Assembly: GCA_035627655.1 (NCBI GenBank)
Contig: DASPLI010000001.1
Location: 112,991-176,990 of the forward strand
Origin: Minisyncoccota bacterium
Lineage (GTDB): Bacteria; Patescibacteriota; Minisyncoccia; Phycocordibacterales; Phycocordibacteraceae
Direction: 5' to 3'
Length of the DNA stretch: 64,000 nucleotides
In this document: positions 1 through 64,000 of the stretch, one piece after another
Position numbering within the stretch: the first letter of the stretch is position 1
Layout: every line of letters starts with the position of its first letter
Program-made: the position numbers and the translations under genes
Notes under the pieces: generated by a model
The model's input: the letters and a program-made list of their open reading frames with translations, nothing else
Databases searched by the model: none
What the model was told of the DNA's origin: nothing

Positions 1-954
1 GCATCGTGCGGAACTTATAGCACTTGATTCTGGTGCAGTTTTTCCCAAAGCGCGTCTGCTGAATAAATATCGGACCTTTGCCTTCAAAACGAAGTGCGAG
101 CGCGACAAACGGAAGCGCGACCAGCGTCACCAGTCCCATGAGCAGCCCGCCGACAATATCAGTTGCCCGCTTCATAACCGGATAGACGAAGGAGCTTGAG
201 AGCGAGACGTTCTTCAAGAACCACTCGTACTGAAGCAGAGAGAGCGGTACGCGGTCAAAGACTTCTTCGTACATGTCGTAAAAATCCGCAAGCGGGTAGC
301 GCGACTGGATGAAGGCCAGCTCGTAGATCTTCGGCAAGAGAGGTCGAAGCGCGTCGTCTTCCATATCAACGACTAGGAGCGAAATGTCCTCTTGTTTGAG
401 CTTAGCCGCAAAGCCGTCGATGTCGCTCGTCACCTCCGCAGGCGTTACCACTAGAGGAAACGAGATGCTGTATCGGGTGTTGCCATTTACTTCGCGCACC
501 AGATCCTCAACTTCAGGGCCAGCGCCAACGAGCGCCGCTCGCTCGCGCGAAAGCGGATGCGAGATTCCGGGGAAAATGTAGAGACGCCAGGCAAGAACAA
601 GCCCGAGCGAGATAAGCAGATACAGAAAGAGGTTGGTCTTCGGCGCAATGCCAATTCCTGGTACGAAGAAGAAGTAGAGCGCGGCAAGCACAATATTTGC
701 AAGCTGGGTGCGTAAAATGGCACCGAAGAGCGCTGTCTTAAAGAGAATGATCCGCTTGCCGTAGAGGCCGGACATGTAGAAAACCAGGAGCCAAAGGAAG
801 AACAGGGGCGCAAACGCCTCAATGTGCGTATTAAAGAGTGTCTCATCCGGGACCGTGGCATACCGGACTAGAAGGGTTAGCCAGAGGGAGGAGAAGAATA
901 TGACGACATCCCCGAGAAACAGGAGGGTGGTGCGGTATCGCGAGCCAAACGTCA
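1..954 (-). CDS. Polyprenyl-phosphate sugar phosphotransferase ('bacterial sugar transferase', WbaP/WcaJ-like); the 3' end runs off the window
   Basis: Reverse-strand reading frame from ATG (rc of cat at 952-954) with no stop before position 1. It is not in the ORF track because it is truncated at the window edge. Translation MTFGSRYRTTLLFLGDVVIFFSSLWLT... has several TM helices then ...KRATDIVGGLLMGLVTLVALPFVALALRFEGKGPIFIQQTRFGKNCTRIKCYKFRTM, matching the C-terminal catalytic domain of PF02397 sugar transferases. Confidence 0.7.
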
Positions 955-1013
955 TGGGAAGCCAATAAGGCAGGGATGTTATATCATGGGGAGGACTGGC
1001 TTCCTAACTCCTT

Positions 1014-2189
1014 ATGACCGAACCCGCAAACGCGAAACGTGTCCTCTATGTCATAACCAAAGGAACCTGGGGCGGCGCTCAACGGTACGTCTTTGAGCTT
1101 GCGACTGCAGCAAAGGCCCGCGGATACAATGTCGCTGTTGCGTATGGCACCCCGGGACTCCTCGTGGATCGGCTTACGGCTGCAAACATTCGCACCCTAC
1201 CCCTTCCCGACGTTGAGCGAGACGTAACCATGTTTTCCGATGCGGAAGACGCGCTCCATCCAACATCCATACTCGACTCCATCAAAAGAGAGTACCGAGC
1301 ACTAAAACTCCTGATCACTCTTATTAAAGAAGAGCGTCCCGACGTACTCCACCTCAACAGCTCAAAGATTGGCGGGCTTGGCGCAGTTGCCGGAAGGCTT
1401 GCTCGCGTTTCATATATTGTATTCACTGCCCACGGCTGGGCCTTCAATGAGCGACGGCCGTGGTGGCAGAAAGTGCTTTTCCGCTTTTTCTATGCAGTAA
1501 CGCTGTGGTTCTCGCATGAAACGATCTGCGTATCAGAAGCAGTGCGCCGCGACATGGCCTGGCTTCCCTTTTCCAAACTTACCGTCGTCCGGCATGGCAT
1601 CGATGCGCCACAATTCCTCGAACAAGGAGCGGCTCGAGAAAAACTGTGGCCAGGACAACAGAAGGCCATCTGGCTTGGCATGCTGGCAGAGCTTCACCCC
1701 ACAAAACGCGTAGAGGACGCAATCGATGCGCTTGCCGAACTCCATAATCGGTTCCCTGAGCTCGTACTCATCGTGCTTGGCGAGGGAGAAAATCGAGTAA
1801 TGCTTGAGGAGCGTATTGCGCATTACAACCTTCAAGACCGCATACGGCTTGCCGGTTTTGTACCGGACGCAGCCAGCTATCTCAAAGCATTTGATTATTT
1901 CCTTATGCCCTCGCGCACAGAAGCGCTTGGGATCGCACTTATCGAAGCTGGTTATGCCGGACTGCCCGCCATCGCTGCGCGTGTTGGCGGTATGCCGGAA
2001 ATCGTACGCCACAAGGAGACTGGCATACTCGTACCAAAAGAGAATCCGCACGTGCTTGCACGAGCTATCCGTAAACTCCTTGAAAACCCAGACGATACCC
2101 GCTCCTACGCTGCTGCACTTGAAAAGAAGGTACGTGAACAGTTCTCTAAGGAGCGAATGCTTGAGGAAACGTTCCTGCTCTACCGTTAG
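1014..2189 (+). CDS. Glycosyltransferase family 4 (group 1 glycosyltransferase)
   Basis: 391-aa ORF. N-terminal KRVLYVITKGTWGGAQRYVFELA and C-terminal E...GIALIEAGYAGLPAIAARVGGMPEIV (EX7E-like) are typical of GT4 enzymes. It is divergent from the sugar transferase gene. Confidence 0.75.
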   Translation: MTEPANAKRVLYVITKGTWGGAQRYVFELATAAKARGYNVAVAYGTPGLLVDRLTAANIRTLPLPDVERDVTMFSDAEDALHPTSILDSIKREYRALKLLITLIKEERPDVLHLNSSKIGGLGAVAGRLARVSYIVFTAHGWAFNERRPWWQKVLFRFFYAVTLWFSHETICVSEAVRRDMAWLPFSKLTVVRHGIDAPQFLEQGAAREKLWPGQQKAIWLGMLAELHPTKRVEDAIDALAELHNRFPELVLIVLGEGENRVMLEERIAHYNLQDRIRLAGFVPDAASYLKAFDYFLMPSRTEALGIALIEAGYAGLPAIAARVGGMPEIVRHKETGILVPKENPHVLARAIRKLLENPDDTRSYAAALEKKVREQFSKERMLEETFLLYR

Positions 2190-3325
2190 GCACCGAGATA
2201 TTCCTGTCCTGCGGCCGTTCGCGGAGCGCTACGAGCATGGCGCGAGAGCGATACCACTATACCGAGCGCTGCAAACTCCGTAAGCAAATGTGATCCGCCA
2301 TAGCTCATGAATGGAATGGTGGTGCCGGTAACCGGGAGGAGACCCAGGTTGATGCCGGCATGAATGAATACGTGCGCTAGAAAAAGAAGTGCGACCCCGA
2401 CCGTAAAGAGAGCGTCGAAGTTTGTTGCCGCTCTTCGCGCAAGCGCCAAGAGCTGGAAGATCAAAAGACCATAGAGCAAGAGTGCGAGCGATACGCCAAT
2501 AAAACCCCACTCTTCCGCAAACGCTGCGAAAATAAAATCGGTCTCATATTCCGGCAAGAACCGGAGCTTCGATTGCGTGCCGTAACCGATTCCCTTTCCA
2601 AAGAGTTCACCGGAACCCGCCGCAACTACTGCCTGGTAGGCGTTGTAGCCAGCACCACGAATATCGGCAGCAGGGTTGAGGAACGCCACGATGCGCGTGC
2701 GCTGGTAGTCATGCAGCCCAAAAAACCAGAGCCCCGCAGCTGCGACCACACCGAGAATAAACACGATTGCCAGATGTTTTTTTGAGATACCAGAGACGAG
2801 CACCATGCCAAACCACACGAACGATAGGATCGCTGCCGTACCAAGGTCGGGCTGAATCAGGACGAGTCCGATGAGAAGTCCTGCATACAAACCGGAAAGT
2901 ATCAGATGCCGAACATGCCGTATTTCAATATGCCGCCGAGAAAAATACTTCGCCAAAAACGCGATCAACGCGAGCTTTGCAAGGTCTGCAGGCTGAAATG
3001 AGAACGCTCCGAACGTAAACCAGGACTTTGCTCCTTTGACGGGATCCGCAAAGATAAGCAGGAGGAGTAAGAGTCCTATAGCGCCTAAATACGCAACCAT
3101 GATGACGCTGGTGCGGCGCAGCACGTGCATGTCCGCAACCGCAAGCACGGCATACACAATCAATCCAACACCGATCCACAGGAGCTGTCGCGGAGCAAAG
3201 GACTCCACTTCCCCAAACGGATGCATCGTAAGCACACCAAGGAGCGCGAGCGCTACCGCCGGCAAGAGGTAGGGCCAGCCGGAGAGAAGCGTGCGCAGAG
3301 CGCCACCTCGCGCAAGCTCGCTCAT
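2186..3325 (-). CDS. ftsW: SEDS-family peptidoglycan glycosyltransferase (FtsW/RodA/SpoVE)
   Basis: 379 aa, polytopic membrane protein. The motif LPEYETDFIFAAFAEEWGFIGVSLALLLYGLLIF matches the conserved SEDS core (PExxTDFIFA...EExG). Confidence 0.8.
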   Translation of the reverse strand: MSELARGGALRTLLSGWPYLLPAVALALLGVLTMHPFGEVESFAPRQLLWIGVGLIVYAVLAVADMHVLRRTSVIMVAYLGAIGLLLLLLIFADPVKGAKSWFTFGAFSFQPADLAKLALIAFLAKYFSRRHIEIRHVRHLILSGLYAGLLIGLVLIQPDLGTAAILSFVWFGMVLVSGISKKHLAIVFILGVVAAAGLWFFGLHDYQRTRIVAFLNPAADIRGAGYNAYQAVVAAGSGELFGKGIGYGTQSKLRFLPEYETDFIFAAFAEEWGFIGVSLALLLYGLLIFQLLALARRAATNFDALFTVGVALLFLAHVFIHAGINLGLLPVTGTTIPFMSYGGSHLLTEFAALGIVVSLSRHARSAPRTAAGQEYLGA

Positions 3326-4116
3326 GGAAGTTCGTAAACGGGGGTTATGTCTATACGTGCTGGCGCCTCCCGGAACGGCGTATTCCAGGTAAACACGAGC
3401 GGTGCCTCTCCCTGCGCTGGCAGAGATGCGACCAGCGTCTGCGATGCTGCCATGGCGTTCCCGCTCGTATCAAAGACCGTGGCAACGACCTTCACGTTTC
3501 GATACGCATGTACTGAAGGATTATTAAGTATCGCCGTTACCCGAGGAGATTCTTCTAAGTTTGCGGTTGTGATGTCTTCAACCGTAAAGAGGTCAAGTTC
3601 ACCATCCTCAATTTCGTACCAGCGAAACGATGCCTCATCAAAGGTAAGGAAAGACTGGCGAACGAACTGGCCGGCTGAGAGTGCGTTTGGAATAAAAATG
3701 GGAACGTTCGCCGCGGGCGGCAGATCCACCCTTCCTGAAGTAGAGCCCACCGGCGTACCGTTCTCTCCTAAGAATTCAATTTCATATCGAACATCTTTTG
3801 CAGCGGCAAAAGGATTTGGATTCTTAATGTAGGCAATGATATCGAGCCGTCCGCCCTGCTGCGGCAACTCGCGCACAAAAGAAACGACGGGCGGCACGAC
3901 AGAGGGCGTACATAACAGCGCGCATGAACCGCCACAATCGATACCCTCTTCGTCCTGATTCTGCTTTCCGTCGCTGCAGGATGGTGGGTTATAGAACGTA
4001 GCAATCAAAAAGCCGGCGATAACCAGCACCGCAGCGCCAACCAGAAGAAGGACGATAAATGTCCGTCGTGATGATGCCCAGGACATGGCACTGAGTATAA
4101 CAAGAAAGGCCCGCAT
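3322..4116 (-). CDS. Hypothetical membrane-anchored (single N-terminal TM) secreted protein
   Basis: Start chosen at MRAFLVILSAMSWASSRRTFIVLLLVGAAVLVIAGFLIATFY (ATG rc at 4114-4116). The longer ORF-track N-terminus up to 4482 overlaps an upstream small gene and an rRNA-unit terminator. Its stop overlaps the ftsW start. No family recognised. Confidence 0.5.
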   Translation of the reverse strand: MRAFLVILSAMSWASSRRTFIVLLLVGAAVLVIAGFLIATFYNPPSCSDGKQNQDEEGIDCGGSCALLCTPSVVPPVVSFVRELPQQGGRLDIIAYIKNPNPFAAAKDVRYEIEFLGENGTPVGSTSGRVDLPPAANVPIFIPNALSAGQFVRQSFLTFDEASFRWYEIEDGELDLFTVEDITTANLEESPRVTAILNNPSVHAYRNVKVVATVFDTSGNAMAASQTLVASLPAQGEAPLVFTWNTPFREAPARIDITPVYELP

Positions 4117-4138
4117 CTGAAGACGCAGGCCTTTTCGT

Positions 4139-4342
4139 TCAAGGAATGAGCGAACCGAGCGCAAAAAGCGCAACGAGAGCCACCACAACAAGCAGTAGAT
4201 CTTTTCCTCGTGCCGCGTCCATCTTCTTCGCAACATACTCGGACTCGGAGAGGTCGCCTCGCTCTGCCGGCGTAAGCCGGTAGAACTCGTCTCGGAGTTC
4301 TTCGCGCTCCAGATAACGGCGTTCACGTATGGATTCAAACAT
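4139..4342 (-). CDS. Small (67 aa) C-terminally membrane-anchored protein
   Basis: MFESIRERRYLEREELRDEFYRLTPAERGDLSESEYVAKKMDAARGKDLLLVVVALVALFALGSLIP. A strong RBS GGGAGGAAACA sits directly before the ATG, immediately downstream of the rRNA-unit terminator. Confidence 0.5.
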   Translation of the reverse strand: MFESIRERRYLEREELRDEFYRLTPAERGDLSESEYVAKKMDAARGKDLLLVVVALVALFALGSLIP

Positions 4343-4371
4343 TGTTTCCTCCCGTTCTGGCTGCGACTGTA

Positions 4372-4413
4372 GCATAAAAGAATGTGAAAGGCCCGGATCA
4401 AAAGATCCGGGCC
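4372..4413 (-). terminator. Intrinsic terminator downstream of 5S rRNA (end of the 23S-5S unit)
   Basis: Perfect hairpin GGCCCGGATC-AAAA-GATCCGGGCC, followed on the minus strand by CTTTCACATTCTTTTATGC. Confidence 0.6.
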
Positions 4414-4654
4414 ACGCACCGCCGAAGCACTACGCTCTTCCCGAAGGAACGAGCAATACTGGGCGGTGCCACACAATACCACACAAAAAAAGAAAGAACG
4501 GAGAGGTCATCTGGATACCTCCGCAGGACCTCCTGATCCTGGTTCGTTGGCAGGTGTTGCTCCGGTTATTCGCCGGCACCTTGCGGGCCCGCATACCAGC
4601 AACCTCTCCTGCCCGAAAAGATAGCAGGTCTGTCTTTAAAAGCAAACACGCCCA

Positions 4655-4768
<114 letters not shown>

Positions 4769-5130
4769 TAGGCGCGTTACGCTCTAGAACAACAAATGCA
4801 TAGGTATAGAAAACACAGAACAGATTGTGACATTCACGATTCCGCACAGAAAACTGGACATATTAGTACTCCTCGGCTGAACGCATTGCTGCGTGTGCAC
4901 CTAGAGCCTATCAACGTAGTAGTCTGCTACGAGTCTCATAACGATTCCTAATCTTGGAGCGAGTTTCCCGCTTATATGCTTTCAGCAGTTATCTCAACCC
5001 GACATAGCTACCCAGCAATGCTCTTGGCAGAACAGCTGGTAGACCAGAGGTCAGTTCACCCCGGTCCTCTCGTACTAGGGGCAAGCCTCCGCAAGAATCA
5101 ACGCCTGTAGTAGATAGGAGACCAACCTGT

Positions 5131-5496
5131 CTCACGCACCATGTTATTTGTGTACTCCGGTTGCTCGGAGGGTCGGACTATAGCTTCGCGAGTTCTTCGC
5201 GACTGACGTTTAGTCTCTACGGGCGCTTTCGCTTCCCTCGGAATCATCCTGTTCCTTGCAGGACTTTTCCGATACGAGTCAGTTCAATCCTATATATCCC
5301 TATATAGGACCGCCGTGATGTGTTGGTTCCTTTGATCTCGCAAAATGCTTTGAACGCGAGTCAAAATCTTATTGTGTTAGTTCTTAGCTAACACATATAT
5401 AGACGAAAAAACATTTATTAGGGATTCTGATAACAATAAACTCAATGGGATTCAGACGGTGAGGGCCTCGATTCCGAAGAATCAAGAACCCTCACG
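5131..5496 (-). mobile_element. ORF-less group I intron in 23S rRNA, in the peptidyl-transferase-centre segment (equivalent to E. coli ~U2593/A2602); boundaries ±6 nt
   Basis: Exon sequence GCGAGCTGGGTTCAGACCGTGAG resumes as CGTGAGACAGGTTGGTC about 360 nt later (CGTGAG repeated at both junctions). The insert is AT-richer than the flanking rRNA. It carries a textbook group I core: GAGACTAAACG (P7 5' strand), hairpin GTCGCGAAGAACTCGCGA (P8), CTATAGTCCGAC (P7 3' strand), a CTCCG-AGCAA-CCGGAG hairpin (P9), and ends in G. A 12-bp P1-like pairing AGACCGTGAGGG/CCCTCACCGTCT lies at the 5' junction. No ORF >60 aa lies inside. Confidence 0.65.
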
Positions 5497-6910
5497 GTCT
5501 GAACCCAGCTCGCGTACCTTTTTAATTGGCGAACAGCCAAACGCTTGGGACCTTCTCCAGCCCCGCGCTAAGGTGAGCCGACATCGAGGTGCCGAACTCC
5601 GCCGTCGCTATGGACGCTTGGGCGGAACTAGCCTGTTATCCCCAGGGTAACTTTTATCCGTTAATCTCTGGCCGCATCTAAGGCGGACCATCGGTTCACT
5701 ATGCTCTGCTTTCGCATCTGCTCGGCATGTACGCCTCGCAGTTAAGCCCTCTTATGCCATTACACTATCGGCACGGTTTCCATTCGCGCCTAGAGGACCT
5801 TAATAGACTCCTCCGTTACTTTTTAGGAGGATAGCGCCCCACCAAAACTACCCGCCACGCACTGTCCCGCCGTAGTTCTATACGGAGGTTAGGAACTGCA
5901 CACTTGAAGAGTGGTATTTCACTGGCGACTCCACGTTCCCCGAAAGGAACGCTTCAAAGTCTCCCACCTATGCTACGCATCAAGCACGCAGCCCCAATAC
6001 GAAGCTGTAGTAAAGCTCCTGGGGTCTTTTCGTCTAACTACAGGTAACCGGCATCTTCACCGGTAGTGCATTTTCACCAAGCGAGTCCTCGAGACAGTTC
6101 CCCAGTCATTACACCATTCGTGCACGTCTGAACTTACCAGACAAGGAATTACGCTACCTTAGGACGATTATAGTTATCGCCGACATTCACCGGGGCTTAT
6201 ATGGCCTAGCCAACAATCCGAAGACCGTTGACCGTCCATGCTTGACCTTCCGGCATTGGTCAGGTGTCACCCCCTATACATCCTCTTACGAGTTCGCAGG
6301 GAGCTGTGTTTTTGGTAAACAGTTGCCAGGGAGTCTTTCGCTGCGGCCCGTATTGCTACGGGCAGGCCTTATTGCGAACGTACGGCCGCTATTTTGCCGA
6401 GTTCCTTGAGGACCTCTCACTTGTTCGTCTTGGTCTTCTCGACCTGAGCACCTGTGTCGGTTTGCGGTACGGGCGTCATATGTTGAAGCTTAGAAGATTT
6501 TCTTGGAACCGCGCTCTCTCTGCTCCTCCCCTCCGAAGAAGGAAATTGCCGCTTCGCTCGGAGTAATGCCTACCGGATTTCCCTAGTAGACCTCCTCACT
6601 AACGGACCCCAATCCAATAAGGGGCCAAAAATACAGCAGTCCGTCTCTCCATCGCACATATGATCGGTCACGGAATATTAACCGTGTGTCCATCGGGTGC
6701 GGCTTTCGCCATCCCCTTAGGCCCGACTAACCCGAAGATGATCACCATTGCTTCGGAAACCTTGCTCTTTCGACGTGCGGGGTTCTCACCCGCATTGTGG
6801 TTACTTGTACCTGCATTCTCACTTCGCAACGCTCCAGTATGGGTCACCCCTTTACCTTCATCGCAGATGCGAACGCTCTCCTACCGCTTGCACGCTTCAT
6901 AGAGGGCGCG

Positions 6911-7150
6911 AATCTTGTTCGCGCAAAATGTTCATGGTGCCGGGGGCTGGAGTCGAACCAGCGACCTCCCAGGGTTTTAGACCAAGGCGCTCTACCTGCT
7001 GAGCTACCCCCGCAACCATAAACCGACCGGGTGCGAGGGTCGGACATCTGCCGACCCTCGCAGCTAACGTATACCAATCACCTTGCGGTAACGGACGACA
7101 TTAGCAACGCCACATATGGGCGTCCTCGGTATTTTGAGAGTATTTTTCAA
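6911..7150 (-). other. Intervening sequence (~240 nt) replacing the tip of 23S helix 45; it contains a tRNA-like element (minus strand, 6943-7018)
   Basis: Flanks CACGTTTCATAGAGGG / CCCTCTATGAAGCGTG are complementary and correspond to E. coli GCGACGC-TTAT-GCGTTG (helix 45, ~1164-1185), between GCCGAAACTGCGG and GGTAGGAGAGCGTTC. Inside are nested perfect hairpins (GCGAGGGTCGG-CAGATGT-CCGACCCTCGC; GCGCGAA-CAAGA-TTCGCGC) and GCGGGGGTAGCTCAGCAGGTAGAGCGCCTTGGTCTAAAACCCTGGGAGGTCGCTGGTTCGACTCCAGCCCCCGGCACCA. That sequence has an acceptor stem (one G·G mismatch), canonical D arm, T arm (GCTGG-TTCGACT-CCAGC) and an encoded CCA, but its anticodon arm does not fold canonically. Confidence 0.55.
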
Positions 7151-7850
7151 CCCTCTATGAAACGTGCAAACCCGCAGTTTCGGCACTACGCTTAACCCCG
7201 ATTATCTTCGGCGCACGGACCCTCGATGAGTGAGCTGTTACGCTTTCTTTAAATGGTGGCTGCTTCTAAGCCAACATCCTCATTGTCAAAGGATCCGCAC
7301 TTCCTTGTGGATATACTCAGCGTAGATTTTGGGGCCTTAACTGGCGATCTAGGCTCTTCCCTTCTCGACCGATGGAGCTTCGCCCCCATGGTCTAACTGC
7401 CGTGCTGTAACTTCCGGTATTCGGAGGTTGATAGGAACAACGAGATTTCTCCCTGTTTGTCCCTTCCAGTGCTCTACCCCCGGAAGGATCACACGACGCC
7501 AGCCCAAAAGCTGTTTCGGAGAGAACCAGCTATTACAGTGTTCGATTAGCTTTTCACTCCTTACCACAAGTCATCCCAAGGCGTTGTACGACCAACGGGT
7601 TCGGGCCTCCATGTGGATTTCTCCACACTTCACCCTGCTCATGGCAAGCTCACACTGCTTCGGGTCGTATATATGCCACCGGCGCGCTATTCACACTCGG
7701 TTTCCCTATGGCTCCACCCAGTAACGGGCTTAGCCGAAGCGACATATATACACTCGCAGGCTCATTCTTCAATAGGCACGCTAGGATGGACCGGAGCCCA
7801 CCCTAACCCTTTGTAAGTACACGGTTTCAGTTCTATTTCACTCCCCTCTC

Positions 7851-7884
<34 letters not shown>

Positions 7885-8711
7885 TCACTATCGGTCTTAT
7901 GAGATATTTAGCCTTACCGGTTAGTTCCGGCAGATTCACCCGGGCTATTCGTGTCCCGAGCTACTCAAGAACAGAAGCACATAAGTCGTCATACATTTCG
8001 TATACGGGGCCATTACCCTCTGGGGCGCTGCTTCCCAGCAGCTTCTACTATGTAGACGTTTTGTAACTCATGCCATACAAGTATGGCGCTTCTGCCTTAC
8101 AACCCCTACTGACGAATCAATAGGTTTGGGCTTCTCCCGTTTCGCTCGCCGCTACTTAGGGAATCGCGAGAGTTGTTTTCCATTCGTACGAGCATACGCA
8201 CGAACGGAAAACAACTCGCTTTTGTTTTCTATTCCTCCAGGTACTGAGATGTTTCACTTCCCTGGGTTCGCTCCTTCTCCATACGGAGTAAGGTGATCCT
8301 TTCTGGATCGGGTTTCCCCATTCGGACATCTCCGGATCACAGGCTATAAGCCGCCTCCCCGGAGCATTTCGCAGGCTAATCACGTCCTTCATCGCTCTCA
8401 TAAGCCTAGGCATCCACCGTGCACCCTTCAGTGTTTCCTGTGCGGAAACCTGAATCCCACAATCTTTTCTGTGTTTGCACTTCTCCTCACGTTCTTGCGA
8501 AACGTGAGTCGATTACCTATGCATGTTGTCAAAGTTCTGTGTCCCTTCAAACGAAAACCGCCCCTCGGGGCGGTGTTCGTGTTTGCACACGAGGCCTTAG
8601 GGCCGTACCCGCTCCGATAAATAAGTGGTGTTCGTAGTGATAGACACGTAGGGGCTAGTCTATAGGAGCGGAAGAGGCATGTCAAGCGACCTGAAACGGC
8701 CTAGGTACGGG

Positions 8712-8752
8712 CCAAAAGCGAAAAGACGGCCACCCTCAAGGTGACCGTCTTA
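8712..8752 (-). terminator. Intrinsic terminator after the TrpF-like gene (spacer before the 23S 5' end)
   Basis: Hairpin AAGACGGCCACC-CTCAA-GGTGACCGTCTT (one mismatch), followed on the minus strand by TTCGCTTTTGG. Confidence 0.45.
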
Positions 8753-8755
8753 AAG

Positions 8756-9550
8756 TTAGGTTCTGCGTGCCTGTTTTATGAGATTTGCCGCCTCGCGCAA
8801 ATAGACCGCGGCCGAGCTCCAGTCGATCGGATCGAGCGCGCTGCCGCTAGGGCGAAGCTTGCTCTGCGCATCGAGACTCACGTCTGGCAAATCCCGGATG
8901 ATCGGGGCGGCCAGATCCATGGATGTGGGTCCGAGCCCGCCAGCAACCGCGACCGCAAGTTCGGGGGTTGCTTCGATCGACTTCCAAATGTGACTCATGA
9001 GTCGGGTCGCCTCAAGCGGCTTCCCCTTCCCCATCGAGAGATCGAAGAGCGCGTAGTCGAGACAGTTGATGCGACGATAGTGCGTCAGCTGCTCGGCGAC
9101 TTTTGCTGGATTGCCGTCGCATTGTTCGATCGCCTTTTCGTTCACCTGCAAGATGAACTTTACACGCTGACCAAACACGGACTTCTTCACGTCCTCGAGC
9201 ATCTGCAGACTTGGCCAGATCATATCGAGCTGAACAGCATCGACACCTGGACCGGCCCACTGAATCGCTTCAATGAGATCGTTCGCGGTCGTCTCGCCGT
9301 CATAGTCGGCGTAGTGGAGCACGTTGAGTACCCCTTCGCGCTGGACAAAAATATCCGCGATCGCCTCTTTGGGCGGCCACGCTTTTGCCCACTTGGTCTC
9401 AAGACCCTTGAGCGTCTTGTAGCTCATCATGACGCCGACACCGAGCAGGTGTCTGCACCCGGCCTTATTGAGGACCGTGCGCATGATCACCACCTGGTTC
9501 ACGTGTGTGAAGTCGGTGATCCCGATGTACGGGAGATTGAGGTTATGCAT
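8756..9550 (-). CDS. TIM-barrel protein, phosphoribosylanthranilate-isomerase-like (TrpF family); function uncertain
   Basis: Start placed at MHNLNLPYIGITDF, preceded by GGAGGAAGGA. ...VDAVQLDMIWP... and ...VAVAGGLGPTSM...DVSLDAQSKL resemble the TrpF motifs (LDAVQLHG; ILAGGLxPxNV; DVSSGVE). The overlapping plus-strand ORF 8741-9625 is antisense noise. Confidence 0.4.
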   Translation of the reverse strand: MHNLNLPYIGITDFTHVNQVVIMRTVLNKAGCRHLLGVGVMMSYKTLKGLETKWAKAWPPKEAIADIFVQREGVLNVLHYADYDGETTANDLIEAIQWAGPGVDAVQLDMIWPSLQMLEDVKKSVFGQRVKFILQVNEKAIEQCDGNPAKVAEQLTHYRRINCLDYALFDLSMGKGKPLEATRLMSHIWKSIEATPELAVAVAGGLGPTSMDLAAPIIRDLPDVSLDAQSKLRPSGSALDPIDWSSAAVYLREAANLIKQARRT

Positions 9551-9629
9551 TCCTTCCTCCAAGAGAACAGTACCCCGCGGCACTGTACCGGTGCTGTGCC
9601 AGAAACGCAAAGGTTACTTATTTAGACAT

Positions 9630-9662
9630 TTTGTGTGTAAGCAAAAAGCGCCCGAAGGCGCT
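9630..9662 (-). terminator. Intrinsic terminator after the TM-helix-repeat membrane protein gene
   Basis: AGCGCC-CGAA-GGCGCT hairpin, followed on the minus strand by TTTTTGCTTAC. Confidence 0.5.
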
Positions 9663-9690
9663 CTTTGCTTCCCGAGTGGGAGAGAAGAAC

Positions 9691-10371
9691 TTAGTCCTTG
9701 ATCTGCTCGCGCATCTTGTCGATGTAGCGAGCGGCAGCTGCCTGGCCGCCAAGGCCGAATGAAAGACCGAAGGCAAGCGCAAGAGCGACCACGACACCCG
9801 TGAAGAGGGTCTGGACGAACGGCGTAACACCGAGCTGATCGAGCGCGGCGAGGATCGCGAAGATCCAGATTGACCAGCGCGCAAGGGCGCCGAGGAAGTT
9901 TGCCGAGCGGAGGTTTGCAGCTGCAGCAGAGCCGGTAACGACGCGCTGTGCTGCTTCTGCAACGACTGCTGCGACAAGCAGGATAAGAACCGCAACGATG
10001 ACCTGCGGGAGGTACCCGAGAACAACGGCGCGGAGGAAGATCGTAACCTCGGTAAGGCCGAGCACATCAAGTGCGGCAACGAGGAAGACGATGATGAAGA
10101 ACCACTTCACGAGCATCCCGAGGAATGCGCCCGCGTTCAGCTTGAAGCCTGCGCGCTCAACGACGCGGTCAACACCTGCGGCGCGAAGGGCCTGATCAAC
10201 CTTGATAGCAGAAATGACCTGCGCAACGACGCGGCCAAGGCCTGCTCCAATGAGCCAACCAATGATGAAGATGATGATCGCAGCTACTAAATTGGGGAGG
10301 AACGCAATCAGTCCGTAGAACAAGTTCTGGAAGGACTGAGTGAGGACATCCGCCCAAGTGGTGAAAAACAT
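9691..10371 (-). CDS. Conserved TM-helix-repeat membrane protein (MscS-like N-terminal module; no MscS beta domain)
   Basis: 226 aa, repeated hydrophobic helices (…NLFYGLIAFLPNLVAAIIIFIIGWLIG… / …FLGALARWSIWIFAILAALDQLGVT…), similar to the PF05552 'conserved TM helix' repeats. The overlapping ORF 9618-10079 is in another frame and rejected. Confidence 0.5.
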   Translation of the reverse strand: MFFTTWADVLTQSFQNLFYGLIAFLPNLVAAIIIFIIGWLIGAGLGRVVAQVISAIKVDQALRAAGVDRVVERAGFKLNAGAFLGMLVKWFFIIVFLVAALDVLGLTEVTIFLRAVVLGYLPQVIVAVLILLVAAVVAEAAQRVVTGSAAAANLRSANFLGALARWSIWIFAILAALDQLGVTPFVQTLFTGVVVALALAFGLSFGLGGQAAAARYIDKMREQIKD

Positions 10372-10563
10372 AGAGTACCGGTTAGGTGGATTAGTTTTGT
10401 AATGCGGGCGCAGGTCAAGGGCCTGCTTCCCTTAAGTGTAGCAGGGGTGACCGTGTCACAAGATAGGCCTGGGGATACGAAAAATGGCGCTTTTTCGGCC
10501 TAGTAGAGGTTGACCCCTCTCTATTCACGTTGTATGGTCCAGTGCAGAAAGAAAGGAGGAGGG

Positions 10564-11094
10564 ATGTTTTTCCAACGTTTCGACACTTGGCTGATTGATC
10601 GCCATTACCAGCGATGGACAGACTGGGTGACAGAAAAGATCGGCACGTCTTCATATACGCTCGCTGCCCTGTGCGGCTTCGTGTACCTGAGCACGTCTAT
10701 TGGCCTTGAAGTCCTCTACGGCTTCATGGGCTGGCTTGCACAGCTTGTGAAAGCACTGCATCTGCTCGTCACCCTCTATCTCGCGCGTAAGGCATACCGG
10801 TTTGCGAAAAATCCGGTTCCGCCGACAGCACGTACTGCAAGTCCACTCCGGCAGTTCATGCCCTGGGGCATGGCTCGCATCATGTACCTTCCGTTCGCCA
10901 TTGTGGTAACGGTACTCATGCTCACCGTTGGTATTGTAAGCGGTCTGCAGTGGCTGCTGCATCCGGTACCCATGTTCATGATCATGAGCAACTGGGGCAT
11001 CGCACTTCTGTACGGGTTTGGCGGTTGCACTCCAAAACCACCAAAACCAAAAGAAGTGTACGTGCCAGCAGGCGCTCTTGAGGGCGCCAGCTAA
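10564..11094 (+). CDS. Hypothetical integral membrane protein
   Basis: Start at MFFQRFDTWLIDRHYQRW, preceded by AGGAGGAGGG. Several TM helices and a Pro/Lys-rich C-terminus (GCTPKPPKPKEVYVP). No family recognised. Confidence 0.5.
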   Translation: MFFQRFDTWLIDRHYQRWTDWVTEKIGTSSYTLAALCGFVYLSTSIGLEVLYGFMGWLAQLVKALHLLVTLYLARKAYRFAKNPVPPTARTASPLRQFMPWGMARIMYLPFAIVVTVLMLTVGIVSGLQWLLHPVPMFMIMSNWGIALLYGFGGCTPKPPKPKEVYVPAGALEGAS

Positions 11095-11100
11095 ACGAAC

Positions 11101-11134
11101 AAGGCCGTGGCAAAATGCCACGGCCTTCTTTCTT
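11101..11134. terminator. Bidirectional intrinsic terminator between convergent genes
   Basis: Perfect hairpin AAGGCCGTGGCA-AAA-TGCCACGGCCTT flanked by T-rich tracts on both strands (CTTTCTT on plus; GTTCGTTT on minus). Confidence 0.6.
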
Positions 11135-11702
11135 ATATGCCAATCTTGTCGATCACCACGCGATGTGGGTAGTCGAGCACGTCGCGAACGAGGCGATCGT
11201 ATACGCCAACCCGATAGCGGAAATCTTCCGTTGAGAAACAGGCGTACCGTAGTTCACGACCAAGTTCCGCCTCAAGCGAGTGAACAACGGTTGCAAGCGT
11301 CCGCTCATCAAGCCGGTCGCCAACAATAAGAATGTCGACTTTTGATTCTGGAACACCGGTAAACAATCCGGAGAGCGCAACAAGCCGGAGTGTGCCTGCC
11401 TTCTTAAGGTTGCTGCTGATGCTTGCGTCGTCAACACCAGAAGACGTTCGCAAGAACGTGCGGAGAGGTTCGTAGTGTGGGAATCGTACGTTTGCAGAAA
11501 ATACCGCGCCCCCCTTCCCTGTCTTCTTTTTGAGAATGGTCGCACCCGCAAGACTCTGTATCTCCCGTCTCGCTGCATCTTTAGAAATCTTGGTGCGCTT
11601 TGCTGCGTCAGCAATCGTGAACGTGTTTTCTTCGTTGAACAGGAACAGGCGAAGCAGTTTTATGCGAGCGGCTGATCCAAAGAGTTTTGCGAGTGGGTCC
11701 AT
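11133..11702 (-). CDS. Winged-helix (wHTH) DNA-binding protein with a C-terminal uncharacterised domain
   Basis: 189 aa. N-terminal ...IKLLRLFLFNEENTFTIADAAKRTKISKDAARREIQSLAGATILKK is a wHTH. The C-terminal half (…VDILIVGDRLDERTLATVVHSLEAELGRELRYACF…) was not recognised. Confidence 0.45.
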   Translation of the reverse strand: MDPLAKLFGSAARIKLLRLFLFNEENTFTIADAAKRTKISKDAARREIQSLAGATILKKKTGKGGAVFSANVRFPHYEPLRTFLRTSSGVDDASISSNLKKAGTLRLVALSGLFTGVPESKVDILIVGDRLDERTLATVVHSLEAELGRELRYACFSTEDFRYRVGVYDRLVRDVLDYPHRVVIDKIGI

Positions 11703-11781
11703 AGGTATAACCCGGCTATTGTACCTACCAGAGACATAAGCTCCAAGAAACTTGCTTTGTCGAGGTTTATGTCGGATAACG

Positions 11782-11810
11782 CAAACGCCCCGCTTTCGCG
11801 GGGCGTTTGC
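11782..11810 (-). terminator. Intrinsic terminator after rplL
   Basis: Perfect hairpin AAACGCCCCGC-TTTC-GCGGGGCGTTT, ~20 nt downstream of the rplL stop. Confidence 0.5.
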
Positions 11811-11827
11811 TTGAAGCCGCTGGTGGG

Positions 11828-12259
11828 TTACTTAAGGGTAACCTTACCGCCTGCCTCTTCAACCTTCTTCTTAAGCTCGTCAGCTTCCTCCTTCTTCATG
11901 CCCGTCTTGAGCATGGCCGGAGCGCCATCAACGAGATCCTTTGCCTCCTTGAGGCCAAGGCCGAGGGCCTCCTTCACGACCTTAATAACGGAGATCTTGT
12001 TTGCACCGCCGTCAGAAAGCTCAACATCGAAGGAAGACTTCTCCTCGCCGCCTGCTGCTGCGCCACCCGCTGCAGGACCTGCAACGGCGACTGCTGCTGC
12101 AGAAACGCCGAACTTCTTCTCAAATACCTTCACGAGCTCAGAGAGTTCGAGAACGGTCATGCTCTCGATCTCCTCAACAAGCTTCTTGAACTTTGCCGGA
12201 ACCTCAACCGCCTCTTCCGGAGAAGCGACAGCGACGTCCTGATTCATTTCATCTGCCAT
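11828..12259 (-). CDS. rplL: 50S ribosomal protein L7/L12
   Basis: 143 aa. ...[27 protein letters not shown]...Ala/Gly-rich hinge...[53 protein letters not shown]. Confidence 0.9.
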
Positions 12260-12281
12260 ATAGGTAGTACTACGTACTTAA

Positions 12282-12773
12282 TTAAGCGCCCTTCTTTTCG
12301 CGAATCTGATCGAGCACGATCGCAAGACCCTGGATCGGGCTGTTGATCACGTTGACGAACATGCCGCGGAGCACTGGTACCGGAGGAATCGTGGCAATTG
12401 CCTTCATGGCAGTTGCGTCGAGGTACTTGCCCTCGAACACGCCGCCAAGAATCGAGATTCCCTCGTGCTTCTTGCCATGTTCCCAAATACCGCGTGCTGC
12501 TGCAGTCGCGTCATCGTTGCTCCACGCAATTGCCACTTCGCCTTCAAGCTCCGGAAGTGTTCCTTCGTATCCACGCTCAGCAAGCGCACGCTTGAGAAGC
12601 GTTTTCTTGGCTACGTAGTAGCCAACTCCCTCATCTTTGAGGGACTTGCGCATTGCGGAGGTGTCCGCGACTGAAATCTTGCCGAAGCGTACGAAGACGA
12701 CGGAAACCGCGTCTTTGATGGCATCTGCCGCTTTCGCGACGATGTCCTGCTTCTTTGCTTTGGTAATTGCCAT
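12282..12773 (-). CDS. rplJ: 50S ribosomal protein L10
   Basis: 163 aa. MAITKAKKQDIVAKAADAIKDAVSVVFVRFGKISVADTSAMRKSLKDEGVGYYVAKKTLLKRAL... Located directly upstream of rplL. Confidence 0.85.
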   Translation of the reverse strand: MAITKAKKQDIVAKAADAIKDAVSVVFVRFGKISVADTSAMRKSLKDEGVGYYVAKKTLLKRALAERGYEGTLPELEGEVAIAWSNDDATAAARGIWEHGKKHEGISILGGVFEGKYLDATAMKAIATIPPVPVLRGMFVNVINSPIQGLAIVLDQIREKKGA

Positions 12774-12920
12774 AATGTGTGGTTCGTACGAGAACGAACA
12801 CGGTCTCCCGTTGTCGGGGAGACCGAGGAGACAGTCGAACAGAAAAGTTTCCTTCTCTGTTCGTCCCTCGGCAGGGCTTATGGATGCCTGCTGTCTTCGG
12901 TCCGTACAGGGGCTACTCTA

Positions 12921-13022
12921 CTAGACCAGGCTGCCGGTGGCAAGGTAGAGGATGCCAAGCGAGAGCGAGATGATAAGAGAGAACCCGCAGGCGAACTTGA
13001 GGAATTCAACGACGTAGTGCAT
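12921..13022 (-). CDS. Possible tiny hydrophobic peptide (33 aa), speculative
   Basis: MHYVVEFLKFACGFSLIISLSLGILYLATGSLV, between the rplJ leader region and the next gene. No clear RBS. Confidence 0.2.
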   Translation of the reverse strand: MHYVVEFLKFACGFSLIISLSLGILYLATGSLV

Positions 13023-13039
13023 CGCCTTTAGGATACCAC

Positions 13040-13660
13040 CTAGCTTGGCGTCTGCTCGAGGAAGAGACGGCAGGTGCCGCTATCGGTCGTGCGGTACGTG
13101 ATTGTGAAGTCGGTGTTGCCGTCAGTGGAGGTTGTCGCACCAGTTATCCGGAAACGGTCTGGGTTCGTGCCGATCATGGCATCAACCTGCGTAGCGCGGA
13201 AGCTTGGGGTCCGCCAGACCTGGTAGAAGTACGCGCGAGTATTATCGACATAGAACGCATACTGAGGAGCTGCTCCGCAGTTCGCGATCACGTTTGCGCC
13301 CGTGTAGGCGGTAAAGTCGTTGAGTCGCTTGAACGTTTCTGCATCTGCATCTGGAACGGCGAGCGCCGCGTTACCCGTGAGCGATCGGAAGAAGACGGTA
13401 TTGTTCTCGATGTAGGAATATTCGTCAACGCGAGTCGCGCCTTGCGGGAGCACGAACGGAAGTTCAGGCGGAAGGACTCCTCCACCAACACGCGGGGTTT
13501 CCGTTTCAGTGCCGGTCGTTTCAGTTGTGGTGGCAACGGTCTCCGGCGTATTGCTCTCAGGAGCTGTAGCTGGTGTCGGCTGACTTACAAACCATGCAAT
13601 GCCGAGGACGATAACAACGGCAAGAGCGGCAAGAATAAGCTGTTTCTGGGAAAGTTTCAT
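13040..13660 (-). CDS. Hypothetical secreted or membrane-anchored protein
   Basis: 206 aa. N-terminal TM/signal KQLILAALAVVIVLGIAWFV, a Thr/Glu/Pro-rich linker, then a globular domain. No family recognised. Confidence 0.5.
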   Translation of the reverse strand: MKLSQKQLILAALAVVIVLGIAWFVSQPTPATAPESNTPETVATTTETTGTETETPRVGGGVLPPELPFVLPQGATRVDEYSYIENNTVFFRSLTGNAALAVPDADAETFKRLNDFTAYTGANVIANCGAAPQYAFYVDNTRAYFYQVWRTPSFRATQVDAMIGTNPDRFRITGATTSTDGNTDFTITYRTTDSGTCRLFLEQTPS

Positions 13661-13676
13661 ACTTCAAGACTATACC

Positions 13677-15659
13677 TTAGAGGTTGGTGAATTTTAAGAC
13701 GGAGATATTCGGGAACTGCCGCTTCTGGCGCTCCAGGTATTCTGCAGCGTCTTTCGTGAATGGGATGTCGGGATTGATGGCAAGCGCTTCTTCCATGAGC
13801 CGATCTGCTTCAGCCAGATTGCCGGCATAGAGCTCTGTGATGGAACCGAGCACATAGGTGACCGGATTCCCGGGCGACAAGTCATAGGATTCTTGTACAA
13901 GAGTACGAGCGTCAGCCAGACGATCCTCTCCAAGTGCCGTCTTCAACAGAAGCAAGTACACGTAATTCATCCGGGCACGGTAATCGTCTGGAATCCGCTC
14001 AAGACGATCTCTGAAGTAGCCTTCGTAGACTGATAGGGTCGAGAGCACGAGATCAATCTTCGCCTGCGACGGCCGCTCAGCAATACTTGCGAGCGCTCCT
14101 TTAACAAAGGAAGCAAATGAAAGACGCAAAGATTCAAAACTTGAAACGCGAGAAAGGGATGCGGCGATCGCAGCACGCTGCTCTTCCGTTGTTGTTACCT
14201 GAATAGTGCGGAAGAGTGCTGATTGACGATTATATTCATCAAGCGCAAGCTTCCCATCAAAAAGCACGAGGAGCACAAGTCCTCCCGCAAGCGCGGTGCG
14301 CACTGACTTCCCCATAGCAAGCTCCTTCCCTTCTCCGCCTCGCTCAAGCGAAAGAGCGTACCCGCCGATAACCGCAAGCAGCGTATAGCTTACGATGGTG
14401 TCGAATCCTGTTTGCATCTGTAAGAGATGTGCCGGCACCACTGCAAAAAGAACAAGCGCTTCCCTGCCAGTAATTCTCCTTTCTCGATACGCTCGATAGA
14501 CCGCAAGCACGTACGCAAGTATGAGAAGTGCAAATGATCCCACACCAAACACTCCACTTACCACCAAAGTGTCGATAAAGACGTTGTGGGCTCGTTCGAA
14601 CCAAATTTCGCCGATGTTTTCTTCGAGAAACACTCGGTTATCAAAGTGGTGCTGGAACGCGAAGTTGAAATTCTCTGGCCCCCAGCCAAAAAGTGGGCGC
14701 TCGACAAACGCATCCATGCTTGTCTGCCAGACGAGCGGACGGGCTGCAGTCGACTCGCGAATGTACGCTTCTTGTACCGCACTTCCGGGGGTAAAGAGCA
14801 TGCCAAGCCCAATTGCAAGACCGACCAAGATAAGAGCGCCGAATCCGACAATACTTTTTATTCGAGTATGTGTCGGGAGAAAGCGCTGTAGTAAGAATGT
14901 TCCAAGGAAGAAGGCAAGAAGTACGTAGAGACTTGCGCTTGAAGCACGAGCAGCACCGAGCAGCGACGCAGGATTAGAGAAGACAGAGAGCAGTGGTGTA
15001 TGACCAAGTACGATACCAACCACATTGGACAAAAGGGGTGAAAGCGCTGCGAGTGCGAGCGATCCAAGGAGTATGAGGCGCCACCGACCGCGTTCCGTTC
15101 GTACAAACTCTATGCAGCCAATAACAAAGGCAAGGAAGAGGAACGCTCCGGCATAGGTTTCATTTCCCATCGAGAGACTTGGAGCTCCGATCGGAACGGT
15201 AAGAAAATGTCCTTCTGCACCCAACCCGTTTACGCCAATAATAGAGAGGAATCCGAAGATGCCGCCGGAAATTGCTATTGCACGGAAAACGAGCGACCAA
15301 TCTTTTTTCCTAAGCAGCATGCCAAGCGAGAGCATGAGCGCCGCCAAGTAACAGAAGAAGAACACGCCGCTTGACCAGAAGATGTCAGACCAGAAGGAGC
15401 GTTCTGGAAAGACACCGAGAAGCGCCGAAACACCCTGCACCAGCAGGACGAGAACGAGCGTGAGCGTGAGCCACGACCGTTTGAGCACTACCCTTCCCTC
15501 ATAGATGCTGCGCGCAAGCAATAAGACAAGAACACTGGCTGAAAGAGCGACGAGAAAGAATTTGCCGTTGACCGCAGGGTAGAAAAAAGTAGCAGGTAGG
15601 AAAAACGGAAGGAGGAACAGAAAGGCGGCGCTCAGGACGCCCGCACCACTGTATTTCAT
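13677..15659 (-). CDS. O-antigen ligase (Wzy_C) family polytopic membrane protein with C-terminal TPR repeats
   Basis: 660 aa, at least 10 TM helices. The periplasmic loop ...PENFNFAFQHHFDNR...AHNVFIDTLVVSGVFGVGSFALLILAY is typical of the PF04932 O-antigen ligase domain. The C-terminal ~200 aa is TPR-like (…YRARMNYVYLLLLKTALGEDRLADARTLVQESYDLSPGNP…AINPDIPF…). Confidence 0.65.
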   Translation of the reverse strand: MKYSGAGVLSAAFLFLLPFFLPATFFYPAVNGKFFLVALSASVLVLLLARSIYEGRVVLKRSWLTLTLVLVLLVQGVSALLGVFPERSFWSDIFWSSGVFFFCYLAALMLSLGMLLRKKDWSLVFRAIAISGGIFGFLSIIGVNGLGAEGHFLTVPIGAPSLSMGNETYAGAFLFLAFVIGCIEFVRTERGRWRLILLGSLALAALSPLLSNVVGIVLGHTPLLSVFSNPASLLGAARASSASLYVLLAFFLGTFLLQRFLPTHTRIKSIVGFGALILVGLAIGLGMLFTPGSAVQEAYIRESTAARPLVWQTSMDAFVERPLFGWGPENFNFAFQHHFDNRVFLEENIGEIWFERAHNVFIDTLVVSGVFGVGSFALLILAYVLAVYRAYRERRITGREALVLFAVVPAHLLQMQTGFDTIVSYTLLAVIGGYALSLERGGEGKELAMGKSVRTALAGGLVLLVLFDGKLALDEYNRQSALFRTIQVTTTEEQRAAIAASLSRVSSFESLRLSFASFVKGALASIAERPSQAKIDLVLSTLSVYEGYFRDRLERIPDDYRARMNYVYLLLLKTALGEDRLADARTLVQESYDLSPGNPVTYVLGSITELYAGNLAEADRLMEEALAINPDIPFTKDAAEYLERQKRQFPNISVLKFTNL

Positions 15660-15768
15660 GTGGGAAGCTTAGCAGTCCCGAAAACAAAAAACCACCCCGT
15701 AGGGTGGTTTTTTGTTTGTTGACCTAGGAATTCCGTAGAACTCCCGAGGCGGTTCCTAAACTAGCGTA

Positions 15769-17739
15769 CTAGTTGAGGTATGCCTGATCCGTCTTGAAGT
15801 CTTCGAGGTTGAAGTCGTAGACGTTGAAGGTGGTCGAATCGTCGGTGTTCCAGCCGATAGCCTTGAGAAGGACACGGTAGAGACCATCATCCGCTGCGTC
15901 GCCGCTGTTGGTGCGAACGACGGTGAGGGTGAAGTCTGCATCCTCGCCTTCCTCGAGCTGTACGCCGTTGGAACCTGCCTCTGCGCCACCTGAGGTGGTG
16001 TAGGTAACACCATCAGAGATGTCGACGACAGTTGCGGTGCTGCCATCCTCTTCAACGAGGTAGCGAACGCCGTCAGTTGCGATGGTTGCATCCGGGATCG
16101 AAGTTGCAATCGTCGGAGCAGCATCGTCAGATACGTAGACCGTATCGCCGAAGGCTTCAACGTTGTACTTGATGCGGAAGGTACCAGAGTCGTTGTCAGC
16201 TGCAGAATCGTTGGCCGTTACTTCCTCAGTTGCTGAGATGAAGGTGACCATGATACCTGCTGCGCGAACTTCGATAGCACCAGCGTTTACGCTGCCGGTG
16301 ACATCAGAGTCGCCGAGCTCTTCACCAGACTCATCTTCTGCGTCGAATTCAGTGTCATCAGTCTGCTCTTCACCGAGGGCGAAGGAGACGGTGTCACCAG
16401 CATCGAGCGTGTCGCCGGTAGAGAAGAAGTCAGCCGTAACAACGACAGACACTTCCTCACCTGCGCCAATGGTCCAGTCAAGGTCATCGAAGACAACCTT
16501 CTCTGCGCTGTTGTCAGAGTCAGAGGTGCTGAGAGACTCAGAAGCAATCTCCTCGCCGTCCACAACGAGGTGGAGGGCAGAGATGAGATCGTCCGGATCG
16601 TTACCCGTACCCTCGGTAGAGGTTACGGATACGACGAGCGAGTCAATGGTGATGTCAGAGTCACCTTCAGCCTCAACGGTGAAGGACATAACCTCAACAT
16701 CATCAGTGTCATCGGTCTCGTCTACATTGATGGTGCGAGCATCGTTGATCGCATCATCATCCTCAGCGAACTTGAGCTCAGTGTCAGACGCCGAAGCGAA
16801 AGATACGAAGCTGAAGGTGCGAGTTGAGGTGCTTGGGTCTTCAGAGACCGTTGCGCCGTCAGCATCGACGAAGCGAATCTGGCGGAAGTCAACCGTCCAG
16901 GTGTCGTTCAAGTCAGAGCTGTCGAGGTTTGCAGCGCCAGTGATGGCAACCGTAAGCTCGCCAGTCTCACCTGCCTCGAGAACTGCGTCATCGAGAGAGA
17001 CAGTCTTGGTCCAGTCGTTGTCGTCGTTGAATTCATCTCCATCAACGCGAGCAACTTCCTCGCCGTCAAACCAGATAGAGACTTCAGAAGCGTAGTCCTC
17101 GAAGTCAGAACCTGCAGTACCCTCATCGAAGACAAGGCGAACTGCAGTGAGTTCAAGGTCAGAGCCATCATCGGCCTCGATCTCAAGACCAGCAATCTCC
17201 TGATCCTCCTCGTCCTCACCGACCTCCTCGTTGTTGAGGGAAGCCATGAGTTCGTAAGAATCTACGGAGCCTGCGCCACCTGAGAGGCCACCGCCGGTAG
17301 AACCGCCAGTAGAGCCGCCGGTAGAACCACCTGCCATGGCGTTAACCTTGGCGCGGGTGATAGGACCGAAGTAGCCAGAAGCTGGCGTAATGCCGTTTGC
17401 AGCCTGGAAGGCAGCAAGAGCTGACTGGGTCTGGGCACCGAAGTATCCGGTTGCGCCAGCTGGGATCGAGTAACCCTTCGAGATGAGCCAGTTCTGGAGA
17501 GCAGTAACCTCAGCACCAGAAGAACCCAAAGTGAGGTCCATGGTGAAGGTCATGCCAGCAGAAGCTGAGCCACCCTGAAGTGCAGCAATCTGAGCAAGAA
17601 GAGCGTTGATCTGAGACTGGAGGTCACCTACCGTCTGTGCGCGGGCCGCAGGGGCAAACGCAGCAAACGAAGAGAACACGAGGCCGAGACCAGCTACAAC
17701 TGCCGCGACGCGTGCAAGTGCATTGCTAGTAGCAATCAT
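15769..17739 (-). CDS. Large secreted, highly acidic low-complexity protein with an N-terminal peptidoglycan-binding domain
   Basis: 656 aa. Signal peptide with ...AARAQTV, a PG_binding_1-like segment (LGSSGAEVTALQNWLISKGYSIPAGATGYFGAQTQSALAAFQAANGI), a GGSTGGSTGGSTGG linker, then ~450 aa extremely D/E/T/S-rich. The antisense ORFs 16163-17095 and others inside it are rejected. Confidence 0.6.
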   Translation of the reverse strand: MIATSNALARVAAVVAGLGLVFSSFAAFAPAARAQTVGDLQSQINALLAQIAALQGGSASAGMTFTMDLTLGSSGAEVTALQNWLISKGYSIPAGATGYFGAQTQSALAAFQAANGITPASGYFGPITRAKVNAMAGGSTGGSTGGSTGGGLSGGAGSVDSYELMASLNNEEVGEDEEDQEIAGLEIEADDGSDLELTAVRLVFDEGTAGSDFEDYASEVSIWFDGEEVARVDGDEFNDDNDWTKTVSLDDAVLEAGETGELTVAITGAANLDSSDLNDTWTVDFRQIRFVDADGATVSEDPSTSTRTFSFVSFASASDTELKFAEDDDAINDARTINVDETDDTDDVEVMSFTVEAEGDSDITIDSLVVSVTSTEGTGNDPDDLISALHLVVDGEEIASESLSTSDSDNSAEKVVFDDLDWTIGAGEEVSVVVTADFFSTGDTLDAGDTVSFALGEEQTDDTEFDAEDESGEELGDSDVTGSVNAGAIEVRAAGIMVTFISATEEVTANDSAADNDSGTFRIKYNVEAFGDTVYVSDDAAPTIATSIPDATIATDGVRYLVEEDGSTATVVDISDGVTYTTSGGAEAGSNGVQLEEGEDADFTLTVVRTNSGDAADDGLYRVLLKAIGWNTDDSTTFNVYDFNLEDFKTDQAYLN

Positions 17740-18347
17740 GTTTTTAAGTTTGTTTTTATCGAAACGCGTGCGACGCGGCTAACTAATAAGGTGCGCCGCG
17801 CGCGCTCCGTTTCAATTGTCTTACTAATGGGTTGTGTCACATTCAGGCACCCGTGGGTGCCGTTTGCGACGGTTCACATCTTTCAGACTAGACCTACAGG
17901 GCGCAGTATCGACCCACGTCCCATAGGCTAGCTGGCAAATTTGGAATCCGTTCCGAGTTCTTCCGTATCTGAAAATGCATCCGTTCCGCGCTCGCCTTCC
18001 TTTTGTGAAGACGAGCATGAAGGCGGTCTATGACCGCTATATTCGCGCATATGCTCAATATCCCTCCCGATTGTAATCGGGAGTAATGAGCACTACGTGA
18101 AGCATGTCAATGACCGCAGGTGCCTTCGCACCCTGCCCTGCCGAAACCCGGAGGCCGTAAGCCCCGCGGGTCCGGTATGCAAAGAAGTATACCGAGCTTC
18201 CGCTTTCCGGAGGGCACAAACGAATGTGGATAACCGCCGAAAGAAACGCAAAATAGACCGCCGAGCGGTCTAGGGGTGCGAGTCTTATCGAGGGGCTCCC
18301 ACGGCGGGATACTAGCCAAATGGACACCTAAAGTCAATCCAGGTTCT

Positions 18348-19124
18348 TTAGGACTTAGCCGCAAGCGTATACGTCGTCCAGCGGCGTTCGCCGGTCTTTT
18401 GGACACGTCCTTCAGACACCAAGGCCTGGAGTTCTCGCTGAATTGTCTTTTCACTTACATCACGAATCATAGTTGATAGATCCTTTATATAGGACGGGCC
18501 CTTGGTTGAAAGGATGGAGAGGATGGCATCCCGCCGCCCGGTCTTTTGCGGCTTGTCCGATATGTGTCCTTTAGATTGTCCTTGATCGGAACTTGGCTTT
18601 GCTGTTCGTTCCAGTACACCTTCTGGTTTATTCGGACGCTCCGTTGTGCGGAACACTGCACGTGAAATAGTCGCTAGCGTCGGAGCTTCTTCAAGGAGAA
18701 CTTTTGGTTCCTCGTACGAAGCAATTTCGTGGAGGAGATGTCCTGCCTCATTACTAATGATTTCGGCATTCATGGGAGACAGGTGTCCGCCGGCTCGTGC
18801 AAGTGCAAGTAAACTACTGAGCGCAAGAAGCTCCCGAGAAAGGGCGTCGCGGGCTTCCATGGGAGGAAGAATAGACGCGTCGATAAGACCCACTGAGACA
18901 CGATCAAGACGTTCTTGAAGTGTCTTTGAATCCTTAAAGGCTGGCGCAATGAGATGTAGTGCCTTTGCAATACGTTCGGCCTTCTTATACAGGTACACCC
19001 TTCTTATGTCCTTATCAAACACGTTAGAAAATATAGATTTCTCAAGGACTAAAGAATCAATACCGGATACCTTTTTTGCATCTTTAGCGGACATAATGTC
19101 CTTTTGTATTTTGCTTTCAGACAT
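18348..19124 (-). CDS. Hypothetical protein with a C-terminal winged-helix DNA-binding domain (putative transcriptional regulator)
   Basis: 258 aa. C-terminus ...RRDAILSILSTKGPSYIKDLSTMIRDVSEKTIQRELQALVSEGRVQKTGERRWTTYTL is a DeoR/HTH_11-like wHTH. The N-terminal ~170 aa is not recognised. Confidence 0.45.
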   Translation of the reverse strand: MSESKIQKDIMSAKDAKKVSGIDSLVLEKSIFSNVFDKDIRRVYLYKKAERIAKALHLIAPAFKDSKTLQERLDRVSVGLIDASILPPMEARDALSRELLALSSLLALARAGGHLSPMNAEIISNEAGHLLHEIASYEEPKVLLEEAPTLATISRAVFRTTERPNKPEGVLERTAKPSSDQGQSKGHISDKPQKTGRRDAILSILSTKGPSYIKDLSTMIRDVSEKTIQRELQALVSEGRVQKTGERRWTTYTLAAKS

Positions 19125-19254
19125 GAAAATTAGTCCTTGAGACAGCCCAAGTATACTCCCCCACCTCGTGTCCGCAAGGACAATGAAATTCCGCGTACTT
19201 ACGCGGTTATACGCAGGTACTGATTAGAGAAGGTGATGATAAAATGAGTGGGAA

Positions 19255-21393
19255 ATGGCGCGGCGAAAGACAAAAGAACCAAAGGCGTACGGAGAACTTC
19301 TGCGCTGGTCAGGCGGCATCATCCTGGTCGCCCTTGGCCTTATCCTTCTCCTGGCTCCCTTTGGCGGAGCAGGCTTTGCTGGTGATGCCCTGTTTACACT
19401 CGCGAAGAACCTCTTCGGGGTTGTAGCGTTTATTCTCCCCCTCCTATTGGTGGCTATTGGAGTGATGGTTATTCTCAAGCGCTCCTTTGTCTCACCAATG
19501 ACCGGTAGCGGTATTGCACTTATTGTCCTCTCTCTACTTGCCCTGTTTGGCATCGCCTCAGAAACCCTTGGCGGCATTGTAGGTACCTTTATTGGCGGAC
19601 TCACCTATGACCTATTCAGGTGGGGTGCCGTCGTTCTTCTCCTGGCGCTTGCACTCGTGGGACTCGTAATGGCGACCGACATTGTTGCGCTTATCACTCA
19701 TCTCTCAACCGCCGCTGAAAGAGCTGGCTCTGCGGCGCTTGCCGTTAAGCTGCCAACCCTTAAAGGACGGGCTCAGGACGAAGAGGACTATGAAGATGAG
19801 CCCGAACCTGTAGAAGCGGTTGCAGAGCCGCAGCGAGATATTGAGCCGACGGTTAAACATTTCAATGAAAAGACTGAGGTGACTGCAGCAACGGCCATCC
19901 CGAACTTCGATGCCGAGTATGATCCTCCTCCCCTTTCCATTCTTGGTGAAGATCGAGGAAAGCCGGGCGTCGGGGATATCAAGGCAAATGCCAATATCAT
20001 CAAGCGCACCTTCCAGAACTTTGGCATTTCTATAGAAATGGACGAAGTATCCATCGGTCCGACCGTTACCCGCTACGCCATCAAGCCAGCCGAAGGCGTC
20101 CGTCTCTCAAAGATTGTTTCTCTCCAAAACAACCTTGAGCTTGCCCTTGCTGCCCATCCCGTCCGTATTGAGGCTCCTATTCCGGGCAAGTCTCTTGTCG
20201 GTATTGAGGTGCCAAACGCCGCGAAGGCAATGGTAGGTCTTGGCGGCGTGCTCTCAGCACCAGAATGGGGTAATAGCGAGAAGCCGCTCCTGTCTGCTAT
20301 CGGGCGCGACATTGCCGGTACACCGCACTACGTAAACATTGCCAAGATGCCACACGGCCTTGTTGCTGGTGCAACGGGATCTGGAAAGTCAGTCGCTATC
20401 CACGCCCTTATTACCTCCCTGCTCTACCGCAACGGACCGAACCAGCTCCGGTTTATCATGATCGACCCAAAGCGCGTGGAGCTTACGCTCTATAACGGTA
20501 TTCCCCACCTCCTCACACCGGTTATTACCGACCCCAAGAAGGCAATCATGGCGCTCAAATGGGCCGCAAAGGAGATGGAGCGGCGCTACAACATTCTCGA
20601 GACCGAACAGGTGCGCGATATCGACTCCTACCACAAGACGGTCGTTGAGCCAGCAAAGAAACGCAAGTCTGCTGATATGCCGGAGTCAATGCCATATATC
20701 GTCGTGGTGATCGACGAGCTTGCTGACATCATGCAGAGCTACCCGCGCGAACTGGAAGCCGGTATCGTACGCCTTGCGCAGATGTCTCGTGCAGTCGGTA
20801 TCCACCTCATCCTCTCTACCCAGCGCCCATCAGTAAACGTCATTACCGGCCTCATCAAAGCGAACGTTCCGACACGTCTTGCGCTTCAGGTGGCAAGCCA
20901 GATAGATTCGCGCACCATTCTCGATTCTGGTGGCGCTGAGTCGTTGCTTGGCGCGGGAGACATGCTCTACCTCTCGTCAGATATGCAAAAGCCAGTGCGT
21001 CTCCAGACGGCCTTTATCAGCGAAGGCGAAGTAAAGAAGGTGGTGAGCTATATCAAGGAGCATAATGCCGGCTCGCTTGGAAGCCTCGATCTTGGTGGAG
21101 GCGGTACTAATGGTGGCCAACCAATTGAAATGAATGATGCGATTATGCTCGCAGGTGAAGAAGACGTTGATGATGATCTCTACCTTGCCGCTAAGGCGGC
21201 AGTCGAAGAAGCGGGACGTGCATCCACGTCCTACCTCCAGCGAAAGCTCCGCATTGGCTACTCGCGCGCAGCACGTCTTATGGATCTTCTTGAAGAAAAG
21301 GGAGTGATCGGCGCTGCTGACGGCTCTCGCCCACGCGACGTGCTTACGCGCACTGGCGCTGCTCCGGCTCCCGAAGAGGAAGCTCCCTACTAA
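19255..21393 (+). CDS. ftsK: DNA translocase FtsK/SpoIIIE
   Basis: 712 aa. N-terminal TM helices, Walker A ...VAGATGSGKSVAIHALITSLLY..., the motor-domain motif ...VVVIDELADIM..., and a C-terminal gamma domain ...ASTSYLQRKLRIGYSRAARLMDLLEEKGVIG. Confidence 0.9.
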   Translation: MARRKTKEPKAYGELLRWSGGIILVALGLILLLAPFGGAGFAGDALFTLAKNLFGVVAFILPLLLVAIGVMVILKRSFVSPMTGSGIALIVLSLLALFGIASETLGGIVGTFIGGLTYDLFRWGAVVLLLALALVGLVMATDIVALITHLSTAAERAGSAALAVKLPTLKGRAQDEEDYEDEPEPVEAVAEPQRDIEPTVKHFNEKTEVTAATAIPNFDAEYDPPPLSILGEDRGKPGVGDIKANANIIKRTFQNFGISIEMDEVSIGPTVTRYAIKPAEGVRLSKIVSLQNNLELALAAHPVRIEAPIPGKSLVGIEVPNAAKAMVGLGGVLSAPEWGNSEKPLLSAIGRDIAGTPHYVNIAKMPHGLVAGATGSGKSVAIHALITSLLYRNGPNQLRFIMIDPKRVELTLYNGIPHLLTPVITDPKKAIMALKWAAKEMERRYNILETEQVRDIDSYHKTVVEPAKKRKSADMPESMPYIVVVIDELADIMQSYPRELEAGIVRLAQMSRAVGIHLILSTQRPSVNVITGLIKANVPTRLALQVASQIDSRTILDSGGAESLLGAGDMLYLSSDMQKPVRLQTAFISEGEVKKVVSYIKEHNAGSLGSLDLGGGGTNGGQPIEMNDAIMLAGEEDVDDDLYLAAKAAVEEAGRASTSYLQRKLRIGYSRAARLMDLLEEKGVIGAADGSRPRDVLTRTGAAPAPEEEAPY

Positions 21394-21717
21394 ATGATTC
21401 GTATTGTTGTCGGATTCGTTCTTCTTCTGCTTGTCGGATACGGTGCAGTAAAAGCAGTACCGCTTCTTTCAGGTCCCTCCCTTGTCATCGCTACCCCCAG
21501 CAACTACACAACTTCTGCCGACGGGTTCATGACCGTTTCAGGCGTAGCACGCAATACTGAAGCCCTCTTTTTGAATGGCGGCCCCTTGTTGATCGACCCA
21601 GATGGGCGCTTTTCAAAGGAACTCCTCCTCCCTTCTGGTGGAGCTATACTTACCTTTACCGCGCGCGATCGTTTCGGCCGCAGTTCGACTGAAACGCGCA
21701 CCGTGTATACACCCTAA
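21394..21717 (+). CDS. Hypothetical small membrane-anchored protein
   Basis: 107 aa. Its ATG overlaps the ftsK stop (TAAATG). N-terminal [18 protein letters not shown]. Confidence 0.45.
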
Positions 21718-21725
21718 TAACTCTT

Positions 21726-22787
21726 ATGGCTCTCAAGAAAAAGGTGAAAAAGACTGCTGACGAAGAACGAGGTGCAAAGATTGCGAAGGCACCAGAAACC
21801 GCTGACGACCGCACAAAGGCGGTTGAGCAAGCACTCAAGGAAATCAAGACGAAGTTTGGCGAAGAAGCCATCATGACCTTCGGCACCGGCAAGGTTGCCG
21901 CTATCCCCTCCATTCCAACCGGATCTATTGGTCTTGATGCCGCGCTTGGTATCGGCGGTCTTCCCCGTGGCCGCATCGTTGAAATTTTTGGCCCTGAATC
22001 ATCAGGTAAAACCACGCTCGCTCTTCATGCAATCGCTGAGGCGCAGAAGAAAGGTGGAATCTGCGCCTTCGTAGATGCGGAGCACGCGCTCGACCCTGAA
22101 TATGCTCGAAAGATTGGCGTAAAACTCAATGAGCTTCTTATTTCGCAGCCAGACACTGGCGAACAGGCGCTCGAGATCGTTGACTCGCTCGTGCGGGCAA
22201 ACTCCGTAGACATTATCGTCGTTGACTCTGTCGCAGCACTCACGCCGAAAGACGAGCTTGAGGGAGAGATGGGACAACAGCACGTCGGTCGCCAGGCGCG
22301 CCTCATGGCGCAGGCGCTCCGCAAGTTGACCGCTATTACAGCAAAGTCAAAGACGATCATCATCTTTATCAATCAGATCCGCATGCAGATCGGCGTGATG
22401 TTTGGAAACCCAGAGACCACCCCAGGCGGCAAGGCGCTCAAGTTCTATACGTCCGTCCGTCTCGATATTCGCCGTATTGCACAGATCAAGAAAGGTGAAG
22501 AAGTAGTCGGCGGCCGCGTGCGCGTGAAGGTCGTGAAGAATAAGGTTGCTGCTCCGTTCAAGACAACTGAATTCGACCTTCTGTATAACGAAGGCATCAG
22601 CCGCGAGGGAGAGCTTCTCGCGCTCGGCGAGAAATACGACATCATTGAGAAGTCTGGTGCCTCGTACAAGTTCGGCGAGATCCCGCTTGGACGCGGCTAC
22701 GACGCATCACGAACCTTTCTTCGAGAGAACAAGCCGATTGCAAACGATATCTTGAAACAAATCCGAGCAAGGCTCGAGCAATCCTAA
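21726..22787 (+). CDS. recA: Recombinase RecA
   Basis: 353 aa. ...[51 protein letters not shown]... (Walker A plus RecA L1/L2 regions). Confidence 0.95.
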
Positions 22788-22835
22788 AACGTAAAAGAGC
22801 CGCTGTCGAGAAGACAGCGGCTCTCTGTTTCGGCA

Positions 22836-23744
22836 TTAATCTGCCGATTCCTCGCGATTCCAATCGCCGACCGAGACGTTTTGGATAGAAAGGCTTTGCA
22901 GCCAGTCCGGTCGAATGGCCGGATTGTCTTCGAGCTGGAGCCCGAGACGAACCGACATCGGCACGGACGCTTGGCTGCGTCCCGCCCAGTACCCTGCTTC
23001 GCCAACGGCCGTCTGACCAGGCGCCGCTTCAGCACGAATAAGGCGCTCCATTTCAGGCTTGAGAAGATCAACGATCTCCTGGCCCAAATAGAATTCGTTT
23101 CCGCCGTCTCGATTTAGATCGGGCGGATGGTTACGAATCTGCGCCTCGAGCTCCGGGGTAAGCACCGCACTCCATTCCAGAGTGAAGCGGACATTGACCC
23201 AGTCGCTGTCGCTCATGGGAATCCGAGCATCGAAGACGCCGGAATCCGTGAGCGGCACCCGTAAGCTTGTAGGCTCCTGATAGTTGCGGGCGACCGACTG
23301 CCCTGCTGTGAGTATAGAACCGTCAGCCGTGATTCGGATTTCTCCGGGAGCGACCGTGTGTGTGTTTGACGAAGCCGTAACAAGCCCCACAAACAGCCAA
23401 CCAACAATCGCCATGACGGCGAAGAAGGTCACCGGTGGCCACACAAGCTCGCTGCGGAACCGGTTCCACTGCCAAGAGCCGACAGCTGGTGCCAGGCTCC
23501 AACCCAGAATACCGCCGCCAATCAGTGCGACCCAGACAAGTGCCGAGGCAAGATTGGAAGCGTTGTTTTCAAGATCCCCGACGAGCGAGGCGGTTGCAAG
23601 CGTGCCAAGCGCCGCAAGCGCAAGAACGAGAGCAACCAGGAGGCCAGCAAGGTTGAGGAGAAAGAAGCTGACGGCACGGCCAAATGCTGGCAACCATCGA
23701 TTCTTTCGGTCCCGGGTATCGTAGTCTGTGTCTATCACCGTCAT
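22836..23744 (-). CDS. Hypothetical membrane protein (three N-terminal TM helices plus a soluble C-terminal domain)
   Basis: 302 aa. No family recognised. Divergently arranged with efp. Confidence 0.45.
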   Translation of the reverse strand: MTVIDTDYDTRDRKNRWLPAFGRAVSFFLLNLAGLLVALVLALAALGTLATASLVGDLENNASNLASALVWVALIGGGILGWSLAPAVGSWQWNRFRSELVWPPVTFFAVMAIVGWLFVGLVTASSNTHTVAPGEIRITADGSILTAGQSVARNYQEPTSLRVPLTDSGVFDARIPMSDSDWVNVRFTLEWSAVLTPELEAQIRNHPPDLNRDGGNEFYLGQEIVDLLKPEMERLIRAEAAPGQTAVGEAGYWAGRSQASVPMSVRLGLQLEDNPAIRPDWLQSLSIQNVSVGDWNREESAD

Positions 23745-23826
23745 GTGACAGTACCCTTTCCGTAGTAACAGATCGATTTGATCCGTCGACGATTATGTCC
23801 CATAACTAGTATATGTCAAAGGCTCG

Positions 23827-23855
23827 TTGAAATCATCGCGGCTTTCAGCTACTAT
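23827..23855 (+). promoter_or_regulatory. Sigma-70-like promoter for efp
   Basis: TTGAAA, 17-nt spacer, TACTAT; ~30 nt upstream of the efp ATG. Confidence 0.5.
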
Positions 23856-23886
23856 TTCCCCACTAACCCGCCTTCGGGCATTTTTT

Positions 23887-24462
23887 ATGGCAATTCTTTC
23901 CTACAACGAAATTACCCAAAAGAAGGTCATCGAATACAACGGCGAGCCGTACAAGGTGCTCTCCTCGCACGTGTTCCGCATGCAACAGCGCAAGCCGGTC
24001 AACCAGACGAAGCTGCAGCACCTGGTTTCCGGAAAGGTCGTGGAGATCTCCTTTCATCAGAACGAATCGGTACCGGAAGCCGATATCGAAACCATGGACG
24101 CAACATATCTCTACACCAACCGCGGCGAATCGTGGTTCTGCGAGGCGGGCAATCCAAAGAATCGGTTCTCTTTCCCTGAGGATGTCGTGCATGAGAAAGT
24201 GCAATGGCTTATTCAGAACGCTCCGGTAGAAGTGTTGGTCTATAAGGAAAAGCCGATCATGGTAGAGATTCCAGTCAAAGTTGACCTCAAGGTGACCGAA
24301 GCACCTCCGGCGGTCAAAGGAGACACCGCAACGGGCGGCTCCAAGCAGGTCACCCTTGAATCAGGCGCAACTGTCTCTACCCCGCTTTTCATCAACGAAG
24401 GAGATGTTCTTCGTATCAACACCGAAACCGGCGAATACGTAGAACGCATGGAAAAGGCGTAA
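23887..24462 (+). CDS. efp: Translation elongation factor P
   Basis: Start at MAILSYNEITQKKVIEYNGEPYKVLSSHVFRMQQRKPVNQTKLQHLVSGKV... The KPG-loop region is conserved (...RMQQRKPV...). The ORF-track N-terminal extension overlaps the promoter and is rejected. Confidence 0.85.
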   Translation: MAILSYNEITQKKVIEYNGEPYKVLSSHVFRMQQRKPVNQTKLQHLVSGKVVEISFHQNESVPEADIETMDATYLYTNRGESWFCEAGNPKNRFSFPEDVVHEKVQWLIQNAPVEVLVYKEKPIMVEIPVKVDLKVTEAPPAVKGDTATGGSKQVTLESGATVSTPLFINEGDVLRINTETGEYVERMEKA

Positions 24463-24557
24463 TATACTCCTTTCCAGACAGTCACCCGTGGAGAGTGGGC
24501 AAGGTAGGAGGGTTCTCCAACGGGTCGGGCGTCGACTCTCCTACCGTTCTCCAAACG

Positions 24558-24583
24558 AAAAGACCGCTCAGTGAGCGGTCTTT
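24558..24583. terminator. Intrinsic terminator between efp (+) and rpsR (-)
   Basis: Palindrome AAAGACCGCTCA-G-TGAGCGGTCTTT, located just downstream of the rpsR stop. Confidence 0.55.
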
Positions 24584-24599
24584 CCTGTACTACACCGTC

Positions 24600-24806
24600 T
24601 TACGCTGAGAGATACGGCAAGAGCGCCATATAGCGAGCGCGCTTGATTGCAAGTGCAATCTGGCGCTGCTTCTCAGCGGACATGCCCGTGCGCTTCTTGG
24701 GAAGCATCTTGGCATGCGGGTTCATGAACTTGCGAAGATAGCCGACGTCTTTGTAGTCGACAAACTTCTTGTGTTCGATTTCCTCTCGTTCTGCTTGATA
24801 TGCCAT
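24600..24806 (-). CDS. rpsR: 30S ribosomal protein S18
   Basis: 68 aa. ...KKFVDYKDVGYLRKFMNPHAKMLPKKRTGMSAEKQRQIALAIKRARYMALLPY. Confidence 0.9.
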   Translation of the reverse strand: MAYQAEREEIEHKKFVDYKDVGYLRKFMNPHAKMLPKKRTGMSAEKQRQIALAIKRARYMALLPYLSA

Positions 24807-24817
24807 AGTTTCAATAA

Positions 24818-25255
24818 TTAAAACGGAATGTCTTCCGGGTTGATCTCCTCATCTGGGTACTGAATCTGGTCGCCCGAATCCTGCTGCGGCGCTTCGTCGC
24901 GATCATCGCCGCGACCGCCACCAGCAGCCCCGCCGCCCGGACCAAACTGGAAGTTCTCAACGACAATTTCCGTTCGGTACTGCTTGGAGCCATCCTTCTC
25001 CCAAGAACGGGTCTGGATGCGGCCCTCGACGAAGATGGGGCGGCCCTTCTTCATGTACTGCCCGATAAGCTCTGCCTGACGGCCGAACGCGACGACGTTA
25101 TGGTACTCAACCTGCTCCTTCTTTGCCCCATCGCGGTCCTTATAGACGCGGTTGGTGGCAATGGAGAAGTTTGCTACCTGCTGGCCCGACGGAAGCGCCC
25201 GCATTTCAGGGTCGCGGGTGAGGTTTCCGTAGATAAAGGCCTTGTTGAGGTACAT
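24818..25255 (-). CDS. ssb: Single-stranded DNA-binding protein
   Basis: 145 aa. OB-fold MYLNKAFIYGNLTRDPEMRALPSGQQVANFSIATNR..., a Gly-rich linker, and an acidic tail ending DIPF. Confidence 0.9.
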   Translation of the reverse strand: MYLNKAFIYGNLTRDPEMRALPSGQQVANFSIATNRVYKDRDGAKKEQVEYHNVVAFGRQAELIGQYMKKGRPIFVEGRIQTRSWEKDGSKQYRTEIVVENFQFGPGGGAAGGGRGDDRDEAPQQDSGDQIQYPDEEINPEDIPF

Positions 25256-25262
25256 GCAGTAA

Positions 25263-25751
25263 TTATACTCCTACCTCCTTGAGCGCAGCGTCGATTTCGG
25301 CATCAGACACCTCAGGCTCTCCTTCCGGTTCTGAGACCTTTGCAAGAAGCTCCTGCATCTCCGCAGAGTGGCGAGCCTCCTCCTTGGTCGTGCGAAGGTC
25401 GATGAAGCGGAATACGCGGGACTCACCCTTTACCGCCTCCAGGGCGGCATCATGCCCTTCCCCGTCTACTTCGTACGCAATCCACGAGAAGTGGCTTGCA
25501 TCGAAGTCGCGGCGACCTCCCTGCTCCTGACGATAGATCGTGTACGCAAGCGGGATTTTGACCGGCTCGCCCTCAGCGACAATCTCGCCCTTGATAGCAT
25601 CGCGAATACCCTGGTAGACCTTGCGAGCCTCCTCTGCAGTGAGCTCAGGATCAATGTGAAAACCGAGCTCGTAGACACGAGGCTCTGCGTGATTATCGTC
25701 CTCTGTCATGACGTCTTCGACGTCGAGGACCTCTTTCTCCTTCTTTGCCAT
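25263..25751 (-). CDS. rpsF: 30S ribosomal protein S6 (with an acidic C-terminal extension)
   Basis: 162 aa. ...RVYELGFHIDPELTAEEARKVYQGIRDAIKGEIVAEGEPVKIPLAYTIYRQ... First gene of the classic rpsF-ssb-rpsR operon. Confidence 0.8.
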   Translation of the reverse strand: MAKKEKEVLDVEDVMTEDDNHAEPRVYELGFHIDPELTAEEARKVYQGIRDAIKGEIVAEGEPVKIPLAYTIYRQEQGGRRDFDASHFSWIAYEVDGEGHDAALEAVKGESRVFRFIDLRTTKEEARHSAEMQELLAKVSEPEGEPEVSDAEIDAALKEVGV

Positions 25752-25806
25752 GATGGGGGCATCCTAGCACGGCCTATTTCCGAGGGCAAACCGCCCCAGG
25801 CGGGCC

Positions 25807-26598
25807 CTAGGAGAGCCGAAACACCCTCCGGGCGTTCTCAAGCATGGCCAGACGGATGGTTTCCTCGTCTTCCCCTCGAATACGGGCTATAGCCTTCACC
25901 ACCTCTCGTACAGCAAGCGGGTCATTGCGCTTCCCGCGATTGGGTGCCGGCGCAACGTACGGAGCGTCCGTTTCCGAAAGAATGGCAGAGAGAGGAAGGA
26001 ATCGGACCACGTCATCGTAGTCGCTCGTAAAGGTAAGCACGGCAGTAAAAGAAAAGGTGCACCCAAGGGCAAGAAGTTCTTTTGTAACCTCGATGTTTCC
26101 GACATAAAAATGCATGTTCCCGCGCACACGCGCTCCGTGACGTTCCTGTGCAGCTTTCAAGAGCGTGATTGTGTCTTCATAGGCGTTCATTGATCCTTTG
26201 GAGGGGCGCGCATGAATCATGAGGGGCTTATCAAGCTCTGCCGCAAGATCGATCTGCGCGACAAATGCATTTTTCTGACGGTCTTTCTCCTCCTCTGGGT
26301 TTTCCGGCCGGTAATAATCAAGCCCGCACTCCCCTATCGCAACTACCTTTGGATCCTGTCCAAGTGTTTTATAGAAATCGTGATCGTACCCTTCCTGCGG
26401 CTTATCGTTTGGATGGAGGCCAATGGTTGCAAAATAGGTTGTGCCGTCTGCAAGCGCGACTGCCTTCTCAGATGATTCTCGATCGGTACCAACAATGATG
26501 CCGCCAACGTCCGCTTCTCGCATGGCAGCAAACACGGCGTCACGGTCGGCGTCGTACGGTTCGTATTGAATATGGCAGTGCGCATCGAAATACCGCAT
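25807..26598 (-). CDS. tatD: TatD-family metal-dependent deoxyribonuclease
   Basis: MRYFDAHCHIQYEPYDADRD..., ...FATIGLHPND..., ...GECGLDYYR... The start could alternatively be 26610. Confidence 0.8.
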   Translation of the reverse strand: MRYFDAHCHIQYEPYDADRDAVFAAMREADVGGIIVGTDRESSEKAVALADGTTYFATIGLHPNDKPQEGYDHDFYKTLGQDPKVVAIGECGLDYYRPENPEEEKDRQKNAFVAQIDLAAELDKPLMIHARPSKGSMNAYEDTITLLKAAQERHGARVRGNMHFYVGNIEVTKELLALGCTFSFTAVLTFTSDYDDVVRFLPLSAILSETDAPYVAPAPNRGKRNDPLAVREVVKAIARIRGEDEETIRLAMLENARRVFRLS

Positions 26599-26667
26599 GC
26601 GAGCTACCATACCATAACGAGTTCGCCGCGCCCCAGGATATACATCCCAAGACGCGGCGTGGTTCGG

Positions 26668-26862
26668 TTATTCGACGACCATCAAGGCCAAGCTCGCGAG
26701 GGCGCCGTTGGCGATGCCCCCGAAAGCCTTCAGACCCGCTTCTTCATGTTGACGCAGCAGCGTGCGGCGCTCGGTGAGGAGCTCGCGCGCTTCTACAAGC
26801 GGGCTGGGCTCTGCAAGAGCCGCAGCAAGAGTGTCGTTCGACGAACCATTTTGATGTGACAT
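26668..26862 (-). CDS. Small hypothetical protein (64 aa)
   Basis: MSHQNGSSNDTLAAALAEPSPLVEARELLTERRTLLRQHEEAGLKAFGGIANGALASLALMVVE. The RBS AGGAG sits 6 nt before the ATG and a near-consensus promoter lies upstream. Confidence 0.5.
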   Translation of the reverse strand: MSHQNGSSNDTLAAALAEPSPLVEARELLTERRTLLRQHEEAGLKAFGGIANGALASLALMVVE

Positions 26863-26907
26863 CTGAATGCTCCTGTTACGGGCGAGACGTCCACCTACCC
26901 AATGTCC

Positions 26908-26936
26908 ATAGTATCACACTATGGTGAATATGTCAA
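26908..26936 (-). promoter_or_regulatory. Near-consensus sigma-70 promoter for the small ORF and probably tatD
   Basis: On the minus strand: TTGACA, 17-nt spacer (tattcaccatagtgtga), TACTAT; directly after the metG stop. Confidence 0.55.
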
Positions 26937-26941
26937 TAGCC

Positions 26942-28378
26942 CTACGGAAGTCGCGGGAAGAGGTTTTCTGGCTTTCGGTTATCACGAACGGCAGCCTGTA
27001 TTGCCTCGGCAGTCGCCGGCAGTACGGGAGCGAGGTGTGCGGCAAGTTTTGCAAGGTGACGTACCAGCTTCTCAATGTCTGCAATCGCCTCCCCTTTCGT
27101 TTCCTCTTGCTTCACCTTCTTATATGGCTCCCGTTCCGTCATATAGGCGTCTCCCTGAGCTACATGCTCGAACACGAGATCAAGTGCCTGCTGGAACTCG
27201 AACGCCTGTAAACGGTCGGTGAACGCCGCTTCAAGTACAGTGTCTTGATCCGTAAGAGCAATCGGCGCAACAAGATGCTCCTCTGCAAGCTTCATGACGC
27301 GTGCGACAAGATTCCCCAGTCCATTGACGAGGTTTGCGGTGTACCACTCATCAAGTCGCTCCCAGGTGACATCTGAATCTTCGAACGGATGCACGTGGCG
27401 AAGCAGGAGGTAACGGGTTGCGTCCGTTCCGTACTTTGCCGTGAGCTCATACGGATTTATGACGTTTCCAAGCGACTTAGACATCTTCTGTCCACCGGAT
27501 GTGATGAAGCCGTGATAGAACACCTGGTCGCTATTTTTGATGCCTGCAGAAAAAAGCATTGCTTGCCACATGAGTGACTGAAAACGGACCTGATCCTTCC
27601 CCGCTACCTGCAGCGCCAGACCGTCGAGCCAGAACTTCTTGAAGTTCCCTTCTTCGTTTGGCCAGCCGAGCGTTGAGATGTAATTAGTGAGCGCATCAAA
27701 CCAGACATACATGACCTGAGTGTCGTCTCCCGGCACTGGCACACCCCACGAAAGGCGCGCTTTCTCGCGAGAGATGCTGAAATCTTCAAGACCACCCTTC
27801 ACAAAAGCAATCGCCTCTTCTCGACGCCAGTCCGGTACAACAACATTCGGACGAGCGAGATACTCTAGAAGCTTGTCCTGATATTTTGAGAAACGGAAAA
27901 AGTAGTTTTCTTCGGTAAGCGTCTGGAGCTCTTGGTTCGGATGCAGCAAGCAGCGTCCTGCATCGTCGAGATCCTTTTCCGTCTTATAGGATTCGCACCC
28001 GACGCAGTATTGGCCAGAATATGATTTTTTATAGATATCCCCCGCTGCATCACAGCGGCGCCACATCTCCTGCGCTGCGGCATAGTGTTCTGGATTCGTC
28101 GTACGGATAAAAGTGTCGTTGCTGAGAGCAAGCGCTTCTTTGAGCTTGCGGAACTCCGCGGCGTAGTGATCGGTATACGCTTTGACATCCTGTCCGGCTT
28201 TCTCCGACGCTTCAAAAATCTTCTGTCCATGCTCGTCAGTTCCCGTCGAGAAAAAGACTCTATCTCCCGTGAGTCGCCAGAAACGAGCAAGTGCATCTGC
28301 CTGAATAATCTCGAGTGCAAATCCGATGTGCGGATCTGCATTTACATACGGAAGCGTCGTCGTGATGTAGCGGTTCAT
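26942..28378 (-). CDS. metG: Methionyl-tRNA synthetase (short form, no C-terminal tRNA-binding domain)
   Basis: 478 aa. ...TTTLPYVNADPHIGFALE... (HIGH-region variant), ...GQKMSKSLGNVI... (KMSKS), MetRS anticodon-binding helices. Confidence 0.9.
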   Translation of the reverse strand: MNRYITTTLPYVNADPHIGFALEIIQADALARFWRLTGDRVFFSTGTDEHGQKIFEASEKAGQDVKAYTDHYAAEFRKLKEALALSNDTFIRTTNPEHYAAAQEMWRRCDAAGDIYKKSYSGQYCVGCESYKTEKDLDDAGRCLLHPNQELQTLTEENYFFRFSKYQDKLLEYLARPNVVVPDWRREEAIAFVKGGLEDFSISREKARLSWGVPVPGDDTQVMYVWFDALTNYISTLGWPNEEGNFKKFWLDGLALQVAGKDQVRFQSLMWQAMLFSAGIKNSDQVFYHGFITSGGQKMSKSLGNVINPYELTAKYGTDATRYLLLRHVHPFEDSDVTWERLDEWYTANLVNGLGNLVARVMKLAEEHLVAPIALTDQDTVLEAAFTDRLQAFEFQQALDLVFEHVAQGDAYMTEREPYKKVKQEETKGEAIADIEKLVRHLAKLAAHLAPVLPATAEAIQAAVRDNRKPENLFPRLP

Positions 28379-29409
28379 TCTGGCTGCGATACCTTCCCTT
28401 TCTGAAGATCAGACACGAATTCCTGGATACAGGCGGCGGCAGGAACAGCAAGCAGCACGCCAAGGAAACCTGCCAGCTGACCACCCGCAAGAAGCGCGAT
28501 GATGACGATAATAGGCGGCACGCCCACAATCTTTTTCACCACGAGCGGATAGATAAGGTGTGCCTGGAACTGGTTCACGATGAGATAGAGACCAGCAACT
28601 ACGACCGCAAGCGTCAGGTCTCCAGATATGAGTGCTACGAGAATGCCGGGAACGGCAGCGACAAGCGAGCCGAATACCGGAATCAACTCCATAACGCCCG
28701 CAAAGATAGCGAGCAGGAGCGCGTACTGGACGCCCAGGAGCGAAAGACCAAGGAAAAGGAGTACTGTGATGATCACCGAGAGCAGAATCTGTCCCTGCAT
28801 CCAGAGACCAATCTTCTTCTGAGAGCGCTTCCAGAGACCAAGAATGTAGTCGCGATGCTTCGCTGGAGTCACGAGGCGCAGGAAGTCGTCGATGCCTGTC
28901 TCCTGAAGGGAGAAGTAGATTGAGACAACCATCGTAAGAAGGAAGTAGACAGCGCCGCCGAAGATCGACGATACGAACTGGAGAACGCCGGCGCCGGTAT
29001 CGACGAAGGCATTCTGGAGCTGCACGATCGATTCGGTAAACGACGGACCAACAACAGTTCCCTCAAGAAACGGTAGCGAGGTGAGGTTGCTGACCTGGCT
29101 TGCGTACTGTGGAAGCACGGCCAGGACCGCAATCGCTTCTGCAAGCATGGGTGGGATAAAGAACCATACCAGCATCACCAGAAGGGCGATAATAAGCGCG
29201 TAGACAAGCACAACCGCAAGCGGACGGGGGAACTTACGTCTGAGGAAGAACTCGACGCCTGGCTCTACCGCTGACGCGATCACAATCGCCGAAAGAAGCA
29301 TGAGCACCAAGGTCGAGAGCTGCCAGAACGCCCAGGCGGCAGCCACGACAATAAGGACTTTTACCAGGGTTCCGAATGATACCGAGACGGAGAGGTGGCG
29401 GTATTCCAT
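28375..29409 (-). CDS. AI-2E family transporter (UPF0118/PerM/YhhT-like)
   Basis: 344 aa, 7-8 TM helices. ...GLWMQGQILLSVIITVLLFLGLSLLGVQYALLLAIFAGVMELIPVFGSLVAAVPGILVAL... is typical of PF01594. Confidence 0.75.
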   Translation of the reverse strand: MEYRHLSVSVSFGTLVKVLIVVAAAWAFWQLSTLVLMLLSAIVIASAVEPGVEFFLRRKFPRPLAVVLVYALIIALLVMLVWFFIPPMLAEAIAVLAVLPQYASQVSNLTSLPFLEGTVVGPSFTESIVQLQNAFVDTGAGVLQFVSSIFGGAVYFLLTMVVSIYFSLQETGIDDFLRLVTPAKHRDYILGLWKRSQKKIGLWMQGQILLSVIITVLLFLGLSLLGVQYALLLAIFAGVMELIPVFGSLVAAVPGILVALISGDLTLAVVVAGLYLIVNQFQAHLIYPLVVKKIVGVPPIIVIIALLAGGQLAGFLGVLLAVPAAACIQEFVSDLQKGKVSQPE

Positions 29410-29445
29410 GGGGCTGATACTAGCACAACCGCCGCAAAGCAGCTG

Positions 29446-29838
29446 CTATCCGATAACGACTTTGAAACCACCGTACGCCATGCGCTGCATCTCAAACGGC
29501 ATTGGCTGATTCGCCCACTTCGGGTCGTTCATGGCGGGATCTTTCATGACTTTCGCATTCACGCTATCCCGATGCGCTTTCGAACGGAATGTAATGTAGG
29601 AGAACCACACCGTCTCCCCCGCTTTTGCCTTGGCGAGCGCTGGAAACGCCTGCGGACGCATGTTCTTGGATCCCTTGGGACGCAGGTCGTCGCCCATGCA
29701 CTCTTTGTAATCAAGTGCTCCGTGCTTGAGCCAAAGCTTCTTTCCCACAGAAGCCATCTTGCGATAAGCATCGATATTCTTATTCGGCACAACAAACACA
29801 AATCCGTCTACGTACTTTGCAGCGTGTGGTTTTTTCAT
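29446..29838 (-). CDS. DUF1428-family protein
   Basis: Start at MKKPHAAKYVDGFVFVVPNKNIDAYRKMASVGKKLWLKHGALDYKECMGDD...TVWFSYITFRSKAHRDSVNAKVMKDPAM..., matching the DUF1428 (YdhG-like) pattern. Confidence 0.6.
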   Translation of the reverse strand: MKKPHAAKYVDGFVFVVPNKNIDAYRKMASVGKKLWLKHGALDYKECMGDDLRPKGSKNMRPQAFPALAKAKAGETVWFSYITFRSKAHRDSVNAKVMKDPAMNDPKWANQPMPFEMQRMAYGGFKVVIG

Positions 29839-29916
29839 GTCAGGAAGTATAGCAAATTTGACTTCTAAGCTCTCCACGATCATTATGCGCACCGGCATGA
29901 ACCTTGGGAGAACATC

Positions 29917-30285
29917 ATGCGTAGACTGCTGAGTGAAACGGAACTTCGCAGCTTCAACCTGAACGAAGACTATCGGTACCGCTATCAGGCGGAATCGTTC
30001 GTCGCGAGCGCCTGCATCATTCTCGATGCAAAATCAGCCAACTGGTTCAACGAGCTTGATCTGAATTACGTACGGACAGAAAGCCCGTATCGAGCTCTCG
30101 AGCACATCGAGAAGTTCTTCAAAGAAGAAACGCAACCACGTGATCTGACGGTCGAGATCGAGGAGGTGCTTGGCATCATTGAGTCTGCTGGTGCAGACGC
30201 CAAGCATTTGACCGCTGCCTGGATCGACGAGATTACGATGCGCCGAGCAAAGCGCTTCATGCGCAACCTGATGAACCTTTTCTAA
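29917..30285 (+). CDS. Hypothetical protein
   Basis: 122 aa. RBS GGGAGAA before the ATG, a TTGACT-17-CATTAT promoter-like element upstream, and a strong terminator downstream. Confidence 0.45.
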   Translation: MRRLLSETELRSFNLNEDYRYRYQAESFVASACIILDAKSANWFNELDLNYVRTESPYRALEHIEKFFKEETQPRDLTVEIEEVLGIIESAGADAKHLTAAWIDEITMRRAKRFMRNLMNLF

Positions 30286-30290
30286 TCGTG

Positions 30291-30326
30291 CAGACGGCCC
30301 GCTTCGTGCGGGCCGTCTTTCGTTTA
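30291..30326 (+). terminator. Intrinsic terminator
   Basis: AGACGGCCCGC-TTCGT-GCGGGCCGTCT followed by TTCGTTT. It overlaps the glyQS stop on the other strand. Confidence 0.6.
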
Positions 30327-31694
30327 TCCAAGCTTTGCAAGCAGCTCCCCAATTGGCACACGTTCCTGCGCTCCCGTATCGCGATCACGTACAGTAACAG
30401 TGTCGTCTTCAAGCGTATCGAAGTCGATGGTGATGCATGCGGGCGTACCAATCTCGTCCTGACGTCGGTAGCGCTTCCCAATGTTTCCATTGTCGTCAAA
30501 CTCAACCATCATTTCCTTGGCGAGCATCTTATAGACTTCGCGCGCTTTTGAGACAAGTTCTGGCTTGTTGCGCAGAAGCGGGAAGACTGCCGCCTTGATT
30601 GGCGCCAGCTGCTTGGGGAAGCGCAGAACAGTGCGCGTATCTTCGCCAAGCGTATCCTGGTCGTAAAACTCCGTCAGTACCGCAAGGAACGTACGGTCAA
30701 GACCTACGGAGGTCTCAACGATATGCGGTACGAACTTCTTCCCTTCTTCGTCCGTGTACGAGAGGTCAGTGCTAGAGAACTTCTGGTGCTGTGTCAGGTC
30801 GTAATCGCCGCGCGCATGAATACCCTCAAGTTCCTTAAAGCCAAACGGGAATCGGTACTCAATGTCCCATGCTGCCTTTGCATAGAAGACGAGATTCTCA
30901 TGCTCATGCCACTGGAGATTCTCCCGCTTGAATCCAAGGTCGAGGTAGTACTGGAAGCGCTTCTCTCGCCACTCTTCATAGATACGCATCTCATCTTCTG
31001 GACGGACGAACATCTGCATTTCCATTTGCTCAAATTCGCGCTTGCGGAAGATGTACTGTCGCGGCGCGATCTCGTTGCGAAACGCCTTACCGATCTGCGC
31101 GATACCGAATGGCACCTTAACGCGGACCGTATCGAGTACGTTCTTAAAGTTTATGTAAATGCCCTGGCAGGTTTCTCCGCGCAGATATGTCGGCTCCTGC
31201 GTCCAATCTTCAGAAAAGTTTCCGAGGTTCGACTGCACCAGGAGGTTAAAGCGCTTTACTGGCGTAAAATCTTTCTTGCCACAGTTCGGGCAAACGATTT
31301 CTTTTCGATGCGCGTCGAAGATCGTATTGATCTCCTCGATGCTCATCTTTTCGTCGGCAAATGCTCCCACTGCCTCAAGCAGATGATCAGCGCGCGAGCG
31401 CGTGTTGCAGGCACGACATTCAACCAGCGGATCGGAGAAGCCACCGACATGGCCAGACGCCTCCCACACCTTTGGATGCGTGAAGATTGCGGAGTCGAGT
31501 CCGACAATATTCTCCTCTTCTTGCACCATGGCCTTGCGCCAGGCACTCCGGATATTCTCCGCAAGCAATGCGCCATATGGGCCGAAGTCATAGGTGCCTG
31601 GGAATCCGCCGTAGATCTCGGATCCGGGGTATACAAATCCGCGTCGCTTGGCGAGCGAAACAATGTCTTCAAGTGTTGGCGTGGTTTTTTCCAT
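30324..31694 (-). CDS. glyQS: Glycyl-tRNA synthetase (alpha2 dimeric, class II)
   Basis: 456 aa. MEKTTPTLEDIVSLAKRRGFVYPGSEIYGGFPGTYDFGPYGALL... is the hallmark N-terminus of alpha2 GlyRS. The class II motifs are present. Confidence 0.85.
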   Translation of the reverse strand: MEKTTPTLEDIVSLAKRRGFVYPGSEIYGGFPGTYDFGPYGALLAENIRSAWRKAMVQEEENIVGLDSAIFTHPKVWEASGHVGGFSDPLVECRACNTRSRADHLLEAVGAFADEKMSIEEINTIFDAHRKEIVCPNCGKKDFTPVKRFNLLVQSNLGNFSEDWTQEPTYLRGETCQGIYINFKNVLDTVRVKVPFGIAQIGKAFRNEIAPRQYIFRKREFEQMEMQMFVRPEDEMRIYEEWREKRFQYYLDLGFKRENLQWHEHENLVFYAKAAWDIEYRFPFGFKELEGIHARGDYDLTQHQKFSSTDLSYTDEEGKKFVPHIVETSVGLDRTFLAVLTEFYDQDTLGEDTRTVLRFPKQLAPIKAAVFPLLRNKPELVSKAREVYKMLAKEMMVEFDDNGNIGKRYRRQDEIGTPACITIDFDTLEDDTVTVRDRDTGAQERVPIGELLAKLG

Positions 31695-31698
31695 GATG

Positions 31699-33582
31699 TT
31701 ACTTAACGGTTCCCTTCTCTATCGTATAGGACGGATCTGAGGTTGCCTGAATATTAATTTCACGCACGGTTTGTGATACCTGTTGCTGCACGAAACGGTC
31801 AAAGCCTGCAATAACCATATCCGAAGTAAGTTCCGGACTTGTACCTTTTTGCGTAGTGCTTGGCAAGAGTTCAACCTGGAAGGCGCCCTCCTTGGTTGTA
31901 GCAGCTGCCATTTCTCCTACCGACCAGGTCATCGTACGGGATGCTTCGTCAAAGGTAATTGCTCCGACGGGCGTCACCTGGCCGGTAAAGCGAACGTAGG
32001 GTGGCAGCGTAGCGGTAACGGTCGCATCGGCAACCGAGTTGACCGTATTCTTCGCCGTGAGCAGGACTGTGTATGTTGTTTTCTGCTCTGCGACTGGCGG
32101 CCACGGACCCGTATTGGTAAATGGTCCGGTTGAGTACATCGTACGAGCAGTCAGGGAGAGATCAGTTGCTACTTTAAGCGTACGGGTTAGCGTCGAGGTA
32201 ACGGTCTCCGGCACCTTATCAGCCCCAACGCGTGTTCCGGCGACGGATACGGAGAGCGTAATCACCGGCTGACGAAGCGACGCCATCGCTGAGCCACTCT
32301 TCGTGCCAAAGAGAAACGATCCGCTACCTGTTTCTCCCGGTGCGAGATTCGCGAGTCGTTCGTTGGTCGAAACATCAAAGACAACCGTGCGGTCGGAAGA
32401 ACGGTAAAAGCCGCCACTTGCTTTTACGCTTCCCGGATCGAATGCGTCTCCCGAGATAGCAACGGTGAGCCGAGCATTAGTTACCGGTGTCGAGAGTGTG
32501 TTCTGCCATGACAGAAGCGCTGAGGTCATTTCATTGCTCTGAATCACAACCGTGTCCGAAGTATTGCGATCAATACCGAGCGAAACCGCAAGAAACGCTT
32601 TCGTGATTGAAACTGCCGCTTCTTTCGTACTGTATGGAATGCCGAGGTCGTTTGAACCAGTGGCACGCAGTGTGCCGACGGAGAAATGGAATACCCGCTC
32701 CTCCCCTTCAAGACCGGTTAGCGGTCCTTCGATGGTAATTTGTTTCTCCTCTCCAGGGCGAAGCGTGCCAAGTACAAAGAGGTCACCGACCGGAACCAGC
32801 GATGTTCTCGTTGGCGAGAAGCCGAACGGATAGTCTGCGCGTACCGCTACGTTCTCAAGCGCGCTTAGAGCATTGGAACGCACCGTAACGGTCAGCTTGA
32901 GCGGTTGTCCTGCTGAAATTTCCGAGAGTGTATCGACAGAAAGCGTAACAGGCGCGGTCGCAATCACCAGGTCGTACGAACGTTTTGAGACAAAAGTAGC
33001 GTTCGACTTTTCCGTCTGGTACTCAACCGTAATAGGAATGGAAACCTTGCTATTCTCCTCTCCAAAGAAGGTTGCGCGTACAGTTTTTCGAACGCTCTCG
33101 CCTGCTGGGATAGTGCCGAGCTCTTCAACCACACTGGTAAGTTCTTCTGATCCATCAGCCGCAGCATACACGCCCTCAGGGAACGCGAGTTCGAGCGTTG
33201 CGTCCTGAATAGCGCTTGGATTCTCGTTGGTGACGGTAATGAGGAGCGACACGCTCTCCCCTCCCGATACCGTTGTTGGACCCTCGACGTTGATATCGAG
33301 GTGGTCGCTTGAAAGCGAACGGCCGCCAAGGAATAGGACGACTGCAGCAACAATGCCGGCAAGCACAAAAAAGCCAACGGCAAATATGAGAAACAGTGCC
33401 GGACCAGAGAAGCGCGGCGGGCGGCTTTCTGGAGCCGGTCCTTCCTCATGCTTCCATCCTTCCGGTTTTGCCGGAGCAAAGTTTTGGAGCGGCTCTGCCT
33501 TGATCCCGTCGACGGGCACCGGGTCGTACAACCGATCGCGCGCTCTTCCTAGCGGACTCTCGCCATTATCTCGTTCGGACAT
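31699..33582 (-). CDS. Hypothetical large membrane-anchored surface protein with repeated beta-sandwich-like (CARDB/DUF11-like) segments
   Basis: 627 aa. N-terminal cytoplasmic tail plus one TM helix (ALFLIFAVGFFVLAGIVAAVVLFLGG), then ~520 aa of T/S/V-rich repeats. No enzyme motifs. Confidence 0.5.
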   Translation of the reverse strand: MSERDNGESPLGRARDRLYDPVPVDGIKAEPLQNFAPAKPEGWKHEEGPAPESRPPRFSGPALFLIFAVGFFVLAGIVAAVVLFLGGRSLSSDHLDINVEGPTTVSGGESVSLLITVTNENPSAIQDATLELAFPEGVYAAADGSEELTSVVEELGTIPAGESVRKTVRATFFGEENSKVSIPITVEYQTEKSNATFVSKRSYDLVIATAPVTLSVDTLSEISAGQPLKLTVTVRSNALSALENVAVRADYPFGFSPTRTSLVPVGDLFVLGTLRPGEEKQITIEGPLTGLEGEERVFHFSVGTLRATGSNDLGIPYSTKEAAVSITKAFLAVSLGIDRNTSDTVVIQSNEMTSALLSWQNTLSTPVTNARLTVAISGDAFDPGSVKASGGFYRSSDRTVVFDVSTNERLANLAPGETGSGSFLFGTKSGSAMASLRQPVITLSVSVAGTRVGADKVPETVTSTLTRTLKVATDLSLTARTMYSTGPFTNTGPWPPVAEQKTTYTVLLTAKNTVNSVADATVTATLPPYVRFTGQVTPVGAITFDEASRTMTWSVGEMAAATTKEGAFQVELLPSTTQKGTSPELTSDMVIAGFDRFVQQQVSQTVREINIQATSDPSYTIEKGTVK

Positions 33583-33605
33583 TACGAGACAGTATACCGT
33601 GCCTA

Positions 33606-34166
33606 TCAGAGACCCGAAGCAGAGAGGCCTCGATTTATTTTTCGAATGTAGTCGCTGCGTTCCTGAGTAATCTTCTCTAGAAGCTCCCCTGCGTAGCCAG
33701 TTTCTGGGAGCGCTGTGTCTGCCAAACCAAGGAAGGTTAGAAGACGGAGTGCAACGAGCGTTTCAGCGGCATCGGCCTGTGCCTCACTGAGTGTCGGCAG
33801 TACTTCAAGAAATTCTGCAAAAAGTGTGAACGGTATTGGATCGTTAGCTTCGCCGTGTATGAGACGAAGCATCAGGCTCGCAATTCGTCCGGCTCGCTTA
33901 CGACCGTCGGGAGATAGATCACGAAAGCGGTTATGAACAAGATTGGCACCTGAGAGTCGCCATCCGTCCTTGCCGCGCACCAAGATAACGTCACACTCGG
34001 CAAACGTCTGGACCGCTCCGGCAAGCTTCGCCCCGGGCTTTCGGATTCCCTGCGCACGGGCGCGAATCAAACCGAATTCTTCGGTAAGCATCGAGAGCGA
34101 AGCGCTCGCTTCTGCAAGTGGCGTGCGGGCAAGCACAATCCCTCGCGTACCGTATCTAGGACGCAT
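33606..34166 (-). CDS. recO: DNA repair protein RecO (short form)
   Basis: 186 aa. ...RGIVLARTPLAEASASLSMLTEEFGLIRARAQGIRKPGAKLAGAVQTFAECDVILVRGKDGWRLSGANLV matches the RecO N-terminal OB domain pattern. It overlaps the ileS 3' end by 11 nt. Confidence 0.6.
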   Translation of the reverse strand: MRPRYGTRGIVLARTPLAEASASLSMLTEEFGLIRARAQGIRKPGAKLAGAVQTFAECDVILVRGKDGWRLSGANLVHNRFRDLSPDGRKRAGRIASLMLRLIHGEANDPIPFTLFAEFLEVLPTLSEAQADAAETLVALRLLTFLGLADTALPETGYAGELLEKITQERSDYIRKINRGLSASGL

Positions 34167-37100
34167 CTCGCTTCAGGTCGAACTGCAGCGCGCCAGTCGA
34201 GAGCTGGACGCTGTACGGTCCTTCCCCGCGAACAACCGTTACTGTGTCTTTCGGAGATAGGCCGAGAGTCTTTCGCGCATCAGCAACTGCGCGCGCCAGC
34301 TCGCGCTCATCTCCTTCCTGGATGAGTGCGGGTGTGAGATTGGTATCAAGCTGCATCTCAGCCGCCTGCTGGCGAACCTCTTTGACGTTCACCTCATCCT
34401 TGAGAATCGCGACGAGCTCCTCGGGAAGCGTTCCTGAGATGGAAAGCGTGGCAAGCGGCTGGCGCACTTTAATATTCGCCTTTTGTCGGAGCATGAGCGC
34501 CTCTGAAGCTATGGTGCGCGTACGTGCCATATCTTTAAGAAGTTGTGCATTCGGATTGCCGAACCAGCGGCGTGGCGCCTTTGGCCAGTCGCTGAGGTGT
34601 ACGCTTTCTGGATCGTGCTCCGTTCGCACGCTTCGGTACAACTCTTCGGCGACAAACGGGAGAACTGGCGCAGTGATCTTGGAGAACTCCATAAGAACGT
34701 GGCGAAGCGTCCGGAGCGCTGCCTGCTTGTCCTGTTCATCAGTACCCTTCATACGGTCGCGCGAGCGGCGCAGGTACCACGTGGATAGGTCTTCAATGAA
34801 ATCTCGGAACGGGCGGACGCCGCGAGGAATGTCATAGCGATCAAACGCATCTGTTACCGTTTGGAGTGTTTCTTCCAGGCGCGCAAGAATCCAACGATCG
34901 AGCGGATGCGCACTCTTCCCTGTCTTCTGCTCATCAAGATCACCAGCGTAGAGGAGATAGAATGACAGTACGTTTCGAAGCATGTTGACGATACGTGCAT
35001 GCGCGTCTTTGACATCATCGTCACGGAATTGCAGATCTTCCGCTTGCATTACGGGACTTGCAAGCAGGTAGTAGCGGAATGCGTCGGCGCCATATTGATC
35101 GAAGAGCGCGTACGGGTCGGTGTAGTTACCCTTACTCTTCGAAAGCTTGGCGCCATCTTTGGCAAGCACGGTTCCAGTCGTAACTACATGGCGGAACGGC
35201 GCACGGCCGAACAGTTCAACGGAGATCGCGTGCATGTAGTAGAACCAGGCGCGCGTCTGTCCGATATATTCCGATACGAAATCTCCTGGAGAGCGCTTTT
35301 CAAATACGCCGCGGTTTTCAAACGGATAGTGATATTCGGCAAACGGCATTGAGCCGGACTCTACCCAGCAGTCCACCACTTCCGGCGTACGTGTAAGTGG
35401 CTTGCCGTCTTTCTCAAGCGTTACACGATCAAGATACGGCAAATGCAGATCAAGGTCATAGTCGCGATTGTGCGGCAGCGGCACGAAGTCGAGCTGCTTT
35501 GCTGTTCCGCGATCAAGATACGTAATCGATTCGATCATCTCGCGCGGTTTACCGCTTGCGACAAAGAACAGCATCCAGATCGGGTCGCCATGGGAAACAA
35601 TCAGAATGCGTTTGCCCTGATGCTTTTCTTCAAGCTCGTAGAGAAATTCAGCGACGCGTCGGCGCACCTGTTCATAGGACTCGCCACCTTCCGGACCATG
35701 CAGAAAACGTTTTGGAACATCACGCTCGTACGCTCGGTACTCCTCGTATTTTTTTCCCTCGAACACGCCGACTTCGATCTCTCGCAACCGGAGGTCGGTA
35801 ACGATCGCATCGGGCGAAATACCAAGCAGGCCGGCCGCAATGCGCGCTGTCTCAAGCGTCCGCGTAAACGGCGAAGAAACGATGAGGTCAATGCCATCTG
35901 CCTTCAATTGCTCAACGGTTGCCACAACGTCCTGCTTCCCTTTATCAGTGAGGGTATGACCGGTTTCCGCGCCGCCTAGCACCGTGCTGTTGATGCCCGG
36001 AACATTATTTACTGCTTCTCCGTGGCGCAAGACGATATACGTATTGCCAGAAGTTTTCGTGAGTGACTTGAGCTCCTCCACCGAACCTACGACGGTAACG
36101 TTTCCTTCCGGATCCTTCCAGATTGGGAGCGGACTTGCCCAGAACCGGTTTCGAGAAATGGTCCAATCCGGCGCACTTTCAATAATCTTGCGGAAGCGCC
36201 CTTCCTTGAGGTGGTCAGGTGCCCAAGAGATATTTTTGTTCTCCGCGAGCATTTGGTCTTTCACCGCCTGGATGTTGATGAACCACGATGAAACTGCGTT
36301 ATAGATGAGTGGTGTGCCGCAGCGATAGCAGTGCGGATACGAGTGCGTATGCATCCCGCGCGCAAACATAAGCCCGCGCGCCTCCAGATCTTCCTTGATA
36401 GGCGCTTCCGCTTTTTTCAGGTACTGGCCGCGAACGAATTCTGGCGCATCATCATTGAACGTACCGTTTGGCTGCAAAAGCGGAACCATTGGAAGTCCTT
36501 CTTTCTGGCCAAGCGCGTAATCGTCTTCGCCGTAAATGACGGCGGTATGCACAATGCCGGTTCCGTCATCAGTCGTAACAAAGTCTGCAGGAAGCACCAT
36601 CCACTTCTTCCCTTCCGATGCGGCAACCTTTGCAATAGCGTAGAGCGGCTCATAGGAAATTCCCGCCAACTCTTTTCCCGTAAGCGTGCGGGTCGGTGCT
36701 GCAAGTCCGAGAGATTCCGCGCGAGTGGTAGCGGCAACGTAGTGCACGTCATCTTGCTTGTAGATGCCGTATGTAATGTCTGGACCGACCGCTAACCCAA
36801 CGTTTCCGGGAAGCGTCCACGGCGTCGTAGTCCATGCGAGCAAATAGGTGTTCGAGGGTAGCCCATGCGTTTCTGGATCACACACCTTGAACTTCACGGT
36901 CACAGCTTCTTCCGTGATGTCCTTATAGGTGTTGTCCATGGCGATCTCCGCCTTAGCAAGCGGCGTTTCGCAATGAGTGCAGTACATCAGCACCTTTCTT
37001 CCCTCATAGAGACGTCCTTTTTTGTGGATTTCTTTAAGGCCCCACCACACGCTTTCCATGAAGGTTGGATCCATGGTCTTGTAGGAATTGTCGAAGTCGA

Positions 37101-37518
37101 CAAAGCGGCCGAGGCGGTCGATGTAGCGCTTCCAGTCATGTACGTACTCAAGCACCATCGAGCGCGCCGTCTCATTGAACGTCTCGATGCCGATAGAAAG
37201 AATTTCTTTCTTATTCTTGAGCCCAAGCTTCTTCTCAACCAAGGATTCGATCGGCAGACCATGCGTATCCCACCCCCAGCGGCGGCGCACGCGATATCCG
37301 CGCATCGTTTTGTAGCGCGGCACCATGTCCTTTGCCGTTGAAGAAAGGAGTGACCCTTGGTGTGGTAAGCCGGTTGCAAACGGTGGGCCGTCGTAAAAGG
37401 TGTACTCCCCATTCGGAGCGGGCTTTTCAAGCGTCTTCTCGAAAATCTTCTGCTCTTTCCAAAATACCAAAACAGCTTCTTCGCGCTGTGCGGTTTCCGA
37501 CTTACCCTCAACTGCCAT
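34156..37518 (-). CDS. ileS: Isoleucyl-tRNA synthetase (type 2, eukaryote-like) with a ~195-aa histidine-phosphatase (PGAM-family) domain inserted in the catalytic core
   Basis: 1120-aa single ORF. HIGH region PFATGLPHQGSLL; CP1 editing motif WTTTPWTLPGNVGLAV; WTISRNRFWASPLPIW; KMSKS variant KLSKS; CWVESGSMPFAEYHYPFENRG. Between ...GSVEELKSLTKTSGN and DLDLHLPYLDRVTL lies TYIVLRHGEAVNN...SSPFTRTLETA...LREIEVGVFEGK...GPEGGESYEQVRRRV...KRILIVSHGDPIWML, containing the RHGE and SHG catalytic signatures of His_Phos_1. Insert is nt ~35455-36042. Confidence 0.9.
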   Translation of the reverse strand: MAVEGKSETAQREEAVLVFWKEQKIFEKTLEKPAPNGEYTFYDGPPFATGLPHQGSLLSSTAKDMVPRYKTMRGYRVRRRWGWDTHGLPIESLVEKKLGLKNKKEILSIGIETFNETARSMVLEYVHDWKRYIDRLGRFVDFDNSYKTMDPTFMESVWWGLKEIHKKGRLYEGRKVLMYCTHCETPLAKAEIAMDNTYKDITEEAVTVKFKVCDPETHGLPSNTYLLAWTTTPWTLPGNVGLAVGPDITYGIYKQDDVHYVAATTRAESLGLAAPTRTLTGKELAGISYEPLYAIAKVAASEGKKWMVLPADFVTTDDGTGIVHTAVIYGEDDYALGQKEGLPMVPLLQPNGTFNDDAPEFVRGQYLKKAEAPIKEDLEARGLMFARGMHTHSYPHCYRCGTPLIYNAVSSWFINIQAVKDQMLAENKNISWAPDHLKEGRFRKIIESAPDWTISRNRFWASPLPIWKDPEGNVTVVGSVEELKSLTKTSGNTYIVLRHGEAVNNVPGINSTVLGGAETGHTLTDKGKQDVVATVEQLKADGIDLIVSSPFTRTLETARIAAGLLGISPDAIVTDLRLREIEVGVFEGKKYEEYRAYERDVPKRFLHGPEGGESYEQVRRRVAEFLYELEEKHQGKRILIVSHGDPIWMLFFVASGKPREMIESITYLDRGTAKQLDFVPLPHNRDYDLDLHLPYLDRVTLEKDGKPLTRTPEVVDCWVESGSMPFAEYHYPFENRGVFEKRSPGDFVSEYIGQTRAWFYYMHAISVELFGRAPFRHVVTTGTVLAKDGAKLSKSKGNYTDPYALFDQYGADAFRYYLLASPVMQAEDLQFRDDDVKDAHARIVNMLRNVLSFYLLYAGDLDEQKTGKSAHPLDRWILARLEETLQTVTDAFDRYDIPRGVRPFRDFIEDLSTWYLRRSRDRMKGTDEQDKQAALRTLRHVLMEFSKITAPVLPFVAEELYRSVRTEHDPESVHLSDWPKAPRRWFGNPNAQLLKDMARTRTIASEALMLRQKANIKVRQPLATLSISGTLPEELVAILKDEVNVKEVRQQAAEMQLDTNLTPALIQEGDERELARAVADARKTLGLSPKDTVTVVRGEGPYSVQLSTGALQFDLKRDAS

Positions 37519-37540
37519 AATTCCCTTATCCTAGGCGGTT

Positions 37541-37580
37541 TGTGGATAAAAAGAAAGACCGGCGCGCTCGCGCCGGTCTT
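37541..37580 (-). terminator. Intrinsic terminator/attenuator ending ~22 nt upstream of the ileS start codon
   Basis: Perfect 12-bp hairpin AAGACCGGCGCG-CTC-GCGCCGGTCTT, followed on the minus strand by TCTTTTTATCC, then AAGGGAATT-ATG (ileS). Confidence 0.6.
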
Positions 37581-37807
37581 GGCCTTCATTACCGTTTCTT
37601 GCGAAGGCAATTGGTCGGGAGGATGTGCTGTGGCGCCATATCCTTTGTTGCGCGCGCCGCGAGAACTTTCGCTTCGTGCGCTTGAGACATAGGCGCGTAT
37701 CGGTCGCGGTTGTGAAGCGGTACCGATTCTTGCTGCATGGATTCTCTCCCTAATCTAAGCTCCCGAAAGAGCTATGGAGGCGTAGCGTAGCATATGAGCC
37801 TCATGCC

Positions 37808-37848
37808 GCAAGAGTAAAAGAACGGCCGACGTGTATTACGTCGGCCGT
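37808..37848 (-). terminator. Intrinsic terminator (end of an argS-downstream transcript; upstream boundary of the ileS leader)
   Basis: CGGCCGACG-TGTATTA-CGTCGGCCG hairpin, followed on the minus strand by TTCTTTTACTCTT. Confidence 0.5.
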
Positions 37849-38057
37849 GTGATCACGCCTGTTTCCGATTTCCAGACTTCGCCTGAACGCTGGGCTGCTG
37901 ACGTTCCTCCCGCCGCTTCAATTGCGAGCGTAGAAACATAAGTCGCACCGCGCCGGAGATACTGCGTGGCCTCATCTGAGCAAGGTCACGCGATGACAAA
38001 TCTTGAAAAGCAGAGACAGACGGATGGTGAGGGTTACCTTTCATGTTCTTCCCCCGT

Positions 38058-38089
38058 TTTGAAAAAACAATCGCGCGATTGCGCGACCA
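38058..38089 (-). terminator. Intrinsic terminator after argS
   Basis: TCGCGC-AATC-GCGCGA hairpin (palindromic CAATCGCGCGATTG), followed on the minus strand by TTGTTTTTTC. Confidence 0.5.
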
Positions 38090-38125
38090 AGGCACCATAC
38101 CACAGCCGTTTTCAGGACCGCAACC

Positions 38126-39787
38126 CTACATCTTCTTCGGGGTGGGGATGGCAAGGAGGCGCAGTCCGTTTGCCATAGTTGCAGCAAACGCTTCCGCAAT
38201 CAGAAGCTTGTACGCTTCGTGTTCTCCTCCAATGATTCGTTCTTGCGCGTAAAATGAATTCCATTCGCTGGCAAGAAGAGTTAGGTACTGAGCGACGTGG
38301 TGCGGTGCGCGTTCCCGCTCTGCGCGCGCGGCAACTTCTGGAAAACGAGTAATCAACCGCTCAAGCGTGTAAGGTTCGCTTGGCACATCCTGCACGCTGC
38401 CGCCCTTCCCTGCCTGCGCAAGCACCGAGCGTGCGCGCACAAGCGCGTACTGCAAATACGGTCCGGATTCTCCTTCAAGCGACAGTGATTTTTCTGGATC
38501 GAAGATCACGTTGGAGCCAGCTGCCTGCCGAAGAATCATGTACTTAATGGCGCCCACAGCCACTTCAGCAGCAATCATTGGATCGTCGTTCTTTTCTTTC
38601 GCCTGCTCAATGACGCCGGCAAGGAGTCCGCTTGCGGTAATGGTATTCCCGAGTCGAGAAGACATCTTTCCAGTCGTGAGCGTGAGGAGGCCATGCGAAA
38701 TATGCGACGTCTTTGCCGCAAGCGTAGGCGCAATCTCGGAAAGAGCGGCAAGGAATACTTTGAAATGTCCGATCTGCTCACTCCCGGTTTCAATAATGAC
38801 CTCATCGCTTTCAAAGCGCTGCTCCTTATAAAACGCAAGTCCAAGGTCCTTTGCTTCATAGGTCGGCGTGCCGCGGGACGTTATGAAAACCAACGTATGG
38901 AGTCCCTTCTCTTCCCCCGGATAGATAATGGCACCATCGCTTTCCCGGAAGATGCCTTTCTGCAATCCGTCGTTCACTATCTCAATACCAATCGGCGTGA
39001 CTTCGCTTTCAAAGAAATAGTAATCGAATTTCGTATCCAGAAGTCCGTAGATTTCGCGGAACGCCTCAAGACACACCTCTCGACACTTGCGCCAGAGATC
39101 CATCAATGCCTGATCCTCGCCTTTGTAGATTTCCTGGTTGAGTGCATCAATTTCGACTTTGGCCGTCTCACTCTCTTCATACGCGCGCGAACCATGCGCA
39201 TACGCCTTATCTACCTCCGCCGCATTCGCAACGTCAGTGACATTATCTTTGCGAAGCGCCCAGAGTGCTTTTGCCACATGCGGACCCACGTCCCCGCCAT
39301 ATGAGTCGCGAATAACAGCCGCGCCCGCATTTTCCGTCAGGCGCGCAACCGACTCACCGATGATCGTGCTCATCAGGTGACCAATATGCATTTCTTTAAA
39401 TGGATTCGGGCACGAATATTCAATGGCAACGCGCTTCCCTTCTTTTGCGCTTCCCACGCCCCAGTCTTCGTCTCGCGCAACAACCAAGGTTTTTGTGATC
39501 TCTTCGCGCGGAAGCGTCATATTGATGAATCCCGGTCCTGCTACCGCAATCTCCCACCCAAGCGAGTCTCGCAAAGAGGCAGCGAGCTCTTCCGCTAGTT
39601 CTTTTGGATTGCGTGCGAGCTGTTTTGCAGCAGCAAGTGCAGCGTTCGTTGCAAAGTCTCCGTGAGAGAGCTCAGCGGGCCACTCTACCGCAAAGGAAAC
39701 GTCAGACGCGCCAGCACCTGCGAGCGCCTCTTCGACGGCCTTCCGGATAGTTGCTTCCATAGAGTCTGAGTGTAGCAAATGACGCAC
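38126..39787 (-). CDS. argS: Arginyl-tRNA synthetase
   Basis: 553 aa. HIGH region ...PNPFKEMHIGHLMSTIIGES..., the Add-1 N-terminal domain, the DALR anticodon-binding region, and a C-terminal Met as in ArgRS. Confidence 0.9.
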   Translation of the reverse strand: MRHLLHSDSMEATIRKAVEEALAGAGASDVSFAVEWPAELSHGDFATNAALAAAKQLARNPKELAEELAASLRDSLGWEIAVAGPGFINMTLPREEITKTLVVARDEDWGVGSAKEGKRVAIEYSCPNPFKEMHIGHLMSTIIGESVARLTENAGAAVIRDSYGGDVGPHVAKALWALRKDNVTDVANAAEVDKAYAHGSRAYEESETAKVEIDALNQEIYKGEDQALMDLWRKCREVCLEAFREIYGLLDTKFDYYFFESEVTPIGIEIVNDGLQKGIFRESDGAIIYPGEEKGLHTLVFITSRGTPTYEAKDLGLAFYKEQRFESDEVIIETGSEQIGHFKVFLAALSEIAPTLAAKTSHISHGLLTLTTGKMSSRLGNTITASGLLAGVIEQAKEKNDDPMIAAEVAVGAIKYMILRQAAGSNVIFDPEKSLSLEGESGPYLQYALVRARSVLAQAGKGGSVQDVPSEPYTLERLITRFPEVAARAERERAPHHVAQYLTLLASEWNSFYAQERIIGGEHEAYKLLIAEAFAATMANGLRLLAIPTPKKM

Positions 39788-41080
39788 TTAGGCGAATGAT
39801 TCCGGAACCGGATGCGCAAGCGCAAGTGTACGCACCTCTTCCCGCATGGAAGCCGGATCTTTAGTACGCAATGCCTCAACAATGAGCTCCGCCACCCGGG
39901 CACTCTCCTTCTCTTTAAAGCCGCGCGTCGTAATCGCCGGCGTGCCAAGTCGAATACCCGATGGATCAAATGCCTTCCGCTCGTCGTTAGGAATCGTATT
40001 TTTATTCAGCGTAATGCCTGCTGCATCGAGCAACGTCTCGGCCTCGCCGCCAGAAAGTCCAAGCGAGCTCTGCACATCAAGAAGCAAGAGATGGTTATCA
40101 GTACCGCCGGCAATCATGCGAATGCCACTTGCGCGGAAAACGTCTTCCATCGCCTTTGCGTTCTTCACGACTTGCGCAGCATAGTCTTTAAAGGAAGGAT
40201 CAAGCGCTTCTTTAAAGCACACTGCCTTCGCTGCGATTTGATGCATATGCGGACCGCCCTGAAGGCCTGGAAAAACGGAGCGATCAATCAACGTCGGCAG
40301 GTTTTCGATCGTCTTCTCCGGCGCCTTAAGGGGGCTTGAGACAATTCCCTTCGAAAGGATCATGCCGCCGCGCGGACCTCGGAGCGTCTTGTGCGTGGTG
40401 GTCGTCATGATATGGAATCCATGTTCAAGCGGATTTTCTGCCACGCCGCCGGCAATAAGGCCTGCTGTGTGTGCAACATCCGCCATCGCCACCGCACCAA
40501 CCTCGCGCGCAATGTCCGCAATCTTCTTCCAATCTAGTTCACGCGGATACGCGGAAAAACCCGCGAGTATAAGCTTTGGCTTCTCCTGCTGTGCGAGCGC
40601 CCGCAGCGCTTCATAATCGATCGCTCCCGTATCAACATCGCTCATGCCATAGCGGACGAAGCGGAAGAGTTTTGCCATGTAGGTTACCGGAGCACCATGA
40701 GTCAGGTGTCCGCCGTGCGAGAGATCCATACCAAGAACCGTGTCCCCCGGCTCAAGCCAGGAAAAGTACGCTGCGATATTCGCTGCCGCTCCACCAAGCG
40801 GCTGGACGTTTGCATGGTCGGCGCCAAACAATTCCTTGGCGCGTGAAATCGCGAACGTTTCAACCTGATCGGTGTACTCCTGGCCGCCGTAGTAACGCTT
40901 CCCCGGGTATCCTTCCGAGTACTTGTTCGTCATCACACTCCCCATCGCCTCGCGGACTGCACGCGAGACGTAGTTTTCAGACGGGATAAGCTCAAGACCC
41001 TCGCGTTCGCGCGTCTCCTCCCCCATAAGAGTCTCGTATACGTCCGGGTCTTCTCCCTTCAGGTGAGCATAGGGGTCCAT
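39788..41080 (-). CDS. glyA: Serine hydroxymethyltransferase
   Basis: Start at MDPYAHLKGEDPDVYETLMGEETREREGLELIPSENYVSRAVREAMGSVMTNKYSEGYPGKRYYGG... The PLP lysine region ...TTTTHKTLRGPRGGMI... is present. The ORF-track's 170-aa upstream extension (to 41557) has no homology and overlaps the divergent gene, so it is rejected. Confidence 0.9.
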   Translation of the reverse strand: MDPYAHLKGEDPDVYETLMGEETREREGLELIPSENYVSRAVREAMGSVMTNKYSEGYPGKRYYGGQEYTDQVETFAISRAKELFGADHANVQPLGGAAANIAAYFSWLEPGDTVLGMDLSHGGHLTHGAPVTYMAKLFRFVRYGMSDVDTGAIDYEALRALAQQEKPKLILAGFSAYPRELDWKKIADIAREVGAVAMADVAHTAGLIAGGVAENPLEHGFHIMTTTTHKTLRGPRGGMILSKGIVSSPLKAPEKTIENLPTLIDRSVFPGLQGGPHMHQIAAKAVCFKEALDPSFKDYAAQVVKNAKAMEDVFRASGIRMIAGGTDNHLLLLDVQSSLGLSGGEAETLLDAAGITLNKNTIPNDERKAFDPSGIRLGTPAITTRGFKEKESARVAELIVEALRTKDPASMREEVRTLALAHPVPESFA

Positions 41081-41125
41081 AGTGTGCTCATCATACTCAT
41101 CAAACCTATAGAAAGAAAAGGTTAT

Positions 41126-42130
41126 ATGCTGGAATCTATGCACGAACCCCTGAAGCCCGTACGGAAGATTGGACCCCTCTTCGTATCTGAACGCTTCAAA
41201 GACATGAAGGATCCCTGCATCTGTTTTGATGGCACCACGTGGCACATCTTCGGTTCCGGCGGAGACACCCGTCCGGAAGTGTGGCAAATCCTTCATGCAA
41301 CCGCGCCGCATATAGAAGGACCGTGGACTGAAGTGGAACCGGCAAAACTGCGCGGAGCAGACGGTCCGCATGTTGCGGCCCCTTCGGTCGTGTTTGATCC
41401 AGAGGATCGCCTCTTTCATATGGCGGTGCAAAAAGATTTCATGTCTATCGGCGGCGACATCACGTACCTTGCGTCTGCAGACGGACATACGTTTACGAAA
41501 ATGCGCACTCTGGTGCGCCCGCGCGGCTCTTCCGAAGCGGGACTCTATGATCCGCAACTCTCGCTCATACGCGGCAAAAAATATCTAGTCTACTCCGGAA
41601 TACCGAAGCGACTCGTGGAAGACGTGCCGATCATTCCGCAGCCGGACGTGTATCTAGCACGCAGCATTACCGATCAGTGGTCAGGTCCGTGGAAACGGAT
41701 CGGAAAGATTCTCGACCACGAAGATATTGCGTGGCACCACAACCGTCGCGAGTTTCCGGATTACGAATGGGGTATCGAAGGTCCGCAGATCGTTGAGCTT
41801 CCCGGCGGACGTATGCTCTTAAACGCAACCTGCTTTATGGAAGAAGGTCCGCGCGGAACGCGGCAGCGCGTATTCTTCGCAGTAGCTGATAACGTCGACG
41901 GGCCGTACCAAAGCCTCGGTCCGGTGCTCACAGATCGAAGCGAGGAATGGGAGAGCGGTGAGAACGGACACGCGAGCGCGTGGGTTGAAGGAGACGAGCT
42001 CTATCTCTTCTATCAGGCGCGCTCCATTACCAACCCTATTCCGGTTGAAAACCGGTGGTACTACGGCATTGCCGTATACCGCGTCAAAGACATTCTTGAG
42101 AAAGCAGAGGCGCCTATTGTCGCCGCTTGA
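41126..42130 (+). CDS. Hypothetical protein, possibly a five-bladed beta-propeller glycoside-hydrolase-like fold (GH43/GH32-like)
   Basis: Start at MLESMHEPLKP (ATG 41126). ...FKDMKDPCICFDGTTWHIFGSGG... and repeated W/G/D-containing segments suggest a beta-propeller. Function uncertain. Confidence 0.4.
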   Translation: MLESMHEPLKPVRKIGPLFVSERFKDMKDPCICFDGTTWHIFGSGGDTRPEVWQILHATAPHIEGPWTEVEPAKLRGADGPHVAAPSVVFDPEDRLFHMAVQKDFMSIGGDITYLASADGHTFTKMRTLVRPRGSSEAGLYDPQLSLIRGKKYLVYSGIPKRLVEDVPIIPQPDVYLARSITDQWSGPWKRIGKILDHEDIAWHHNRREFPDYEWGIEGPQIVELPGGRMLLNATCFMEEGPRGTRQRVFFAVADNVDGPYQSLGPVLTDRSEEWESGENGHASAWVEGDELYLFYQARSITNPIPVENRWYYGIAVYRVKDILEKAEAPIVAA

Positions 42131-42187
42131 CCTCCCCCGCTCCCCACGTAGGATGAGCGAGGAAACCTCAACCACAAGGAGTGTCCT

Positions 42188-43075
42188 TTGCAGGATTTCT
42201 ACAAACCGCTCTCCGAGCGGACACCAGACACTCAGTATCAAGACCGGCTCCGGTTCATTCTCGAGCATGGCGAACTGCTGAGTGAAACGCCACAGGATGT
42301 CGGGGCGATCACCTGCTTCGACACGCTGCCACAAATGGTCTTTGACCTTGCAAACGGCGTGCCGCTCATTACCGAGCGAGACTGCAGCAAGTTCTGGCGC
42401 AAGGCAGTCGCGGAAATCATCGCGTTTATAAACGGCGCGCGCACTATCGACGACATCGAGTCGTACGGGTGTGATTTCTGGAAAGACTACCGAAGGAAAG
42501 GGACGAAGCTCGGGCTTGCGCCTGATGATCTTGGTCCCGGCTCCTACGGCGCGGCTTTCCACGACTTTCCGATGCCAGACGGCGGGACGTTCAATCAATT
42601 CGCAAACGTGATTGAGCAGATCCGCAGCTACCCCAACATGCGGTCGTTTCGGATCCATCCCTGGGTCCCCTACTACGCTGTTCGTGGTCCTGGCCGCAAG
42701 GTCGTTGTGACTCCCTGTCACGGTTGGCTGCACTTCCGGGTGATGAACGGTCGGCTCAACATGGGTATGCGGCAGTATTCCGCTGACATGCCCATCGGCG
42801 TGCCGTCGAACATGATCCAGTACGCGGCGTTGCTCTTGATGATGGCGCAAGTGACCGGCTATCAGCCGGGCAAATTCAGCCACAGCTTCAGCGACGCGCA
42901 TATCTACGAGAATCAGGTGGAGAAGGTTCGCGAACTTATCGAACGCAAACCGCGCCCCTTCCCGATTCTCCGCGTCGACCCGTCGATCACGGATCTCTTC
43001 GCTTTTCGCGTAGAGCACTTCGAAATCGAAGAGTACGATCCGCACAAGGGCATGAAGATTCCCTACGCGCCCTAA
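42188..43075 (+). CDS. thyA: Thymidylate synthase family protein (ThyA-like, divergent)
   Basis: 295 aa. Catalytic ...VTPCHGWLHFRV... (Cys-His), ...RQYSADMPIGVPSNMIQYAALLLMMAQ... (Asn retained as in dUMP-specific enzymes), ...SDAHIYENQ..., C-terminal FEIEEYDPHKGMKIPYAP versus ThyA FEIEGYDPHPGIKAPVAI. The N-terminal phosphate-binding Arg (DRTGTGT) and the folate loop GPVYGxQWR are not conserved (GPGSYGAAFHDF). The antisense ORF 41819-43231 is rejected. Confidence 0.65.
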   Translation: MQDFYKPLSERTPDTQYQDRLRFILEHGELLSETPQDVGAITCFDTLPQMVFDLANGVPLITERDCSKFWRKAVAEIIAFINGARTIDDIESYGCDFWKDYRRKGTKLGLAPDDLGPGSYGAAFHDFPMPDGGTFNQFANVIEQIRSYPNMRSFRIHPWVPYYAVRGPGRKVVVTPCHGWLHFRVMNGRLNMGMRQYSADMPIGVPSNMIQYAALLLMMAQVTGYQPGKFSHSFSDAHIYENQVEKVRELIERKPRPFPILRVDPSITDLFAFRVEHFEIEEYDPHKGMKIPYAP

Positions 43076-43081
43076 GTGCCG

Positions 43082-43114
43082 AAGCGCCCCCATCACTGGG
43101 GGCGCTTTTGTATA
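43082..43114 (+). terminator. Intrinsic terminator after the thyA-like gene
   Basis: AAGCGCCCCCA-TCAC-TGGGGGCGCTT followed by TTTGTAT. Confidence 0.6.
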
Positions 43115-43172
43115 ACCAACTACTGCTGCGTATACTCCATGCATGCCCAAGAAACAGCAGGGGTCCGTATAT

Positions 43173-43625
43173 ATGCCACATGCGCGCACTGAGGCGCAGC
43201 GGGAAAACATGAAGCGTATCCGTAAAGACAAGGTCGATCCGTTTGACTGGAAGCATGTCGAGCGCTACCACACCGAACCGATTCTCAAGAAAGGTCGTTA
43301 CTGGCTCATTACCCCAAACGACTATCCGTACGAAGGTACTTCCCTCCACCTGCTACTTATCTATAAGAAAGACGTGCGTCTCCCGTCTGAAACCGCGCCG
43401 CAAGCTTGGCCTGAGCTTCGGCATCATATCGCGTGGATTGAGAAAACATACAAGGTCAAAGGCGGCAGTCTTCTGATGCGGTTTGGTGATCCTTCGATGA
43501 CTGGCGGCAGTGTGCACCACCTGCATCTCCATGTGATTGTCGGTGGCAAGCGACGAGCTGGAGCAGAAAAGCTCAAGGTAACGGCTGGTTACCAGGCAAA
43601 AAAGAACGTGCGGCGCCCCCGTTAG
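43173..43625 (+). CDS. HIT-family (histidine triad) hydrolase
   Basis: The histidine triad ...GGSVHHLHLHVIVGG... is present. Start ambiguous (43143, 43173 or ~43212); a TTGTAT-17-TATACT promoter-like element lies upstream. Confidence 0.6.
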   Translation: MPHARTEAQRENMKRIRKDKVDPFDWKHVERYHTEPILKKGRYWLITPNDYPYEGTSLHLLLIYKKDVRLPSETAPQAWPELRHHIAWIEKTYKVKGGSLLMRFGDPSMTGGSVHHLHLHVIVGGKRRAGAEKLKVTAGYQAKKNVRRPR

Positions 43626-43640
43626 GGAACACCGCACGTA

Positions 43641-44486
43641 TTACACGACGCGAATCAACTCCACGCCCGCCGCTTCAAGCGTCGAGGCGCTTTCAAGCCT
43701 CGAGTAGCCTTGGCGGAAGAACAGTCGTTTGATTCCTGCCTCCTTGAGACCTTCTGCGCACGGCACGCACGGAAAGTGCGTGACATATGCGTCGGTTCCA
43801 AGAAGCGAGACGCCGGCGCGCGCTGCCTGGGATACCAGACTGCGCTCTGCATGCAAGACGAGCGTATCGTCCGTGCCTTCTCCGCGCGAATACAAGCTAC
43901 GCGGGTCGCCAAGAACATTGACGATGTCGGGGTCCGGCACGGCCTTGTTCCAGGCGGTAAACAACGGGACGCCGTCGCGAGCAACAAGCGCGCCGACCTG
44001 TAGCCACCAATCGTGGCTTCGGTACGTTTGTTCTTCCGCATGGCGCATCAGAATCAGATGTGCCTCATCGGAAGTCACGCATGCGGATTCGGGAACCGGA
44101 TCCACGCGCGCAACGCCCTTGCGGTCATACCGCAGTCGAAGCGAGCCGTCGTACGTCACTGGAACGCCCGGGAAGAATCGCTCCGCAGCAAGGACAGAGA
44201 TGTCCTCGTCTGGCGCGACAATCTCGTCAGGATGGCCTGGGTCATTCGGATCCAGAAGTTTCGAGGACGCAAACAACCCAAGCGCTCCGACGAAGTACCG
44301 AGTAAGATCATCCGGTATGGCACGAATTGCTTTGTCTTTCTTGAGCACATACGCAGCTTCGGGCCCGAGGGCCGAAAGCGCGTCCGCGCCCAGCAGACGG
44401 CAGTGCGTGTCGTTGTACTTGTGCTTCTCGAAGAAGTCCAAGTAGCCGCGATGCAGCACCGGCATATAGAGGAGGAGGAACTTCAT
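43641..44486 (-). CDS. dCMP/cytidine-deaminase-domain protein with an uncharacterised ~150-aa N-terminal domain
   Basis: Start at MKFLLLYMPVLHRGY, preceded by GGAGGAGGG. C-terminal zinc motifs ...VLHAERSLVSQAARAG... (HAE) and ...VTHFPCVPCAEGLKEAG... (PCxxC). The longer ORF-track version (to 44732) is rejected. Confidence 0.6.
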   Translation of the reverse strand: MKFLLLYMPVLHRGYLDFFEKHKYNDTHCRLLGADALSALGPEAAYVLKKDKAIRAIPDDLTRYFVGALGLFASSKLLDPNDPGHPDEIVAPDEDISVLAAERFFPGVPVTYDGSLRLRYDRKGVARVDPVPESACVTSDEAHLILMRHAEEQTYRSHDWWLQVGALVARDGVPLFTAWNKAVPDPDIVNVLGDPRSLYSRGEGTDDTLVLHAERSLVSQAARAGVSLLGTDAYVTHFPCVPCAEGLKEAGIKRLFFRQGYSRLESASTLEAAGVELIRVV

Positions 44487-45073
44487 GCGCCCTCCTCCCC
44501 CACCAGCTCGCGCTCGATTTCGTTGACGGTTGCGCGAATCCGTTCGAGATTCGGCAAGAGCGTCTCCGTCTGCAAGCGTCGGAACTGTGCGCTCGTCGAC
44601 GTGGTGGCTTGCGACTGCAGGTTTTCGATCTTTCCGCAGTACTGCAGCAGTTCGGCCTGTGTCGCTTCGTCGTAGCCAGTCCGTTCCGAAATGACGAGCA
44701 CATCGGGACGAACCAGCTTGATGAGTCCCCACTTTTCGCCGCCACCATCCTTGATCGTGATGATGTCAGCATAGCGAGTGTGAGCGATCATTTCCGCGCG
44801 CTCGAGTTCAGGGATGATCGGACGATACTTCCCCTTGCGCGCGCGGACTTTTGCATCCGAGTCGATGCCGACGATGAGAAAGTCACCCAGCATGCGCGCG
44901 GCATGCAGGTAGCGCATGTGTCCGATGTGCGGCAGATCGAAACTGCCGGACGTCAGCACAAGCTTGGCTTTGAGCGCCTTGAGCGCTTCAACTTTCTGCA
45001 ACAGATCGGCTTCGTCGAGGATGAGTCTGCTTTCCATCGCCGCATCATCGGCGAAGATAGAGCCGCGCTTCAT
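44483..45073 (-). CDS. Cytidylyltransferase-like nucleotidyltransferase (RfaE domain II / heptose-1-phosphate adenylyltransferase-like)
   Basis: 196 aa. ...KLVLTSGSFDLPHIGHMRYLHAARMLGDFLIVGIDSDAKVRARKGKYRPIIPELERAEMIAHTRYADIITI... (HxGH motif). It overlaps the downstream deaminase gene by 4 nt. Confidence 0.6.
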   Translation of the reverse strand: MKRGSIFADDAAMESRLILDEADLLQKVEALKALKAKLVLTSGSFDLPHIGHMRYLHAARMLGDFLIVGIDSDAKVRARKGKYRPIIPELERAEMIAHTRYADIITIKDGGGEKWGLIKLVRPDVLVISERTGYDEATQAELLQYCGKIENLQSQATTSTSAQFRRLQTETLLPNLERIRATVNEIERELVGEEGA

Positions 45074-45208
45074 GAGAGTCTCCTTTCATGTCTAAGAACG
45101 GTCTGCGCGGATGGTAGCACAGGCAGCAACGTCCGCTACTTGCGCATGGAAAAATGCGTGTCGAGATAGGTGTGGTAAGGTCAAACCAGACAACCACGGA
45201 GGTTCTCT

Positions 45209-45709
45209 ATGAGTATCATCACTATGGTAGTCGCCATTGGGGCGACCAATCGCGTCATCGGAAAAGACGGCGGTCTGCCCTGGCCACGAATCAAGCCAGA
45301 CATGGACCACTTCAAGACGCAGACACTCGGGCATCCGGTCCTCATGGGCCGGAAGACTTGGGAATCACTGCCGCAAAAGTTTCGACCGCTTCCTGGACGC
45401 ACCAACATCGTCATCACCCGCGCTACAGACTATGAGGCTGTTGGCGGCATCGTGGCGAACAACCCGAGTCAAGCACTTGCGCTTGCAGAGACCGCGCCTG
45501 GCGGAGACGAGGTTATGGTGATCGGCGGCGCTGAAATATACAACGCGTTCCTGTCGGTCGCTCATCGCCTCATTCTTACCAAGGTCCATGGCGACTGGGA
45601 CGGCGACACGTACCTTGCGCCGTACGAAGAAGATTTCACACGGCAAACGAGTTATCGCGAACTCACCGGCGATCACCCGCGGCTTGAGTTCGTCACACTC
45701 GAACGCTAA
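45209..45709 (+). CDS. folA: Dihydrofolate reductase
   Basis: 166 aa. MSIITMVVAIGATNRVIGKDGGLPWPRIKPDMDHFKTQTLGHPVLMGRKTWESLP... Confidence 0.9.
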   Translation: MSIITMVVAIGATNRVIGKDGGLPWPRIKPDMDHFKTQTLGHPVLMGRKTWESLPQKFRPLPGRTNIVITRATDYEAVGGIVANNPSQALALAETAPGGDEVMVIGGAEIYNAFLSVAHRLILTKVHGDWDGDTYLAPYEEDFTRQTSYRELTGDHPRLEFVTLER

Positions 45710-45715
45710 GCAACA

Positions 45716-45745
45716 AATAGCCGGAGCAGATGCTCCGGCTATTTC
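45716..45745. terminator. Bidirectional intrinsic terminator between folA and the convergent gene
   Basis: Perfect hairpin AATAGCCGGAGCA-GAT-GCTCCGGCTATT with T-rich flanks on both strands. Confidence 0.55.
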
Positions 45746-45747
45746 TG

Positions 45748-46470
45748 TTACTGCGGCTCGAGTCCTTCGAGCATCTCAAAGCAGCGGTCAATGAGTGCCG
45801 GGTCTGCTCCAGCCGGAACAACGAACTTCTCTCGAGCGCGTTTGAGAATATCCTCCCATACCATGCGACTGGCGGCGCGTCGTGCGCTATCCCGTTCGCC
45901 TCCCGGCTCAAGCTCCCAGTGTTCTTTACGAAACCGGTCTCGGTAGGCGTTGAGCGCCTCCTGGGAATCTTTGCTTTTGAGCTCTGTGACTGCCGCCTTC
46001 AATACTGCGCGCAGTTCGTGAAGTGGAAACTCTGGTCGGGTAAGGCCTTCAGTAATGAAAGTGTGAACATCCGCATCATTCGACGTATACACCCGTTCGC
46101 TAATGGAAGCCGCGTTGAGCAGAAACAGCAGTACCTCTTCGATCTTATACTTCCCCGCCTCATGAATGAAGCGCATATGGTCGAGCGTTATCGGCACCAT
46201 ATATTCCCGATCCTCTTTGGGAATGTATGCATCGTGTGCGCGTCGTGCGCGTTCAAGCATGTGTTCTGCCCGCTCGTCAGAGAGTTCTTCGGTCAGATAC
46301 TGGCCAACAAGATTGACATAGTCGTCTTGCGAAAGAAGTGCGTTTAGAACCAACGTGTCGGCCATGTAATCAGCTTGTGGAAACCGCAGCATGCCGTAGA
46401 GCTCCTGCTGGAGCACTAAGTCCATGCCGGTGAGTGGCGGCTGTTCCCCTCCTCCTTCAAGATGCTTCAT
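45748..46470 (-). CDS. Hypothetical protein
   Basis: ATG start at MKHLEGGGEQ (the ORF-track start at 46488 is TTG). No family recognised. Confidence 0.45.
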   Translation of the reverse strand: MKHLEGGGEQPPLTGMDLVLQQELYGMLRFPQADYMADTLVLNALLSQDDYVNLVGQYLTEELSDERAEHMLERARRAHDAYIPKEDREYMVPITLDHMRFIHEAGKYKIEEVLLFLLNAASISERVYTSNDADVHTFITEGLTRPEFPLHELRAVLKAAVTELKSKDSQEALNAYRDRFRKEHWELEPGGERDSARRAASRMVWEDILKRAREKFVVPAGADPALIDRCFEMLEGLEPQ

Positions 46471-46516
46471 ATAGTCCGATAGTAGCAAGAAACCGGCTTT
46501 CGCCGGTTTCTGTGTG

Positions 46517-46936
46517 TTACTTCACATCGACACCCATGGAGCGGGCCGTACCTTCGATGATGCGCTCAGCCGCTTCCTGGCTGCCAGCATTCAAGTCCGG
46601 CATCTTCTGCTTTGCGATCTCAGAGACCTGCGCCTTCGTGAGGACACCTGCCTTCTTCGACGGCGTCTTGCCAGAACCCTTCTCGATGCCGAGCATCTTG
46701 AGGATAAGGCGAGATGCCGGCGGAGTCTTAAGGACGAACGAGAAGGTGCGATCTTCGTAGACGGTGAGGTCTACCGGGATGATGTCCCCCATCTTGTCGC
46801 GGGTCGCCTCGTTGAACTTGTTTACGAAGTCACCAATGTTGACGCCTGCAGGACCAAGCACGGTACCAACCGGCGGCGCAGGGGTTGCCTTGCCTGCCGG
46901 GATCTGGAGCTTAATTTTCTTTACAACTTTTGCCAT
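46517..46936 (-). CDS. rplK: 50S ribosomal protein L11
   Basis: 139 aa. [45 protein letters not shown]... Confidence 0.9.
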
Positions 46937-46958
46937 AGGAATGTCTTAGGACTCTAAA

Positions 46959-47528
46959 TTACAGCTTGCGAATCTGCAAGAAATCGAGCTCCACGGGCGT
47001 CTCCCGTCCGAACATCGATACCAGCACCTTCACCTTGCCACGTTCTTCATCAATTTCGCCCACCTTGCCCTCAAGGTCCTTGAATGGTCCGTCGTTGATG
47101 ACGACCGGATCATCCTTCATAAGGTCAATGCGGTGCTTCGGTGCTTCTGCATCCATGCGCTTCATCAGGGTCGCAACCTCTGCCTCTTCCATCGGAACAG
47201 GTGTGGTGCCGGAACCCACGAAGCCGGTGACGCGCGGCGTGTTGCGCACAACGAACCACGAATCCTCATCCACGATCATCTTTACGAGGATGTAGCCCGG
47301 ATAAATCTTCTCCTCTTCAACGATGCGCTTGCCGCCCTTTACGCGAACTTTCTTCTCAGTCGGAACGACGACTTCGAAAATCTTGTTCTGCATGCCCAGG
47401 GACTCAATACGCTGCTTGAGGTTGCGTTCGACGGCATTCTCATAGCCGGCGTACGTGTGAATGGTGTACCAACGCGGCTCTGCAGACGCTGCGTTTTCAT
47501 CAAACTGCGGTGCGGTGCGTGTATCCAT
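46959..47528 (-). CDS. nusG: Transcription termination/antitermination factor NusG
   Basis: 189 aa. ...RWYTIHTYAGYENAVERNL... (NGN domain) and a C-terminal KOW ...GPFKDLEGKVGEIDEERGKVKVLVSMFGRETPVELDFLQI. Confidence 0.9.
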   Translation of the reverse strand: MDTRTAPQFDENAASAEPRWYTIHTYAGYENAVERNLKQRIESLGMQNKIFEVVVPTEKKVRVKGGKRIVEEEKIYPGYILVKMIVDEDSWFVVRNTPRVTGFVGSGTTPVPMEEAEVATLMKRMDAEAPKHRIDLMKDDPVVINDGPFKDLEGKVGEIDEERGKVKVLVSMFGRETPVELDFLQIRKL

Positions 47529-47533
47529 ACGAA

Positions 47534-47716
47534 TTAGATGATGAAACTACCGACCAAATTCGTCAGCAGGTAGTCGAGCACGCCGATAAACACCGCCACG
47601 AATGCGGAAATCACAATGATGAGAATGGTGTGCTGCACCGCCGTTTTTGGCGCTGGCCAGACAACATGCTTGAGCTCACCGCGCACATTCTTGAGATAGG
47701 TAATGAGACTGTTCAT
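47534..47716 (-). CDS. secE: Preprotein translocase subunit SecE
   Basis: 60 aa. ...VRGELKHVVWPAPKTAVQHTILIIVISAFVAVFIGVLDYLLT..., immediately upstream of nusG. Confidence 0.85.
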   Translation of the reverse strand: MNSLITYLKNVRGELKHVVWPAPKTAVQHTILIIVISAFVAVFIGVLDYLLTNLVGSFII

Positions 47717-47834
47717 GGCGGGTTATTTAAAAACGCCCCTGGGGCGCTTATGTCCGTAGTATACCAGAGCCCTTTTGGGCGTCAATGACAAGGGCCGCCG
47801 CGATAGTATGCGGCGGCCCCAGGAGCCCGAATGC

Positions 47835-48356
47835 TCAGCTTTGCGCAGAAGAAGCGTTTGCGTCGGCGGCCGGTTCGACCGGCTTGGCCTTCGCCTTTTT
47901 CTTCTTCTTTCTCGACAGCGACCCGAAGCGGGCTTTCGCCTGCGCCTCAAGCTCGGGGGTGAGATCCCCGTGCTTTTTGGCTTGGCGGAAGACGTTCTTC
48001 GCCTGCCCCATCAGATTCAGGGGCAGTTTGCCGGTGCCGGTGATCCGGAGGATCGCGCGCAAGGCGTGTTGACAGTCCGTCGCCGGAGTGTCCTTCGTCG
48101 CGTTGTTGAGATAGTCGACGGCCCCGTAGAACGAGGCGACGACGCTCTCCGGACGACGCTTCTGCTGCTTCGGCGCAGGACGATCATTATCGACGACGAC
48201 CGAGAGATGGTCGGCCTTCGACTTGCGCGTCCGCTGCTTCGCCGTTTTCGGGCGAGGCGCGGCAGCGAGATCGACCGGCGCACCGGAGCGAACAGCGGCG
48301 AGCACGGCGGCTGAGCGAGGATCGAGAAACTCTGTGAGAGCGAAGGGTTGAGTCAT
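47835..48356 (-). CDS. Hypothetical basic protein with a Lys-rich C-terminal tail (possible nucleoid-associated or nucleic-acid-binding protein)
   Basis: 173 aa. Tail ...FGSLSRKKKKKAKAKPVEPAADANASSAQS. A near-consensus promoter lies upstream. Confidence 0.45.
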   Translation of the reverse strand: MTQPFALTEFLDPRSAAVLAAVRSGAPVDLAAAPRPKTAKQRTRKSKADHLSVVVDNDRPAPKQQKRRPESVVASFYGAVDYLNNATKDTPATDCQHALRAILRITGTGKLPLNLMGQAKNVFRQAKKHGDLTPELEAQAKARFGSLSRKKKKKAKAKPVEPAADANASSAQS

Positions 48357-48401
48357 TTCCGTATGTCTCCTTCCACAGAATCAGGTGAAACTATTTCACC
48401 C

Positions 48402-48430
48402 TCTGTCTAATACTATATCATAATCAATAT
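48402..48430 (-). promoter_or_regulatory. Near-consensus sigma-70 promoter for the 47835-48356 gene
   Basis: On the minus strand: TTGACA, 17-nt spacer (ttatatattgattatga), TATAGT, within an AT-rich island. Confidence 0.55.
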
Positions 48431-48460
48431 ATAATGTCAAGAATACAAAAACAGCCCCAT
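48430..48460 (-). terminator. Intrinsic terminator after the SIMPL-domain gene
   Basis: GCCCC-ATAC-GGGGC hairpin, followed on the minus strand by TGTTTTTGTATTC. Confidence 0.4.
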
Positions 48461-48489
48461 ACGGGGCCGCTTTTGTGTACGAGAATCGT

Positions 48490-49287
48490 TTAGTGAATCT
48501 CGAACGTGACTGATACCGAGACGGTAGTCTCCTGTTCTCCGGTCGGGAGTGATGGAGCGGATTGTGCAACTTCCATCATGCCTGCACCTCCCTTCCCGTC
48601 GTAGCCGTACATAGGATACGGACCGGTGTTCTCGTAGAAGGAAACGACTTTGCCGAGGCGAACACCGAGCTGGTCGGCAAGCGCTTCTGCTTTTGCCTTA
48701 GCGTTCTCAATTGCTTCTTCGCGAGCAACGTTCTTAATTGCATCGTCCTCGTCAACAGTGAAGTTCGGACCGTAGACGTTCTGTACGCCGAGGCTTCCAA
48801 GTGCCTGAAGGACGTCTCCAGCTTTCGTCGTGTCATGCACCTTCACGTCGACAGTCTGCGATACCTGATAACCCGTAATGCGCGGCGCACTCATCGGGCA
48901 GTAGGTTCCGTAGCACGGCGGCACTGTTGCGTATTCCGGCGAGATTGAGTACGAGGTGGTCTTCAGATCCTTCTCTTCAATGCCGAGATTCTCCATTGTG
49001 GCGAGCGCAGCATCCGTCTTTGCGGTTGCTTCTGCCTGCGCCTCAGCAACGGTCGGTGCGGTTTCAAAAACCGTGAAGCTTACCGTGGCGAGGTTTGGAA
49101 CCATGGTGCCCGTTCCCGTACCCTCAACCGTAATGGTGTTGGTGTAGGACGTGTAGCGACCAAGGTTACCGATCTGATGAATAGTAAGGACGAGGAGGAA
49201 GAGCGCGAGCAGGGACAGCGCTGCCGCAGCGGCATAGCGTACCGGCTTGGTTGCCTTCAAAAACGTCTCAGCGAATGATTCTTGCAT
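48490..49287 (-). CDS. SIMPL-domain (DUF541) periplasmic/secreted protein
   Basis: 265 aa. N-terminal TM anchor; ...ITVEGTGTGTMVPNLATVSFTVFETAPTVAEAQAEATAKTDAALATMENLGIEEKDLKTTSYSISP... is typical of SIMPL/26-kDa periplasmic immunogenic protein family members. Confidence 0.65.
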   Translation of the reverse strand: MQESFAETFLKATKPVRYAAAAALSLLALFLLVLTIHQIGNLGRYTSYTNTITVEGTGTGTMVPNLATVSFTVFETAPTVAEAQAEATAKTDAALATMENLGIEEKDLKTTSYSISPEYATVPPCYGTYCPMSAPRITGYQVSQTVDVKVHDTTKAGDVLQALGSLGVQNVYGPNFTVDEDDAIKNVAREEAIENAKAKAEALADQLGVRLGKVVSFYENTGPYPMYGYDGKGGAGMMEVAQSAPSLPTGEQETTVSVSVTFEIH

Positions 49288-49362
49288 GGTGTTTATATTA
49301 ATTTGTGGTCTTCATGGTAGCACGACGCTTCTAACGCCCATTTGTGACAAAGTGCTATCCTA

Positions 49363-50127
49363 ATGCCTATGATTCCCCTCGCCCAAAGCGTCTTGGCCGT
49401 TGGCGCCCTGAGCCTTATTTCCCTGCTTGGTATCGCTACCTTGTCGCTTCGTCAGGCGGTTATTACTCGCGGCCTCTTTATTCTTATCTCTCTTGCCGCC
49501 GGCGCACTTTTGGGAGATGCATTCATTCACCTCCTTCCGGAAGCATTTGAGGAAGCTTCCGTGCTTACCGTATCGTTTGCGACGCTTGGCGGCATTCTCG
49601 CGTTCTTCGTTCTCGAGAAACTGCTCAACTGGCACCACAACCACGGCGAAGACGAGTATGCGCCGGATCACGCGCAACGCCACCCGGTCGGTCGGCTAGT
49701 ACTCATTTCAGATGCGCTCCATAACATGATCGATGGTCTCGCGATCGGCATCGCATTCCTCGTGTCTCCAGAGGTTGGTATTGGAACGACCCTCGCAATT
49801 GCGCTCCATGAGATTCCGCAGGAGATCGGCGACTTCGGCCTCCTGTTGCATGCCGGCTATACGCGTACCAAGGCGCTCCTCTTTAACTTTGTATCGGCAC
49901 TTACCGCATTCATTGGTCTTGGCATTGCCTTTATGGTCGGAGACACCGTTGCGGGATTCATCCCCGTAGTGACCGCCTTTACTGCCGGCATGTTCATCTA
50001 CATTGCCATGAGCGACATCGTGCCGGAGCTTCAAAAAACCAAGCGGCTACGCAACTCAGTATTACAAATAGCAATGATGCTGGTAGGCATCATCGCTATG
50101 GCACTTCTGCTGGTGCTTGAGGTTTAG
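49363..50127 (+). CDS. ZIP-family divalent metal transporter (ZupT-like)
   Basis: 254 aa, 8 TM helices. ...HNMIDGLAIGIAFLVSPEVGIGTTLAIALHEIPQEIGDFGLLLHAGYTR... Confidence 0.8.
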   Translation: MPMIPLAQSVLAVGALSLISLLGIATLSLRQAVITRGLFILISLAAGALLGDAFIHLLPEAFEEASVLTVSFATLGGILAFFVLEKLLNWHHNHGEDEYAPDHAQRHPVGRLVLISDALHNMIDGLAIGIAFLVSPEVGIGTTLAIALHEIPQEIGDFGLLLHAGYTRTKALLFNFVSALTAFIGLGIAFMVGDTVAGFIPVVTAFTAGMFIYIAMSDIVPELQKTKRLRNSVLQIAMMLVGIIAMALLLVLEV

Positions 50128-50780
50128 CGAAGCTCGACTGAGGCAAGGAGATCGAGCAGTGCCTGGTGCTCCGGCAGATCCGCAACAACAAGATTCGGAT
50201 CCGTCCAATCCACTACATCGTGTTCAATGATCTCGAACCGTAGCACCTGAAACGCGCCGAGCCAGTAGTAAGCGCTGTGCACCTGTGCCTCGAAGCGCTC
50301 AATCACCGTGGCGCGATATTCGCGACCATTTGTAACCACGCTCTCAAAACGCGAGAAATCGGTCGCTTGCATGTCTGCCGGCTGGTAGCGAGTGTTTTCG
50401 AGAATAATATCCTCACCCGGCACACCGTCTGGAACCGTGTACCGGCGAATGATGATGGTATGCTGCGGCGTTCCCGAAAGCGACGGCTTCACGAATGCGG
50501 CAAGCACGGTTGGGTCGGCACCATAGGCGTTTTCATCCGCGTGATATCCGGCTGGCACAACAAACGATAGGCCCGCCTCTGCAACCGATACGCGATTGGT
50601 CACCGGGCACTCGGCAAACTCGCAGGAAGGCGGGATACGCCCAACCGAAGTTCCGTCTGGGCAGATCTTCGCCTCTTCCGTACAGGCAACGGTCGGCGAC
50701 TGTTCGGAAACGGTGCGGTAAAAGAATCCGCCGATGCCAATCAAGAGAATAAGTACAATGCCAAAGATAAGTGATTTCAT
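50124..50780 (-). CDS. Hypothetical secreted protein (N-terminal TM/signal, Cys-containing mature domain)
   Basis: 218 aa. MKSLIFGIVLILLIGIGGFFY..., then ...CTEEAKICPDGTSVGRIPPSCEFAECP... Stop and start overlaps with neighbouring genes. Confidence 0.45.
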   Translation of the reverse strand: MKSLIFGIVLILLIGIGGFFYRTVSEQSPTVACTEEAKICPDGTSVGRIPPSCEFAECPVTNRVSVAEAGLSFVVPAGYHADENAYGADPTVLAAFVKPSLSGTPQHTIIIRRYTVPDGVPGEDIILENTRYQPADMQATDFSRFESVVTNGREYRATVIERFEAQVHSAYYWLGAFQVLRFEIIEHDVVDWTDPNLVVADLPEHQALLDLLASVELR

Positions 50781-51172
50781 ATGCGGGTAGTAGGGTTTTT
50801 AAGCAGGTCTCGGATTTCCTCAAGCAATTCAATATCCCGGGGTGTTGTTGCAGGCGTCGCTTCAGCATGCGCCTTGCGAACAAATTTATTGATGAACTTG
50901 ACGAGGAGGAAGAGCGCGAAGGCGGTAATAATAAAGTTCACCGCGACCTGAATGAAGTGGCCGTACGCGATGACCGCCTCTCCCCCAAGCCCGAAGGTGA
51001 GCGCGCTGAAGTCTACCCCGCCCATCAGGCGTCCGATCGGCGGCGTCAGGATATCGGTCACGAGCGAATTGGTAACTGCAGTAAACGCTGCGCCGATCAC
51101 CACGCCGACCGCCAGATCAAGCGCGTTGCCGCGAATCGCAAACGTTTTGAATTCTTGCCATAAGGAAGTCAT
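50777..51172 (-). CDS. mscL: Large-conductance mechanosensitive channel
   Basis: 131 aa. ...FKTFAIRGNALDLAVGVVIGAAFTAVTNSLVTDILTPPIG... Confidence 0.9.
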   Translation of the reverse strand: MTSLWQEFKTFAIRGNALDLAVGVVIGAAFTAVTNSLVTDILTPPIGRLMGGVDFSALTFGLGGEAVIAYGHFIQVAVNFIITAFALFLLVKFINKFVRKAHAEATPATTPRDIELLEEIRDLLKNPTTRI

Positions 51173-51180
51173 GGTTCGGA

Positions 51181-51216
51181 GTATAACAAAAACGGGAAGG
51201 CTGGAGCCTTCCCGTT
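51181..51216 (-). terminator. Intrinsic terminator after thpR
   Basis: ACGGGAAGGC-TGGA-GCCTTCCCGT, followed on the minus strand by TTTTTGTTATAC. Confidence 0.6.
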
Positions 51217-51223
51217 CAAAGAA

Positions 51224-51802
51224 CTATGCGACGAGCTGTTTGCCCCCTAGGTGGTAGGACGTTTCCGCCTGCCACACGTCCTGCTGCTTTCCAAACACCG
51301 TCAGGCCCGAACACGACACTGAGAGTTTGAGGGCAGCCGACTGTTCGCAGTACGCTTGCGCGCATGCGTCCCGTACGTCCGTGAAGCGTTCCGCCGGAAA
51401 CTTCCGCGCAACACTGACGTGCGGGAAAAACTGCGGCCGCAGTATCGGATGACCCAGATCACTGTGCAGCGTAGCGCGAAACGCGGTGAATCGGTTCCGA
51501 TCGCTTGCAAGCAGGCAGACGGTGTCTTCCTGCAAGACGCCAAGCAGCTCAAGCTGAAACGTAAACGGCGCGTGCCGCTGACTAAACCGAGTGAGCTTAT
51601 GCTCGAGACGGCTATCCTGTTCGCTGCTTCGCGTTCGAAATGGCGAAACAAGCGTCAGGTGGAATGGGCTCTTGCCGTGCGAAATAGTGAGTGCTTCGCA
51701 GCCAGGACGATTTTGAACCAGCTCTTGCGCCCGTGCTTGTAACGCAGCAAGCGCACTTGCAACGGACGGCGGCATTAAAATGCCAATGAACACTTCCCGC
51801 AT
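51224..51802 (-). CDS. thpR: RNA 2',3'-cyclic phosphodiesterase (2H phosphoesterase, LigT/ThpR)
   Basis: Two HxT/S motifs are present (...SPFHLTLVSP... and ...FFPHVSVARKF...). Start chosen at MREVFIGIL. Confidence 0.65.
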   Translation of the reverse strand: MREVFIGILMPPSVASALAALQARAQELVQNRPGCEALTISHGKSPFHLTLVSPFRTRSSEQDSRLEHKLTRFSQRHAPFTFQLELLGVLQEDTVCLLASDRNRFTAFRATLHSDLGHPILRPQFFPHVSVARKFPAERFTDVRDACAQAYCEQSAALKLSVSCSGLTVFGKQQDVWQAETSYHLGGKQLVA

Positions 51803-51877
51803 GATGTGTACTCCATGCAAGGGAATACTCCCTCTAAAATTGAGGATACGTGGTTACGATACGTGCGTCAAAATGTT

Positions 51878-51952
51878 GGGCGACCTATGGGACTCGAACC
51901 CATAACCGCCTGGACCACAACCAGGAGCTCTACCAATTGAGCTAAGGCCGCC
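51878..51952 (-). tRNA. tRNA-His (anticodon GTG) with genomically encoded G-1
   Basis: rc GGCGGCCTTAGCTCAATTGGTAGAGCTCCTGGTTGTGGTCCAGGCGGTTATGGGTTCGAGTCCCATAGGTCGCCC. The anticodon loop is TTGTGGT. An extra 5' G pairs with discriminator C73. No CCA is encoded. Confidence 0.85.
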
Positions 51953-51999
51953 ATGTGAACGGTGTTCCTTATACCACGCGCACTGCGCAGACGAAAGCG

Positions 52000-52191
52000 T
52001 TACGCGTGCGTCTCGCGAAGGAAATACCAGCCGAAATGCGTGACAAAGAGAATAAGTTGTAGCGACAGCGCAAGAATTGTTGCGTGCCAAAGTTCGCCCG
52101 TGGTGGCGTAGAAGAAAACTTCCGTTATCAAAAATGCAATAGCACGCCACTCAAGTGATACCTTCATCGATTTGATAAGGCGTTGCTTCAT
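52000..52191 (-). CDS. Small two-TM membrane protein (DUF2061-like)
   Basis: 63 aa. MKQRLIKSMKVSLEWRAIAFLITEVFFYATTGELWHATILALSLQLILFVTHFGWYFLRETHA. Confidence 0.4.
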   Translation of the reverse strand: MKQRLIKSMKVSLEWRAIAFLITEVFFYATTGELWHATILALSLQLILFVTHFGWYFLRETHA

Positions 52192-52244
52192 AAAATAATC
52201 ATGCCACTTAATGCCTACACGACAAGCTGTGTATAACGCCTGGC

Positions 52245-52718
52245 TTATATGAAGTTTGCTGCCTCTGTCTTCAGAATTCCTATCGCCTCTTCAAGCGTCT
52301 CGCACTTTTGAATGTTGTAACTAATACAAACGATATCCACATTCCCTTTTCGCCAGAAACCTTCGGGGCAGACCACGAGCAGCTTGCTGCTTCGCGCAAA
52401 GAGCCCAAGCTCCAAAAGAGAAATGGGAGATTTTGTCTCAGGCGAAAAATACATCAAGATTCGGTCTGCACTTTCAAGACCAGCAAGCTCCCACTCCACC
52501 TGATTTCGAAAGGGACCAGCATCTTCTCGTTGCTCCCACGAAGGGTCCCATGATTCGTGGCGTGGATTGAGCACCACCCAGTCTGTTTCCTCAAGCATTT
52601 CCTCCACGCGCTCCTGCCAATCATCTGCCGTTCCCATCTCGATAGAACCGGCGAGAAAGAGCCGGGGCCTGCCTTCGGGAGCGGGATGCGGCGGCTTATA
52701 TACCTTCATTGCTTGCAT
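52245..52718 (-). CDS. Nucleoside 2-deoxyribosyltransferase-like protein
   Basis: Start at MQAMKVYKPPHPAPEGRPRLFLAGSIEMGTADDWQERV... (LAGS...DW motif of the PF05014/PF15891 families). The ORF-track start at 52811 would overlap tRNA-Leu and is rejected. Confidence 0.5.
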   Translation of the reverse strand: MQAMKVYKPPHPAPEGRPRLFLAGSIEMGTADDWQERVEEMLEETDWVVLNPRHESWDPSWEQREDAGPFRNQVEWELAGLESADRILMYFSPETKSPISLLELGLFARSSKLLVVCPEGFWRKGNVDIVCISYNIQKCETLEEAIGILKTEAANFI

Positions 52719-52766
52719 GATAACGCACGAAGGCGCCCGATCGGGCGCCTTCGTTTGTATGTTTTG

Positions 52767-52848
52767 TGCCCAGGAGAGGACTCGAACCTCCACCCCTTTC
52801 GGGACTACCACCTCAAGGTAGCGTGTATACCAATTTCACCACCTGGGC
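52767..52848 (-). tRNA. tRNA-Leu (anticodon GAG), long variable arm
   Basis: rc GCCCAGGTGGTGAAATTGGTATACACGCTACCTTGAGGTGGTAGTCCCGAAAGGGGTGGAGGTTCGAGTCCTCTCCTGGGCA. The anticodon arm is CTACC-TTGAGGT-GGTAG. Confidence 0.85.
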
Positions 52849-52890
52849 AGGTGCGAACTCGCCCACTATACGAGAAACGGCCCGCAAACG

Positions 52891-53436
52891 CTAGGCCGTT
52901 GCCTTCTCTTCTGACTCCGCTGCCGGAGCTTCCTCAGTAGGAGCTGCAGCAACTTCTGCTTCCGCTACCGTCTCTTCTGCTGGAGCGGCGACAACTTCCT
53001 CTGCCGGAGCCTCTTCAACAGGAGCTGCCTCAGCAACAACCGGGGTCTCCTCTGGCTTCTGTGCGAAGTCGTCTGTCGAGACATTCATCATGCGCATGTT
53101 GCGAAGCTGGCGGCGAACTTCGCGAGCAACCTTCTCGCGGATGAAGTAGAGCTTTGCACGGCGGACCTTCGAGCGGCGTACGATCTCAATCTTTTCGATG
53201 AAGGGAGCGTAGAGCGGGAAAATGCGCTCGACGCCAATGCCAGAGAGCGTTGCGCGTACCGTGAAGGTGGCGCCCGCCTCCGTACCGTGCTTCACCGCAA
53301 GCACCAGGCCTTCAAAGGTCTGGGTACGGGTCTTTCCCTTTTCGACGATCTTCTGATGGACACGAACCGTATCCCCGGGACGGACCCCGAGTTTCTGGCG
53401 CTCCTCGATCGCAACTGGCGTGATAACACCTGCCAT
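52891..53436 (-). CDS. rplS: 50S ribosomal protein L19 with an acidic Ala/Glu/Pro-rich C-terminal extension
   Basis: 181 aa. ...[43 protein letters not shown]... followed by ~60 aa of AEEAPA-type low complexity. Confidence 0.85.
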
Positions 53437-53460
53437 AGATGCCGCACTCTAGCATGAGGC

Positions 53461-54201
53461 TTAGAGGGAAGCAACGATCCCGGCTCCATCGGGGAAAGTC
53501 TCGACTGCAGCCGCGAAGTCTGCCGGGAGCGGAGACCGGAGCGTTACCCGTTCCCCATCCGGGAGTGGGAGCTCTAAACTGAGCGCGTGGAGCGCCAGGC
53601 GCGTAAAGCCAAGGCCCTGTTTTTTACCCGGAGCATAGAGCGGATCGGCGACAACCGGATGATGAATGGCCTTGAGATGCACCCGGATCTGGTGCGTACG
53701 GCCTGTTTCCGGAATCAGTTGTATAAGCGCGTACTCCCCTGCTTCGGCAAGCACCTGGTAGTGCGTGATGGCATCCCGGAGCATGCCTTTTGCCTTTGGC
53801 TGCGCGGAGCGGAGGCGGAAGTCTTGGCGCGAACGGCCAATAGGAAAATCAATCGTTCCTTTCTTTTCTTTCGGCGCCCCGTACGTTACGGCAATATAGG
53901 TCTTCTTGGTATCGCGTCCTTGAAACGCCGCCTTAAGGAATGCGTGCGCGTCCTGCGTTTTTGCAAACACCAGAACACCGGACGTGTCGCGGTCGAGCCG
54001 ATGCACGACGCCCGGGCGGAGCAACTCGCTTCCATCTGGAAGTCGCTGCGTCTCGCCAACCGTCGCGGAAGCGGGATACTGAGCGGCAAACCAGTCGCTT
54101 GCCGTCTCTTCGGTGTTTCGCCCATCAGGATGCGTCATGATGCCTGCCGGCTTGTTTACCGCAACGATGGCATCGTTCTCAAAGAGGATCGGAAGCTCCA
54201 T
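53461..54201 (-). CDS. RluA-family pseudouridine synthase
   Basis: 246 aa. ...GVVHRLDRDTSGVLVFAKT... (catalytic Asp motif) and ...GRTHQIRVHL... Confidence 0.8.
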   Translation of the reverse strand: MELPILFENDAIVAVNKPAGIMTHPDGRNTEETASDWFAAQYPASATVGETQRLPDGSELLRPGVVHRLDRDTSGVLVFAKTQDAHAFLKAAFQGRDTKKTYIAVTYGAPKEKKGTIDFPIGRSRQDFRLRSAQPKAKGMLRDAITHYQVLAEAGEYALIQLIPETGRTHQIRVHLKAIHHPVVADPLYAPGKKQGLGFTRLALHALSLELPLPDGERVTLRSPLPADFAAAVETFPDGAGIVASL

Positions 54202-54242
54202 ACTTCCAAAAGTACCCTAAATCGGCTATCGTGCACACTGTA

Positions 54243-54318
54243 GCGCGCTTAGCTCAGTTGGTAGAGCATCCCGTTTACACCGGGCAGGTCGGGGGTTCGA
54301 GTCCCTCAGCGCGCACCA
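54243..54318 (+). tRNA. tRNA-Val (anticodon TAC), CCA encoded
   Basis: GCGCGCTTAGCTCAGTTGGTAGAGCATCCCGTTTACACCGGGCAGGTCGGGGGTTCGAGTCCCTCAGCGCGCACCA. Confidence 0.85.
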
Positions 54319-54339
54319 CTAGGCTATACTGCAAGGTAT

Positions 54340-55599
54340 ATGCCTGAATTTCCTCCGCGTACTGGCGAGCGCAATGAATGGTGGCGACGACTCGGACGAC
54401 GAGCCATGACTCCGTTTGTAGGTATGGAAGCAATTTGGCAGGACGCGCAGAAAGCGTCTGCTGAACGAGAACTTAAATGGGAAGAGGTAACGTCGAGCCT
54501 CTACCACTTCCCTGAGTGGGCGATGCTCGATCTTCGTGCACAATGGGAAGCATTTCGTTTTGAACAGCTGCAAAAGCCAAAAAATCAGGAGCGTGTTGAG
54601 GGGCGACGAGAAAAGATCCAGGAACTCCACGATGATCTTGCCGCAGAAGAACACCTGCTGCAGGAGCGCATATATGCATGGCGCACGCAAACGGAAGAAG
54701 CGCTGGATGCATTCAATGACGACCTACAGGAGCTCACCGGAAACCGCCTGGCCTGGAAGGACAAAACCTTCGACTCCCTCCTGTCGACAGTGGAGGTGAC
54801 GATGGAAGCGCTCAAAGAGCAGATGAAGATGATTGAGAAGCATGGCACACACGTCGCACAACAAAGTGAAAATGTTGCCGGTGAGTTGCAGTCGTACGAA
54901 CAGATACACACGAACACAGGTGAAGCGATCAAGCGGTTGAAACTCTTCAAGCGCGATCTGATTGTTTCTTGGGGTGAAGATGTAACAAAGCTCGGTACAG
55001 AGGAAACCATACCGGACATCGCCCATCGGATTACCAAAAAGCGCGCGAAGCTTGAGAAGGCGCTGAAGAGTGAAGGTACGCCTGAAGCTATCGCCATGCG
55101 CCGACAGCAGCTTGTTGCTGAACGTGATGCGCTCCTTGAAAGCGTCGATCACGCGAAACTCCGCATTGAGATGTACCGCCGCAAGCTCAACGAAAAGAAG
55201 AGCGCCATCAAGGAACTGCTTGCCGGTAACGATCCACGCATTGCACAGGAGCAGCGTGAACGAGCAGGTATTGAAGTATTCTTGGATCAGCTTGCTGGGT
55301 ATGAGAGTCTTGCTGTTCGATTCGAAACACCGGAGATGGTGCGACTCTCCACTGAGCATGCCGAGACCGTACGCGATCTCGGCGACCGTCCGCTCGCTAT
55401 CGATCTCGAGCGCATACTTGAACGCACGCCGGTACCTAATGATTTGCGTCTTACCCTTGAGCAGTCGTTCGGCGAACGGTATGAACCCGTTACGCTCGAT
55501 CAGGTGCGCGGACTGCGCAATATTGTTCTTGGGTACGTGCACTACACGTATACTGAACCCGATACCCAAACGCCTGATGAACTAACTGAAGCTGCATGA
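54340..55599 (+). CDS. Hypothetical coiled-coil protein
   Basis: 419 aa, extensively heptad-like and E/K/R/Q-rich. No family recognised. Flanked by tRNA genes. Confidence 0.45.
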   Translation: MPEFPPRTGERNEWWRRLGRRAMTPFVGMEAIWQDAQKASAERELKWEEVTSSLYHFPEWAMLDLRAQWEAFRFEQLQKPKNQERVEGRREKIQELHDDLAAEEHLLQERIYAWRTQTEEALDAFNDDLQELTGNRLAWKDKTFDSLLSTVEVTMEALKEQMKMIEKHGTHVAQQSENVAGELQSYEQIHTNTGEAIKRLKLFKRDLIVSWGEDVTKLGTEETIPDIAHRITKKRAKLEKALKSEGTPEAIAMRRQQLVAERDALLESVDHAKLRIEMYRRKLNEKKSAIKELLAGNDPRIAQEQRERAGIEVFLDQLAGYESLAVRFETPEMVRLSTEHAETVRDLGDRPLAIDLERILERTPVPNDLRLTLEQSFGERYEPVTLDQVRGLRNIVLGYVHYTYTEPDTQTPDELTEAA

Positions 55600-55820
55600 C
55601 CGTCGCCTCCCTCATCGCCCAATTCCTCTCCGAACCGGTTCTTTATCCGCTTCTCAAAGAGCCTGAGCTAGAATCAATCGCGAAACGCGAGCCGGCCTCC
55701 TTGCTCTCACCTGCAGATATCGCCAAAGTGCTTGCGCTCTTTGATCGTATTGAAAGCGTGCTTGATACTGAAGAAAAGAAACTTTCCCGCTACGAAGCGG
55801 AGCTTGTTGCAATGCAATAG
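55596..55820 (+). CDS. Hypothetical small protein
   Basis: 74 aa. Its start overlaps the upstream stop (ATGA), suggesting translational coupling. Confidence 0.4.
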   Translation: MTVASLIAQFLSEPVLYPLLKEPELESIAKREPASLLSPADIAKVLALFDRIESVLDTEEKKLSRYEAELVAMQ

Positions 55821-55822
55821 TG

Positions 55823-55904
55823 TGCCCAGAAGAGGATTCGAACCTCCAACCCTTGCGGGATACGCTTCTGAGGCGTACGCGTATACCAATTCCGCCACCT
55901 GGGC
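55823..55904 (-). tRNA. tRNA-Leu (anticodon CAG)
   Basis: rc GCCCAGGTGGCGGAATTGGTATACGCGTACGCCTCAGAAGCGTATCCCGCAAGGGTTGGAGGTTCGAATCCTCTTCTGGGCA. Confidence 0.85.
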
Positions 55905-55918
55905 AGGTGTGCTGCTTG

Positions 55919-55990
55919 CGCCCCCAGAAGGAATCGAACCTCCATCAAGAGCTTAGAAGTCTCCTGCTCTATCCATTGAGCTATGGGGGC
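55919..55990 (-). tRNA. tRNA-Arg (anticodon TCT)
   Basis: rc GCCCCCATAGCTCAATGGATAGAGCAGGAGACTTCTAAGCTCTTGATGGAGGTTCGATTCCTTCTGGGGGCG. The anticodon stem has one A·G mismatch. Confidence 0.75.
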
Positions 55991-56011
55991 ACGTACTGCT
56001 ACCCTACCGCA

Positions 56012-56305
56012 TCAGCGAGAGGGGTCAACGAATTGATATTCAGTACTGTAGCGTGCGCCTTCTTCAAGCTGCGCACGAAACGCATCCTGCAGTCCCTCAA
56101 CGCCAGCAGTGGTGATATGTGTCGGCGTTGCAGACGCCGCTTCGCCCGAGAGAACACGCAGGAAGAACGACGTATTCCACCAAACACTGATTGCAAGCGC
56201 GAGCAATGCGCACGCAAGAATGATGAGCCAGTCGCGTTCAGGATGTCGCCCACCAAGACCTTTAGGCAGTGACAGCTGCGTTAGATTTTTGGGGAGTGAA
56301 ATCAT
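56012..56305 (-). CDS. Hypothetical small membrane protein, fourth gene of the pilMNO-like operon (PilP-like position)
   Basis: Start MISLPKNLTQ overlaps the upstream stop (ATGA). One TM helix (LIILACALLALAISVWW). Confidence 0.4.
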   Translation of the reverse strand: MISLPKNLTQLSLPKGLGGRHPERDWLIILACALLALAISVWWNTSFFLRVLSGEAASATPTHITTAGVEGLQDAFRAQLEEGARYSTEYQFVDPSR

Positions 56306-56805
56306 GGTGTAAGTGCAGCGACGGACATGCGGTAGGTAGCGCGCCACGAACTGTCGCCCCGGGCATCGAGCGATAGTGCGCCAGTTGCTCCTGCATATGG
56401 TCCATGTTCAAGCGCTCCAATCGTGCGCATGACCGCTTCAAACGACCCTTCAATGGAAAGCGCGATGGTGATGCGTCCGTTTTCAACATCTGAAACCGAA
56501 GCAATATCTACCGACGCCCCATGCGTTCGTCCCATCACTTCAAGCGTCTCAAGAAAGGCAACAACATCTTCTTCAGAAACTGCGTGCGTTGCGACAAACG
56601 CCTCTCCTTCGGCAAGCTCTTCTGCAGCGAGCCGTGCTGTCGCCGAAAGTGCGCGCGCACCACTCTTCTCTTCAATCTGCGCGGCAAGTGAACGAGCATC
56701 TTCGGCCGTTGCTTCAACGCGCGCAAGCCAGAACCAGTACGCGCCAATGGAAACAACCGCAAGCAATACGGCGATCACAGTATGGCTGAGGGCTGGGTTT
56801 TTCAT
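56302..56805 (-). CDS. pilO: Type IV pilus assembly protein PilO-like
   Basis: 167 aa. N-terminal TM (VIAVLLAVVSIGAYWFW), a coiled segment, then a soluble domain. Position and topology match PilO. Confidence 0.45.
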   Translation of the reverse strand: MKNPALSHTVIAVLLAVVSIGAYWFWLARVEATAEDARSLAAQIEEKSGARALSATARLAAEELAEGEAFVATHAVSEEDVVAFLETLEVMGRTHGASVDIASVSDVENGRITIALSIEGSFEAVMRTIGALEHGPYAGATGALSLDARGDSSWRATYRMSVAALTP

Positions 56806-57356
56806 GGTGCAAGTACTCCCGTTAGCGTAATCGTAAACGGAATATCCGATTCCGCTGCATATACCGAGAGTGGAAGGTTGGCGGAGGATACGAACGAGAG
56901 ATTGTTGAGTGCCGTGTGATAGCGGCGTAATGCCTCCCGAGAAGCGGCAATGCCGGTAATCGTCATTGCAGACTCGCCGCTTGGGCTTGGAGAAACGGAG
57001 AAGCCGGTGAGGCGCACGCCCTCGTGCGGGAGTGCAAGGAAATCGCGTACGACGGGCGTTGTTTTTGGCTGTGCAAGCAGCGCGGAGAGCTCCCCCGCCT
57101 TCCTGGCAAGCTCGTTCGCACGCTCGCTCACCGGCCGCTCATTGGCCGCGCCAGGAAGCAGTGTGAGATCTGCAAGATGCTTTTGGCGTGTCGCTACCTC
57201 TTCCGAAAGATAAAAGTACGACGGGAGCAATAAAATACCGTGCAGGACCACCACCACAAATACAACGCTCGCAGCAACGGTAATCAGACGAAGCATATAC
57301 TCGCGATTGAGGTCGCGCAGACGATTGGCCGGTAAGAGATTGGTGAGGTTAGGCAT
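56802..57356 (-). CDS. pilN: Type IV pilus assembly protein PilN-like
   Basis: Start at MPNLTNLLPANRLRDLNREYMLRLITVAASVVFVVVVLHGILLLPSYFYL (cytoplasmic tail plus one TM, as in PilN). It overlaps pilM by 8 nt. The ORF-track N-terminal extension is rejected. Confidence 0.5.
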   Translation of the reverse strand: MPNLTNLLPANRLRDLNREYMLRLITVAASVVFVVVVLHGILLLPSYFYLSEEVATRQKHLADLTLLPGAANERPVSERANELARKAGELSALLAQPKTTPVVRDFLALPHEGVRLTGFSVSPSPSGESAMTITGIAASREALRRYHTALNNLSFVSSANLPLSVYAAESDIPFTITLTGVLAP

Positions 57357-58422
57357 AGTCTCGTAGGGCAAGTCCGATCGCCGTTCCGTACGCAAGAGAC
57401 GCCGTGTACTCAAGCGGTGGCAGCCAAACCTCGCGTGGGGCGAAATTGGTGAACACGTCTCCAAGCGCAACAGGAACCTTGAGCGATGCTTCAAGATACT
57501 CCGGAAGTCCGAGCACTGTTGCGTTACCACCGACCAGGAGCACGCGCGAAACCGGTTCATGGGTCGCGTTTGCGCGCGACTGCCAATACTCAAGACGCTT
57601 CATGATTTCGTCTCGAATGACCGATACCGTCGAGAGCATGGCAGCCAAGTATTCTTCGTTTCCGCTTCCGGGCGCAATTCCCTTCTCCGCTTTAACTCGC
57701 TTGGCTTCTTCCTCCGAAACGCCGAAATGTTTCTGGACGGCAAGCGTAAGTGCGTGACCGCCGATATCCAACGTTGTAACAAATCGCGGAAGGCGCGCCG
57801 TTGCTATCAAAAGCTTGGTGGTTGTTTTCCCAATATCAATAATGAGTACCGTTTCGTCCGTGCGTACTGGAAGGAGTGCTCGCGGAAGCGCGAACGTTTC
57901 GCTCTCAAGCGCACGAACCCGTACGCGCGCTTCGTCAAACACCGCGAGTGTTTCTTCAACGACGCGCCTGGCATATCCAACGCCTACCAGCTGTGTTCCC
58001 TGCTCGCCTTTGCGCACCGGAGCAACCGTAAACTCTACGTCTTGAGACGGAAGTGGAACGTATTCTTCAAGATGCTGCTCGACGGCGATCTTCTGCGCCC
58101 CTGGCTCGTCTGCTTGCACCACCGCTTCAAACAAATAGCCGCGCGCTTCTGGAAGTGCTACGTTTGCAAAGCGGACCTTATGTTTTTTCATCAAATCCTT
58201 GAGCGTGCTTGCAACAGCGCCCGGATCGCGAAGCTCCCCGCCGACAACCGCTCCGGTCGGAAGCGCAACTTCGTCAAATGCCGACAACTCAAGGCCGTGT
58301 ACATGTTCGCGGATGCGGGCAAGTTTAATACCGCTCGTGGAGATATCGATGCCTGCTGACGGCATCGATAGATAGTCTGGCGGCGCAAGTTCGACCCGAA
58401 GAAAGCGCGAAAGAGCCTGCAT
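57349..58422 (-). CDS. pilM: Type IV pilus assembly ATPase-fold protein PilM
   Basis: 357 aa, actin/FtsA-like. ...SAGIDISTSGIKLARI... and ...TTLDIGGHALTLAV... Confidence 0.75.
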   Translation of the reverse strand: MQALSRFLRVELAPPDYLSMPSAGIDISTSGIKLARIREHVHGLELSAFDEVALPTGAVVGGELRDPGAVASTLKDLMKKHKVRFANVALPEARGYLFEAVVQADEPGAQKIAVEQHLEEYVPLPSQDVEFTVAPVRKGEQGTQLVGVGYARRVVEETLAVFDEARVRVRALESETFALPRALLPVRTDETVLIIDIGKTTTKLLIATARLPRFVTTLDIGGHALTLAVQKHFGVSEEEAKRVKAEKGIAPGSGNEEYLAAMLSTVSVIRDEIMKRLEYWQSRANATHEPVSRVLLVGGNATVLGLPEYLEASLKVPVALGDVFTNFAPREVWLPPLEYTASLAYGTAIGLALRDYA

Positions 58423-58442
58423 GCTCTTTAGTATACCAGTGC

Positions 58443-58769
58443 TTAGTGCGCGCTTGTGCCGGGAGGAACGGGGCGATCGGGTGTTAGAAATGCGAACGTG
58501 TCTCCAGAGCCAACGGCAAACAGCATGCCGTTTGATTCAATGCCTTTGATGGTGCGCGGTTCAAGGTTCGCAACAAACGCAAGCTGGCGACCAACCAGTG
58601 TCGCTGGGTCGGCGACATACGCTGCGATGCCCGACACAATTTGGCGCGGAGCGTCTTCCCCAAAATCAACCATGAGCCGTAAGAGCTTGTCGGTTTCAGG
58701 AACTCGCTCGGCACTCAAGACGGTGCCGACCTTCACTTGAATCTTTCCCAGATCATCAATGGTTGCCAT
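58443..58769 (-). CDS. tRNA-binding domain protein (CsaA/Trbp111/MetRS-C-terminal-like)
   Basis: Start at MATIDDLGKIQVKVGTVLSAERVPETDKLLRLMVDFGEDAPRQIVSGIAAY... (OB-fold tRNA-binding domain signature). Confidence 0.65.
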   Translation of the reverse strand: MATIDDLGKIQVKVGTVLSAERVPETDKLLRLMVDFGEDAPRQIVSGIAAYVADPATLVGRQLAFVANLEPRTIKGIESNGMLFAVGSGDTFAFLTPDRPVPPGTSAH

Positions 58770-59154
58770 GGCGTGTAAGATAGCTCGTAAGAATAAGGGC
58801 TGCCGCGCTCGCGTCAACATCTTTCATGGCGCCACGCTCACCGTCAAACCCGCGACCCGCCTCCTGTGTGGTAAACACTTCTGGTTCGAAGTGAACCGGA
58901 AGACCCGTTTCCACTTGTAGCTTTTCGGCAAACACCTTTGCCTCTTTTGCAACTGGATTCTCTTCCCCGGCAAGATTGCGGGATTCCCCCACCACCACCG
59001 CCTCCACGTCGTTGGCACGTATGAGCGAAACTATGTTGGCAAGCAGCTGATCGTCGTTTTTGAGCGTACTGTGCGGGAAGCCCATCTGACCTCCTTCGTC
59101 AGATACTGCCACTCCCACTTTTTTCGTCCCGAAGTCGATTCCGAGGTGTCGCAT
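58756..59154 (-). CDS. ruvX: Holliday-junction resolvase-like RNase YqgF/RuvX
   Basis: Start at MRHLGIDFGTKKVGVAVSDEGGQMGFPHSTL... Classic RuvX N-terminus. Confidence 0.8.
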   Translation of the reverse strand: MRHLGIDFGTKKVGVAVSDEGGQMGFPHSTLKNDDQLLANIVSLIRANDVEAVVVGESRNLAGEENPVAKEAKVFAEKLQVETGLPVHFEPEVFTTQEAGRGFDGERGAMKDVDASAAALILTSYLTRHGNH

Positions 59155-59181
59155 ACACCAATCGTAGCAGAAAAGGCCGTT

Positions 59182-59526
59182 ATGGTATTCTGCTTGCGTA
59201 TGTGGAATCCATTTGTGGGCGACCCGATCGTTGGTCCGCTCTTGCATTCAGTCGGCCTGGGCATTCTCTTCCCTGTCTTCTGGATTGTGCTCTTGGTCTG
59301 GACCTTCGCTTCGAAGGCGCTTGGGCTCTGGTATGCTGCGCGAAACTGTCAGCGTGTATGGTTCGTCGTATTCATGCTTGTGCACACGATCGGCATTCTT
59401 GAGATGATCTATCTCAAGTGGTACCAGAAGGACCGCCATGACGGAAACACCCGCCTCTTCCCTTTCCTGAAGGGGTGGATGCAACGGGCGCGCGAAATGG
59501 TATCATCACGCGCGTCAGACAAATAA
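59182..59526 (+). CDS. Hypothetical membrane protein
   Basis: Start near MVFCLRMWNPFVG. Three predicted TM helices. Divergent from ruvX. Confidence 0.35.
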   Translation: MVFCLRMWNPFVGDPIVGPLLHSVGLGILFPVFWIVLLVWTFASKALGLWYAARNCQRVWFVVFMLVHTIGILEMIYLKWYQKDRHDGNTRLFPFLKGWMQRAREMVSSRASDK

Positions 59527-59530
59527 ACAC

Positions 59531-59615
59531 GGAGGAGTGGCAGAGTGGTCTATCGCACCTGTCTTGAAAACAGGAGTCTCGCAAGGGACCGTGAGTTCGA
59601 ATCTCACCTCCTCCG
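59531..59615 (+). tRNA. tRNA-Ser (anticodon TGA), long variable arm
   Basis: GGAGGAGTGGCAGAGTGGTCTATCGCACCTGTCTTGAAAACAGGAGTCTCGCAAGGGACCGTGAGTTCGAATCTCACCTCCTCCG. Confidence 0.85.
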
Positions 59616-59656
59616 CTAAATGCAAAACTGCTCGCTAACAATCTGTTAGCGAGCAG
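59616..59656 (-). terminator. Intrinsic terminator overlapping the 3' end of the Zn-ribbon small gene
   Basis: Perfect 13-bp hairpin CTGCTCGCTAACA-ATC-TGTTAGCGAGCAG, followed on the minus strand by TTTTGCATTTAG. Confidence 0.6.
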
Positions 59657-59900
59657 TGAGCCGTTCCATGAGCCGCTGACTTTTTGGCTCGAAACGGGGA
59701 CTATTGATGGTTGCTGTAGTGAAGTCTGTCGCGACAAGCTTGCGTCCGAGCCTTGCTTCAAGATGCTCGACGCACAGCATGCCGTTGACGGTAGGCATCA
59801 CCTGCAACCAGAGGTCAGTGTGAACGAAGTAGTGTTCGTGGATTTTCCCGGTATCGACGCCACAATCGACACAAAGAAATTTACGGCGAGATTTTGCCAC
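59646..59900 (-). CDS. Small Cys/His-rich (putative Zn-ribbon) protein, GTG start
   Basis: 84 aa. MAKSRRKFLCVDCGVDTGKIHEHYFVHTDLW...MLCVEHLEARLGRKL. RBS GGAGGAGGG sits 2 nt before the GTG, and a near-consensus promoter lies upstream. Confidence 0.5.
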   Translation of the reverse strand: MAKSRRKFLCVDCGVDTGKIHEHYFVHTDLWLQVMPTVNGMLCVEHLEARLGRKLVATDFTTATINSPRFEPKSQRLMERLTAR

Positions 59901-59937
59901 CGCCCTCCTCCTCTGTTCCGGTGCTAACCGAATCGTG

Positions 59938-59965
59938 ATAGTACGTCGATTTTTATGTATGTCAA
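59938..59965 (-). promoter_or_regulatory. Near-consensus sigma-70 promoter for the Zn-ribbon small gene
   Basis: On the minus strand: TTGACA, 16-nt spacer, TACTAT. Confidence 0.5.
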
Positions 59966-60036
59966 TAATTACCTCATAACCGTAGCAATGGATGGCACTA
60001 CGTACACATCACTAGGTTGCGCGAGGTATTCATGAA

Positions 60037-60552
60037 TTGACCGCAAAACACCCCATCACCTGGTGGTATGATGGGCGCATGGAAGAGACGCCCGTCTTTG
60101 CATGGGAGGGCCGCGAGTACCAATTTGAAGAAAAGACTGCGGACTGGTACTGGGCACTCGGCATTATCGCGACTGCTGCCGCGATTGCCTCGGTCTTGTT
60201 TGGAAATATTCTGCTTGCGCTCGTTATTGCCGCAGCTGCTGTCTCTGTTGCGCTCGTCGCCTCTCGCGGCAGCCGCATGCATCGTTTCGCCATCTTTGAA
60301 AATGGCGTTGCGATCGACGATCATTTTTACCCGTTTGAGATCATGCTCCACTTCTCCGTGCTTGAGTATGTTGACGAAACCCTCCCTCCTTCCCTCTCCA
60401 TAAAAACCCGGCGCTTCCTTACGCCGCATTTCCTCATTCCTATCGTCGGCCATGATCCGGTCGAGATTTACGAGTTCATCTCGCAGCACCTTCCGGAAGG
60501 CAACCACCACGAGTCGCCCATGGACCGACTGGTCGAACTCTTCCGCATCTAG
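60037..60552 (+). CDS. Hypothetical membrane protein
   Basis: 171 aa (TTG start in the ORF track; the alternative ATG at 60079 gives MEETPVFAW...). Two or three TM helices. The antisense ORF 59998-60510 is rejected. Confidence 0.4.
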   Translation: MTAKHPITWWYDGRMEETPVFAWEGREYQFEEKTADWYWALGIIATAAAIASVLFGNILLALVIAAAAVSVALVASRGSRMHRFAIFENGVAIDDHFYPFEIMLHFSVLEYVDETLPPSLSIKTRRFLTPHFLIPIVGHDPVEIYEFISQHLPEGNHHESPMDRLVELFRI

Positions 60553-60591
60553 CTTGCGGTAGAGCCGTCAAAACGATAGAGTCATCAGGAC

Positions 60592-60663
60592 GCTCTCGTC
60601 GTTCAATGGATAGGACGCTAGCTTGCGGAGCTGGTAATGTAGGTTCGATTCCTACCGAGAGCA
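60592..60663 (+). tRNA. tRNA-Arg (anticodon GCG as encoded)
   Basis: GCTCTCGTCGTTCAATGGATAGGACGCTAGCTTGCGGAGCTGGTAATGTAGGTTCGATTCCTACCGAGAGCA. Anticodon loop TTGCGGA. Confidence 0.75.
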
Positions 60664-60674
60664 CACACTGATTC

Positions 60675-60746
60675 GCTTCCGTCGTTCAATGGATAGGACA
60701 TCTCCCTCCGAAGGAGAAAATGCAGGTTCGATTCCTGCCGGGAGCA
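60675..60746 (+). tRNA. tRNA-Arg (anticodon CCG)
   Basis: GCTTCCGTCGTTCAATGGATAGGACATCTCCCTCCGAAGGAGAAAATGCAGGTTCGATTCCTGCCGGGAGCA. Confidence 0.85.
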
Positions 60747-60756
60747 CCGAAGAAAA

Positions 60757-60783
60757 AAGCCGGAGTATATCCGGCTTTTTTCT
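60757..60783. terminator. Bidirectional intrinsic terminator (tRNA-Arg pair on plus; rpsT on minus)
   Basis: AAGCCGG-AGTATAT-CCGGCTT followed by TTTTTTC on plus; the rc gives hairpin plus TTTTTTCTTCGG on minus. Confidence 0.65.
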
Positions 60784-61028
60784 TACTTCTTCGCAGCAGC
60801 GAGTGCTTTAGCGAGTCGAGATTTCTTACGGGCGGCGGCGTTCTTCTTGATAATGCCGCGCTTCGCTGCCTTATCGATTGCCTGGTAGGCCTCAGAGAGT
60901 GCCTCAGGAGTCATAACCTTGCGAGCATCCTTAACAGAGGAGGTCATGGCGCGCTTGCGGCGCAGGTTGAAAACGCGCTTACGGAGGGATGCGCGGTGTG
61001 CCTTCTTTGCGGATGAAGTAATTGCCAT
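60783..61028 (-). CDS. rpsT: 30S ribosomal protein S20
   Basis: MAITSSAKKAHRASLRKRVFNLRRKRAMTSSVKDARKVM...AAKRGIIKKNAAARKKSRLAKALAAAKK. Confidence 0.85.
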   Translation of the reverse strand: MAITSSAKKAHRASLRKRVFNLRRKRAMTSSVKDARKVMTPEALSEAYQAIDKAAKRGIIKKNAAARKKSRLAKALAAAKK

Positions 61029-61115
61029 GCGCCGCATCCTACGCTACTTGGCGGCCTTTCGCAAGACGAGTACGAAAATGGGCTCCCCCACGAAGGAGGG
61101 AGCCCGAACTTCGGT

Positions 61116-61664
61116 TCAAAGTGTGGGGATCGCAACGACACTTCGATCGGGGAAATAACGCCCCGGGATCCGCCGTTTGATGACCCAATTAGAGCACCGA
61201 TAGGCGACATGCGCCCACAGCACATCATCATAGTCATCATCGACGACTTTTACGAAGAAGTCGTTTTGTTCCCCCATGGGAATCGATTTCCCACCTTCAT
61301 ACAGACGCATGATGTGGTGAATCGCTGCCCACGAGAGTGCAGCTCCTGACCAGCGGCGAGCGAGCCGTTCCCTGTGTTCCAGCAACGCTGAAGCACAGTT
61401 ATTCAGACGCGCGAGTCCGATGGTCTCCGATGGAGCCTCCTCGCGCGCGGGAATGCGCTCAAGGAAGATGGGGTCGATCTTCTCAATGATGGGTGCCCCC
61501 TTGGTTCCCTTGAACCCCTTTCTGAACACCTTCTTCGCCTGAAACTTCGGATCACCCGGAAAAGTGATGCGGAGTTCCGGCTGAGAAAATGGTGTGGTCA
61601 GAGGAACCGGGAGGAACGCATCAGAGTTTCGTTCGATCCTCAGTGCTGGTTCAGCCAATGACAT
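61116..61664 (-). CDS. Hypothetical protein
   Basis: 182 aa. RBS AAGGGGA 9 nt before the ATG. No family recognised. Confidence 0.45.
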   Translation of the reverse strand: MSLAEPALRIERNSDAFLPVPLTTPFSQPELRITFPGDPKFQAKKVFRKGFKGTKGAPIIEKIDPIFLERIPAREEAPSETIGLARLNNCASALLEHRERLARRWSGAALSWAAIHHIMRLYEGGKSIPMGEQNDFFVKVVDDDYDDVLWAHVAYRCSNWVIKRRIPGRYFPDRSVVAIPTL

Positions 61665-61823
61665 TGTAGTGTGTCCCCTTTTCTGACTGTTGAACCGCTA
61701 CGCCGCAGCAGGAAGGGTCCCCGGTGGGGGCGCTTTCTGCTGCGGCGAAGAATGTAAAAGTGCCGTCCTGGCACTATATCACCATGAAATAAATGAAAAC
61801 GCAATGAGTGCTAGGATAAGGGA

Positions 61824-62378
61824 ATGATTCGGCAGATCCGCGGTACCGTCCTTTCCGTTGAACCGCTCGGCGTCATTATTGACGTCTCCGGCTGGGGCGT
61901 TTTGGTCTATGTGTCGGCCCCGGACGCCTTTGCGCTCGGCGACGAGGTAACGCTTATGACCCATATGGCCGTCAAACAGGATGGCATCGAACTGTATGGA
62001 TTCGCAGATCCTGCAGATCTTCGCTTCTTTGAACTCTCCCTTTCCGTGTCTGGCGTTGGACCCAAGACCGCCCTTTCCCTGCTGCGTCGTGCGTCACGCG
62101 AAAGTCTTGAGAAAGCGATCGGTACTCGAGACGTTTCCTACCTGACGCGCGTTGTCGGACTTGGAAAGAAAGCTGCGGAAAAACTAATCGTTGAAATCAG
62201 CGAGAAGCTGTCCGTGGGAGAAGCGTCCGCTACCGGCGAAGACGCAGAAGTCTTTGATACGCTCGTTGCGCTTGGCTACACCGAGCGCGAAGCGCGCAAG
62301 GCCATTGGCGCTATTCCGGCGTCTGTTTCTGGCAAAGAAGCACGCCTTAAAGCTGCGCTGGCTTCAGGCGCCCACTAG
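61824..62378 (+). CDS. ruvA: Holliday junction branch-migration complex subunit RuvA
   Basis: 184 aa. MIRQIRGTVLSVEPLGVIIDVSGWGVLVYVS... (OB domain) and ...LSVSGVGPKTALSLL... (HhH). Confidence 0.85.
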   Translation: MIRQIRGTVLSVEPLGVIIDVSGWGVLVYVSAPDAFALGDEVTLMTHMAVKQDGIELYGFADPADLRFFELSLSVSGVGPKTALSLLRRASRESLEKAIGTRDVSYLTRVVGLGKKAAEKLIVEISEKLSVGEASATGEDAEVFDTLVALGYTEREARKAIGAIPASVSGKEARLKAALASGAH

Positions 62379-62380
62379 GT

Positions 62381-63649
62381 ATGTACAAACTTGTCAACGC
62401 GTTTGTAGTGGTTCTCAAGCGTTTTGTGCCGGAGCCGCTTGTCGCGCTTATTCGCACGCCATACCACTTCGCCCTCACGCTTCTTGCGGCAATCTCCTAC
62501 GGCTTCCCCGGCAAGTCGATGACGGTCATTGGCGTGACTGGCACCAAGGGAAAATCTACCGTTTCTGAAATGCTCTATATTGCGCTCAAGGGAGCGGGAT
62601 ACCAAACAGCAGTAGCGTCAACGATCCGCTTCGCCATCGGCGAACAGTCGGAACCAAACCTCTTTAAGATGACCATGCCCGGACGTGGCTTTATCCAGGA
62701 TTTTCTCGCTCGTGCGCGAAAAGCTGGCTGCACGCATGTAGTTATTGAAATAACGTCTGAGAGTACCCGTCAGTTCCGCCATCAATTTCTCTTTCTAAAC
62801 GCACTGGTCTTCACCAATCTTCAGAAAGAACATATTGAGTCACACGGATCGTTTGAGAACTATGCGGCAGCAAAGCTCAAGATCGGGAAAGCGCTCGCTG
62901 CCTCACCGAAGCGACCCCGCGCCATCGTCGCAAACGCAGACGACCCTAATAGCAAGCCGTTCCTTTCGCTCCCGGTAGAACAGACACTCCCCTTCTCGTA
63001 TGCGGATGCAAAAAACGTAGCGCTCAAGCCCGGCGCGGTGTCATTTACCTATAAGAATGTACCGTTTGACCTCCGACTTCCTGGAAGCTTTAGCGTTATG
63101 AACACTCTCGCGGTTATCAAAGCAGCGGAGTTTGTCGGTGCTTCGCTTGGGAAAATCTCTGACGCGCTTCGCTCGCTTGAACGCATTCCTGGAAGAACAG
63201 AGCGCATTGAGTGTGGCCAGTCGTTCCAGGCGGTCGTAGATTACGCCCACACTCCTGATTCTCTTAAAGCGCTCTATGACGCGTATCCTGGAAGGAAAAT
63301 TTGCGTCTTAGGAAACACCGGCGGTGGACGCGACACGTGGAAACGGCCAGAGATGGGACGTATTGCAGATACAGAATGCGCAGAGGTGATTCTCACGGAT
63401 GAGGATCCGTACGACGAAGACCCGCAAGCGATTGTGGACGCCATGGCAAAAGGCATGGATCGCGCACCAAAGATTATTCTTGATCGACGCGAGGCTATTC
63501 GTACTGCGCTCTCGCTCGCACAGCCAGGTGACAGCGTACTTATAACCGGCAAAGGAACAGATCCGTATATTATGCGCGCGAAGGGTATCAAAGAAGCATG
63601 GAGTGACGCAGCGGTAGTCCGGGAAGAGCTCCAGAAGCTGGTATCATAA
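62381..63649 (+). CDS. Mur-ligase-family protein (UDP-N-acetylmuramoyl-peptide ligase-like; MurE/MurT-like)
   Basis: 422 aa. ATP-binding P-loop ...VIGVTGTKGKSTVSEML... and the Mur ligase middle/C-terminal pattern (...NADDP..., ...DYAHTPDSL..., ...GNTGGGRD...). Exact substrate unknown. Confidence 0.6.
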   Translation: MYKLVNAFVVVLKRFVPEPLVALIRTPYHFALTLLAAISYGFPGKSMTVIGVTGTKGKSTVSEMLYIALKGAGYQTAVASTIRFAIGEQSEPNLFKMTMPGRGFIQDFLARARKAGCTHVVIEITSESTRQFRHQFLFLNALVFTNLQKEHIESHGSFENYAAAKLKIGKALAASPKRPRAIVANADDPNSKPFLSLPVEQTLPFSYADAKNVALKPGAVSFTYKNVPFDLRLPGSFSVMNTLAVIKAAEFVGASLGKISDALRSLERIPGRTERIECGQSFQAVVDYAHTPDSLKALYDAYPGRKICVLGNTGGGRDTWKRPEMGRIADTECAEVILTDEDPYDEDPQAIVDAMAKGMDRAPKIILDRREAIRTALSLAQPGDSVLITGKGTDPYIMRAKGIKEAWSDAAVVREELQKLVS

Positions 63650-63655
63650 ACAGCA

Positions 63656-64000
63656 ATGGCTGAAACACCTTCAGGCGGCGGCGGAACCGATCTGATGTTC
63701 TTCGTGGGGATGATGCTTCTCTTCTTTTTGGTATGGATTGCCGGAGGCGGACCTTCTCGTCCTATATCGCTCTCGGGTCCCCTCCTGACGCCGATTGCTA
63801 TTCCTGGCCCCGGCGGCGTGACGTACGGAACCACGACCCCTGGTGGTTCTGGCATTAGCGCAGGCGCAACCGTCTCCATAACCAAAGACTCGACCGGCGC
63901 AAAAAGCACTGACGCAAAGACGGAGTACCTCACTATTTATGTCTCTCCGGTTGCAGACGGACCGATATCAACTGCGGGATGGCGTCTCGTGTCGCGGCAG
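63656..64000 (+). CDS. Hypothetical Gly/Pro-rich membrane protein; the 3' end runs off the window
   Basis: ATG at 63656. MAETPSGGGGTDLMFFVGMMLLFFLVWIAGGGPSRPISLSGPLLTPIAIPGPGG... The antisense ORF 63274-63933 is rejected. Confidence 0.35.
   Translation, partial: MAETPSGGGGTDLMFFVGMMLLFFLVWIAGGGPSRPISLSGPLLTPIAIPGPGGVTYGTTTPGGSGISAGATVSITKDSTGAKSTDAKTEYLTIYVSPVADGPISTAGWRLVSRQ

Follow-up and report, generated by a model that had tools for sequence, protein, structure and literature searches.

An ORF-less group I intron inserted at L2593 in a 23S rRNA gene of Patescibacteria type and its covarying second pairing with the 5′ exon

We analyzed a continuous stretch of 64,000 nucleotides, referred to here as the window. 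An Rfam scan of the whole window identified a 23S rRNA gene on the minus strand followed by an adjacent 5S rRNA gene, the two together covering positions 4658–8440. No 16S rRNA was detected in the 64-kb window by the same scan, and the rRNA operon appears to be split. The 23S rRNA is 81–88% identical to that of Patescibacteria MAG loci. Its gene measures 3596 nt compared to the 2925 positions of the model, and mapping against E. coli rrlB locates several insertions in it. One of these lies in the domain V strand GGGUUCAGACCGU...CGUGAGACAG, where 363 nt of the gene take the place of 6 model positions in the cmscan alignment. A global MAFFT alignment with E. coli rrlB defines this insertion as 357 nt (window positions 5493..5137) situated exactly between E. 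coli positions 2593 and 2594, and removal of the insert restores the conserved 23S sequence ACCGU-CGUGAGACAG. A preliminary description, made from the sequence alone, had already placed an insert in 23S domain V around U2593/A2602, in agreement with both the alignment and the cmscan gap. The coordinates it gave, 5131–5496, contain this insert but also take in 6 and 3 exon bases at the two ends, the intron itself covering 5137–5493. Since that description quoted the sequence in RNA sense, the feature lies on the minus strand. The gene, the intron and the bases flanking its splice sites are as follows:

4845–8440, minus strand: bacterial 23S rRNA gene (Rfam LSU_rRNA_bacteria, 2366 bits)
5137..5493, minus strand: group I intron of 357 nt at site L2593, starting with GAGGG and ending with AUGGUG (MAFFT alignment, cmscan gap, RF00028 match of 35.2 bits, same-site homologues at at least 120 loci)
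5494..5497, minus strand: end of exon 1, CCGU (E. coli 2590–2593), the exon strand of P1, with 5494 being U2593, the U of the 5′ splice site (sequence; pairs with GCGG in 51 of 51 class members)
5137, minus strand: terminal (omega) G of the intron, exon 2 beginning at 5136 (C2594) (sequence, E. coli alignment)

The same 23S rRNA gene differs from that of E. coli at further places. Insertions of 52 and 51 nt are found on the minus strand at E. coli positions 227/228 (8170–8221) and 272/273 (8074–8124), respectively, and deletions at 1744–1769 and 2792–2807. Another insertion, at the classical intervening-sequence site in helix 45 (6888–7171, minus strand), holds a tRNA-like module at 6935–7013, whose acceptor, D and T arms are intact, whose CCA is encoded and whose anticodon arm is aberrant and oversize. 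This module scores 47 bits with the Rfam tRNA model and is called tRNA-Leu(UAA) by ARAGORN; the stem of helix 45, in extended form, surrounds it (CAUAGAGGG...CCCUCUAUG). Nine further tRNA matches lie at 51.8–60.7 kb of the window. We also scanned metagenomes for a T-loop located 45–75 nt upstream of the conserved 23S segment 1186–1200 and obtained nine contigs. Six of them (L122, L123, L126, L127, L129 and L130) carry one or two tRNA matches of 42–66 bits, above the gathering score, inside the LSU rRNA and in the same place. These include Lys-UUU together with Ala-UGC in L130 and Trp-CCA inside the 23S of L126. The 23S of L123 (1388–7148) spans 5.7 kb and contains several insertions, another group I intron among them. 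A tRNA module in helix 45 looks like a recurrent arrangement across metagenome contigs. The arrangement suggests a fragmentation of the 23S rRNA by tRNA-processing enzymes, or perhaps tRNA genes that are housed in the rRNA gene. We found no precedent for a tRNA module in helix 45 of 23S rRNA in the literature searched, and the part of the survey of rRNA insertions in CPR bacteria that we consulted (PMC11270868) does not mention tRNA.

For comparison of the domain V insert with other L2593-type introns, as the preliminary description had proposed, we searched a collection of species-representative genomes with the pattern TATAGTC-N(23–53)-GCGTGAGACAGKT. The search recovered at least 120 loci. 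Among the matches listed, the introns at this site are 247–840 nt long and belong mostly to Patescibacteria/CPR MAGs, but also to Acidimicrobiaceae, Omnitrophota, Chloroflexota, Armatimonadota and a Thermosynechococcus MAG (L107). The closest relative among them is an intron of 304 nt from a Parcubacteria MAG (L062), which is 72–78% identical. At least three structurally distinct classes of introns occupy L2593 in these loci (L002–L121). In the first, which is of cyanobacterial or Acidimicrobiaceae type, the 5′ end carries the guide (CACUGCGU). The second is a simple Patescibacteria type with GGCGG located 5–30 nt from the splice site. The third, to which the window intron belongs, possesses an expanded L1 domain and an additional helix with the exon, termed helix X below. 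Between classes the guide covaries with exon position 2590, AACGU being accompanied by GCGU and ACCGU by GCGG. Three loci show peculiarities of their own: the L2593 intron of L094 contains a tRNA-Arg-like structure at about 5282–5357 (ARAGORN), the search pattern occurs twice, at a distance of 97 nt, at the 3′ end of the L092 intron, and the 23S of L060 contains in another place (5915–6122) a further group I intron that is Rfam-positive.

The splice sites follow from the comparison of uninterrupted and interrupted genes. E. coli reads ACGU-CGUGAGACAG at this position, and the recovered interrupted genes all read CGU at the end of exon 1, then an intron ending in G, then CGUGAGACAG; the G that precedes CGUGAGACAG in all homologues is a feature imposed by the search pattern. 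As E. coli and all homologues share the exon arrangement ACGU/CGUGAG, exon 1 ends with U5494 and the intron ends with G5137, directly before C2594. An intron of 5493..5137 thus combines the exon-terminal U2593 with a terminal G5137 and yields a ligated product of universal length and sequence. The GAG with which the intron begins constitutes the first bases of its own hairpin, and most relatives start with UCAG, UUAG or CAA instead. The preliminary description had regarded the splice sites as ambiguous, as CGUGAG is repeated at both junctions, and had held the exon-terminal U and the terminal G to be irreconcilable. This conclusion was mistaken since it assumed a single surviving copy of CGUGAG; U5494 and G5137 both hold, and the E. 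coli alignment fixes the site at 2593/2594. For the annotation of this gene, an intron has to be entered at 5137–5493, and the sequence of the mature rRNA is unambiguous.

The description had further supposed that the splice sites lie within the repeated CGUGAG, that P1 is formed by a local hairpin (AGACCGUGAGGG/CCCUCACCGUCU) and that a non-canonical pair is used (U-A, or no terminal G). We consider this arrangement most improbable. It would either drop three universally conserved bases (CGU) of helix 93 or violate the requirement for an omega G. In addition, the E. coli alignment gives 2593/2594 without ambiguity, and most homologues lack the GAG repeat and are nevertheless interrupted at the same site. 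The local hairpin itself exists and is stable, and is considered again below together with the guide sequence.

We then asked how well the insert conforms to a group I catalytic core. We aligned the part from the guide to the 3′ end of 20 compact relatives (alignment A1) and evaluated on it the structure P2–P9 as read from the window sequence. The elements of the core in the window are:

5288..5309, minus strand: P2 hairpin with a GGGA (GNRA-type) loop (9 of 9 pairs compensatory)
5203..5282, minus strand: block of P3–P6 plus the 5′ strand of P7 (pair counts in A1)
5282–5278 with 5207–5203, minus strand: P3 (100% paired, all 5 of 5 pairs covarying)
5272–5267 / 5243–5238, minus strand: P4 (P4/P5 85.7% paired)
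5264–5259 / 5251–5246, minus strand: P5 (P4/P5 85.7% paired)
5237–5221, minus strand: P6 with a GAAA loop (93.6% paired)
5217–5211, minus strand: 5′ strand of P7, G-A-GACUA (invariant in A1)
5175..5202, minus strand: P8 hairpin (5202–5186; 5 of 6 pairs covarying), J8/7 and 3′ strand of P7, UAGUCC (5180–5175; invariant in 20 of 20)
5155..5170, minus strand: P9 hairpin with a GCAA loop (100% paired, 4 of 5 pairs compensatory)

In A1, 89.9% of the cells are paired, compared to 32–40% when the partners are slid by 1–3 columns, and none of 500 shuffles reached the observed values. Compensatory changes on both sides occur in 32 of the 48 pairs, a count that is uncorrected for shared ancestry. The guanosine-binding helix P7 (G-[A]-GACUA/UAGUCC) is the same in all 20 sequences. 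The core P3–P9 with its P3/P7 pseudoknot and a P7 with bulged A is thus present, and the window copy keeps all 57 invariant columns of A1 and forms every core helix. This core is compact, extending from P2 to P9 without P5abc and without P7.1/P7.2; only AAC separates P7 from the 3′ strand of P3, and no nucleotide separates the latter from P8. The loops L2 (GGGA) and L9 (GCAA) are of the GNRA type, as in other compact introns. The core strings quoted in the preliminary description are all present, and its assignments of P7, P8, the P7 3′ strand and P9 are correct.

The covariance search it had recommended is less straightforward to read. In a scan of the insert alone (381 nt), RF00028 (Intron_gpI) matches 5154–5334 on the minus strand over the full model with 35.2 bits (E = 1.6e-7), which lies below the gathering score of 50. 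Intron_gpI gave no match at the gathering threshold in the whole window, nor any in a scan of 531 nt at E ≤ 10. Because the outcome hung on the filters of the scan, we did not count the negative search as a refutation. Relatives of the same class exceed the gathering score, namely L121 with 66.9, L117 with 65.4, L095 with 64.6, L093 with 58.7 and the closest relative L062 with 57.6 bits. The identity of the insert as an ORF-less group I intron in a CPR-type 23S rRNA is accordingly borne out by the covariation of the core, the Rfam-positive homologues and the insertion site. In the survey by Tsurumaki et al. 2024, the Rfam model recognised only 45% of the 23S insertions (PMC11270868). As the gathering threshold misses the window copy while its relatives pass, surveys based on this threshold undercount the rRNA introns of CPR bacteria.

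The low score could also be indicative of a decayed intron that no longer self-splices and is either retained in the rRNA or excised by nucleases like an intervening sequence, leaving the 23S rRNA fragmented. With RF00028 the window copy scores lower than any of the relatives tested (35.2 vs 51–67 bits). It has lost the homing endonuclease gene and, compared with its closest relative, shows two additional AT-rich hairpins and an extended 3′ tail; moreover, other insertions in the same gene are probably excised by nucleases. We judge decay to be very unlikely, though, given that all 57 invariant columns and every core helix are kept. An unspliced or broken helix 93, beside A2602, is expected to inactivate the ribosome. 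Furthermore, classical intervening sequences are located in helices 9, 25 and 45, unlike the insert at L2593 (PMC11270868). An RNase III-type intervening sequence would be an extended stem in one of these helices with no ribozyme core; the insert, by contrast, sits in the helix-93 strand and contains a covarying group I core.

Upstream of the core, the intron contains a guide sequence and a long 5′ domain, which together with the exon bases facing them comprise the following elements:

5498..5506, minus strand: GGGUUCAGA of exon 1 (E. coli 2581–2589), exon strand of helix X (2582–2589 paired in 51 of 51)
5461..5493, minus strand: hairpin H1 (GAGGGUUCUUGAUUC UUCG GAAUCGAGGCCCUC), beginning with intron nucleotide 1 (MFE folds)
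5457..5460, minus strand: linker of 4 nt, ACCG (class consensus ACAG), opposite CCGU in a local rod-like fold (exactly 4 nt in 39 of 51)
5448..5456, minus strand: element A, UCUGAAUCC, a second 5′-exon-binding sequence and intron strand of helix X (conserved in 51 introns; covaries with C2586U and G2588A)
5319..5447, minus strand: AT-rich peripheral part of the L1 domain (comparison with L062 and other relatives, MFE fold)
5314..5318, minus strand: P10 guide UCACG, complementary to CGUGA of exon 2 (sequence; CACG just 5′ of GCGG conserved across the class)
5310..5313, minus strand: internal guide GCGG, intron strand of P1, with G5313 opposite U2593 (invariant columns in A1; pair counts)

The guide UCACG-GCGG (5318–5310) lies directly before P2 and pairs with both exon ends, forming a P1 of CCGU/GCGG with a U·G wobble at the splice site and a contiguous P10. 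The sequence CACGGCGG is conserved across the class, its GCGG and CACG being invariant and complementary to both exon ends; as the class was selected by CACGGCGG and the element A motifs, pairing of 100% in these places is partly so by construction. Since the CCGU exon bases are invariant and offer no covariation, P1 is supported by complementarity. The bases following GCGG (UC, 5309–5308, intron positions 185–186) covary as the first pairs of P2 (A1 columns 13/36 and 14/35). P1 therefore has only 4 bp, which is unusually short for a group I intron, and a P1 of 6 bp formed by GCGGUC and overlapping helix X was rejected on the same grounds. In the simpler relatives GGCGG and the splice site are separated by just 5–30 nt that hold no further element, whereas in the window copy the guide follows about 180 nt downstream of the 5′ splice site. 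Hence, the segment from 5493 to about 5319 represents an expansion of loop L1.

These pairings also bear on the local hairpin as a candidate for P1. The 12-bp pairing noticed in the preliminary description consists of the top of helix X (AGA/UCU), the linker opposite CCGU and the base of H1 (GAGGG/CCCUC). As a P1 it would contain a C·C mismatch and place U2593 opposite an A, and the guide pairing conserved among the homologues is a different one. It is true that G2592 and U2593 face a complementary linker base in 94% and 88% of the class members, respectively, so that the linker can pair with CCGU at 3 of 4 positions; at C2591, however, 96% of these pairings show a mismatch. The simpler relatives have no such hairpin and only the GGCGG guide. 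By contrast, the canonical U·G guide and the contiguous P10 are invariant, and the canonical junction would read ...ACCGUCGUGAGACAG. A non-canonical 5′ splice-site pair does not need to be invoked.

We next examined the expanded L1 domain. Its layout of H1, linker and element A (consensus UCUGAAYCC) is common to 51 introns, and in MFE folds of the relatives intron nucleotide 1 pairs 4–6 nt before element A in 47 of 51. Two hairpins of the domain, at about 5394–5374 and 5365–5331, are absent from L062. No pairing partner was found for the conserved L1-domain stretches GAG / GAACCAAC / AAGACAUCA, and a candidate pairing of GAAUCC (5453–5448) with the GGAUU after P2 was rejected since it is not conserved in L062 or other relatives. 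Element A pairs with exon positions 2581–2589 to form helix X, and eight of these positions (2582–2589) are 100% paired in the 51 introns. Variation in the exon is matched in the intron: the exon change G2588A is accompanied by a C-to-U change of the element in 10 of 10 cases, and additionally in 6 loci missed by the motif search, and C2586U by a G-to-A change in 3 of 3. The corresponding Fisher p-values are 8.6e-10 (G2588A) and 4.8e-5 (C2586U), without correction for shared ancestry, and this covariation spans about 57 related introns. Since helix X and P1 share a continuous exon strand and element A lies 5′ of the guide, both helices together would form an H-type pseudoknot that engages 13 exon bases.

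Helix X may alternatively belong to an inactive conformer, in which it sequesters the 5′ splice site jointly with the linker and H1 as a folding or timing switch, the active state consisting of a P1 of 4–6 bp alone. The continuous rod formed by these three elements is indeed predicted to be very stable (−42.5 kcal/mol including the exon) and is a possible competitor of P1, the linker can pair in part with CCGU, and GCGGUC of the window could extend P1 to 6 bp, which would overlap helix X. Against this stands that bases 185–186 (UC) covary in P2 and not in P1, and that helix X and the 4-bp P1 occupy separate bases and can thus coexist. The covariation of helix X is a sign of selection and is compatible with either role, which is the only aspect in which this alternative departs from our preferred explanation. 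We regard the inactive conformer as rather unlikely.

Taken together, we consider it highly probable that the insert, located at L2593 in a 23S rRNA gene of Patescibacteria type, is a group I intron without endonuclease, which would be removed by canonical two-step splicing and would use helix X beside P1. Judged from the sequence, self-splicing would start with the attack of an external guanosine after U2593 (5494), which would be held in the 4-bp P1 by the U·G wobble. The freed exon would then attack after the terminal G (5137), with the CGUGA of exon 2 aligned by the P10 guide UCACG. The expected product, ...GACCGU-CGUGAGACAG, would restore the helix-93 strand of the peptidyl-transferase ring, with a predicted ligated junction of ...GGGUUCAGACCGU-CGUGAGACAGGUUGG. 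Helix X probably offsets the very short P1 and probably keeps the 5′ exon, which otherwise forms part of helices 90–93, out of rRNA folding until ligation. The linker may occupy the splice site as a placeholder until it is displaced by the guide.

The preliminary description had reported the lack of a homing-endonuclease ORF. We confirmed that no ORF of more than 49 aa overlaps the insert, and the ORFs of 20–49 aa inspected showed no likeness to an endonuclease remnant. The position where relatives carry such genes is P6, which is capped by a GAAA loop without any ORF in the window copy. Four introns of the same class (L040, L065, L067 and L077) contain ORFs of 143–173 aa in P6; the two of these that were scanned, L040 and L067, match Pfam LAGLIDADG_1, and the ORF of L067 additionally matches the structures of I-CreI, I-MsoI and I-CvuI with E-values of 1e-12 to 1e-29. 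The insert sits at 23S position 2593/2594, the homing site of I-CreI and thus the target of the endonuclease family that the L067 ORF matches. With its P6 closed by GAAA and free of an ORF, the window copy lacks an endonuclease and presumably cannot move by itself.

Introns at position 2593 have been documented for both cyanobacteria (PMC1995217) and CPR bacteria (PMC11270868), and the insert is an unexceptional representative of this known kind of intron, i.e. one more ORF-less copy at a documented hot spot. In the survey by Tsurumaki et al. 2024, 2593 is one of the group I sites of CPR 23S rRNA that are frequent and associated with LAGLIDADG_1 (PMC11270868). The 23IS12 introns described there resemble the window intron in the type of host clade and in position; as in the class of the window intron, ORF-bearing copies contain LAGLIDADG_1, and they are located around the peptidyl-transferase centre. 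Unlike these, the window copy is ORF-less and remains under the Rfam gathering score. The survey, as far as its consulted part goes, sorts insertions by Rfam matches and ORF content and does not give their RNA structure.

The L2593 introns of Synechococcus C1/C9 and Thermosynechococcus elongatus contain LAGLIDADG genes (Haugen et al. 2007, PMC1995217). The known Thermosynechococcus intron was recovered by our search pattern as well (L107). The cyanobacterial introns share the site, the exon context and the I-CreI-type homing system with the class of the window intron, but are about 745 nt long, carry the homing endonuclease gene and have a P7.1/P7.2 extension of about 65 nt and a short P2 (PMC1995217). 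Their guide is found right at the 5′ end (AAAUCAUUGCGU...), whereas that of the window intron is placed behind a domain of about 180 nt. The P7.1/P7.2 extension of subgroup IA-type L2593 introns is absent from the window intron, and because only AAC lies between P7 and the 3′ strand of P3, the latter belongs to a structural class different from that of the cyanobacterial introns. Site L2593 is also occupied by the organellar intron Cr.LSU of the Chlamydomonas reinhardtii chloroplast, which is 888 nt long, encodes I-CreI and is usually assigned to subgroup IA3. Its likeness to the window class lies in this site and in the I-CreI-like endonucleases of the ORF-bearing relatives.

The covarying second exon-binding helix and a P1 within a pseudoknot are the only part of these results that could interest ribozyme specialists. 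We tentatively propose that the Patescibacteria L2593 class possesses a split guide, in which a 4-bp P1 would be stacked as an H-type pseudoknot on the 9-bp helix X, with H1 starting from nucleotide 1 and a displaceable linker of 4 nt, and that this may possibly constitute an undescribed variant. If so, group I ribozymes would recognise their substrate in a structurally new way, and this might couple splicing to the folding of the peptidyl-transferase ring. In the literature searched for P1 extensions and exon-binding pseudoknots, we came across no account of such a split arrangement and found only engineered trans-splicing ribozymes. In the extended guides of these ribozymes an antisense duplex outside P1 strengthens the hold on the substrate, as helix X may do here (PMC3895272, PMC6155759). 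The engineered guides are artificial and located at the 5′ end of the ribozyme, whereas element A is natural and located in loop L1. The engineered guides contact their substrate on the 3′ side of the splice site. Element A, in contrast, binds the exon 5′ of P1, which would generate the pseudoknot.

Follow-up and report, generated by a model that had tools for sequence, protein, structure and literature searches.

What does a tRNA-shaped element do inside a bacterial 23S rRNA gene? Intervening sequences (IVSs) of bacterial 23S rRNA have so far been viewed as simple RNase III hairpins, and the punctuation of rRNA by tRNAs as an organellar trait or, for 5S rRNA, an archaeal one. The stretch of DNA analyzed here (64 kb, the window) carries a 23S rRNA gene with an insert of ~265 nt at the apex of helix 45, and a look-alike of a tRNA lies within this insert.

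The positions of the features are shown in Table 1. The operon has the order 23S-5S, and no 16S rRNA gene was found in the 64-kb window. Only one sigma-70-like promoter was detected on the rRNA strand. The 23S leader contains a hairpin (8574-8557) followed by AACTTTGACAAC, whose resemblance to boxA serves as a lead only. The scan of the rRNA strand revealed no promoter-like site within the insert, so we infer that the tRNA-like element is co-transcribed with the 23S rRNA. A neighboring protein was 100% identical to a protein of a Candidatus Paceibacterota MAG, in agreement with the CPR host assumed in the initial annotation. Motif searches of the window for RNase III, RNase Z, RnpA, and the CCA-adding enzyme were empty, which says little about a genome of ~743 kb.

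Table 1. Features of the rRNA locus, in positions of the window
Feature	Positions	Strand	Remarks
Sigma-70-like promoter, TTGACA-17-TAGACT	8657..8685	-	~220 nt upstream of 23S
23S rRNA gene, host of the insert	4845..8440	-	3596 nt; Rfam RF02541, 2366 bits, model 1-2925, full length
Closing helix, 5' strand, GUUUGCACGUUUCAUAGAGG	7152..7171	-	Native helix 45 plus insert-specific extension; MFE fold
Variable 5' domain	7024..7150	-	Small hairpin 7150-7134 and three-way junction with hairpins 7123-7107, 7105-7063, and 7062-7032
Leader strand, GUUUAUGGU	7015..7023	-	Partners A73-CCA and trailer
tRNA-like element	6935..7013	-	79 nt including A73 (6938) and CCA (6937-6935); ARAGORN, Rfam tRNA, family model R1
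Trailer, UGAAC	6930..6934	-	Completes leader/trailer helix
3' hairpin, GCGCGAA-CAAGA-UUCGCGC	6906..6924	-	Abuts closing helix
Closing helix, 3' strand, CCUCUAUGAAGCGUGCAAGC	6886..6905	-	MFE fold
5S rRNA	4658..4764	-	Rfam RF00001, 79.6 bits; 80 nt downstream of 23S

The extra sequence had been read as a helix-45 IVS, and the Rfam LSU alignment bears this out. In the cmscan alignment it forms a hairpin loop directly 5' of the conserved GGUAGGAGAGCGUUC, at RF02541 positions ~1210-1226, which correspond to helix 45, at ~1164-1185 in E. coli numbering. Compared with the IVS-less gene of the relative L034, the sole large extra block is nt 1277-1548 of the 23S. The helix strands CACGTTTCATAGAGGG (7166-7151) and CCCTCTATGAAGCGTG (6906-6891) surround 244 nt (7150-6907); the coordinates given initially, 6911-7150, were off by 4 nt at one end.

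In the MFE fold, the closing helix consists of 20 continuous bp, or 21 if G7151-C6906 is counted, and its extension has the family-wide conserved sequence YTTCATWGAGG. The whole insert folds far better than shuffled sequences (z = -8.1). With this continuous, conserved RNase III-type helix in place, the proposal that the tRNA-like element takes the place of the usual RNase III hairpin is not supported. Three hallmarks of an IVS are present: insertion at the helix-45 apex, ends that pair into a long duplex, and a sporadic occurrence among close relatives. If the insert is excised, pieces of ~1.29 kb (8440-7152) and ~2.06 kb (6905-4845) are expected. The insert contains no ORF, and Rfam gave no Intron_gpI match in the window, nor in the insert region even at E values up to 10; a group I intron or a homing-endonuclease insertion was ruled out, as there was neither a ribozyme match nor a contained ORF (LAGLIDADG or GIY-YIG).

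The tRNA architecture on the rRNA strand, with the arms as first described, was recovered both by ARAGORN and by the Rfam tRNA model (RF00005), which scored the element at 47.0 bits against a gathering score of 29 (E = 6.8e-7 for the whole window and 4e-9 for the region); the family model R1 gave 78.9 bits. The acceptor stem, GCGGGGG/CCCCGGC, has a single mismatch (G3.G70), the D arm is GCUC-AGCAGGUA-GAGC, and the T arm is GCUGG-UUCGACU-CCAGC. U8-A9, A73, and the encoded CCA are intact, and the nucleotides for tertiary contacts are present (U8, A14, G15:C48, G18G19, and G53-U54U55C56-A58-C61). When the cloverleaf is enforced, its energy is equivalent to that of the MFE fold.

The anticodon arm is the exception. 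It occupies 20 nt (6990-6971) instead of the 17 expected. A decoding tRNA would have 5 bp in this stem and a 7-nt loop with U33 and a purine at position 37; the most favorable pairing here is a 6-bp stem that contains a U.U mismatch and carries the 8-nt loop UCUAAAAC. Because of this arm, we regard the element, on its sequence, as a non-decoding tRNA look-alike with an intact elbow, as had been suspected from the noncanonical anticodon region. ARAGORN forces a 79-nt "tRNA-Leu(taa)" call in which the anticodon stem has two internal mismatches. Leucine tRNAs need a long variable arm, and the variable region here is of class I, with only 5 nt (AGGUC), despite the Leu(UAA) label. Identity as a tmRNA was ruled out, since neither ARAGORN nor Rfam reported a tmRNA at the element. 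A Y-RNA/YrlA-like module was also discarded; there was no Rfam match and the context differs.

The element sits on a leader/trailer helix of 9 bp (7023-7015 with 6938-6930) that extends the acceptor stem and leaves U7014, at position -1, unpaired. Most family members have analogous helices of 6-13 bp that are unrelated in sequence, and a GC-rich hairpin is found at the site of the 3' hairpin in 18 of the 20 family loci. The 5' domain could not be aligned with the closest relatives: its identity to L013 and L017 was 0.48-0.62, which is the baseline, whereas the tRNA-like element and the 3' part reach 0.75-0.82, and a blastn alignment of the window with L013 starts only at the tRNA-like element. 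Judged by identity, the insert has a conserved core, made up of the element plus the 3' part, and a hypervariable 5' domain.

A pattern scan of other 23S genes revealed the same arrangement in 19 more, and those with a taxon label belong to Paceibacterota or Kaiserbacteria. The comparison with related CPR genes proposed in the initial annotation thus turned up the same insert in many of them. The family comprises 25 elements at 20 loci, all at the same site. To match the pattern, an insert had to have a canonical T-loop at a distance of 40-70 nt from the 3' flank, and the sample is that of such inserts. Chance matches to the pattern (L001, L004, L011, L015, L016, L020, L023, L024, and L030) were left out, and L027 is probably chimeric.

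The acceptor, D, and T stems of the 25 elements are 96.5% paired. The covariation score was 0.713 versus 0.193 for shuffled alignments, none of 500 of which reached 0.713, and it was at most 0.16 when the partners were slid; double changes occur in all seven acceptor pairs. The tertiary nucleotides of the D- and T-loops are invariant in the family, a conservation that in the T-loop of the proximal copies is partly built in because the pattern required this loop. Acceptor mismatches are found in nine of the 25 elements, and the acceptor stems and 3:70 pairs are heterogeneous. The structure of the element is, on this comparative evidence, under selection.

The same comparison suggests that decoding is not. 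A canonical 7-nt loop with U33 is present in only five elements (Trp CCA, Lys CUU, Ile GAU, Val GAC, and UCA); the other 20 have loops of 4, 5, 6, or 8 nt, C33 or G33, or insertions of 20-125 nt. Among the closest relatives, L013 combines a 7-nt loop with C33, and the loop of L017 is 6 nt long. Every element still forms an anticodon-arm hairpin, and the sequences of these hairpins are unrelated. A quadruplet-decoding or suppressor tRNA was rejected, given loops of 4 to 8 nt among the relatives, C33 in the window element and in L013, and the harm that a frameshift suppressor at the level of rRNA would do. CCA is encoded in 16-17 of the 25 elements versus one of the eight canonical tRNA genes of the window.

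Several members recall the tRNAs of rRNA operon spacers. G3:U70 occurs in six of the 25 elements and in a copy in L005, where the same kind of module lies in the 23S-5S spacer, a true inter-rRNA spacer. In L019, an element of Ala type (G3:U70) comes after one of Ile(GAU) type, which is the classical spacer pair. Many copies are preceded by a GTTCTTT motif that may recall boxA. In the literature searched, we found no prior account of a tRNA or a tRNA-like element in a 23S IVS or in CPR rRNA, and the family of tRNA-like helix-45 modules is apparently undescribed.

An unbiased set of seven relatives was obtained through synteny; further contigs (L031-L033, L039, L041-L043, L045, and L046) ended before the 23S gene. 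The element is lacking in six of the syntenic relatives. In five (L034/36, L038, L040, L044, and L049), helix 45 is plain and 40 nt long, with 12-13 bp capped by a tetraloop; the sixth, L047, carries a short insert that lacks a tRNA-like fold. Genes with and without the insert interleave in a tree of the 23S flanks, which differ by up to 37% among the hosts. The insert is dispensable as a whole yet internally constrained, which suggests a role in cis.

We favor, at about even chances, the explanation that this helix-45 IVS is built like the spacer of an rRNA operon and that its tRNA-like module is a cis-acting punctuation signal or disposal handle, which probably lets tRNA- and rRNA-cutting enzymes remove the spacer. 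In rrn operons, spacer tRNAs separate the rRNAs. Any acceptor/T minihelix ending in RCCA is a substrate for bacterial RNase P, and CCA is an anti-determinant for bacterial RNase Z; the encoded CCA makes RNase Z, named at first as the 3' enzyme, doubtful here. The insert would be transcribed within the 23S precursor from the single upstream promoter and, as folding and comparison show, folds on its own into the closing helix, the 5' domain, the module on its leader/trailer helix, and the 3' hairpin. Processing enzymes of the host would then excise it without religation. The closing helix, and possibly the leader/trailer helix, would be the target of RNase III; RNase P would generate a 5' end at G7013, and 3' exonucleases would trim to the encoded CCA. 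The putative product is a 23S rRNA in the two pieces given above, joined via the helix-45 stem. Excision and each of these cleavage sites are our inference. The module may have derived from spacer-type tRNA genes, several of Ala or Ile type, and would have been retained for its L-shape, acceptor/T minihelix, and CCA, with decoding being irrelevant. Since the module would be needed only where the insert is present, the whole insert could be lost harmlessly, which fits the patchy distribution.

This reading is drawn from the position at helix 45 with a closing helix of RNase III type; from the 25 elements at one site in 20 loci with strong covariation; from unselected decoding, a CCA encoded in most elements, and a core conserved relative to the 5' domain; from the patchy distribution, the L005 spacer copy, and the Ile-Ala pair of L019; and from an insert with neither an internal promoter nor an ORF. 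Insertions in CPR rRNAs are reported to be absent from the transcripts (Brown 2015, as cited in PMC9297842). Against it, removal of the insert might need no more than the intact RNase III-type helix, and both the 5' leader and the CCA are tied up in the leader/trailer pairing, so that slower cleavage by RNase P would be expected.

The apparent sufficiency of the closing helix for RNase III is also what lends some appeal to the reading of the elements as passenger genes, in which an ordinary RNase III IVS carries spacer tRNAs on a strong rRNA promoter, some of them functional and most, including that of the window, decaying pseudogenes without a processing role. The canonical anticodon loops in five elements and the dispensability of the insert in close relatives agree with it. 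However, in neutrally decaying genes neither the 96.5% pairing, with its compensatory changes in all acceptor pairs, nor the tertiary nucleotides and the anticodon-arm hairpins would have persisted between hosts whose flanks differ by up to 37%, and the adjacent 5' domain, free to vary, has diverged beyond alignment; we consider this reading unlikely. A degenerate tRNA that simply inserted, as suggested initially, likewise misfits the structural conservation and covariation across 25 diverged copies. Less probable still is a released, non-decoding tRNA that acts in trans, for example as an Ala-chargeable (G3:U70) donor for cell-envelope synthesis or as a signal coupled one-to-one to ribosome synthesis. 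An elbow and acceptor that are intact beside a disabled anticodon loop, the strong enrichment of CCA, and the G3:U70 pairs would suit such a function, but the mismatched acceptor stems and heterogeneous 3:70 pairs (G.G in the window) would not, and it is hard to reconcile with close relatives that lack the insert and have no second copy in the sequence of theirs that was examined. We give equally little weight to a proposal that adds this reuse to punctuation: helix 45 in part of Paceibacterota/Kaiserbacteria would have turned into a genuine internal transcribed spacer, one that originated as a copy of the spacer in an rRNA operon, with its boxA-like motif and Ile- or Ala-type tRNAs, and is punctuated through RNase P, and the released CCA-bearing, often G3:U70 RNAs, one per ribosome, would be reused as non-decoding chargeable RNAs. 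If true, bacteria would possess an equivalent of mitochondrial punctuation and of eukaryotic ITS2.

The insert might also be kept, with its tRNA-shaped domain displayed on the 50S surface. Helix 45 tolerates insertions and is the site of a eukaryotic expansion segment, a structural tRNA exists in the mammalian mitoribosome, and the module folds compactly, as the z score above indicates. The ribosomes of CPR bacteria lack several proteins, according to PMC9297842. An internal, conserved discriminator with CCA and a precursor-like leader/trailer helix would have no evident purpose in an uncut insert, and its presence and absence among near relatives argue against a ribosomal function. All characterized helix-45 IVSs are, to our knowledge, excised, and we find retention quite improbable. 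Of the same low probability is a mobile element that spreads laterally between 23S genes, whose conserved inverted ends, TTCATWGAGG/CCTCWATGAA, would be its termini and whose tRNA-like part would serve mobility or harmlessness. Its end sequence is kept, with a covarying central W, between 23S genes that are 63-70% identical in their flanks, its distribution is patchy, and IVSs of other bacteria are thought to move horizontally, as stated in PMC11270868; nevertheless, the insert encodes no transposase, endonuclease, or other ORF, and no copies were found outside rRNA operons in the sequence examined. Mobility overlaps the spacer-like IVS that we favor and does not exclude it. An assembly chimera or a chance resemblance, for which nothing speaks except the difficulty of assembling rRNA regions in MAGs, has a negligible probability: the architecture recurs in 20 independent assemblies, 19 of them besides the window, each time at the identical nucleotide position, the tRNA model scores 47 bits, and recurrence and covariation together have already refuted it.

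The closest known systems to the spacer-like IVS proposed here are the helix-45 IVSs of Salmonella, Yersinia, Campylobacter, Leptospira, and Coxiella, which RNase III excises without religation. The window insert resembles them in its site, the extended perfect helix at its ends, its sporadic occurrence, and the fragmented 23S that is expected, and differs in its tRNA-shaped module, leader/trailer helix, and encoded CCA. Known helix-45 IVSs are simple hairpins or carry an ORF of the S23p family, and we know of none reported with these three features. With the spacer tRNAs of rrn operons (16S-tRNA-Ile-tRNA-Ala-23S), the family shares complementary leader and trailer flanks, presumed co-transcription with rRNA, Ala-type (G3:U70) or Ile(GAU)-type features in several members, the classical order in L019, and the boxA-like GTTCTTT. 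It differs in that its elements lie inside the 23S gene instead of between genes and that 20 of the 25 cannot decode; only fragmentation of the 23S would place an element "between rRNAs".

Processing signals with a tRNA-like shape are known from plant mitochondrial t-elements, the MALAT1 mascRNA, and the tRNA punctuation model of mitochondria. In Haloferax volcanii, a tRNA-like structure 5' of the 5S rRNA is cut by tRNase Z (Holzle 2008, as cited in PMC3296008). The H. volcanii signal, t-elements, and mascRNA resemble the window family in being a non-decoding tRNA fold in a longer transcript that is conserved among relatives. Such signals recruit tRNA end-processing enzymes that define the ends of their neighbors, and by analogy the window element would do likewise. 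None of them lies within a bacterial 23S rRNA, however, and in the window a helix of RNase III type coexists with the element and cleavage is putative; the encoded CCA points to RNase P and exonucleases and away from RNase Z. The pieces of the mitochondrial LSU rRNA of Tetrahymena pyriformis are parted by a tRNA gene (Heinonen 1987, as cited in PMC2996981). That case is alike in having a tRNA unit between two pieces of LSU rRNA, and differs in being organellar, with a real decoding tRNA at another site and rearranged pieces.

A conserved tRNA-shaped module in bacterial 23S rRNA would link IVSs with tRNA punctuation. The family offers a directly testable case for RNase P in rRNA fragmentation and suggests a route by which an rRNA spacer arises within a gene. 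It also bears on annotation: besides the Leu(UAA) call in the window, tRNA scanners called elements of the family Tyr, Asp, Glu, Phe, and SeC, and such miscalls as tRNA genes can corrupt CPR tRNA inventories and inferences about the genetic code.

The 23S rRNA gene of the window is 3596 nt long, against 2925 model positions. A block of ~265 extra nt forms the loop of a hairpin at model positions ~1210-1226 of the cmscan alignment, directly 5' of the conserved GGUAGGAGAGCGUUC; this hairpin is helix 45, a classical site for bacterial intervening sequences. Compared with L034, a close relative without an insert, this block is the sole large extra segment of the gene. The insert ends, CACGUUUCAUAGAGGG (7166-7151) and CCCUCUAUGAAGCGUG (6906-6891), pair on the rRNA strand and together with native helix 45 give 20-21 continuous base pairs; both the position and the paired ends described in the initial annotation hold. 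The closing helix is of the RNase III type, and the insert agrees with helix-45 intervening sequences in site, extended helix and sporadic distribution. The whole insert folds at -144 kcal/mol (z = -8.1 vs shuffled sequence), and enforcing the cloverleaf has no energy cost relative to the unconstrained fold. It contains no ORF, and a promoter scan of the rRNA strand gave no promoter inside it and a single promoter-like site, upstream of the 23S gene.

Features of the 23S-5S operon and of the helix-45 insert (window positions)
Feature	Position	Strand	Basis
23S rRNA, bacterial, full-length	4845-8440	minus	Rfam, 2366 bits
5S rRNA	4658-4764		Rfam
Closing helix	7171-7152 with 6905-6886	rRNA sense	fold
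Variable 5' domain	7150-7024	rRNA sense	
9-bp helix of leader and trailer, with A73-CCA sequestered and U-1 free	7023-7015 with 6938-6930	rRNA sense	
tRNA-like element	7013-6935	rRNA sense	ARAGORN; Rfam
GC-rich 3' hairpin	6924-6906	rRNA sense	
Terminator of upstream gene	8751-8723	minus	
Promoter-like site	8685-8657	rRNA sense	promoter scan
Terminator-like hairpin, 23S leader	8574-8557		
ORF beside 5S	3322-4482	minus	mechanical call

ARAGORN called the element as a 79-nt tRNA on the rRNA strand, and the Rfam tRNA model, a check proposed in the initial annotation, gave it 47.0 bits (gathering score 29). The acceptor (GCGGGGG/CCCCGGC, with a G3.G70 mismatch) is followed by U8-A9; the D arm is GCUC-AGCAGGUA-GAGC, the variable loop AGGUC and the T arm GCUGG-UUCGACU-CCAGC, and A73 precedes an encoded CCA. 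The elbow-building nucleotides are complete (U8, A14, G15:C48, G18G19, G53:C61, U54U55C56, A58). The anticodon region has 20 nt vs 17 expected, and its only available pairing is a 6-bp stem with a U.U mismatch and an 8-nt loop (CCUUGG-UCUAAAAC-CCUGGG). The feature is real, and its first description, a tRNA architecture with a non-canonical anticodon region, was accurate. Among the eight canonical tRNA genes of the window (51878-60748), only Val-UAC encodes CCA. The ARAGORN label 'Leu(UAA)' is forced: Leu tRNAs have a long variable arm, and the loop here is short, of class I. Membership tests placed the element with neither decoding tRNAs nor tmRNA, and the insert outside the group I introns.

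To find further copies, we looked for a canonical T-loop at 40-70 nt on the 5' side of the conserved 3' flank of helix 45, first in a set with one genome for each GTDB species and afterwards in metagenome contigs from JGI/ENA; chance matches were removed. This pattern partly builds in T-loop conservation in flank-proximal copies but has no bearing on the upstream copies, nor on the conservation of acceptor, D arm and anticodon-arm hairpin. A tRNA-shaped element occurred at the same place in 19 further 23S genes (loci L002, L003, L005-L010, L012-L014, L017, L018 (=L021), L019, L022, L025, L026, L028 and L029), and the suggested comparison with related CPR genomes thereby recovered the same helix-45 insert. 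The window element is a member of a conserved family of helix-45 inserts with a tRNA-like element in Paceibacterota and Kaiserbacteria. All labelled loci belong to these Patescibacteria except L010, labelled Bacillota, which is clearly a Paceibacteria-type contig. L010 (JBLNCF010000015.1, from a 'Bacillota bacterium' MAG) has 23S flanks 89.6% identical to those of the window and the same FxLYD-like gene beside 5S (P0024), and looks like a mis-binned Paceibacteria contig. The pattern also matched L027 (1-2123), a human-gut contig with coverage of ~498 that joins the 3' third of 23S, a complete tmRNA and the 23S helix 44-45 region; the match came from the tmRNA T-arm, and we rejected this contig as probably an assembly chimera of abundant RNAs.

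Tandem pairs of elements (a and b) were present in six loci, and 25 elements were parsed, excluding the degraded upstream copy of L014. The helix-45 extension, YTTCATWGAGG/CCTCWATGAA with a covarying central W, is common to all loci. In most of them the acceptor stem continues into a 6-13-bp leader/trailer helix, with sequences unrelated between loci, and 18 of the 20 loci have a GC-rich hairpin between trailer and closing helix. For the tRNA-like element and the 3' part, identity among the window, L013 and L017 is 75-82%; for the 5' domain it is at the aligner baseline, and blastn left this domain unaligned.

The family shows selection for the tRNA L-shape without decoding capacity. When 18 elements of normal length were aligned, pairing in the acceptor, D and T stems was 96.5%, and the covariation score was 0.713 vs 0.193 for shuffled partners (0/500 shuffles reached the observed value) and at most 0.16 with partners slid by 1-3 columns. 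Compensatory double changes occurred in all seven acceptor pairs. Only 5/25 elements had a 7-nt anticodon loop with U33 (L005 Trp-CCA, L012a Lys-CUU, L019a Ile-GAU, L019b UCA and L029a Val-GAC). In the other 20, the loop had 4, 5, 6 or 8 nt, position 33 was C or G, or an anticodon, variable or D arm carried a 20-125-nt insertion, and each of these 20 kept a hairpin at the anticodon-arm position (CUUCC-UCUAAAG-GGAAG in L013 and CCAAAGG-UUGAAG-CCUUUGG in L017, the nearest relatives). CCA was encoded in 16-17 of the 25, and acceptor-stem mismatches were found in nine. The expansions, in L018, L022, L025, L029, L010 and L002, left the acceptor/T minihelix in place and are too short for group I introns; five of these elements reached the Rfam tRNA gathering score (42-54 bits), and L018 was recovered only by R1, a model of the family (52.9 bits).

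Relatives were also fetched regardless of insert, by the gene order L10-L7/L12-hypothetical-MscS-[23S-5S]-FxLYD-like-FtsW, which yielded seven comparable 23S genes. Helix 45 was plain (40 nt from CCGAA to GGUAG) in L034/L036, L038, L040, L044 and L049. The ~45-nt insert of L047 (4170-4240) forms a pair of small hairpins (AAGGUUCGACCUU, CAAGGUCGAACCUUG) and lacks a tRNA-like fold. With R1, the DNA available for the insert-less relatives yielded no additional copies. A neighbour-joining tree built on 555 nt of the 23S flanks of helix 45 has insert-less and insert-bearing genes interleaved; flank identity to the window was 91.6% for L034 (no insert) and 91.8% for L013 (insert). This patchy placement indicates frequent gain or loss and an insert that, as usual for intervening sequences, is dispensable in its entirety.

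The insert would be part of the 23S precursor transcript, and its removal would leave the 23S ends unligated. RNase III may cut the closing helix, exonucleases would trim the 3' side to the encoded CCA, and RNase P would cut 5' of G7013, because the bacterial enzyme recognises the acceptor/T minihelix, the elbow and an RCCA 3' end. The initial annotation had also proposed an RNase Z substrate, which is unlikely because an encoded CCA inhibits that enzyme. Judged from sequence, a processing role of the tRNA-like element is plausible. We give about an even chance to a role in cis, in which the element would help to remove or dispose of the insert, or would hold it in a fold clear of the rRNA. 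That the insert is dispensable as a whole and constrained inside argues for such a role and against a needed trans product.

Several features of the family are spacer-like. G3:U70, the alanine identity pair, is present in 6/25 elements, and the L019 insert (3735-3895) holds an Ile(GAU)-type element and then an Ala-type (G3:U70) one that has UCA in the anticodon loop; if released and AlaRS-charged, the latter would be a UGA-reading Ala tRNA. The classical 16S-23S spacer tRNAs follow the same order, Ile then Ala. The same module design lies within the true 23S-5S spacer of another Paceibacterota genome (L005, 7206-7337). This module scores 39.7 bits with Rfam tRNA and 42 bits with R1; its acceptor has G3:U70, its anticodon arm is enlarged by ~55 nt, it has a leader/trailer helix and encodes GCCA, and GTTCTTT plus a hairpin come next. 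GTTCTTT also stands 9-17 nt upstream of 10/25 elements, ~50-fold over background (L002, L003, L008, L009, L010, L012, L018, L025, L026 and L028), and is missing from the insert of the window. In the window, L003, L005 and L009, the 23S leader has a hairpin followed by (A/T)CTTTGACAA; both motifs bear a putative resemblance to boxA antitermination sequences. Among the other readings, passengers or decaying spacer tRNAs seem unlikely to us, and release of a non-decoding, chargeable RNA somewhat more so. Only a small probability goes to an expansion segment retained in the rRNA, and a similarly small one to a laterally mobile element with the conserved ends as termini, which overlaps in part with the role in cis. 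An artefact is hardly conceivable alongside the 19 further genes.

We could not find a prior description of such a family in full-text searches, whose coverage left out most subscription journals. In the fullest survey of insertions in CPR rRNA, short non-intron inserts at such sites are regarded as probable intervening sequences of the RNase III kind, and tRNA goes unmentioned (PMC11270868); the helix-45 element is likewise unmentioned in a CPR ribosome study (PMC9297842) and a Patescibacteria tRNA-intron study (PMC13011429). By analogy, the element would work most like tRNA-like processing signals. It can be likened to plant mitochondrial t-elements, mascRNA and mitochondrial tRNA punctuation, to the tRNase Z-cut tRNA-like structure upstream of 5S rRNA in H. 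volcanii (PMC3296008), and to organellar LSU rRNAs in which a tRNA gene separates the pieces (Heinonen 1987, as cited in PMC2996981).

The window derives from a Candidatus Paceibacterota MAG: the protein of the gene beside 5S is 100% identical to one on a 742,728-bp contig of such a MAG. The mechanical call of this gene is 386 aa, and the actual gene ~254 aa. It had no Pfam match, one homologue is named 'FxLYD domain-containing', and there are >120 homologues in all; the gene has a syntenically conserved place beside 5S rRNA in Paceibacterota. An Rfam search found no 16S rRNA in the whole 64-kb window, and the 23S-5S operon is not linked to any 16S gene. The terminator of the upstream gene precedes the operon promoter; the terminator-like hairpin of the 23S leader is followed by a boxA-like AACTTTGACAAC, and leader and trailer sequences could form a long 23S processing stem. 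A second site of insertion polymorphism in 23S lies at window ~6155 (23S nt 2285/2286), with no extra sequence in the window and L044, ~194-205 extra nt in L034, L038 and L040, and ~1.3 kb in L013.

Follow-up and report, generated by a model that had tools for sequence, protein, structure and literature searches.

A large structured RNA conserved upstream of an acidic surface-protein gene in Patescibacteria, and its probable role as an mRNA leader

Coding potential and known RNA families in a long intergenic region

Long gaps in small genomes are usually occupied by RNase P RNA, tmRNA, 6S RNA or SRP RNA. In the window, by which we mean the whole 64-kb stretch of DNA analysed here, an intergenic region of 608 nt (17740-18347) separates two genes on the minus strand and raises the question of what it contains. 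The upstream wHTH gene (18348..19124, minus strand) encodes a protein of 258 aa whose N-terminal domain is a four-helix bundle and whose C-terminal part forms a winged helix. The downstream gene (15769..17739, minus strand) encodes an acidic surface protein of 656 aa with an N-terminal hydrophobic segment and a PG_binding_1 domain (Pfam PF01471, E 1.6e-13). Judged solely by this domain and by its composition, the protein is probably an S-layer or main wall protein.

A preliminary description of the region, made from the sequence of the window, had noted a normal GC content and the lack of a credible ORF, and we arrived at the same result. GC content ranges between 0.51 and 0.60 in 200-nt windows, similar to the flanks, and the ORFs found in 17740-18347 are just overlapping ones of 40-115 aa, the two longest of which gave no Pfam match. 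When substitutions in the gap relative to close relatives were sorted by codon phase, counts of 47/49/51, 42/47/56 and 51/50/57 were obtained, i.e. the phases are evenly filled and a 3-base periodicity is absent. No wobble positions were seen in the invariant runs of 60 nt. A protein-coding gene, a small ORF and a leader peptide are therefore ruled out by the absence of periodicity, of a conserved reading frame and of a Pfam match. The region had also been called the longest non-coding stretch of the window, which is roughly right although it is not unique in this respect: the gap at 37519-38125 rivals it with 607 nt, if the domain-less 207-aa ORF located there is spurious.

We assessed the folding of the region in comparison to dinucleotide shuffles. 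The minimum free energy of the 608-nt region is -257 kcal/mol compared to -202 kcal/mol for the shuffles, with folding z-scores of -7.4 for the minus strand and -7.5 for the plus strand. Two coding controls of equal length showed much weaker z-scores of -3.55 and -0.15, and the folding signal is therefore real and beyond chance. Three of the four hairpins quoted in the preliminary description are indeed perfect inverted repeats, namely GGCACCC/GGGTGCC at 17846-17861, CTCCCGATT/AATCGGGAG at 18064-18083 and TAGACCGC/GCGGTCTA at 18254-18272. The fourth, given as GCAGGTGC...GCACCTGC, is imperfect; the actual sequence is GCAGGTGCCTTCGCACCCTGC with a core of GGTGC/GCACC.

RNase P RNA, tmRNA, 6S RNA or a long structured leader had been proposed as occupants, and a search of Rfam for these families, SRP RNA and riboswitches had been suggested. 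At the gathering score no Rfam 15 family matched within the region, the matches elsewhere in the 64-kb window being rRNA and tRNAs. Relaxing the threshold to E<=10 on 17600-18500 yielded chance microRNA matches only, ARAGORN detected neither a tRNA nor a tmRNA on 17000-19000, and an Rfam search of 12 member loci of the family described below was blank likewise. RNase P RNA was rejected on the basis of missing RNaseP_bact_a/b matches in all of these Rfam searches (gathering score, E<=10, 12 loci) and missing P4, CR-I and CR-V motifs. For tmRNA there was no ARAGORN find and no match to the Rfam tmRNA clan, and both a tRNA-like domain and a tag ORF are lacking. 6S RNA gave no Rfam match, and the multi-branched fold of about 510 nt does not resemble its rod of about 180 nt with a central bubble. 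SRP (4.5S) RNA showed no match to the Rfam covariance model, and the known riboswitch classes matched neither at E<=10 nor in the 12 member loci. As far as covariance models tell, RNase P RNA, tmRNA, 6S RNA, SRP RNA and curated riboswitches are excluded. Of the candidates named beforehand, the long structured leader is the one favored by the evidence. We found no description of a Patescibacteria or Paceibacteria leader or S-layer RNA in the literature.

Distribution, covariation and strand of the element

The genomes were scanned with the pattern GCCANCTAGCC...GTCGA, which is derived from the best-conserved block of the element (P9). It matched 30 species-representative genomes with one copy each. 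All but one of these bear names of the Patescibacteria group (Paceibacterota, Parcubacteria, Patescibacteria group, 'uncultured Candidatus Saccharibacteria' and one 'uncultured bacterium'). The single genome labelled Bacillota shows a gene order identical to that of the other members and is probably mislabelled. A relaxed pattern matched 33 metagenome contigs, two of which represent one chance match inside a high-GC coding sequence. The wHTH protein, which comes from a Candidatus Paceibacterota MAG, has more than 1400 homologues. Following these led to two further loci with the element, the motif of one being a variant, so that the scan pattern captures only part of the family. Altogether the element is present in about 55 other distinct sequences, made up of 30 GTDB species genomes, about 30 metagenome contigs and five contigs found via wHTH homologues.

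In contigs of the closest wHTH homologues (66-73% identical) the gap measures 570-606 nt. Across the gap six close relatives reach a column identity of 80%, and their longest invariant runs measure about 60 nt. The wHTH protein is 66-73% identical, and the DNA is therefore better conserved than the neighboring protein. Loci at a greater distance (wHTH 56-63% identical) retain a set of invariant words. Blocks of 9 to 28 nt are kept invariant in spite of a downstream protein whose identity amounts to no more than 31-50% in most members. Such invariance, over blocks of 10 to 28 nt, far exceeds the needs of a simple stabiliser or translation enhancer and points to a specific partner.

Gene order is likewise constant: wherever a locus includes enough flank, the wHTH gene is followed by the RNA and then by the PG_binding_1 surface-protein gene. 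The start codon is located 150-210 nt past the P9 motif in all loci, and the element has the surface-protein gene as its neighbor throughout the about 55 loci. In one locus (L021), and by inference in a second one (L067), an additional paralogue of the surface protein is encoded immediately downstream of the RNA.

The preliminary description had proposed to look for conservation and covariation in related genomes, and both were found. Base pairs are kept via compensatory changes at levels above the controls, and at least eight helices are backed in this way. For P9 and P11, evaluated in a MAFFT alignment of 32 sequences, 95.5% of the pairs are formed compared to 27-49% when the partner strand was slid, and 0 of 500 shuffles equalled the observed value. 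Owing to misaligned variable stems, RNAalifold on MAFFT alignments of all members left the 5' and central modules without a predicted structure, and a rigid column-offset pair scan found nothing. We derived a nested-helix consensus for the 5' domain from subgroup alignments and then ran a covariance model of one subgroup over all loci. The first model, built from eight similar sequences, was too narrow with 17 matches at E<=0.01; it was rerun at E<=10 and the true rows were picked by position. The resulting covariance-model alignment follows the structure to which it was fitted and contains a number of junk rows, but the signal is large nonetheless: the 35 pairs of the 5' domain are paired to 85.5% compared to 34-44% in the slid controls, with 0 of 500 shuffles reaching this value. 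Changes on both sides were observed for 31 of these 35 pairs. The intergenic region thus contains a new RNA family, conserved and covarying and unclassified in Rfam 15, which bears out the preliminary suggestion of an unassigned structured RNA.

The strand could be assigned as well. G.U cells outnumber A.C cells by 127 to 16, pairing reaches 95.5% on the sense strand vs 81.5% on the antisense strand, and the GNRA and UNCG (C(UACG)G) apical loops read correctly solely on the minus strand. Together with the direction of the promoter described in the following section, the G.U bias and the loops place the RNA on the minus strand, which is the sense strand for both genes.

Anatomy of the RNA from promoter to start codon

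A consensus scan of 17500-18600 detected one promoter-like site only. This predicted sigma-70-type promoter (18309..18337, minus strand) begins 10 nt past the wHTH stop codon and consists of TTGACT (18337-18332), a 17-nt spacer and TAGTAT (18314-18309). About 50 of 52 family members have TTGAC-N16-19-TAnnnT in the corresponding position. In nearly all members a conserved GUGRNARC follows 6-8 nt after the -10 box, represented in the window by the predicted 5' end GUGGGAGCC (18294..18302, minus strand). The first 8-11 nt of the RNA can pair with the invariant GUUAUCCAC located about 70-90 nt downstream, forming helix P1. The duplex reaches a dG of -8 kcal/mol or lower in 46 of 50 members with a mean of -12.3 vs -7.7 kcal/mol for shuffles, and the flanks of P1 outside the invariant box covary. 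The ends of the transcript, its continuity with the ORF and any processing are predictions made from such sequence features.

P1 encloses P2, whose apex hairpin UAGACCGC-UCG-GCGGUCUA followed by UUUUGCGUUU (18244..18272, minus strand) was recognized in a terminator scan as having the form of an intrinsic terminator. A homologous GGCCG-GNRA-CGGCC hairpin with a U-run occurs in many members; under a strict rule 20 of 50 members qualify as having the terminator form, by eye about 30 of 50 do, and subgroups without it exist. Taken at face value, a terminator-like hairpin 45-75 nt past the predicted start would stop many transcripts, which speaks against a leader.

This arrangement brings up a more specific leader model, in which the conserved core downstream of P2 would sense a ligand or a protein and gate either the terminator-like hairpin or access to the start region, similar to a riboswitch or attenuator. 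In favor of such a model, a GC hairpin with a U-run appears no more than about 50 nt past the promoter, in the window as well as in many members, and loop and junction nucleotides are extremely conserved. A precedent is given by the SLH motif, which precedes S-layer-homology genes and has been put forward as a candidate riboswitch (PMC6429828). The terminator-like apex is, however, absent from several subgroups, e.g. in L019, L024 and L054, and the conserved core lies downstream of the P2 terminator and therefore cannot fold in time to control it. A switch by alternative pairing of the box with the conserved GGAUGAAC was rejected, since this pairing was no better than in shuffles (mean z -0.4). 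In addition known aptamers are several times smaller than the element, and none of the known riboswitch families matches. We regard regulation of this kind as unlikely.

The 3' strand of P1 is formed by the invariant GUUAUCCACA (18225..18234, minus strand), which is found in every member with enough upstream sequence, even though it lies outside the scan pattern. As DNA it corresponds to the DnaA-box consensus TTATCCACA, of which this intergenic region holds a single perfect copy. Since the box pairs with the predicted 5' end, the word is best read as the 3' strand of P1, which explains its absolute invariance only in part. P3 (18116..18221, minus strand) follows as a long hairpin that is branched in this genome and carries the invariant GGUAUACU (18186-18193) near its apex. 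GTATACT is located 39-42 nt after the GUUAUCCAC box in all members but one, where the distance is 47 nt. After P3 the invariant junction UUGACA is found inside UCAUUGACA (18105..18110, minus strand), with TTGA[C/T/A]A kept in all members.

Conservation of such words could also act on the level of DNA, if the region served as a complex promoter/operator or as an origin of replication. The DnaA box TTATCCACA, the -35-like TTGACA, the -10-like GTATACT and the palindrome TTAATTAA all fit consensus sequences of DNA sites, and GTATACT is the usual -10 box of this genome. Against this, the helices on both sides of GTATACT show compensatory changes, the excess of G.U cells is confined to one strand, and GTATACT lacks a -35 box at the right spacing. 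An internal promoter at GTATACT was rejected as the main reading, as the spanning helices covary and a -35 box is not conserved. Words resembling the DnaA box with at most one mismatch occur 10 times in the 64 kb compared to 7.6 expected, i.e. without enrichment. With one perfect box but no box cluster, no GC-skew switch, no AT-rich unwinding element and normal GC content, oriC or regulation by DnaA was discarded as well, and we consider conservation at the DNA level to be very improbable altogether.

Helices P4 to P8 carry subgroup-specific expansions. The P4 region (18040..18100, minus strand) is an expanded hairpin in the subgroup of the window and includes CUCCCGAUU-AC-AAUCGGGAG at 18064-18083. 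In close relatives the stem CUCCCGAUU/AAUCGGGAG is replaced in a compensatory manner by GGCUCC/GGGGCU and GCCACC/GGUGGC, and in other subgroups a small hairpin with an AAUAG loop takes the position of P4. The fold places a P5-equivalent hairpin GCGGUC-AUA-GACCGC at 18023..18037 (minus strand), the position of which is occupied in other subgroups by a hairpin of 8 bp whose loop is GUAAGAA or GUAAUGA and whose stem occurs in many versions. P6, GCUCGUCUUC...GGAAGGCGAGC (17990..18016, minus strand), opens with a conserved CGUC. In nearly every member P5 and P6 (CCGUC...GACGG) fold at a constant position, with stems that differ in sequence. The P7/P8 region (17933..17989, minus strand) contains the conserved CAGAACGGAUGCA and UACGGAWGAAC as well as a small hairpin GGAA-CGGA-UUCC (17943-17954) that covaries among subgroups, e.g. 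to AGGCA-CGGA-UGCCU.

The most conserved block is P9, GCUAGCCUAUGGGACGUGGGUCGAUACUGCGCCCUGUAGGUCUAGU (17887..17932, minus strand), a long helix with a GUCGAUA loop. Its 15 pairs are formed to 99.4% with compensations from G-C to U-A and from C-G to U-A, and a U.G pair (30 of 32 sequences) and a G.U pair (26 of 32) are conserved. Further downstream a variable hairpin GGCACC-CACG-GGUGCC (17846..17861, minus strand) has homologues with loops of the C(UACG)G type on different stems. P11, the terminal hairpin with the loop CCUUAUUAGUUAG (17758..17816, minus strand), is located just upstream of the start codon and shows compensatory changes at 10 of 10 modelled pairs in 32 sequences. It is followed by an A-run, not a U-run. 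The A/U-rich spacer AUAAAAACAAACUUAAAAAC (17740..17757, minus strand) is without a Shine-Dalgarno sequence and leads directly to the AUG at 17739-17737; the family consensus before the start codon reads AAAUUAAUUAAAAA...AUG. Consensus scans detected no terminator and no promoter-like site between 18250 and 17740. From the predicted start to the AUG the predicted leader has a median length of 510 nt in the family, ranging from 447 to 566 nt.

Function of the RNA and comparison with known systems

Strand and position are those of a cis-acting 5' leader of the downstream gene: the RNA is located on the strand of the surface-protein gene, the start codon follows P9 at a constant distance, and consensus scans place a promoter before the RNA and neither a promoter nor a terminator between the RNA and the ORF. 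Alternatively, the element might be an independent, stable RNA acting in trans or as the scaffold of an RNP, perhaps together with the adjacent four-helix-bundle/wHTH protein; the RNA would then merely be encoded upstream of the surface-protein gene or be cut from the transcript of that gene. Its size, number of helices and invariant blocks are indeed closer to those of OLE, ROOL and raiA than to ordinary leaders, and the wHTH gene is invariably adjacent. The AlphaFold model of the wHTH protein (pLDDT 74.5) shows an N-terminal four-helix bundle and an ArsR/DsrD-like winged helix, and for the N-terminal domain Foldseek indicates a similarity to the four-helix-bundle 'S23/IVS protein' fold (E 0.05, TM 0.66 to 2rld). 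This structural match is weak, however. An independent RNA is also at odds with the lack of a terminator after the RNA and of a promoter before the ORF, with the fixed distance of its 3' end to the start codon, with the conservation of P11 and the A/U tract together with the AUG, and with its constant association with the surface-protein gene in the about 55 loci. We consider an independent RNA unlikely.

As neither a terminator nor a promoter precedes the ORF, the 3' modules are in register with the AUG and the element never occurs elsewhere, a leader is the most likely reading. We therefore favor, with moderate confidence, that the minus-strand structured RNA of about 510 nt is the 5' untranslated leader of the mRNA of the PG_binding_1 acidic surface protein in a clade of Paceibacteria and acts in cis. 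For the majority of genes in the window the ATG is preceded at a distance of 6-9 nt by a -10 box and a Shine-Dalgarno sequence is lacking, so that these genes look leaderless and a leader of 0.5 kb would be exceptional here.

As such a leader, the element might work as follows. Transcription would start from the TTGAC-N17-TAnnnT promoter just past the wHTH stop codon. Pairing of the 5' end with GUUAUCCAC would then close a long 5'-terminal rod, the apex of which is terminator-like in many members, followed by the sequence-conserved multi-helix core P3-P9, by the variable hairpins, by P11 and by the A/U-rich spacer. The paired 5' end and the dense structure may shield a very abundant mRNA from 5'-end-dependent decay, and the dense structure could in addition keep Rho off 0.5 kb of untranslated RNA. 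P11 and the unstructured A/U tract would provide a landing site for the ribosome in an otherwise leaderless-looking genome, whereas the invariant core might bind a trans factor, either a protein or a small ligand, that tunes expression.

More tentatively, and in our view somewhat doubtful, the RNA might represent a new, Paceibacteria-specific class of large RNA with a complex fold, in which the invariant core P3-P9 adopts a tertiary structure and binds a dedicated partner. This partner could possibly be the adjacent four-helix-bundle/winged-helix protein or a metabolite of the cell envelope. If so, the element would be an RNP or a sensor governing the production of the main surface protein and not a passive stabilising leader.

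The RNA is large, strongly conserved and tied to the gene of a probable S-layer or main wall protein of uncultured, cell-attached organisms. To our knowledge hardly any structured RNAs confined to the candidate phyla radiation have been described, and we know of none that is tied to the cell envelope. A leader in an otherwise leaderless-looking genome would imply special post-transcriptional handling of a single transcript. The element provides a testable handle on gene regulation in Paceibacteria as well as a new family for RNA databases, and it could serve as a clade marker. With its compact size of about 0.5 kb and many invariant junction nucleotides it is also a good candidate for structural work.

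Leaders of S-layer genes and other 5' stabilisers, such as those of Lactobacillus slpA, E. coli ompA and B. subtilis aprE, belong to abundant mRNAs and carry a stem-loop at the extreme 5' end which is thought to prolong the half-life. The predicted 5' end is paired here as well, in P1. As far as we know, leaders of this kind are about 100-200 nt long and show no sequence conservation between genera, whereas the element is about 510 nt long and keeps its invariant blocks and 10 or more helices in many species. In size class, number of helices, conserved loop and junction nucleotides and restricted phylogenetic range it rather resembles OLE, GOLLD, ROOL, HEARO and raiA, and OLE is encoded beside the gene of its protein partner. 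It differs from these RNAs in that none of the Rfam models matches and in its fixed cis position before one ORF without a terminator of its own. The nearest known analogue is the SLH motif, a conserved structured RNA that precedes S-layer-homology genes in Synergistaceae and Firmicutes and is regarded as a candidate riboswitch (PMC6429828). It shares with the element its location upstream of genes for surface proteins of the S-layer type, where a cis-regulatory role has been proposed for it, and is set apart by taxon and size: the SLH motif is small and occurs in other phyla, whereas the RNA described here is a multi-domain structure of about 0.5 kb found in Patescibacteria.

Neighbouring genes and gene starts

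The protein encoded by the wHTH gene upstream of the RNA (18348-19124, minus strand; homologues P0001-P0120) consists of a four-helix bundle and an ArsR/DsrD-like winged helix, joined by a disordered linker. In its fold the bundle bears a weak resemblance to the S23/IVS-protein family (2rld). More than 1400 homologues were found and the protein is very common in Paceibacteria. Its gene is in every case oriented divergently from ftsK, with recA located further out. In some genomes two tandem paralogous PG_binding_1 surface-protein genes follow the RNA, as seen directly at member locus L021 (3914-7805) and deduced for L067; the leader is present before the first paralogue only. The complete arrangement of wHTH gene, RNA, surface-protein gene and ftsK typical of Paceibacteria was also detected in a MAG named 'Bacillota bacterium' (L037, JBLNCF010000015.1); the probable explanation is that the bin is chimeric or carries the wrong label.

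Most genes in the window lack a Shine-Dalgarno sequence and carry a -10-like box (GGTATACT, GCTATACT, GGTATAGT, TAGGAT) 6-9 nt 5' of the ATG, for example those at 31699-33582, 54340-55599, 57349-58422 and 13040-13660. Taken together, these two features suggest that leaderless mRNAs are widespread in this genome. In the family consensus the start codon of the surface-protein gene is directly preceded by an A/U-rich spacer (window 17740-17757), in which a palindrome-like AAATTAATTAAA (TTAATTAA) is frequent (e.g. in member loci L012, L017 and L029). AAATTAATTAAA could also act on the DNA as a protein-binding site.

The rRNA locus

The 23S rRNA match (4845-8440, minus strand) spans 3596 nt against a model of 2925 positions. 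Between positions 677 and 1822 of the model, the match contains an insertion (about 255 nt) that holds a tRNA-Leu(UAA)-like gene on the same strand (6935-7013; ARAGORN; Rfam tRNA, 47 bits). The 5S follows the 23S rRNA, and a 16S was not found anywhere in the 64,000-nt window; the 16S is therefore unlinked.

A DnaA-box-like word and a second ORF-poor gap

The exact DnaA-box consensus TTATCCACA occurs in the RNA at 18225-18233 (minus strand) and is unchanged in all family members, while its partner strand in helix P1 varies. Pairing with the RNA 5' end accounts for the position of the word, but not for its invariance opposite a variable partner. A second perfect copy (37541-37549) lies within another ORF-poor gap of about 607 nt (37519-38125) between the ArgRS and IleRS genes. 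This gap likewise folds well (z -5.8), contains two terminator-like hairpins and gave no match in Rfam. In the adjacent IleRS, 1120 aa in length, the sequence is interrupted by a His_Phos_1 (histidine phosphatase) domain.

Lineage-specific expansions of the RNA

Between the invariant junction UUGACA and the CCGUC of P6, one subgroup (L006, L014, L019, L025, L027, L046, L057, L064, L069 and L070) carries two to three additional long hairpins separating P4 from P5, and the window's own subgroup has a different expansion. Large insertions that are specific to a lineage are tolerated by the RNA at fixed points, a property that it shares with ribosomal and other large RNAs.
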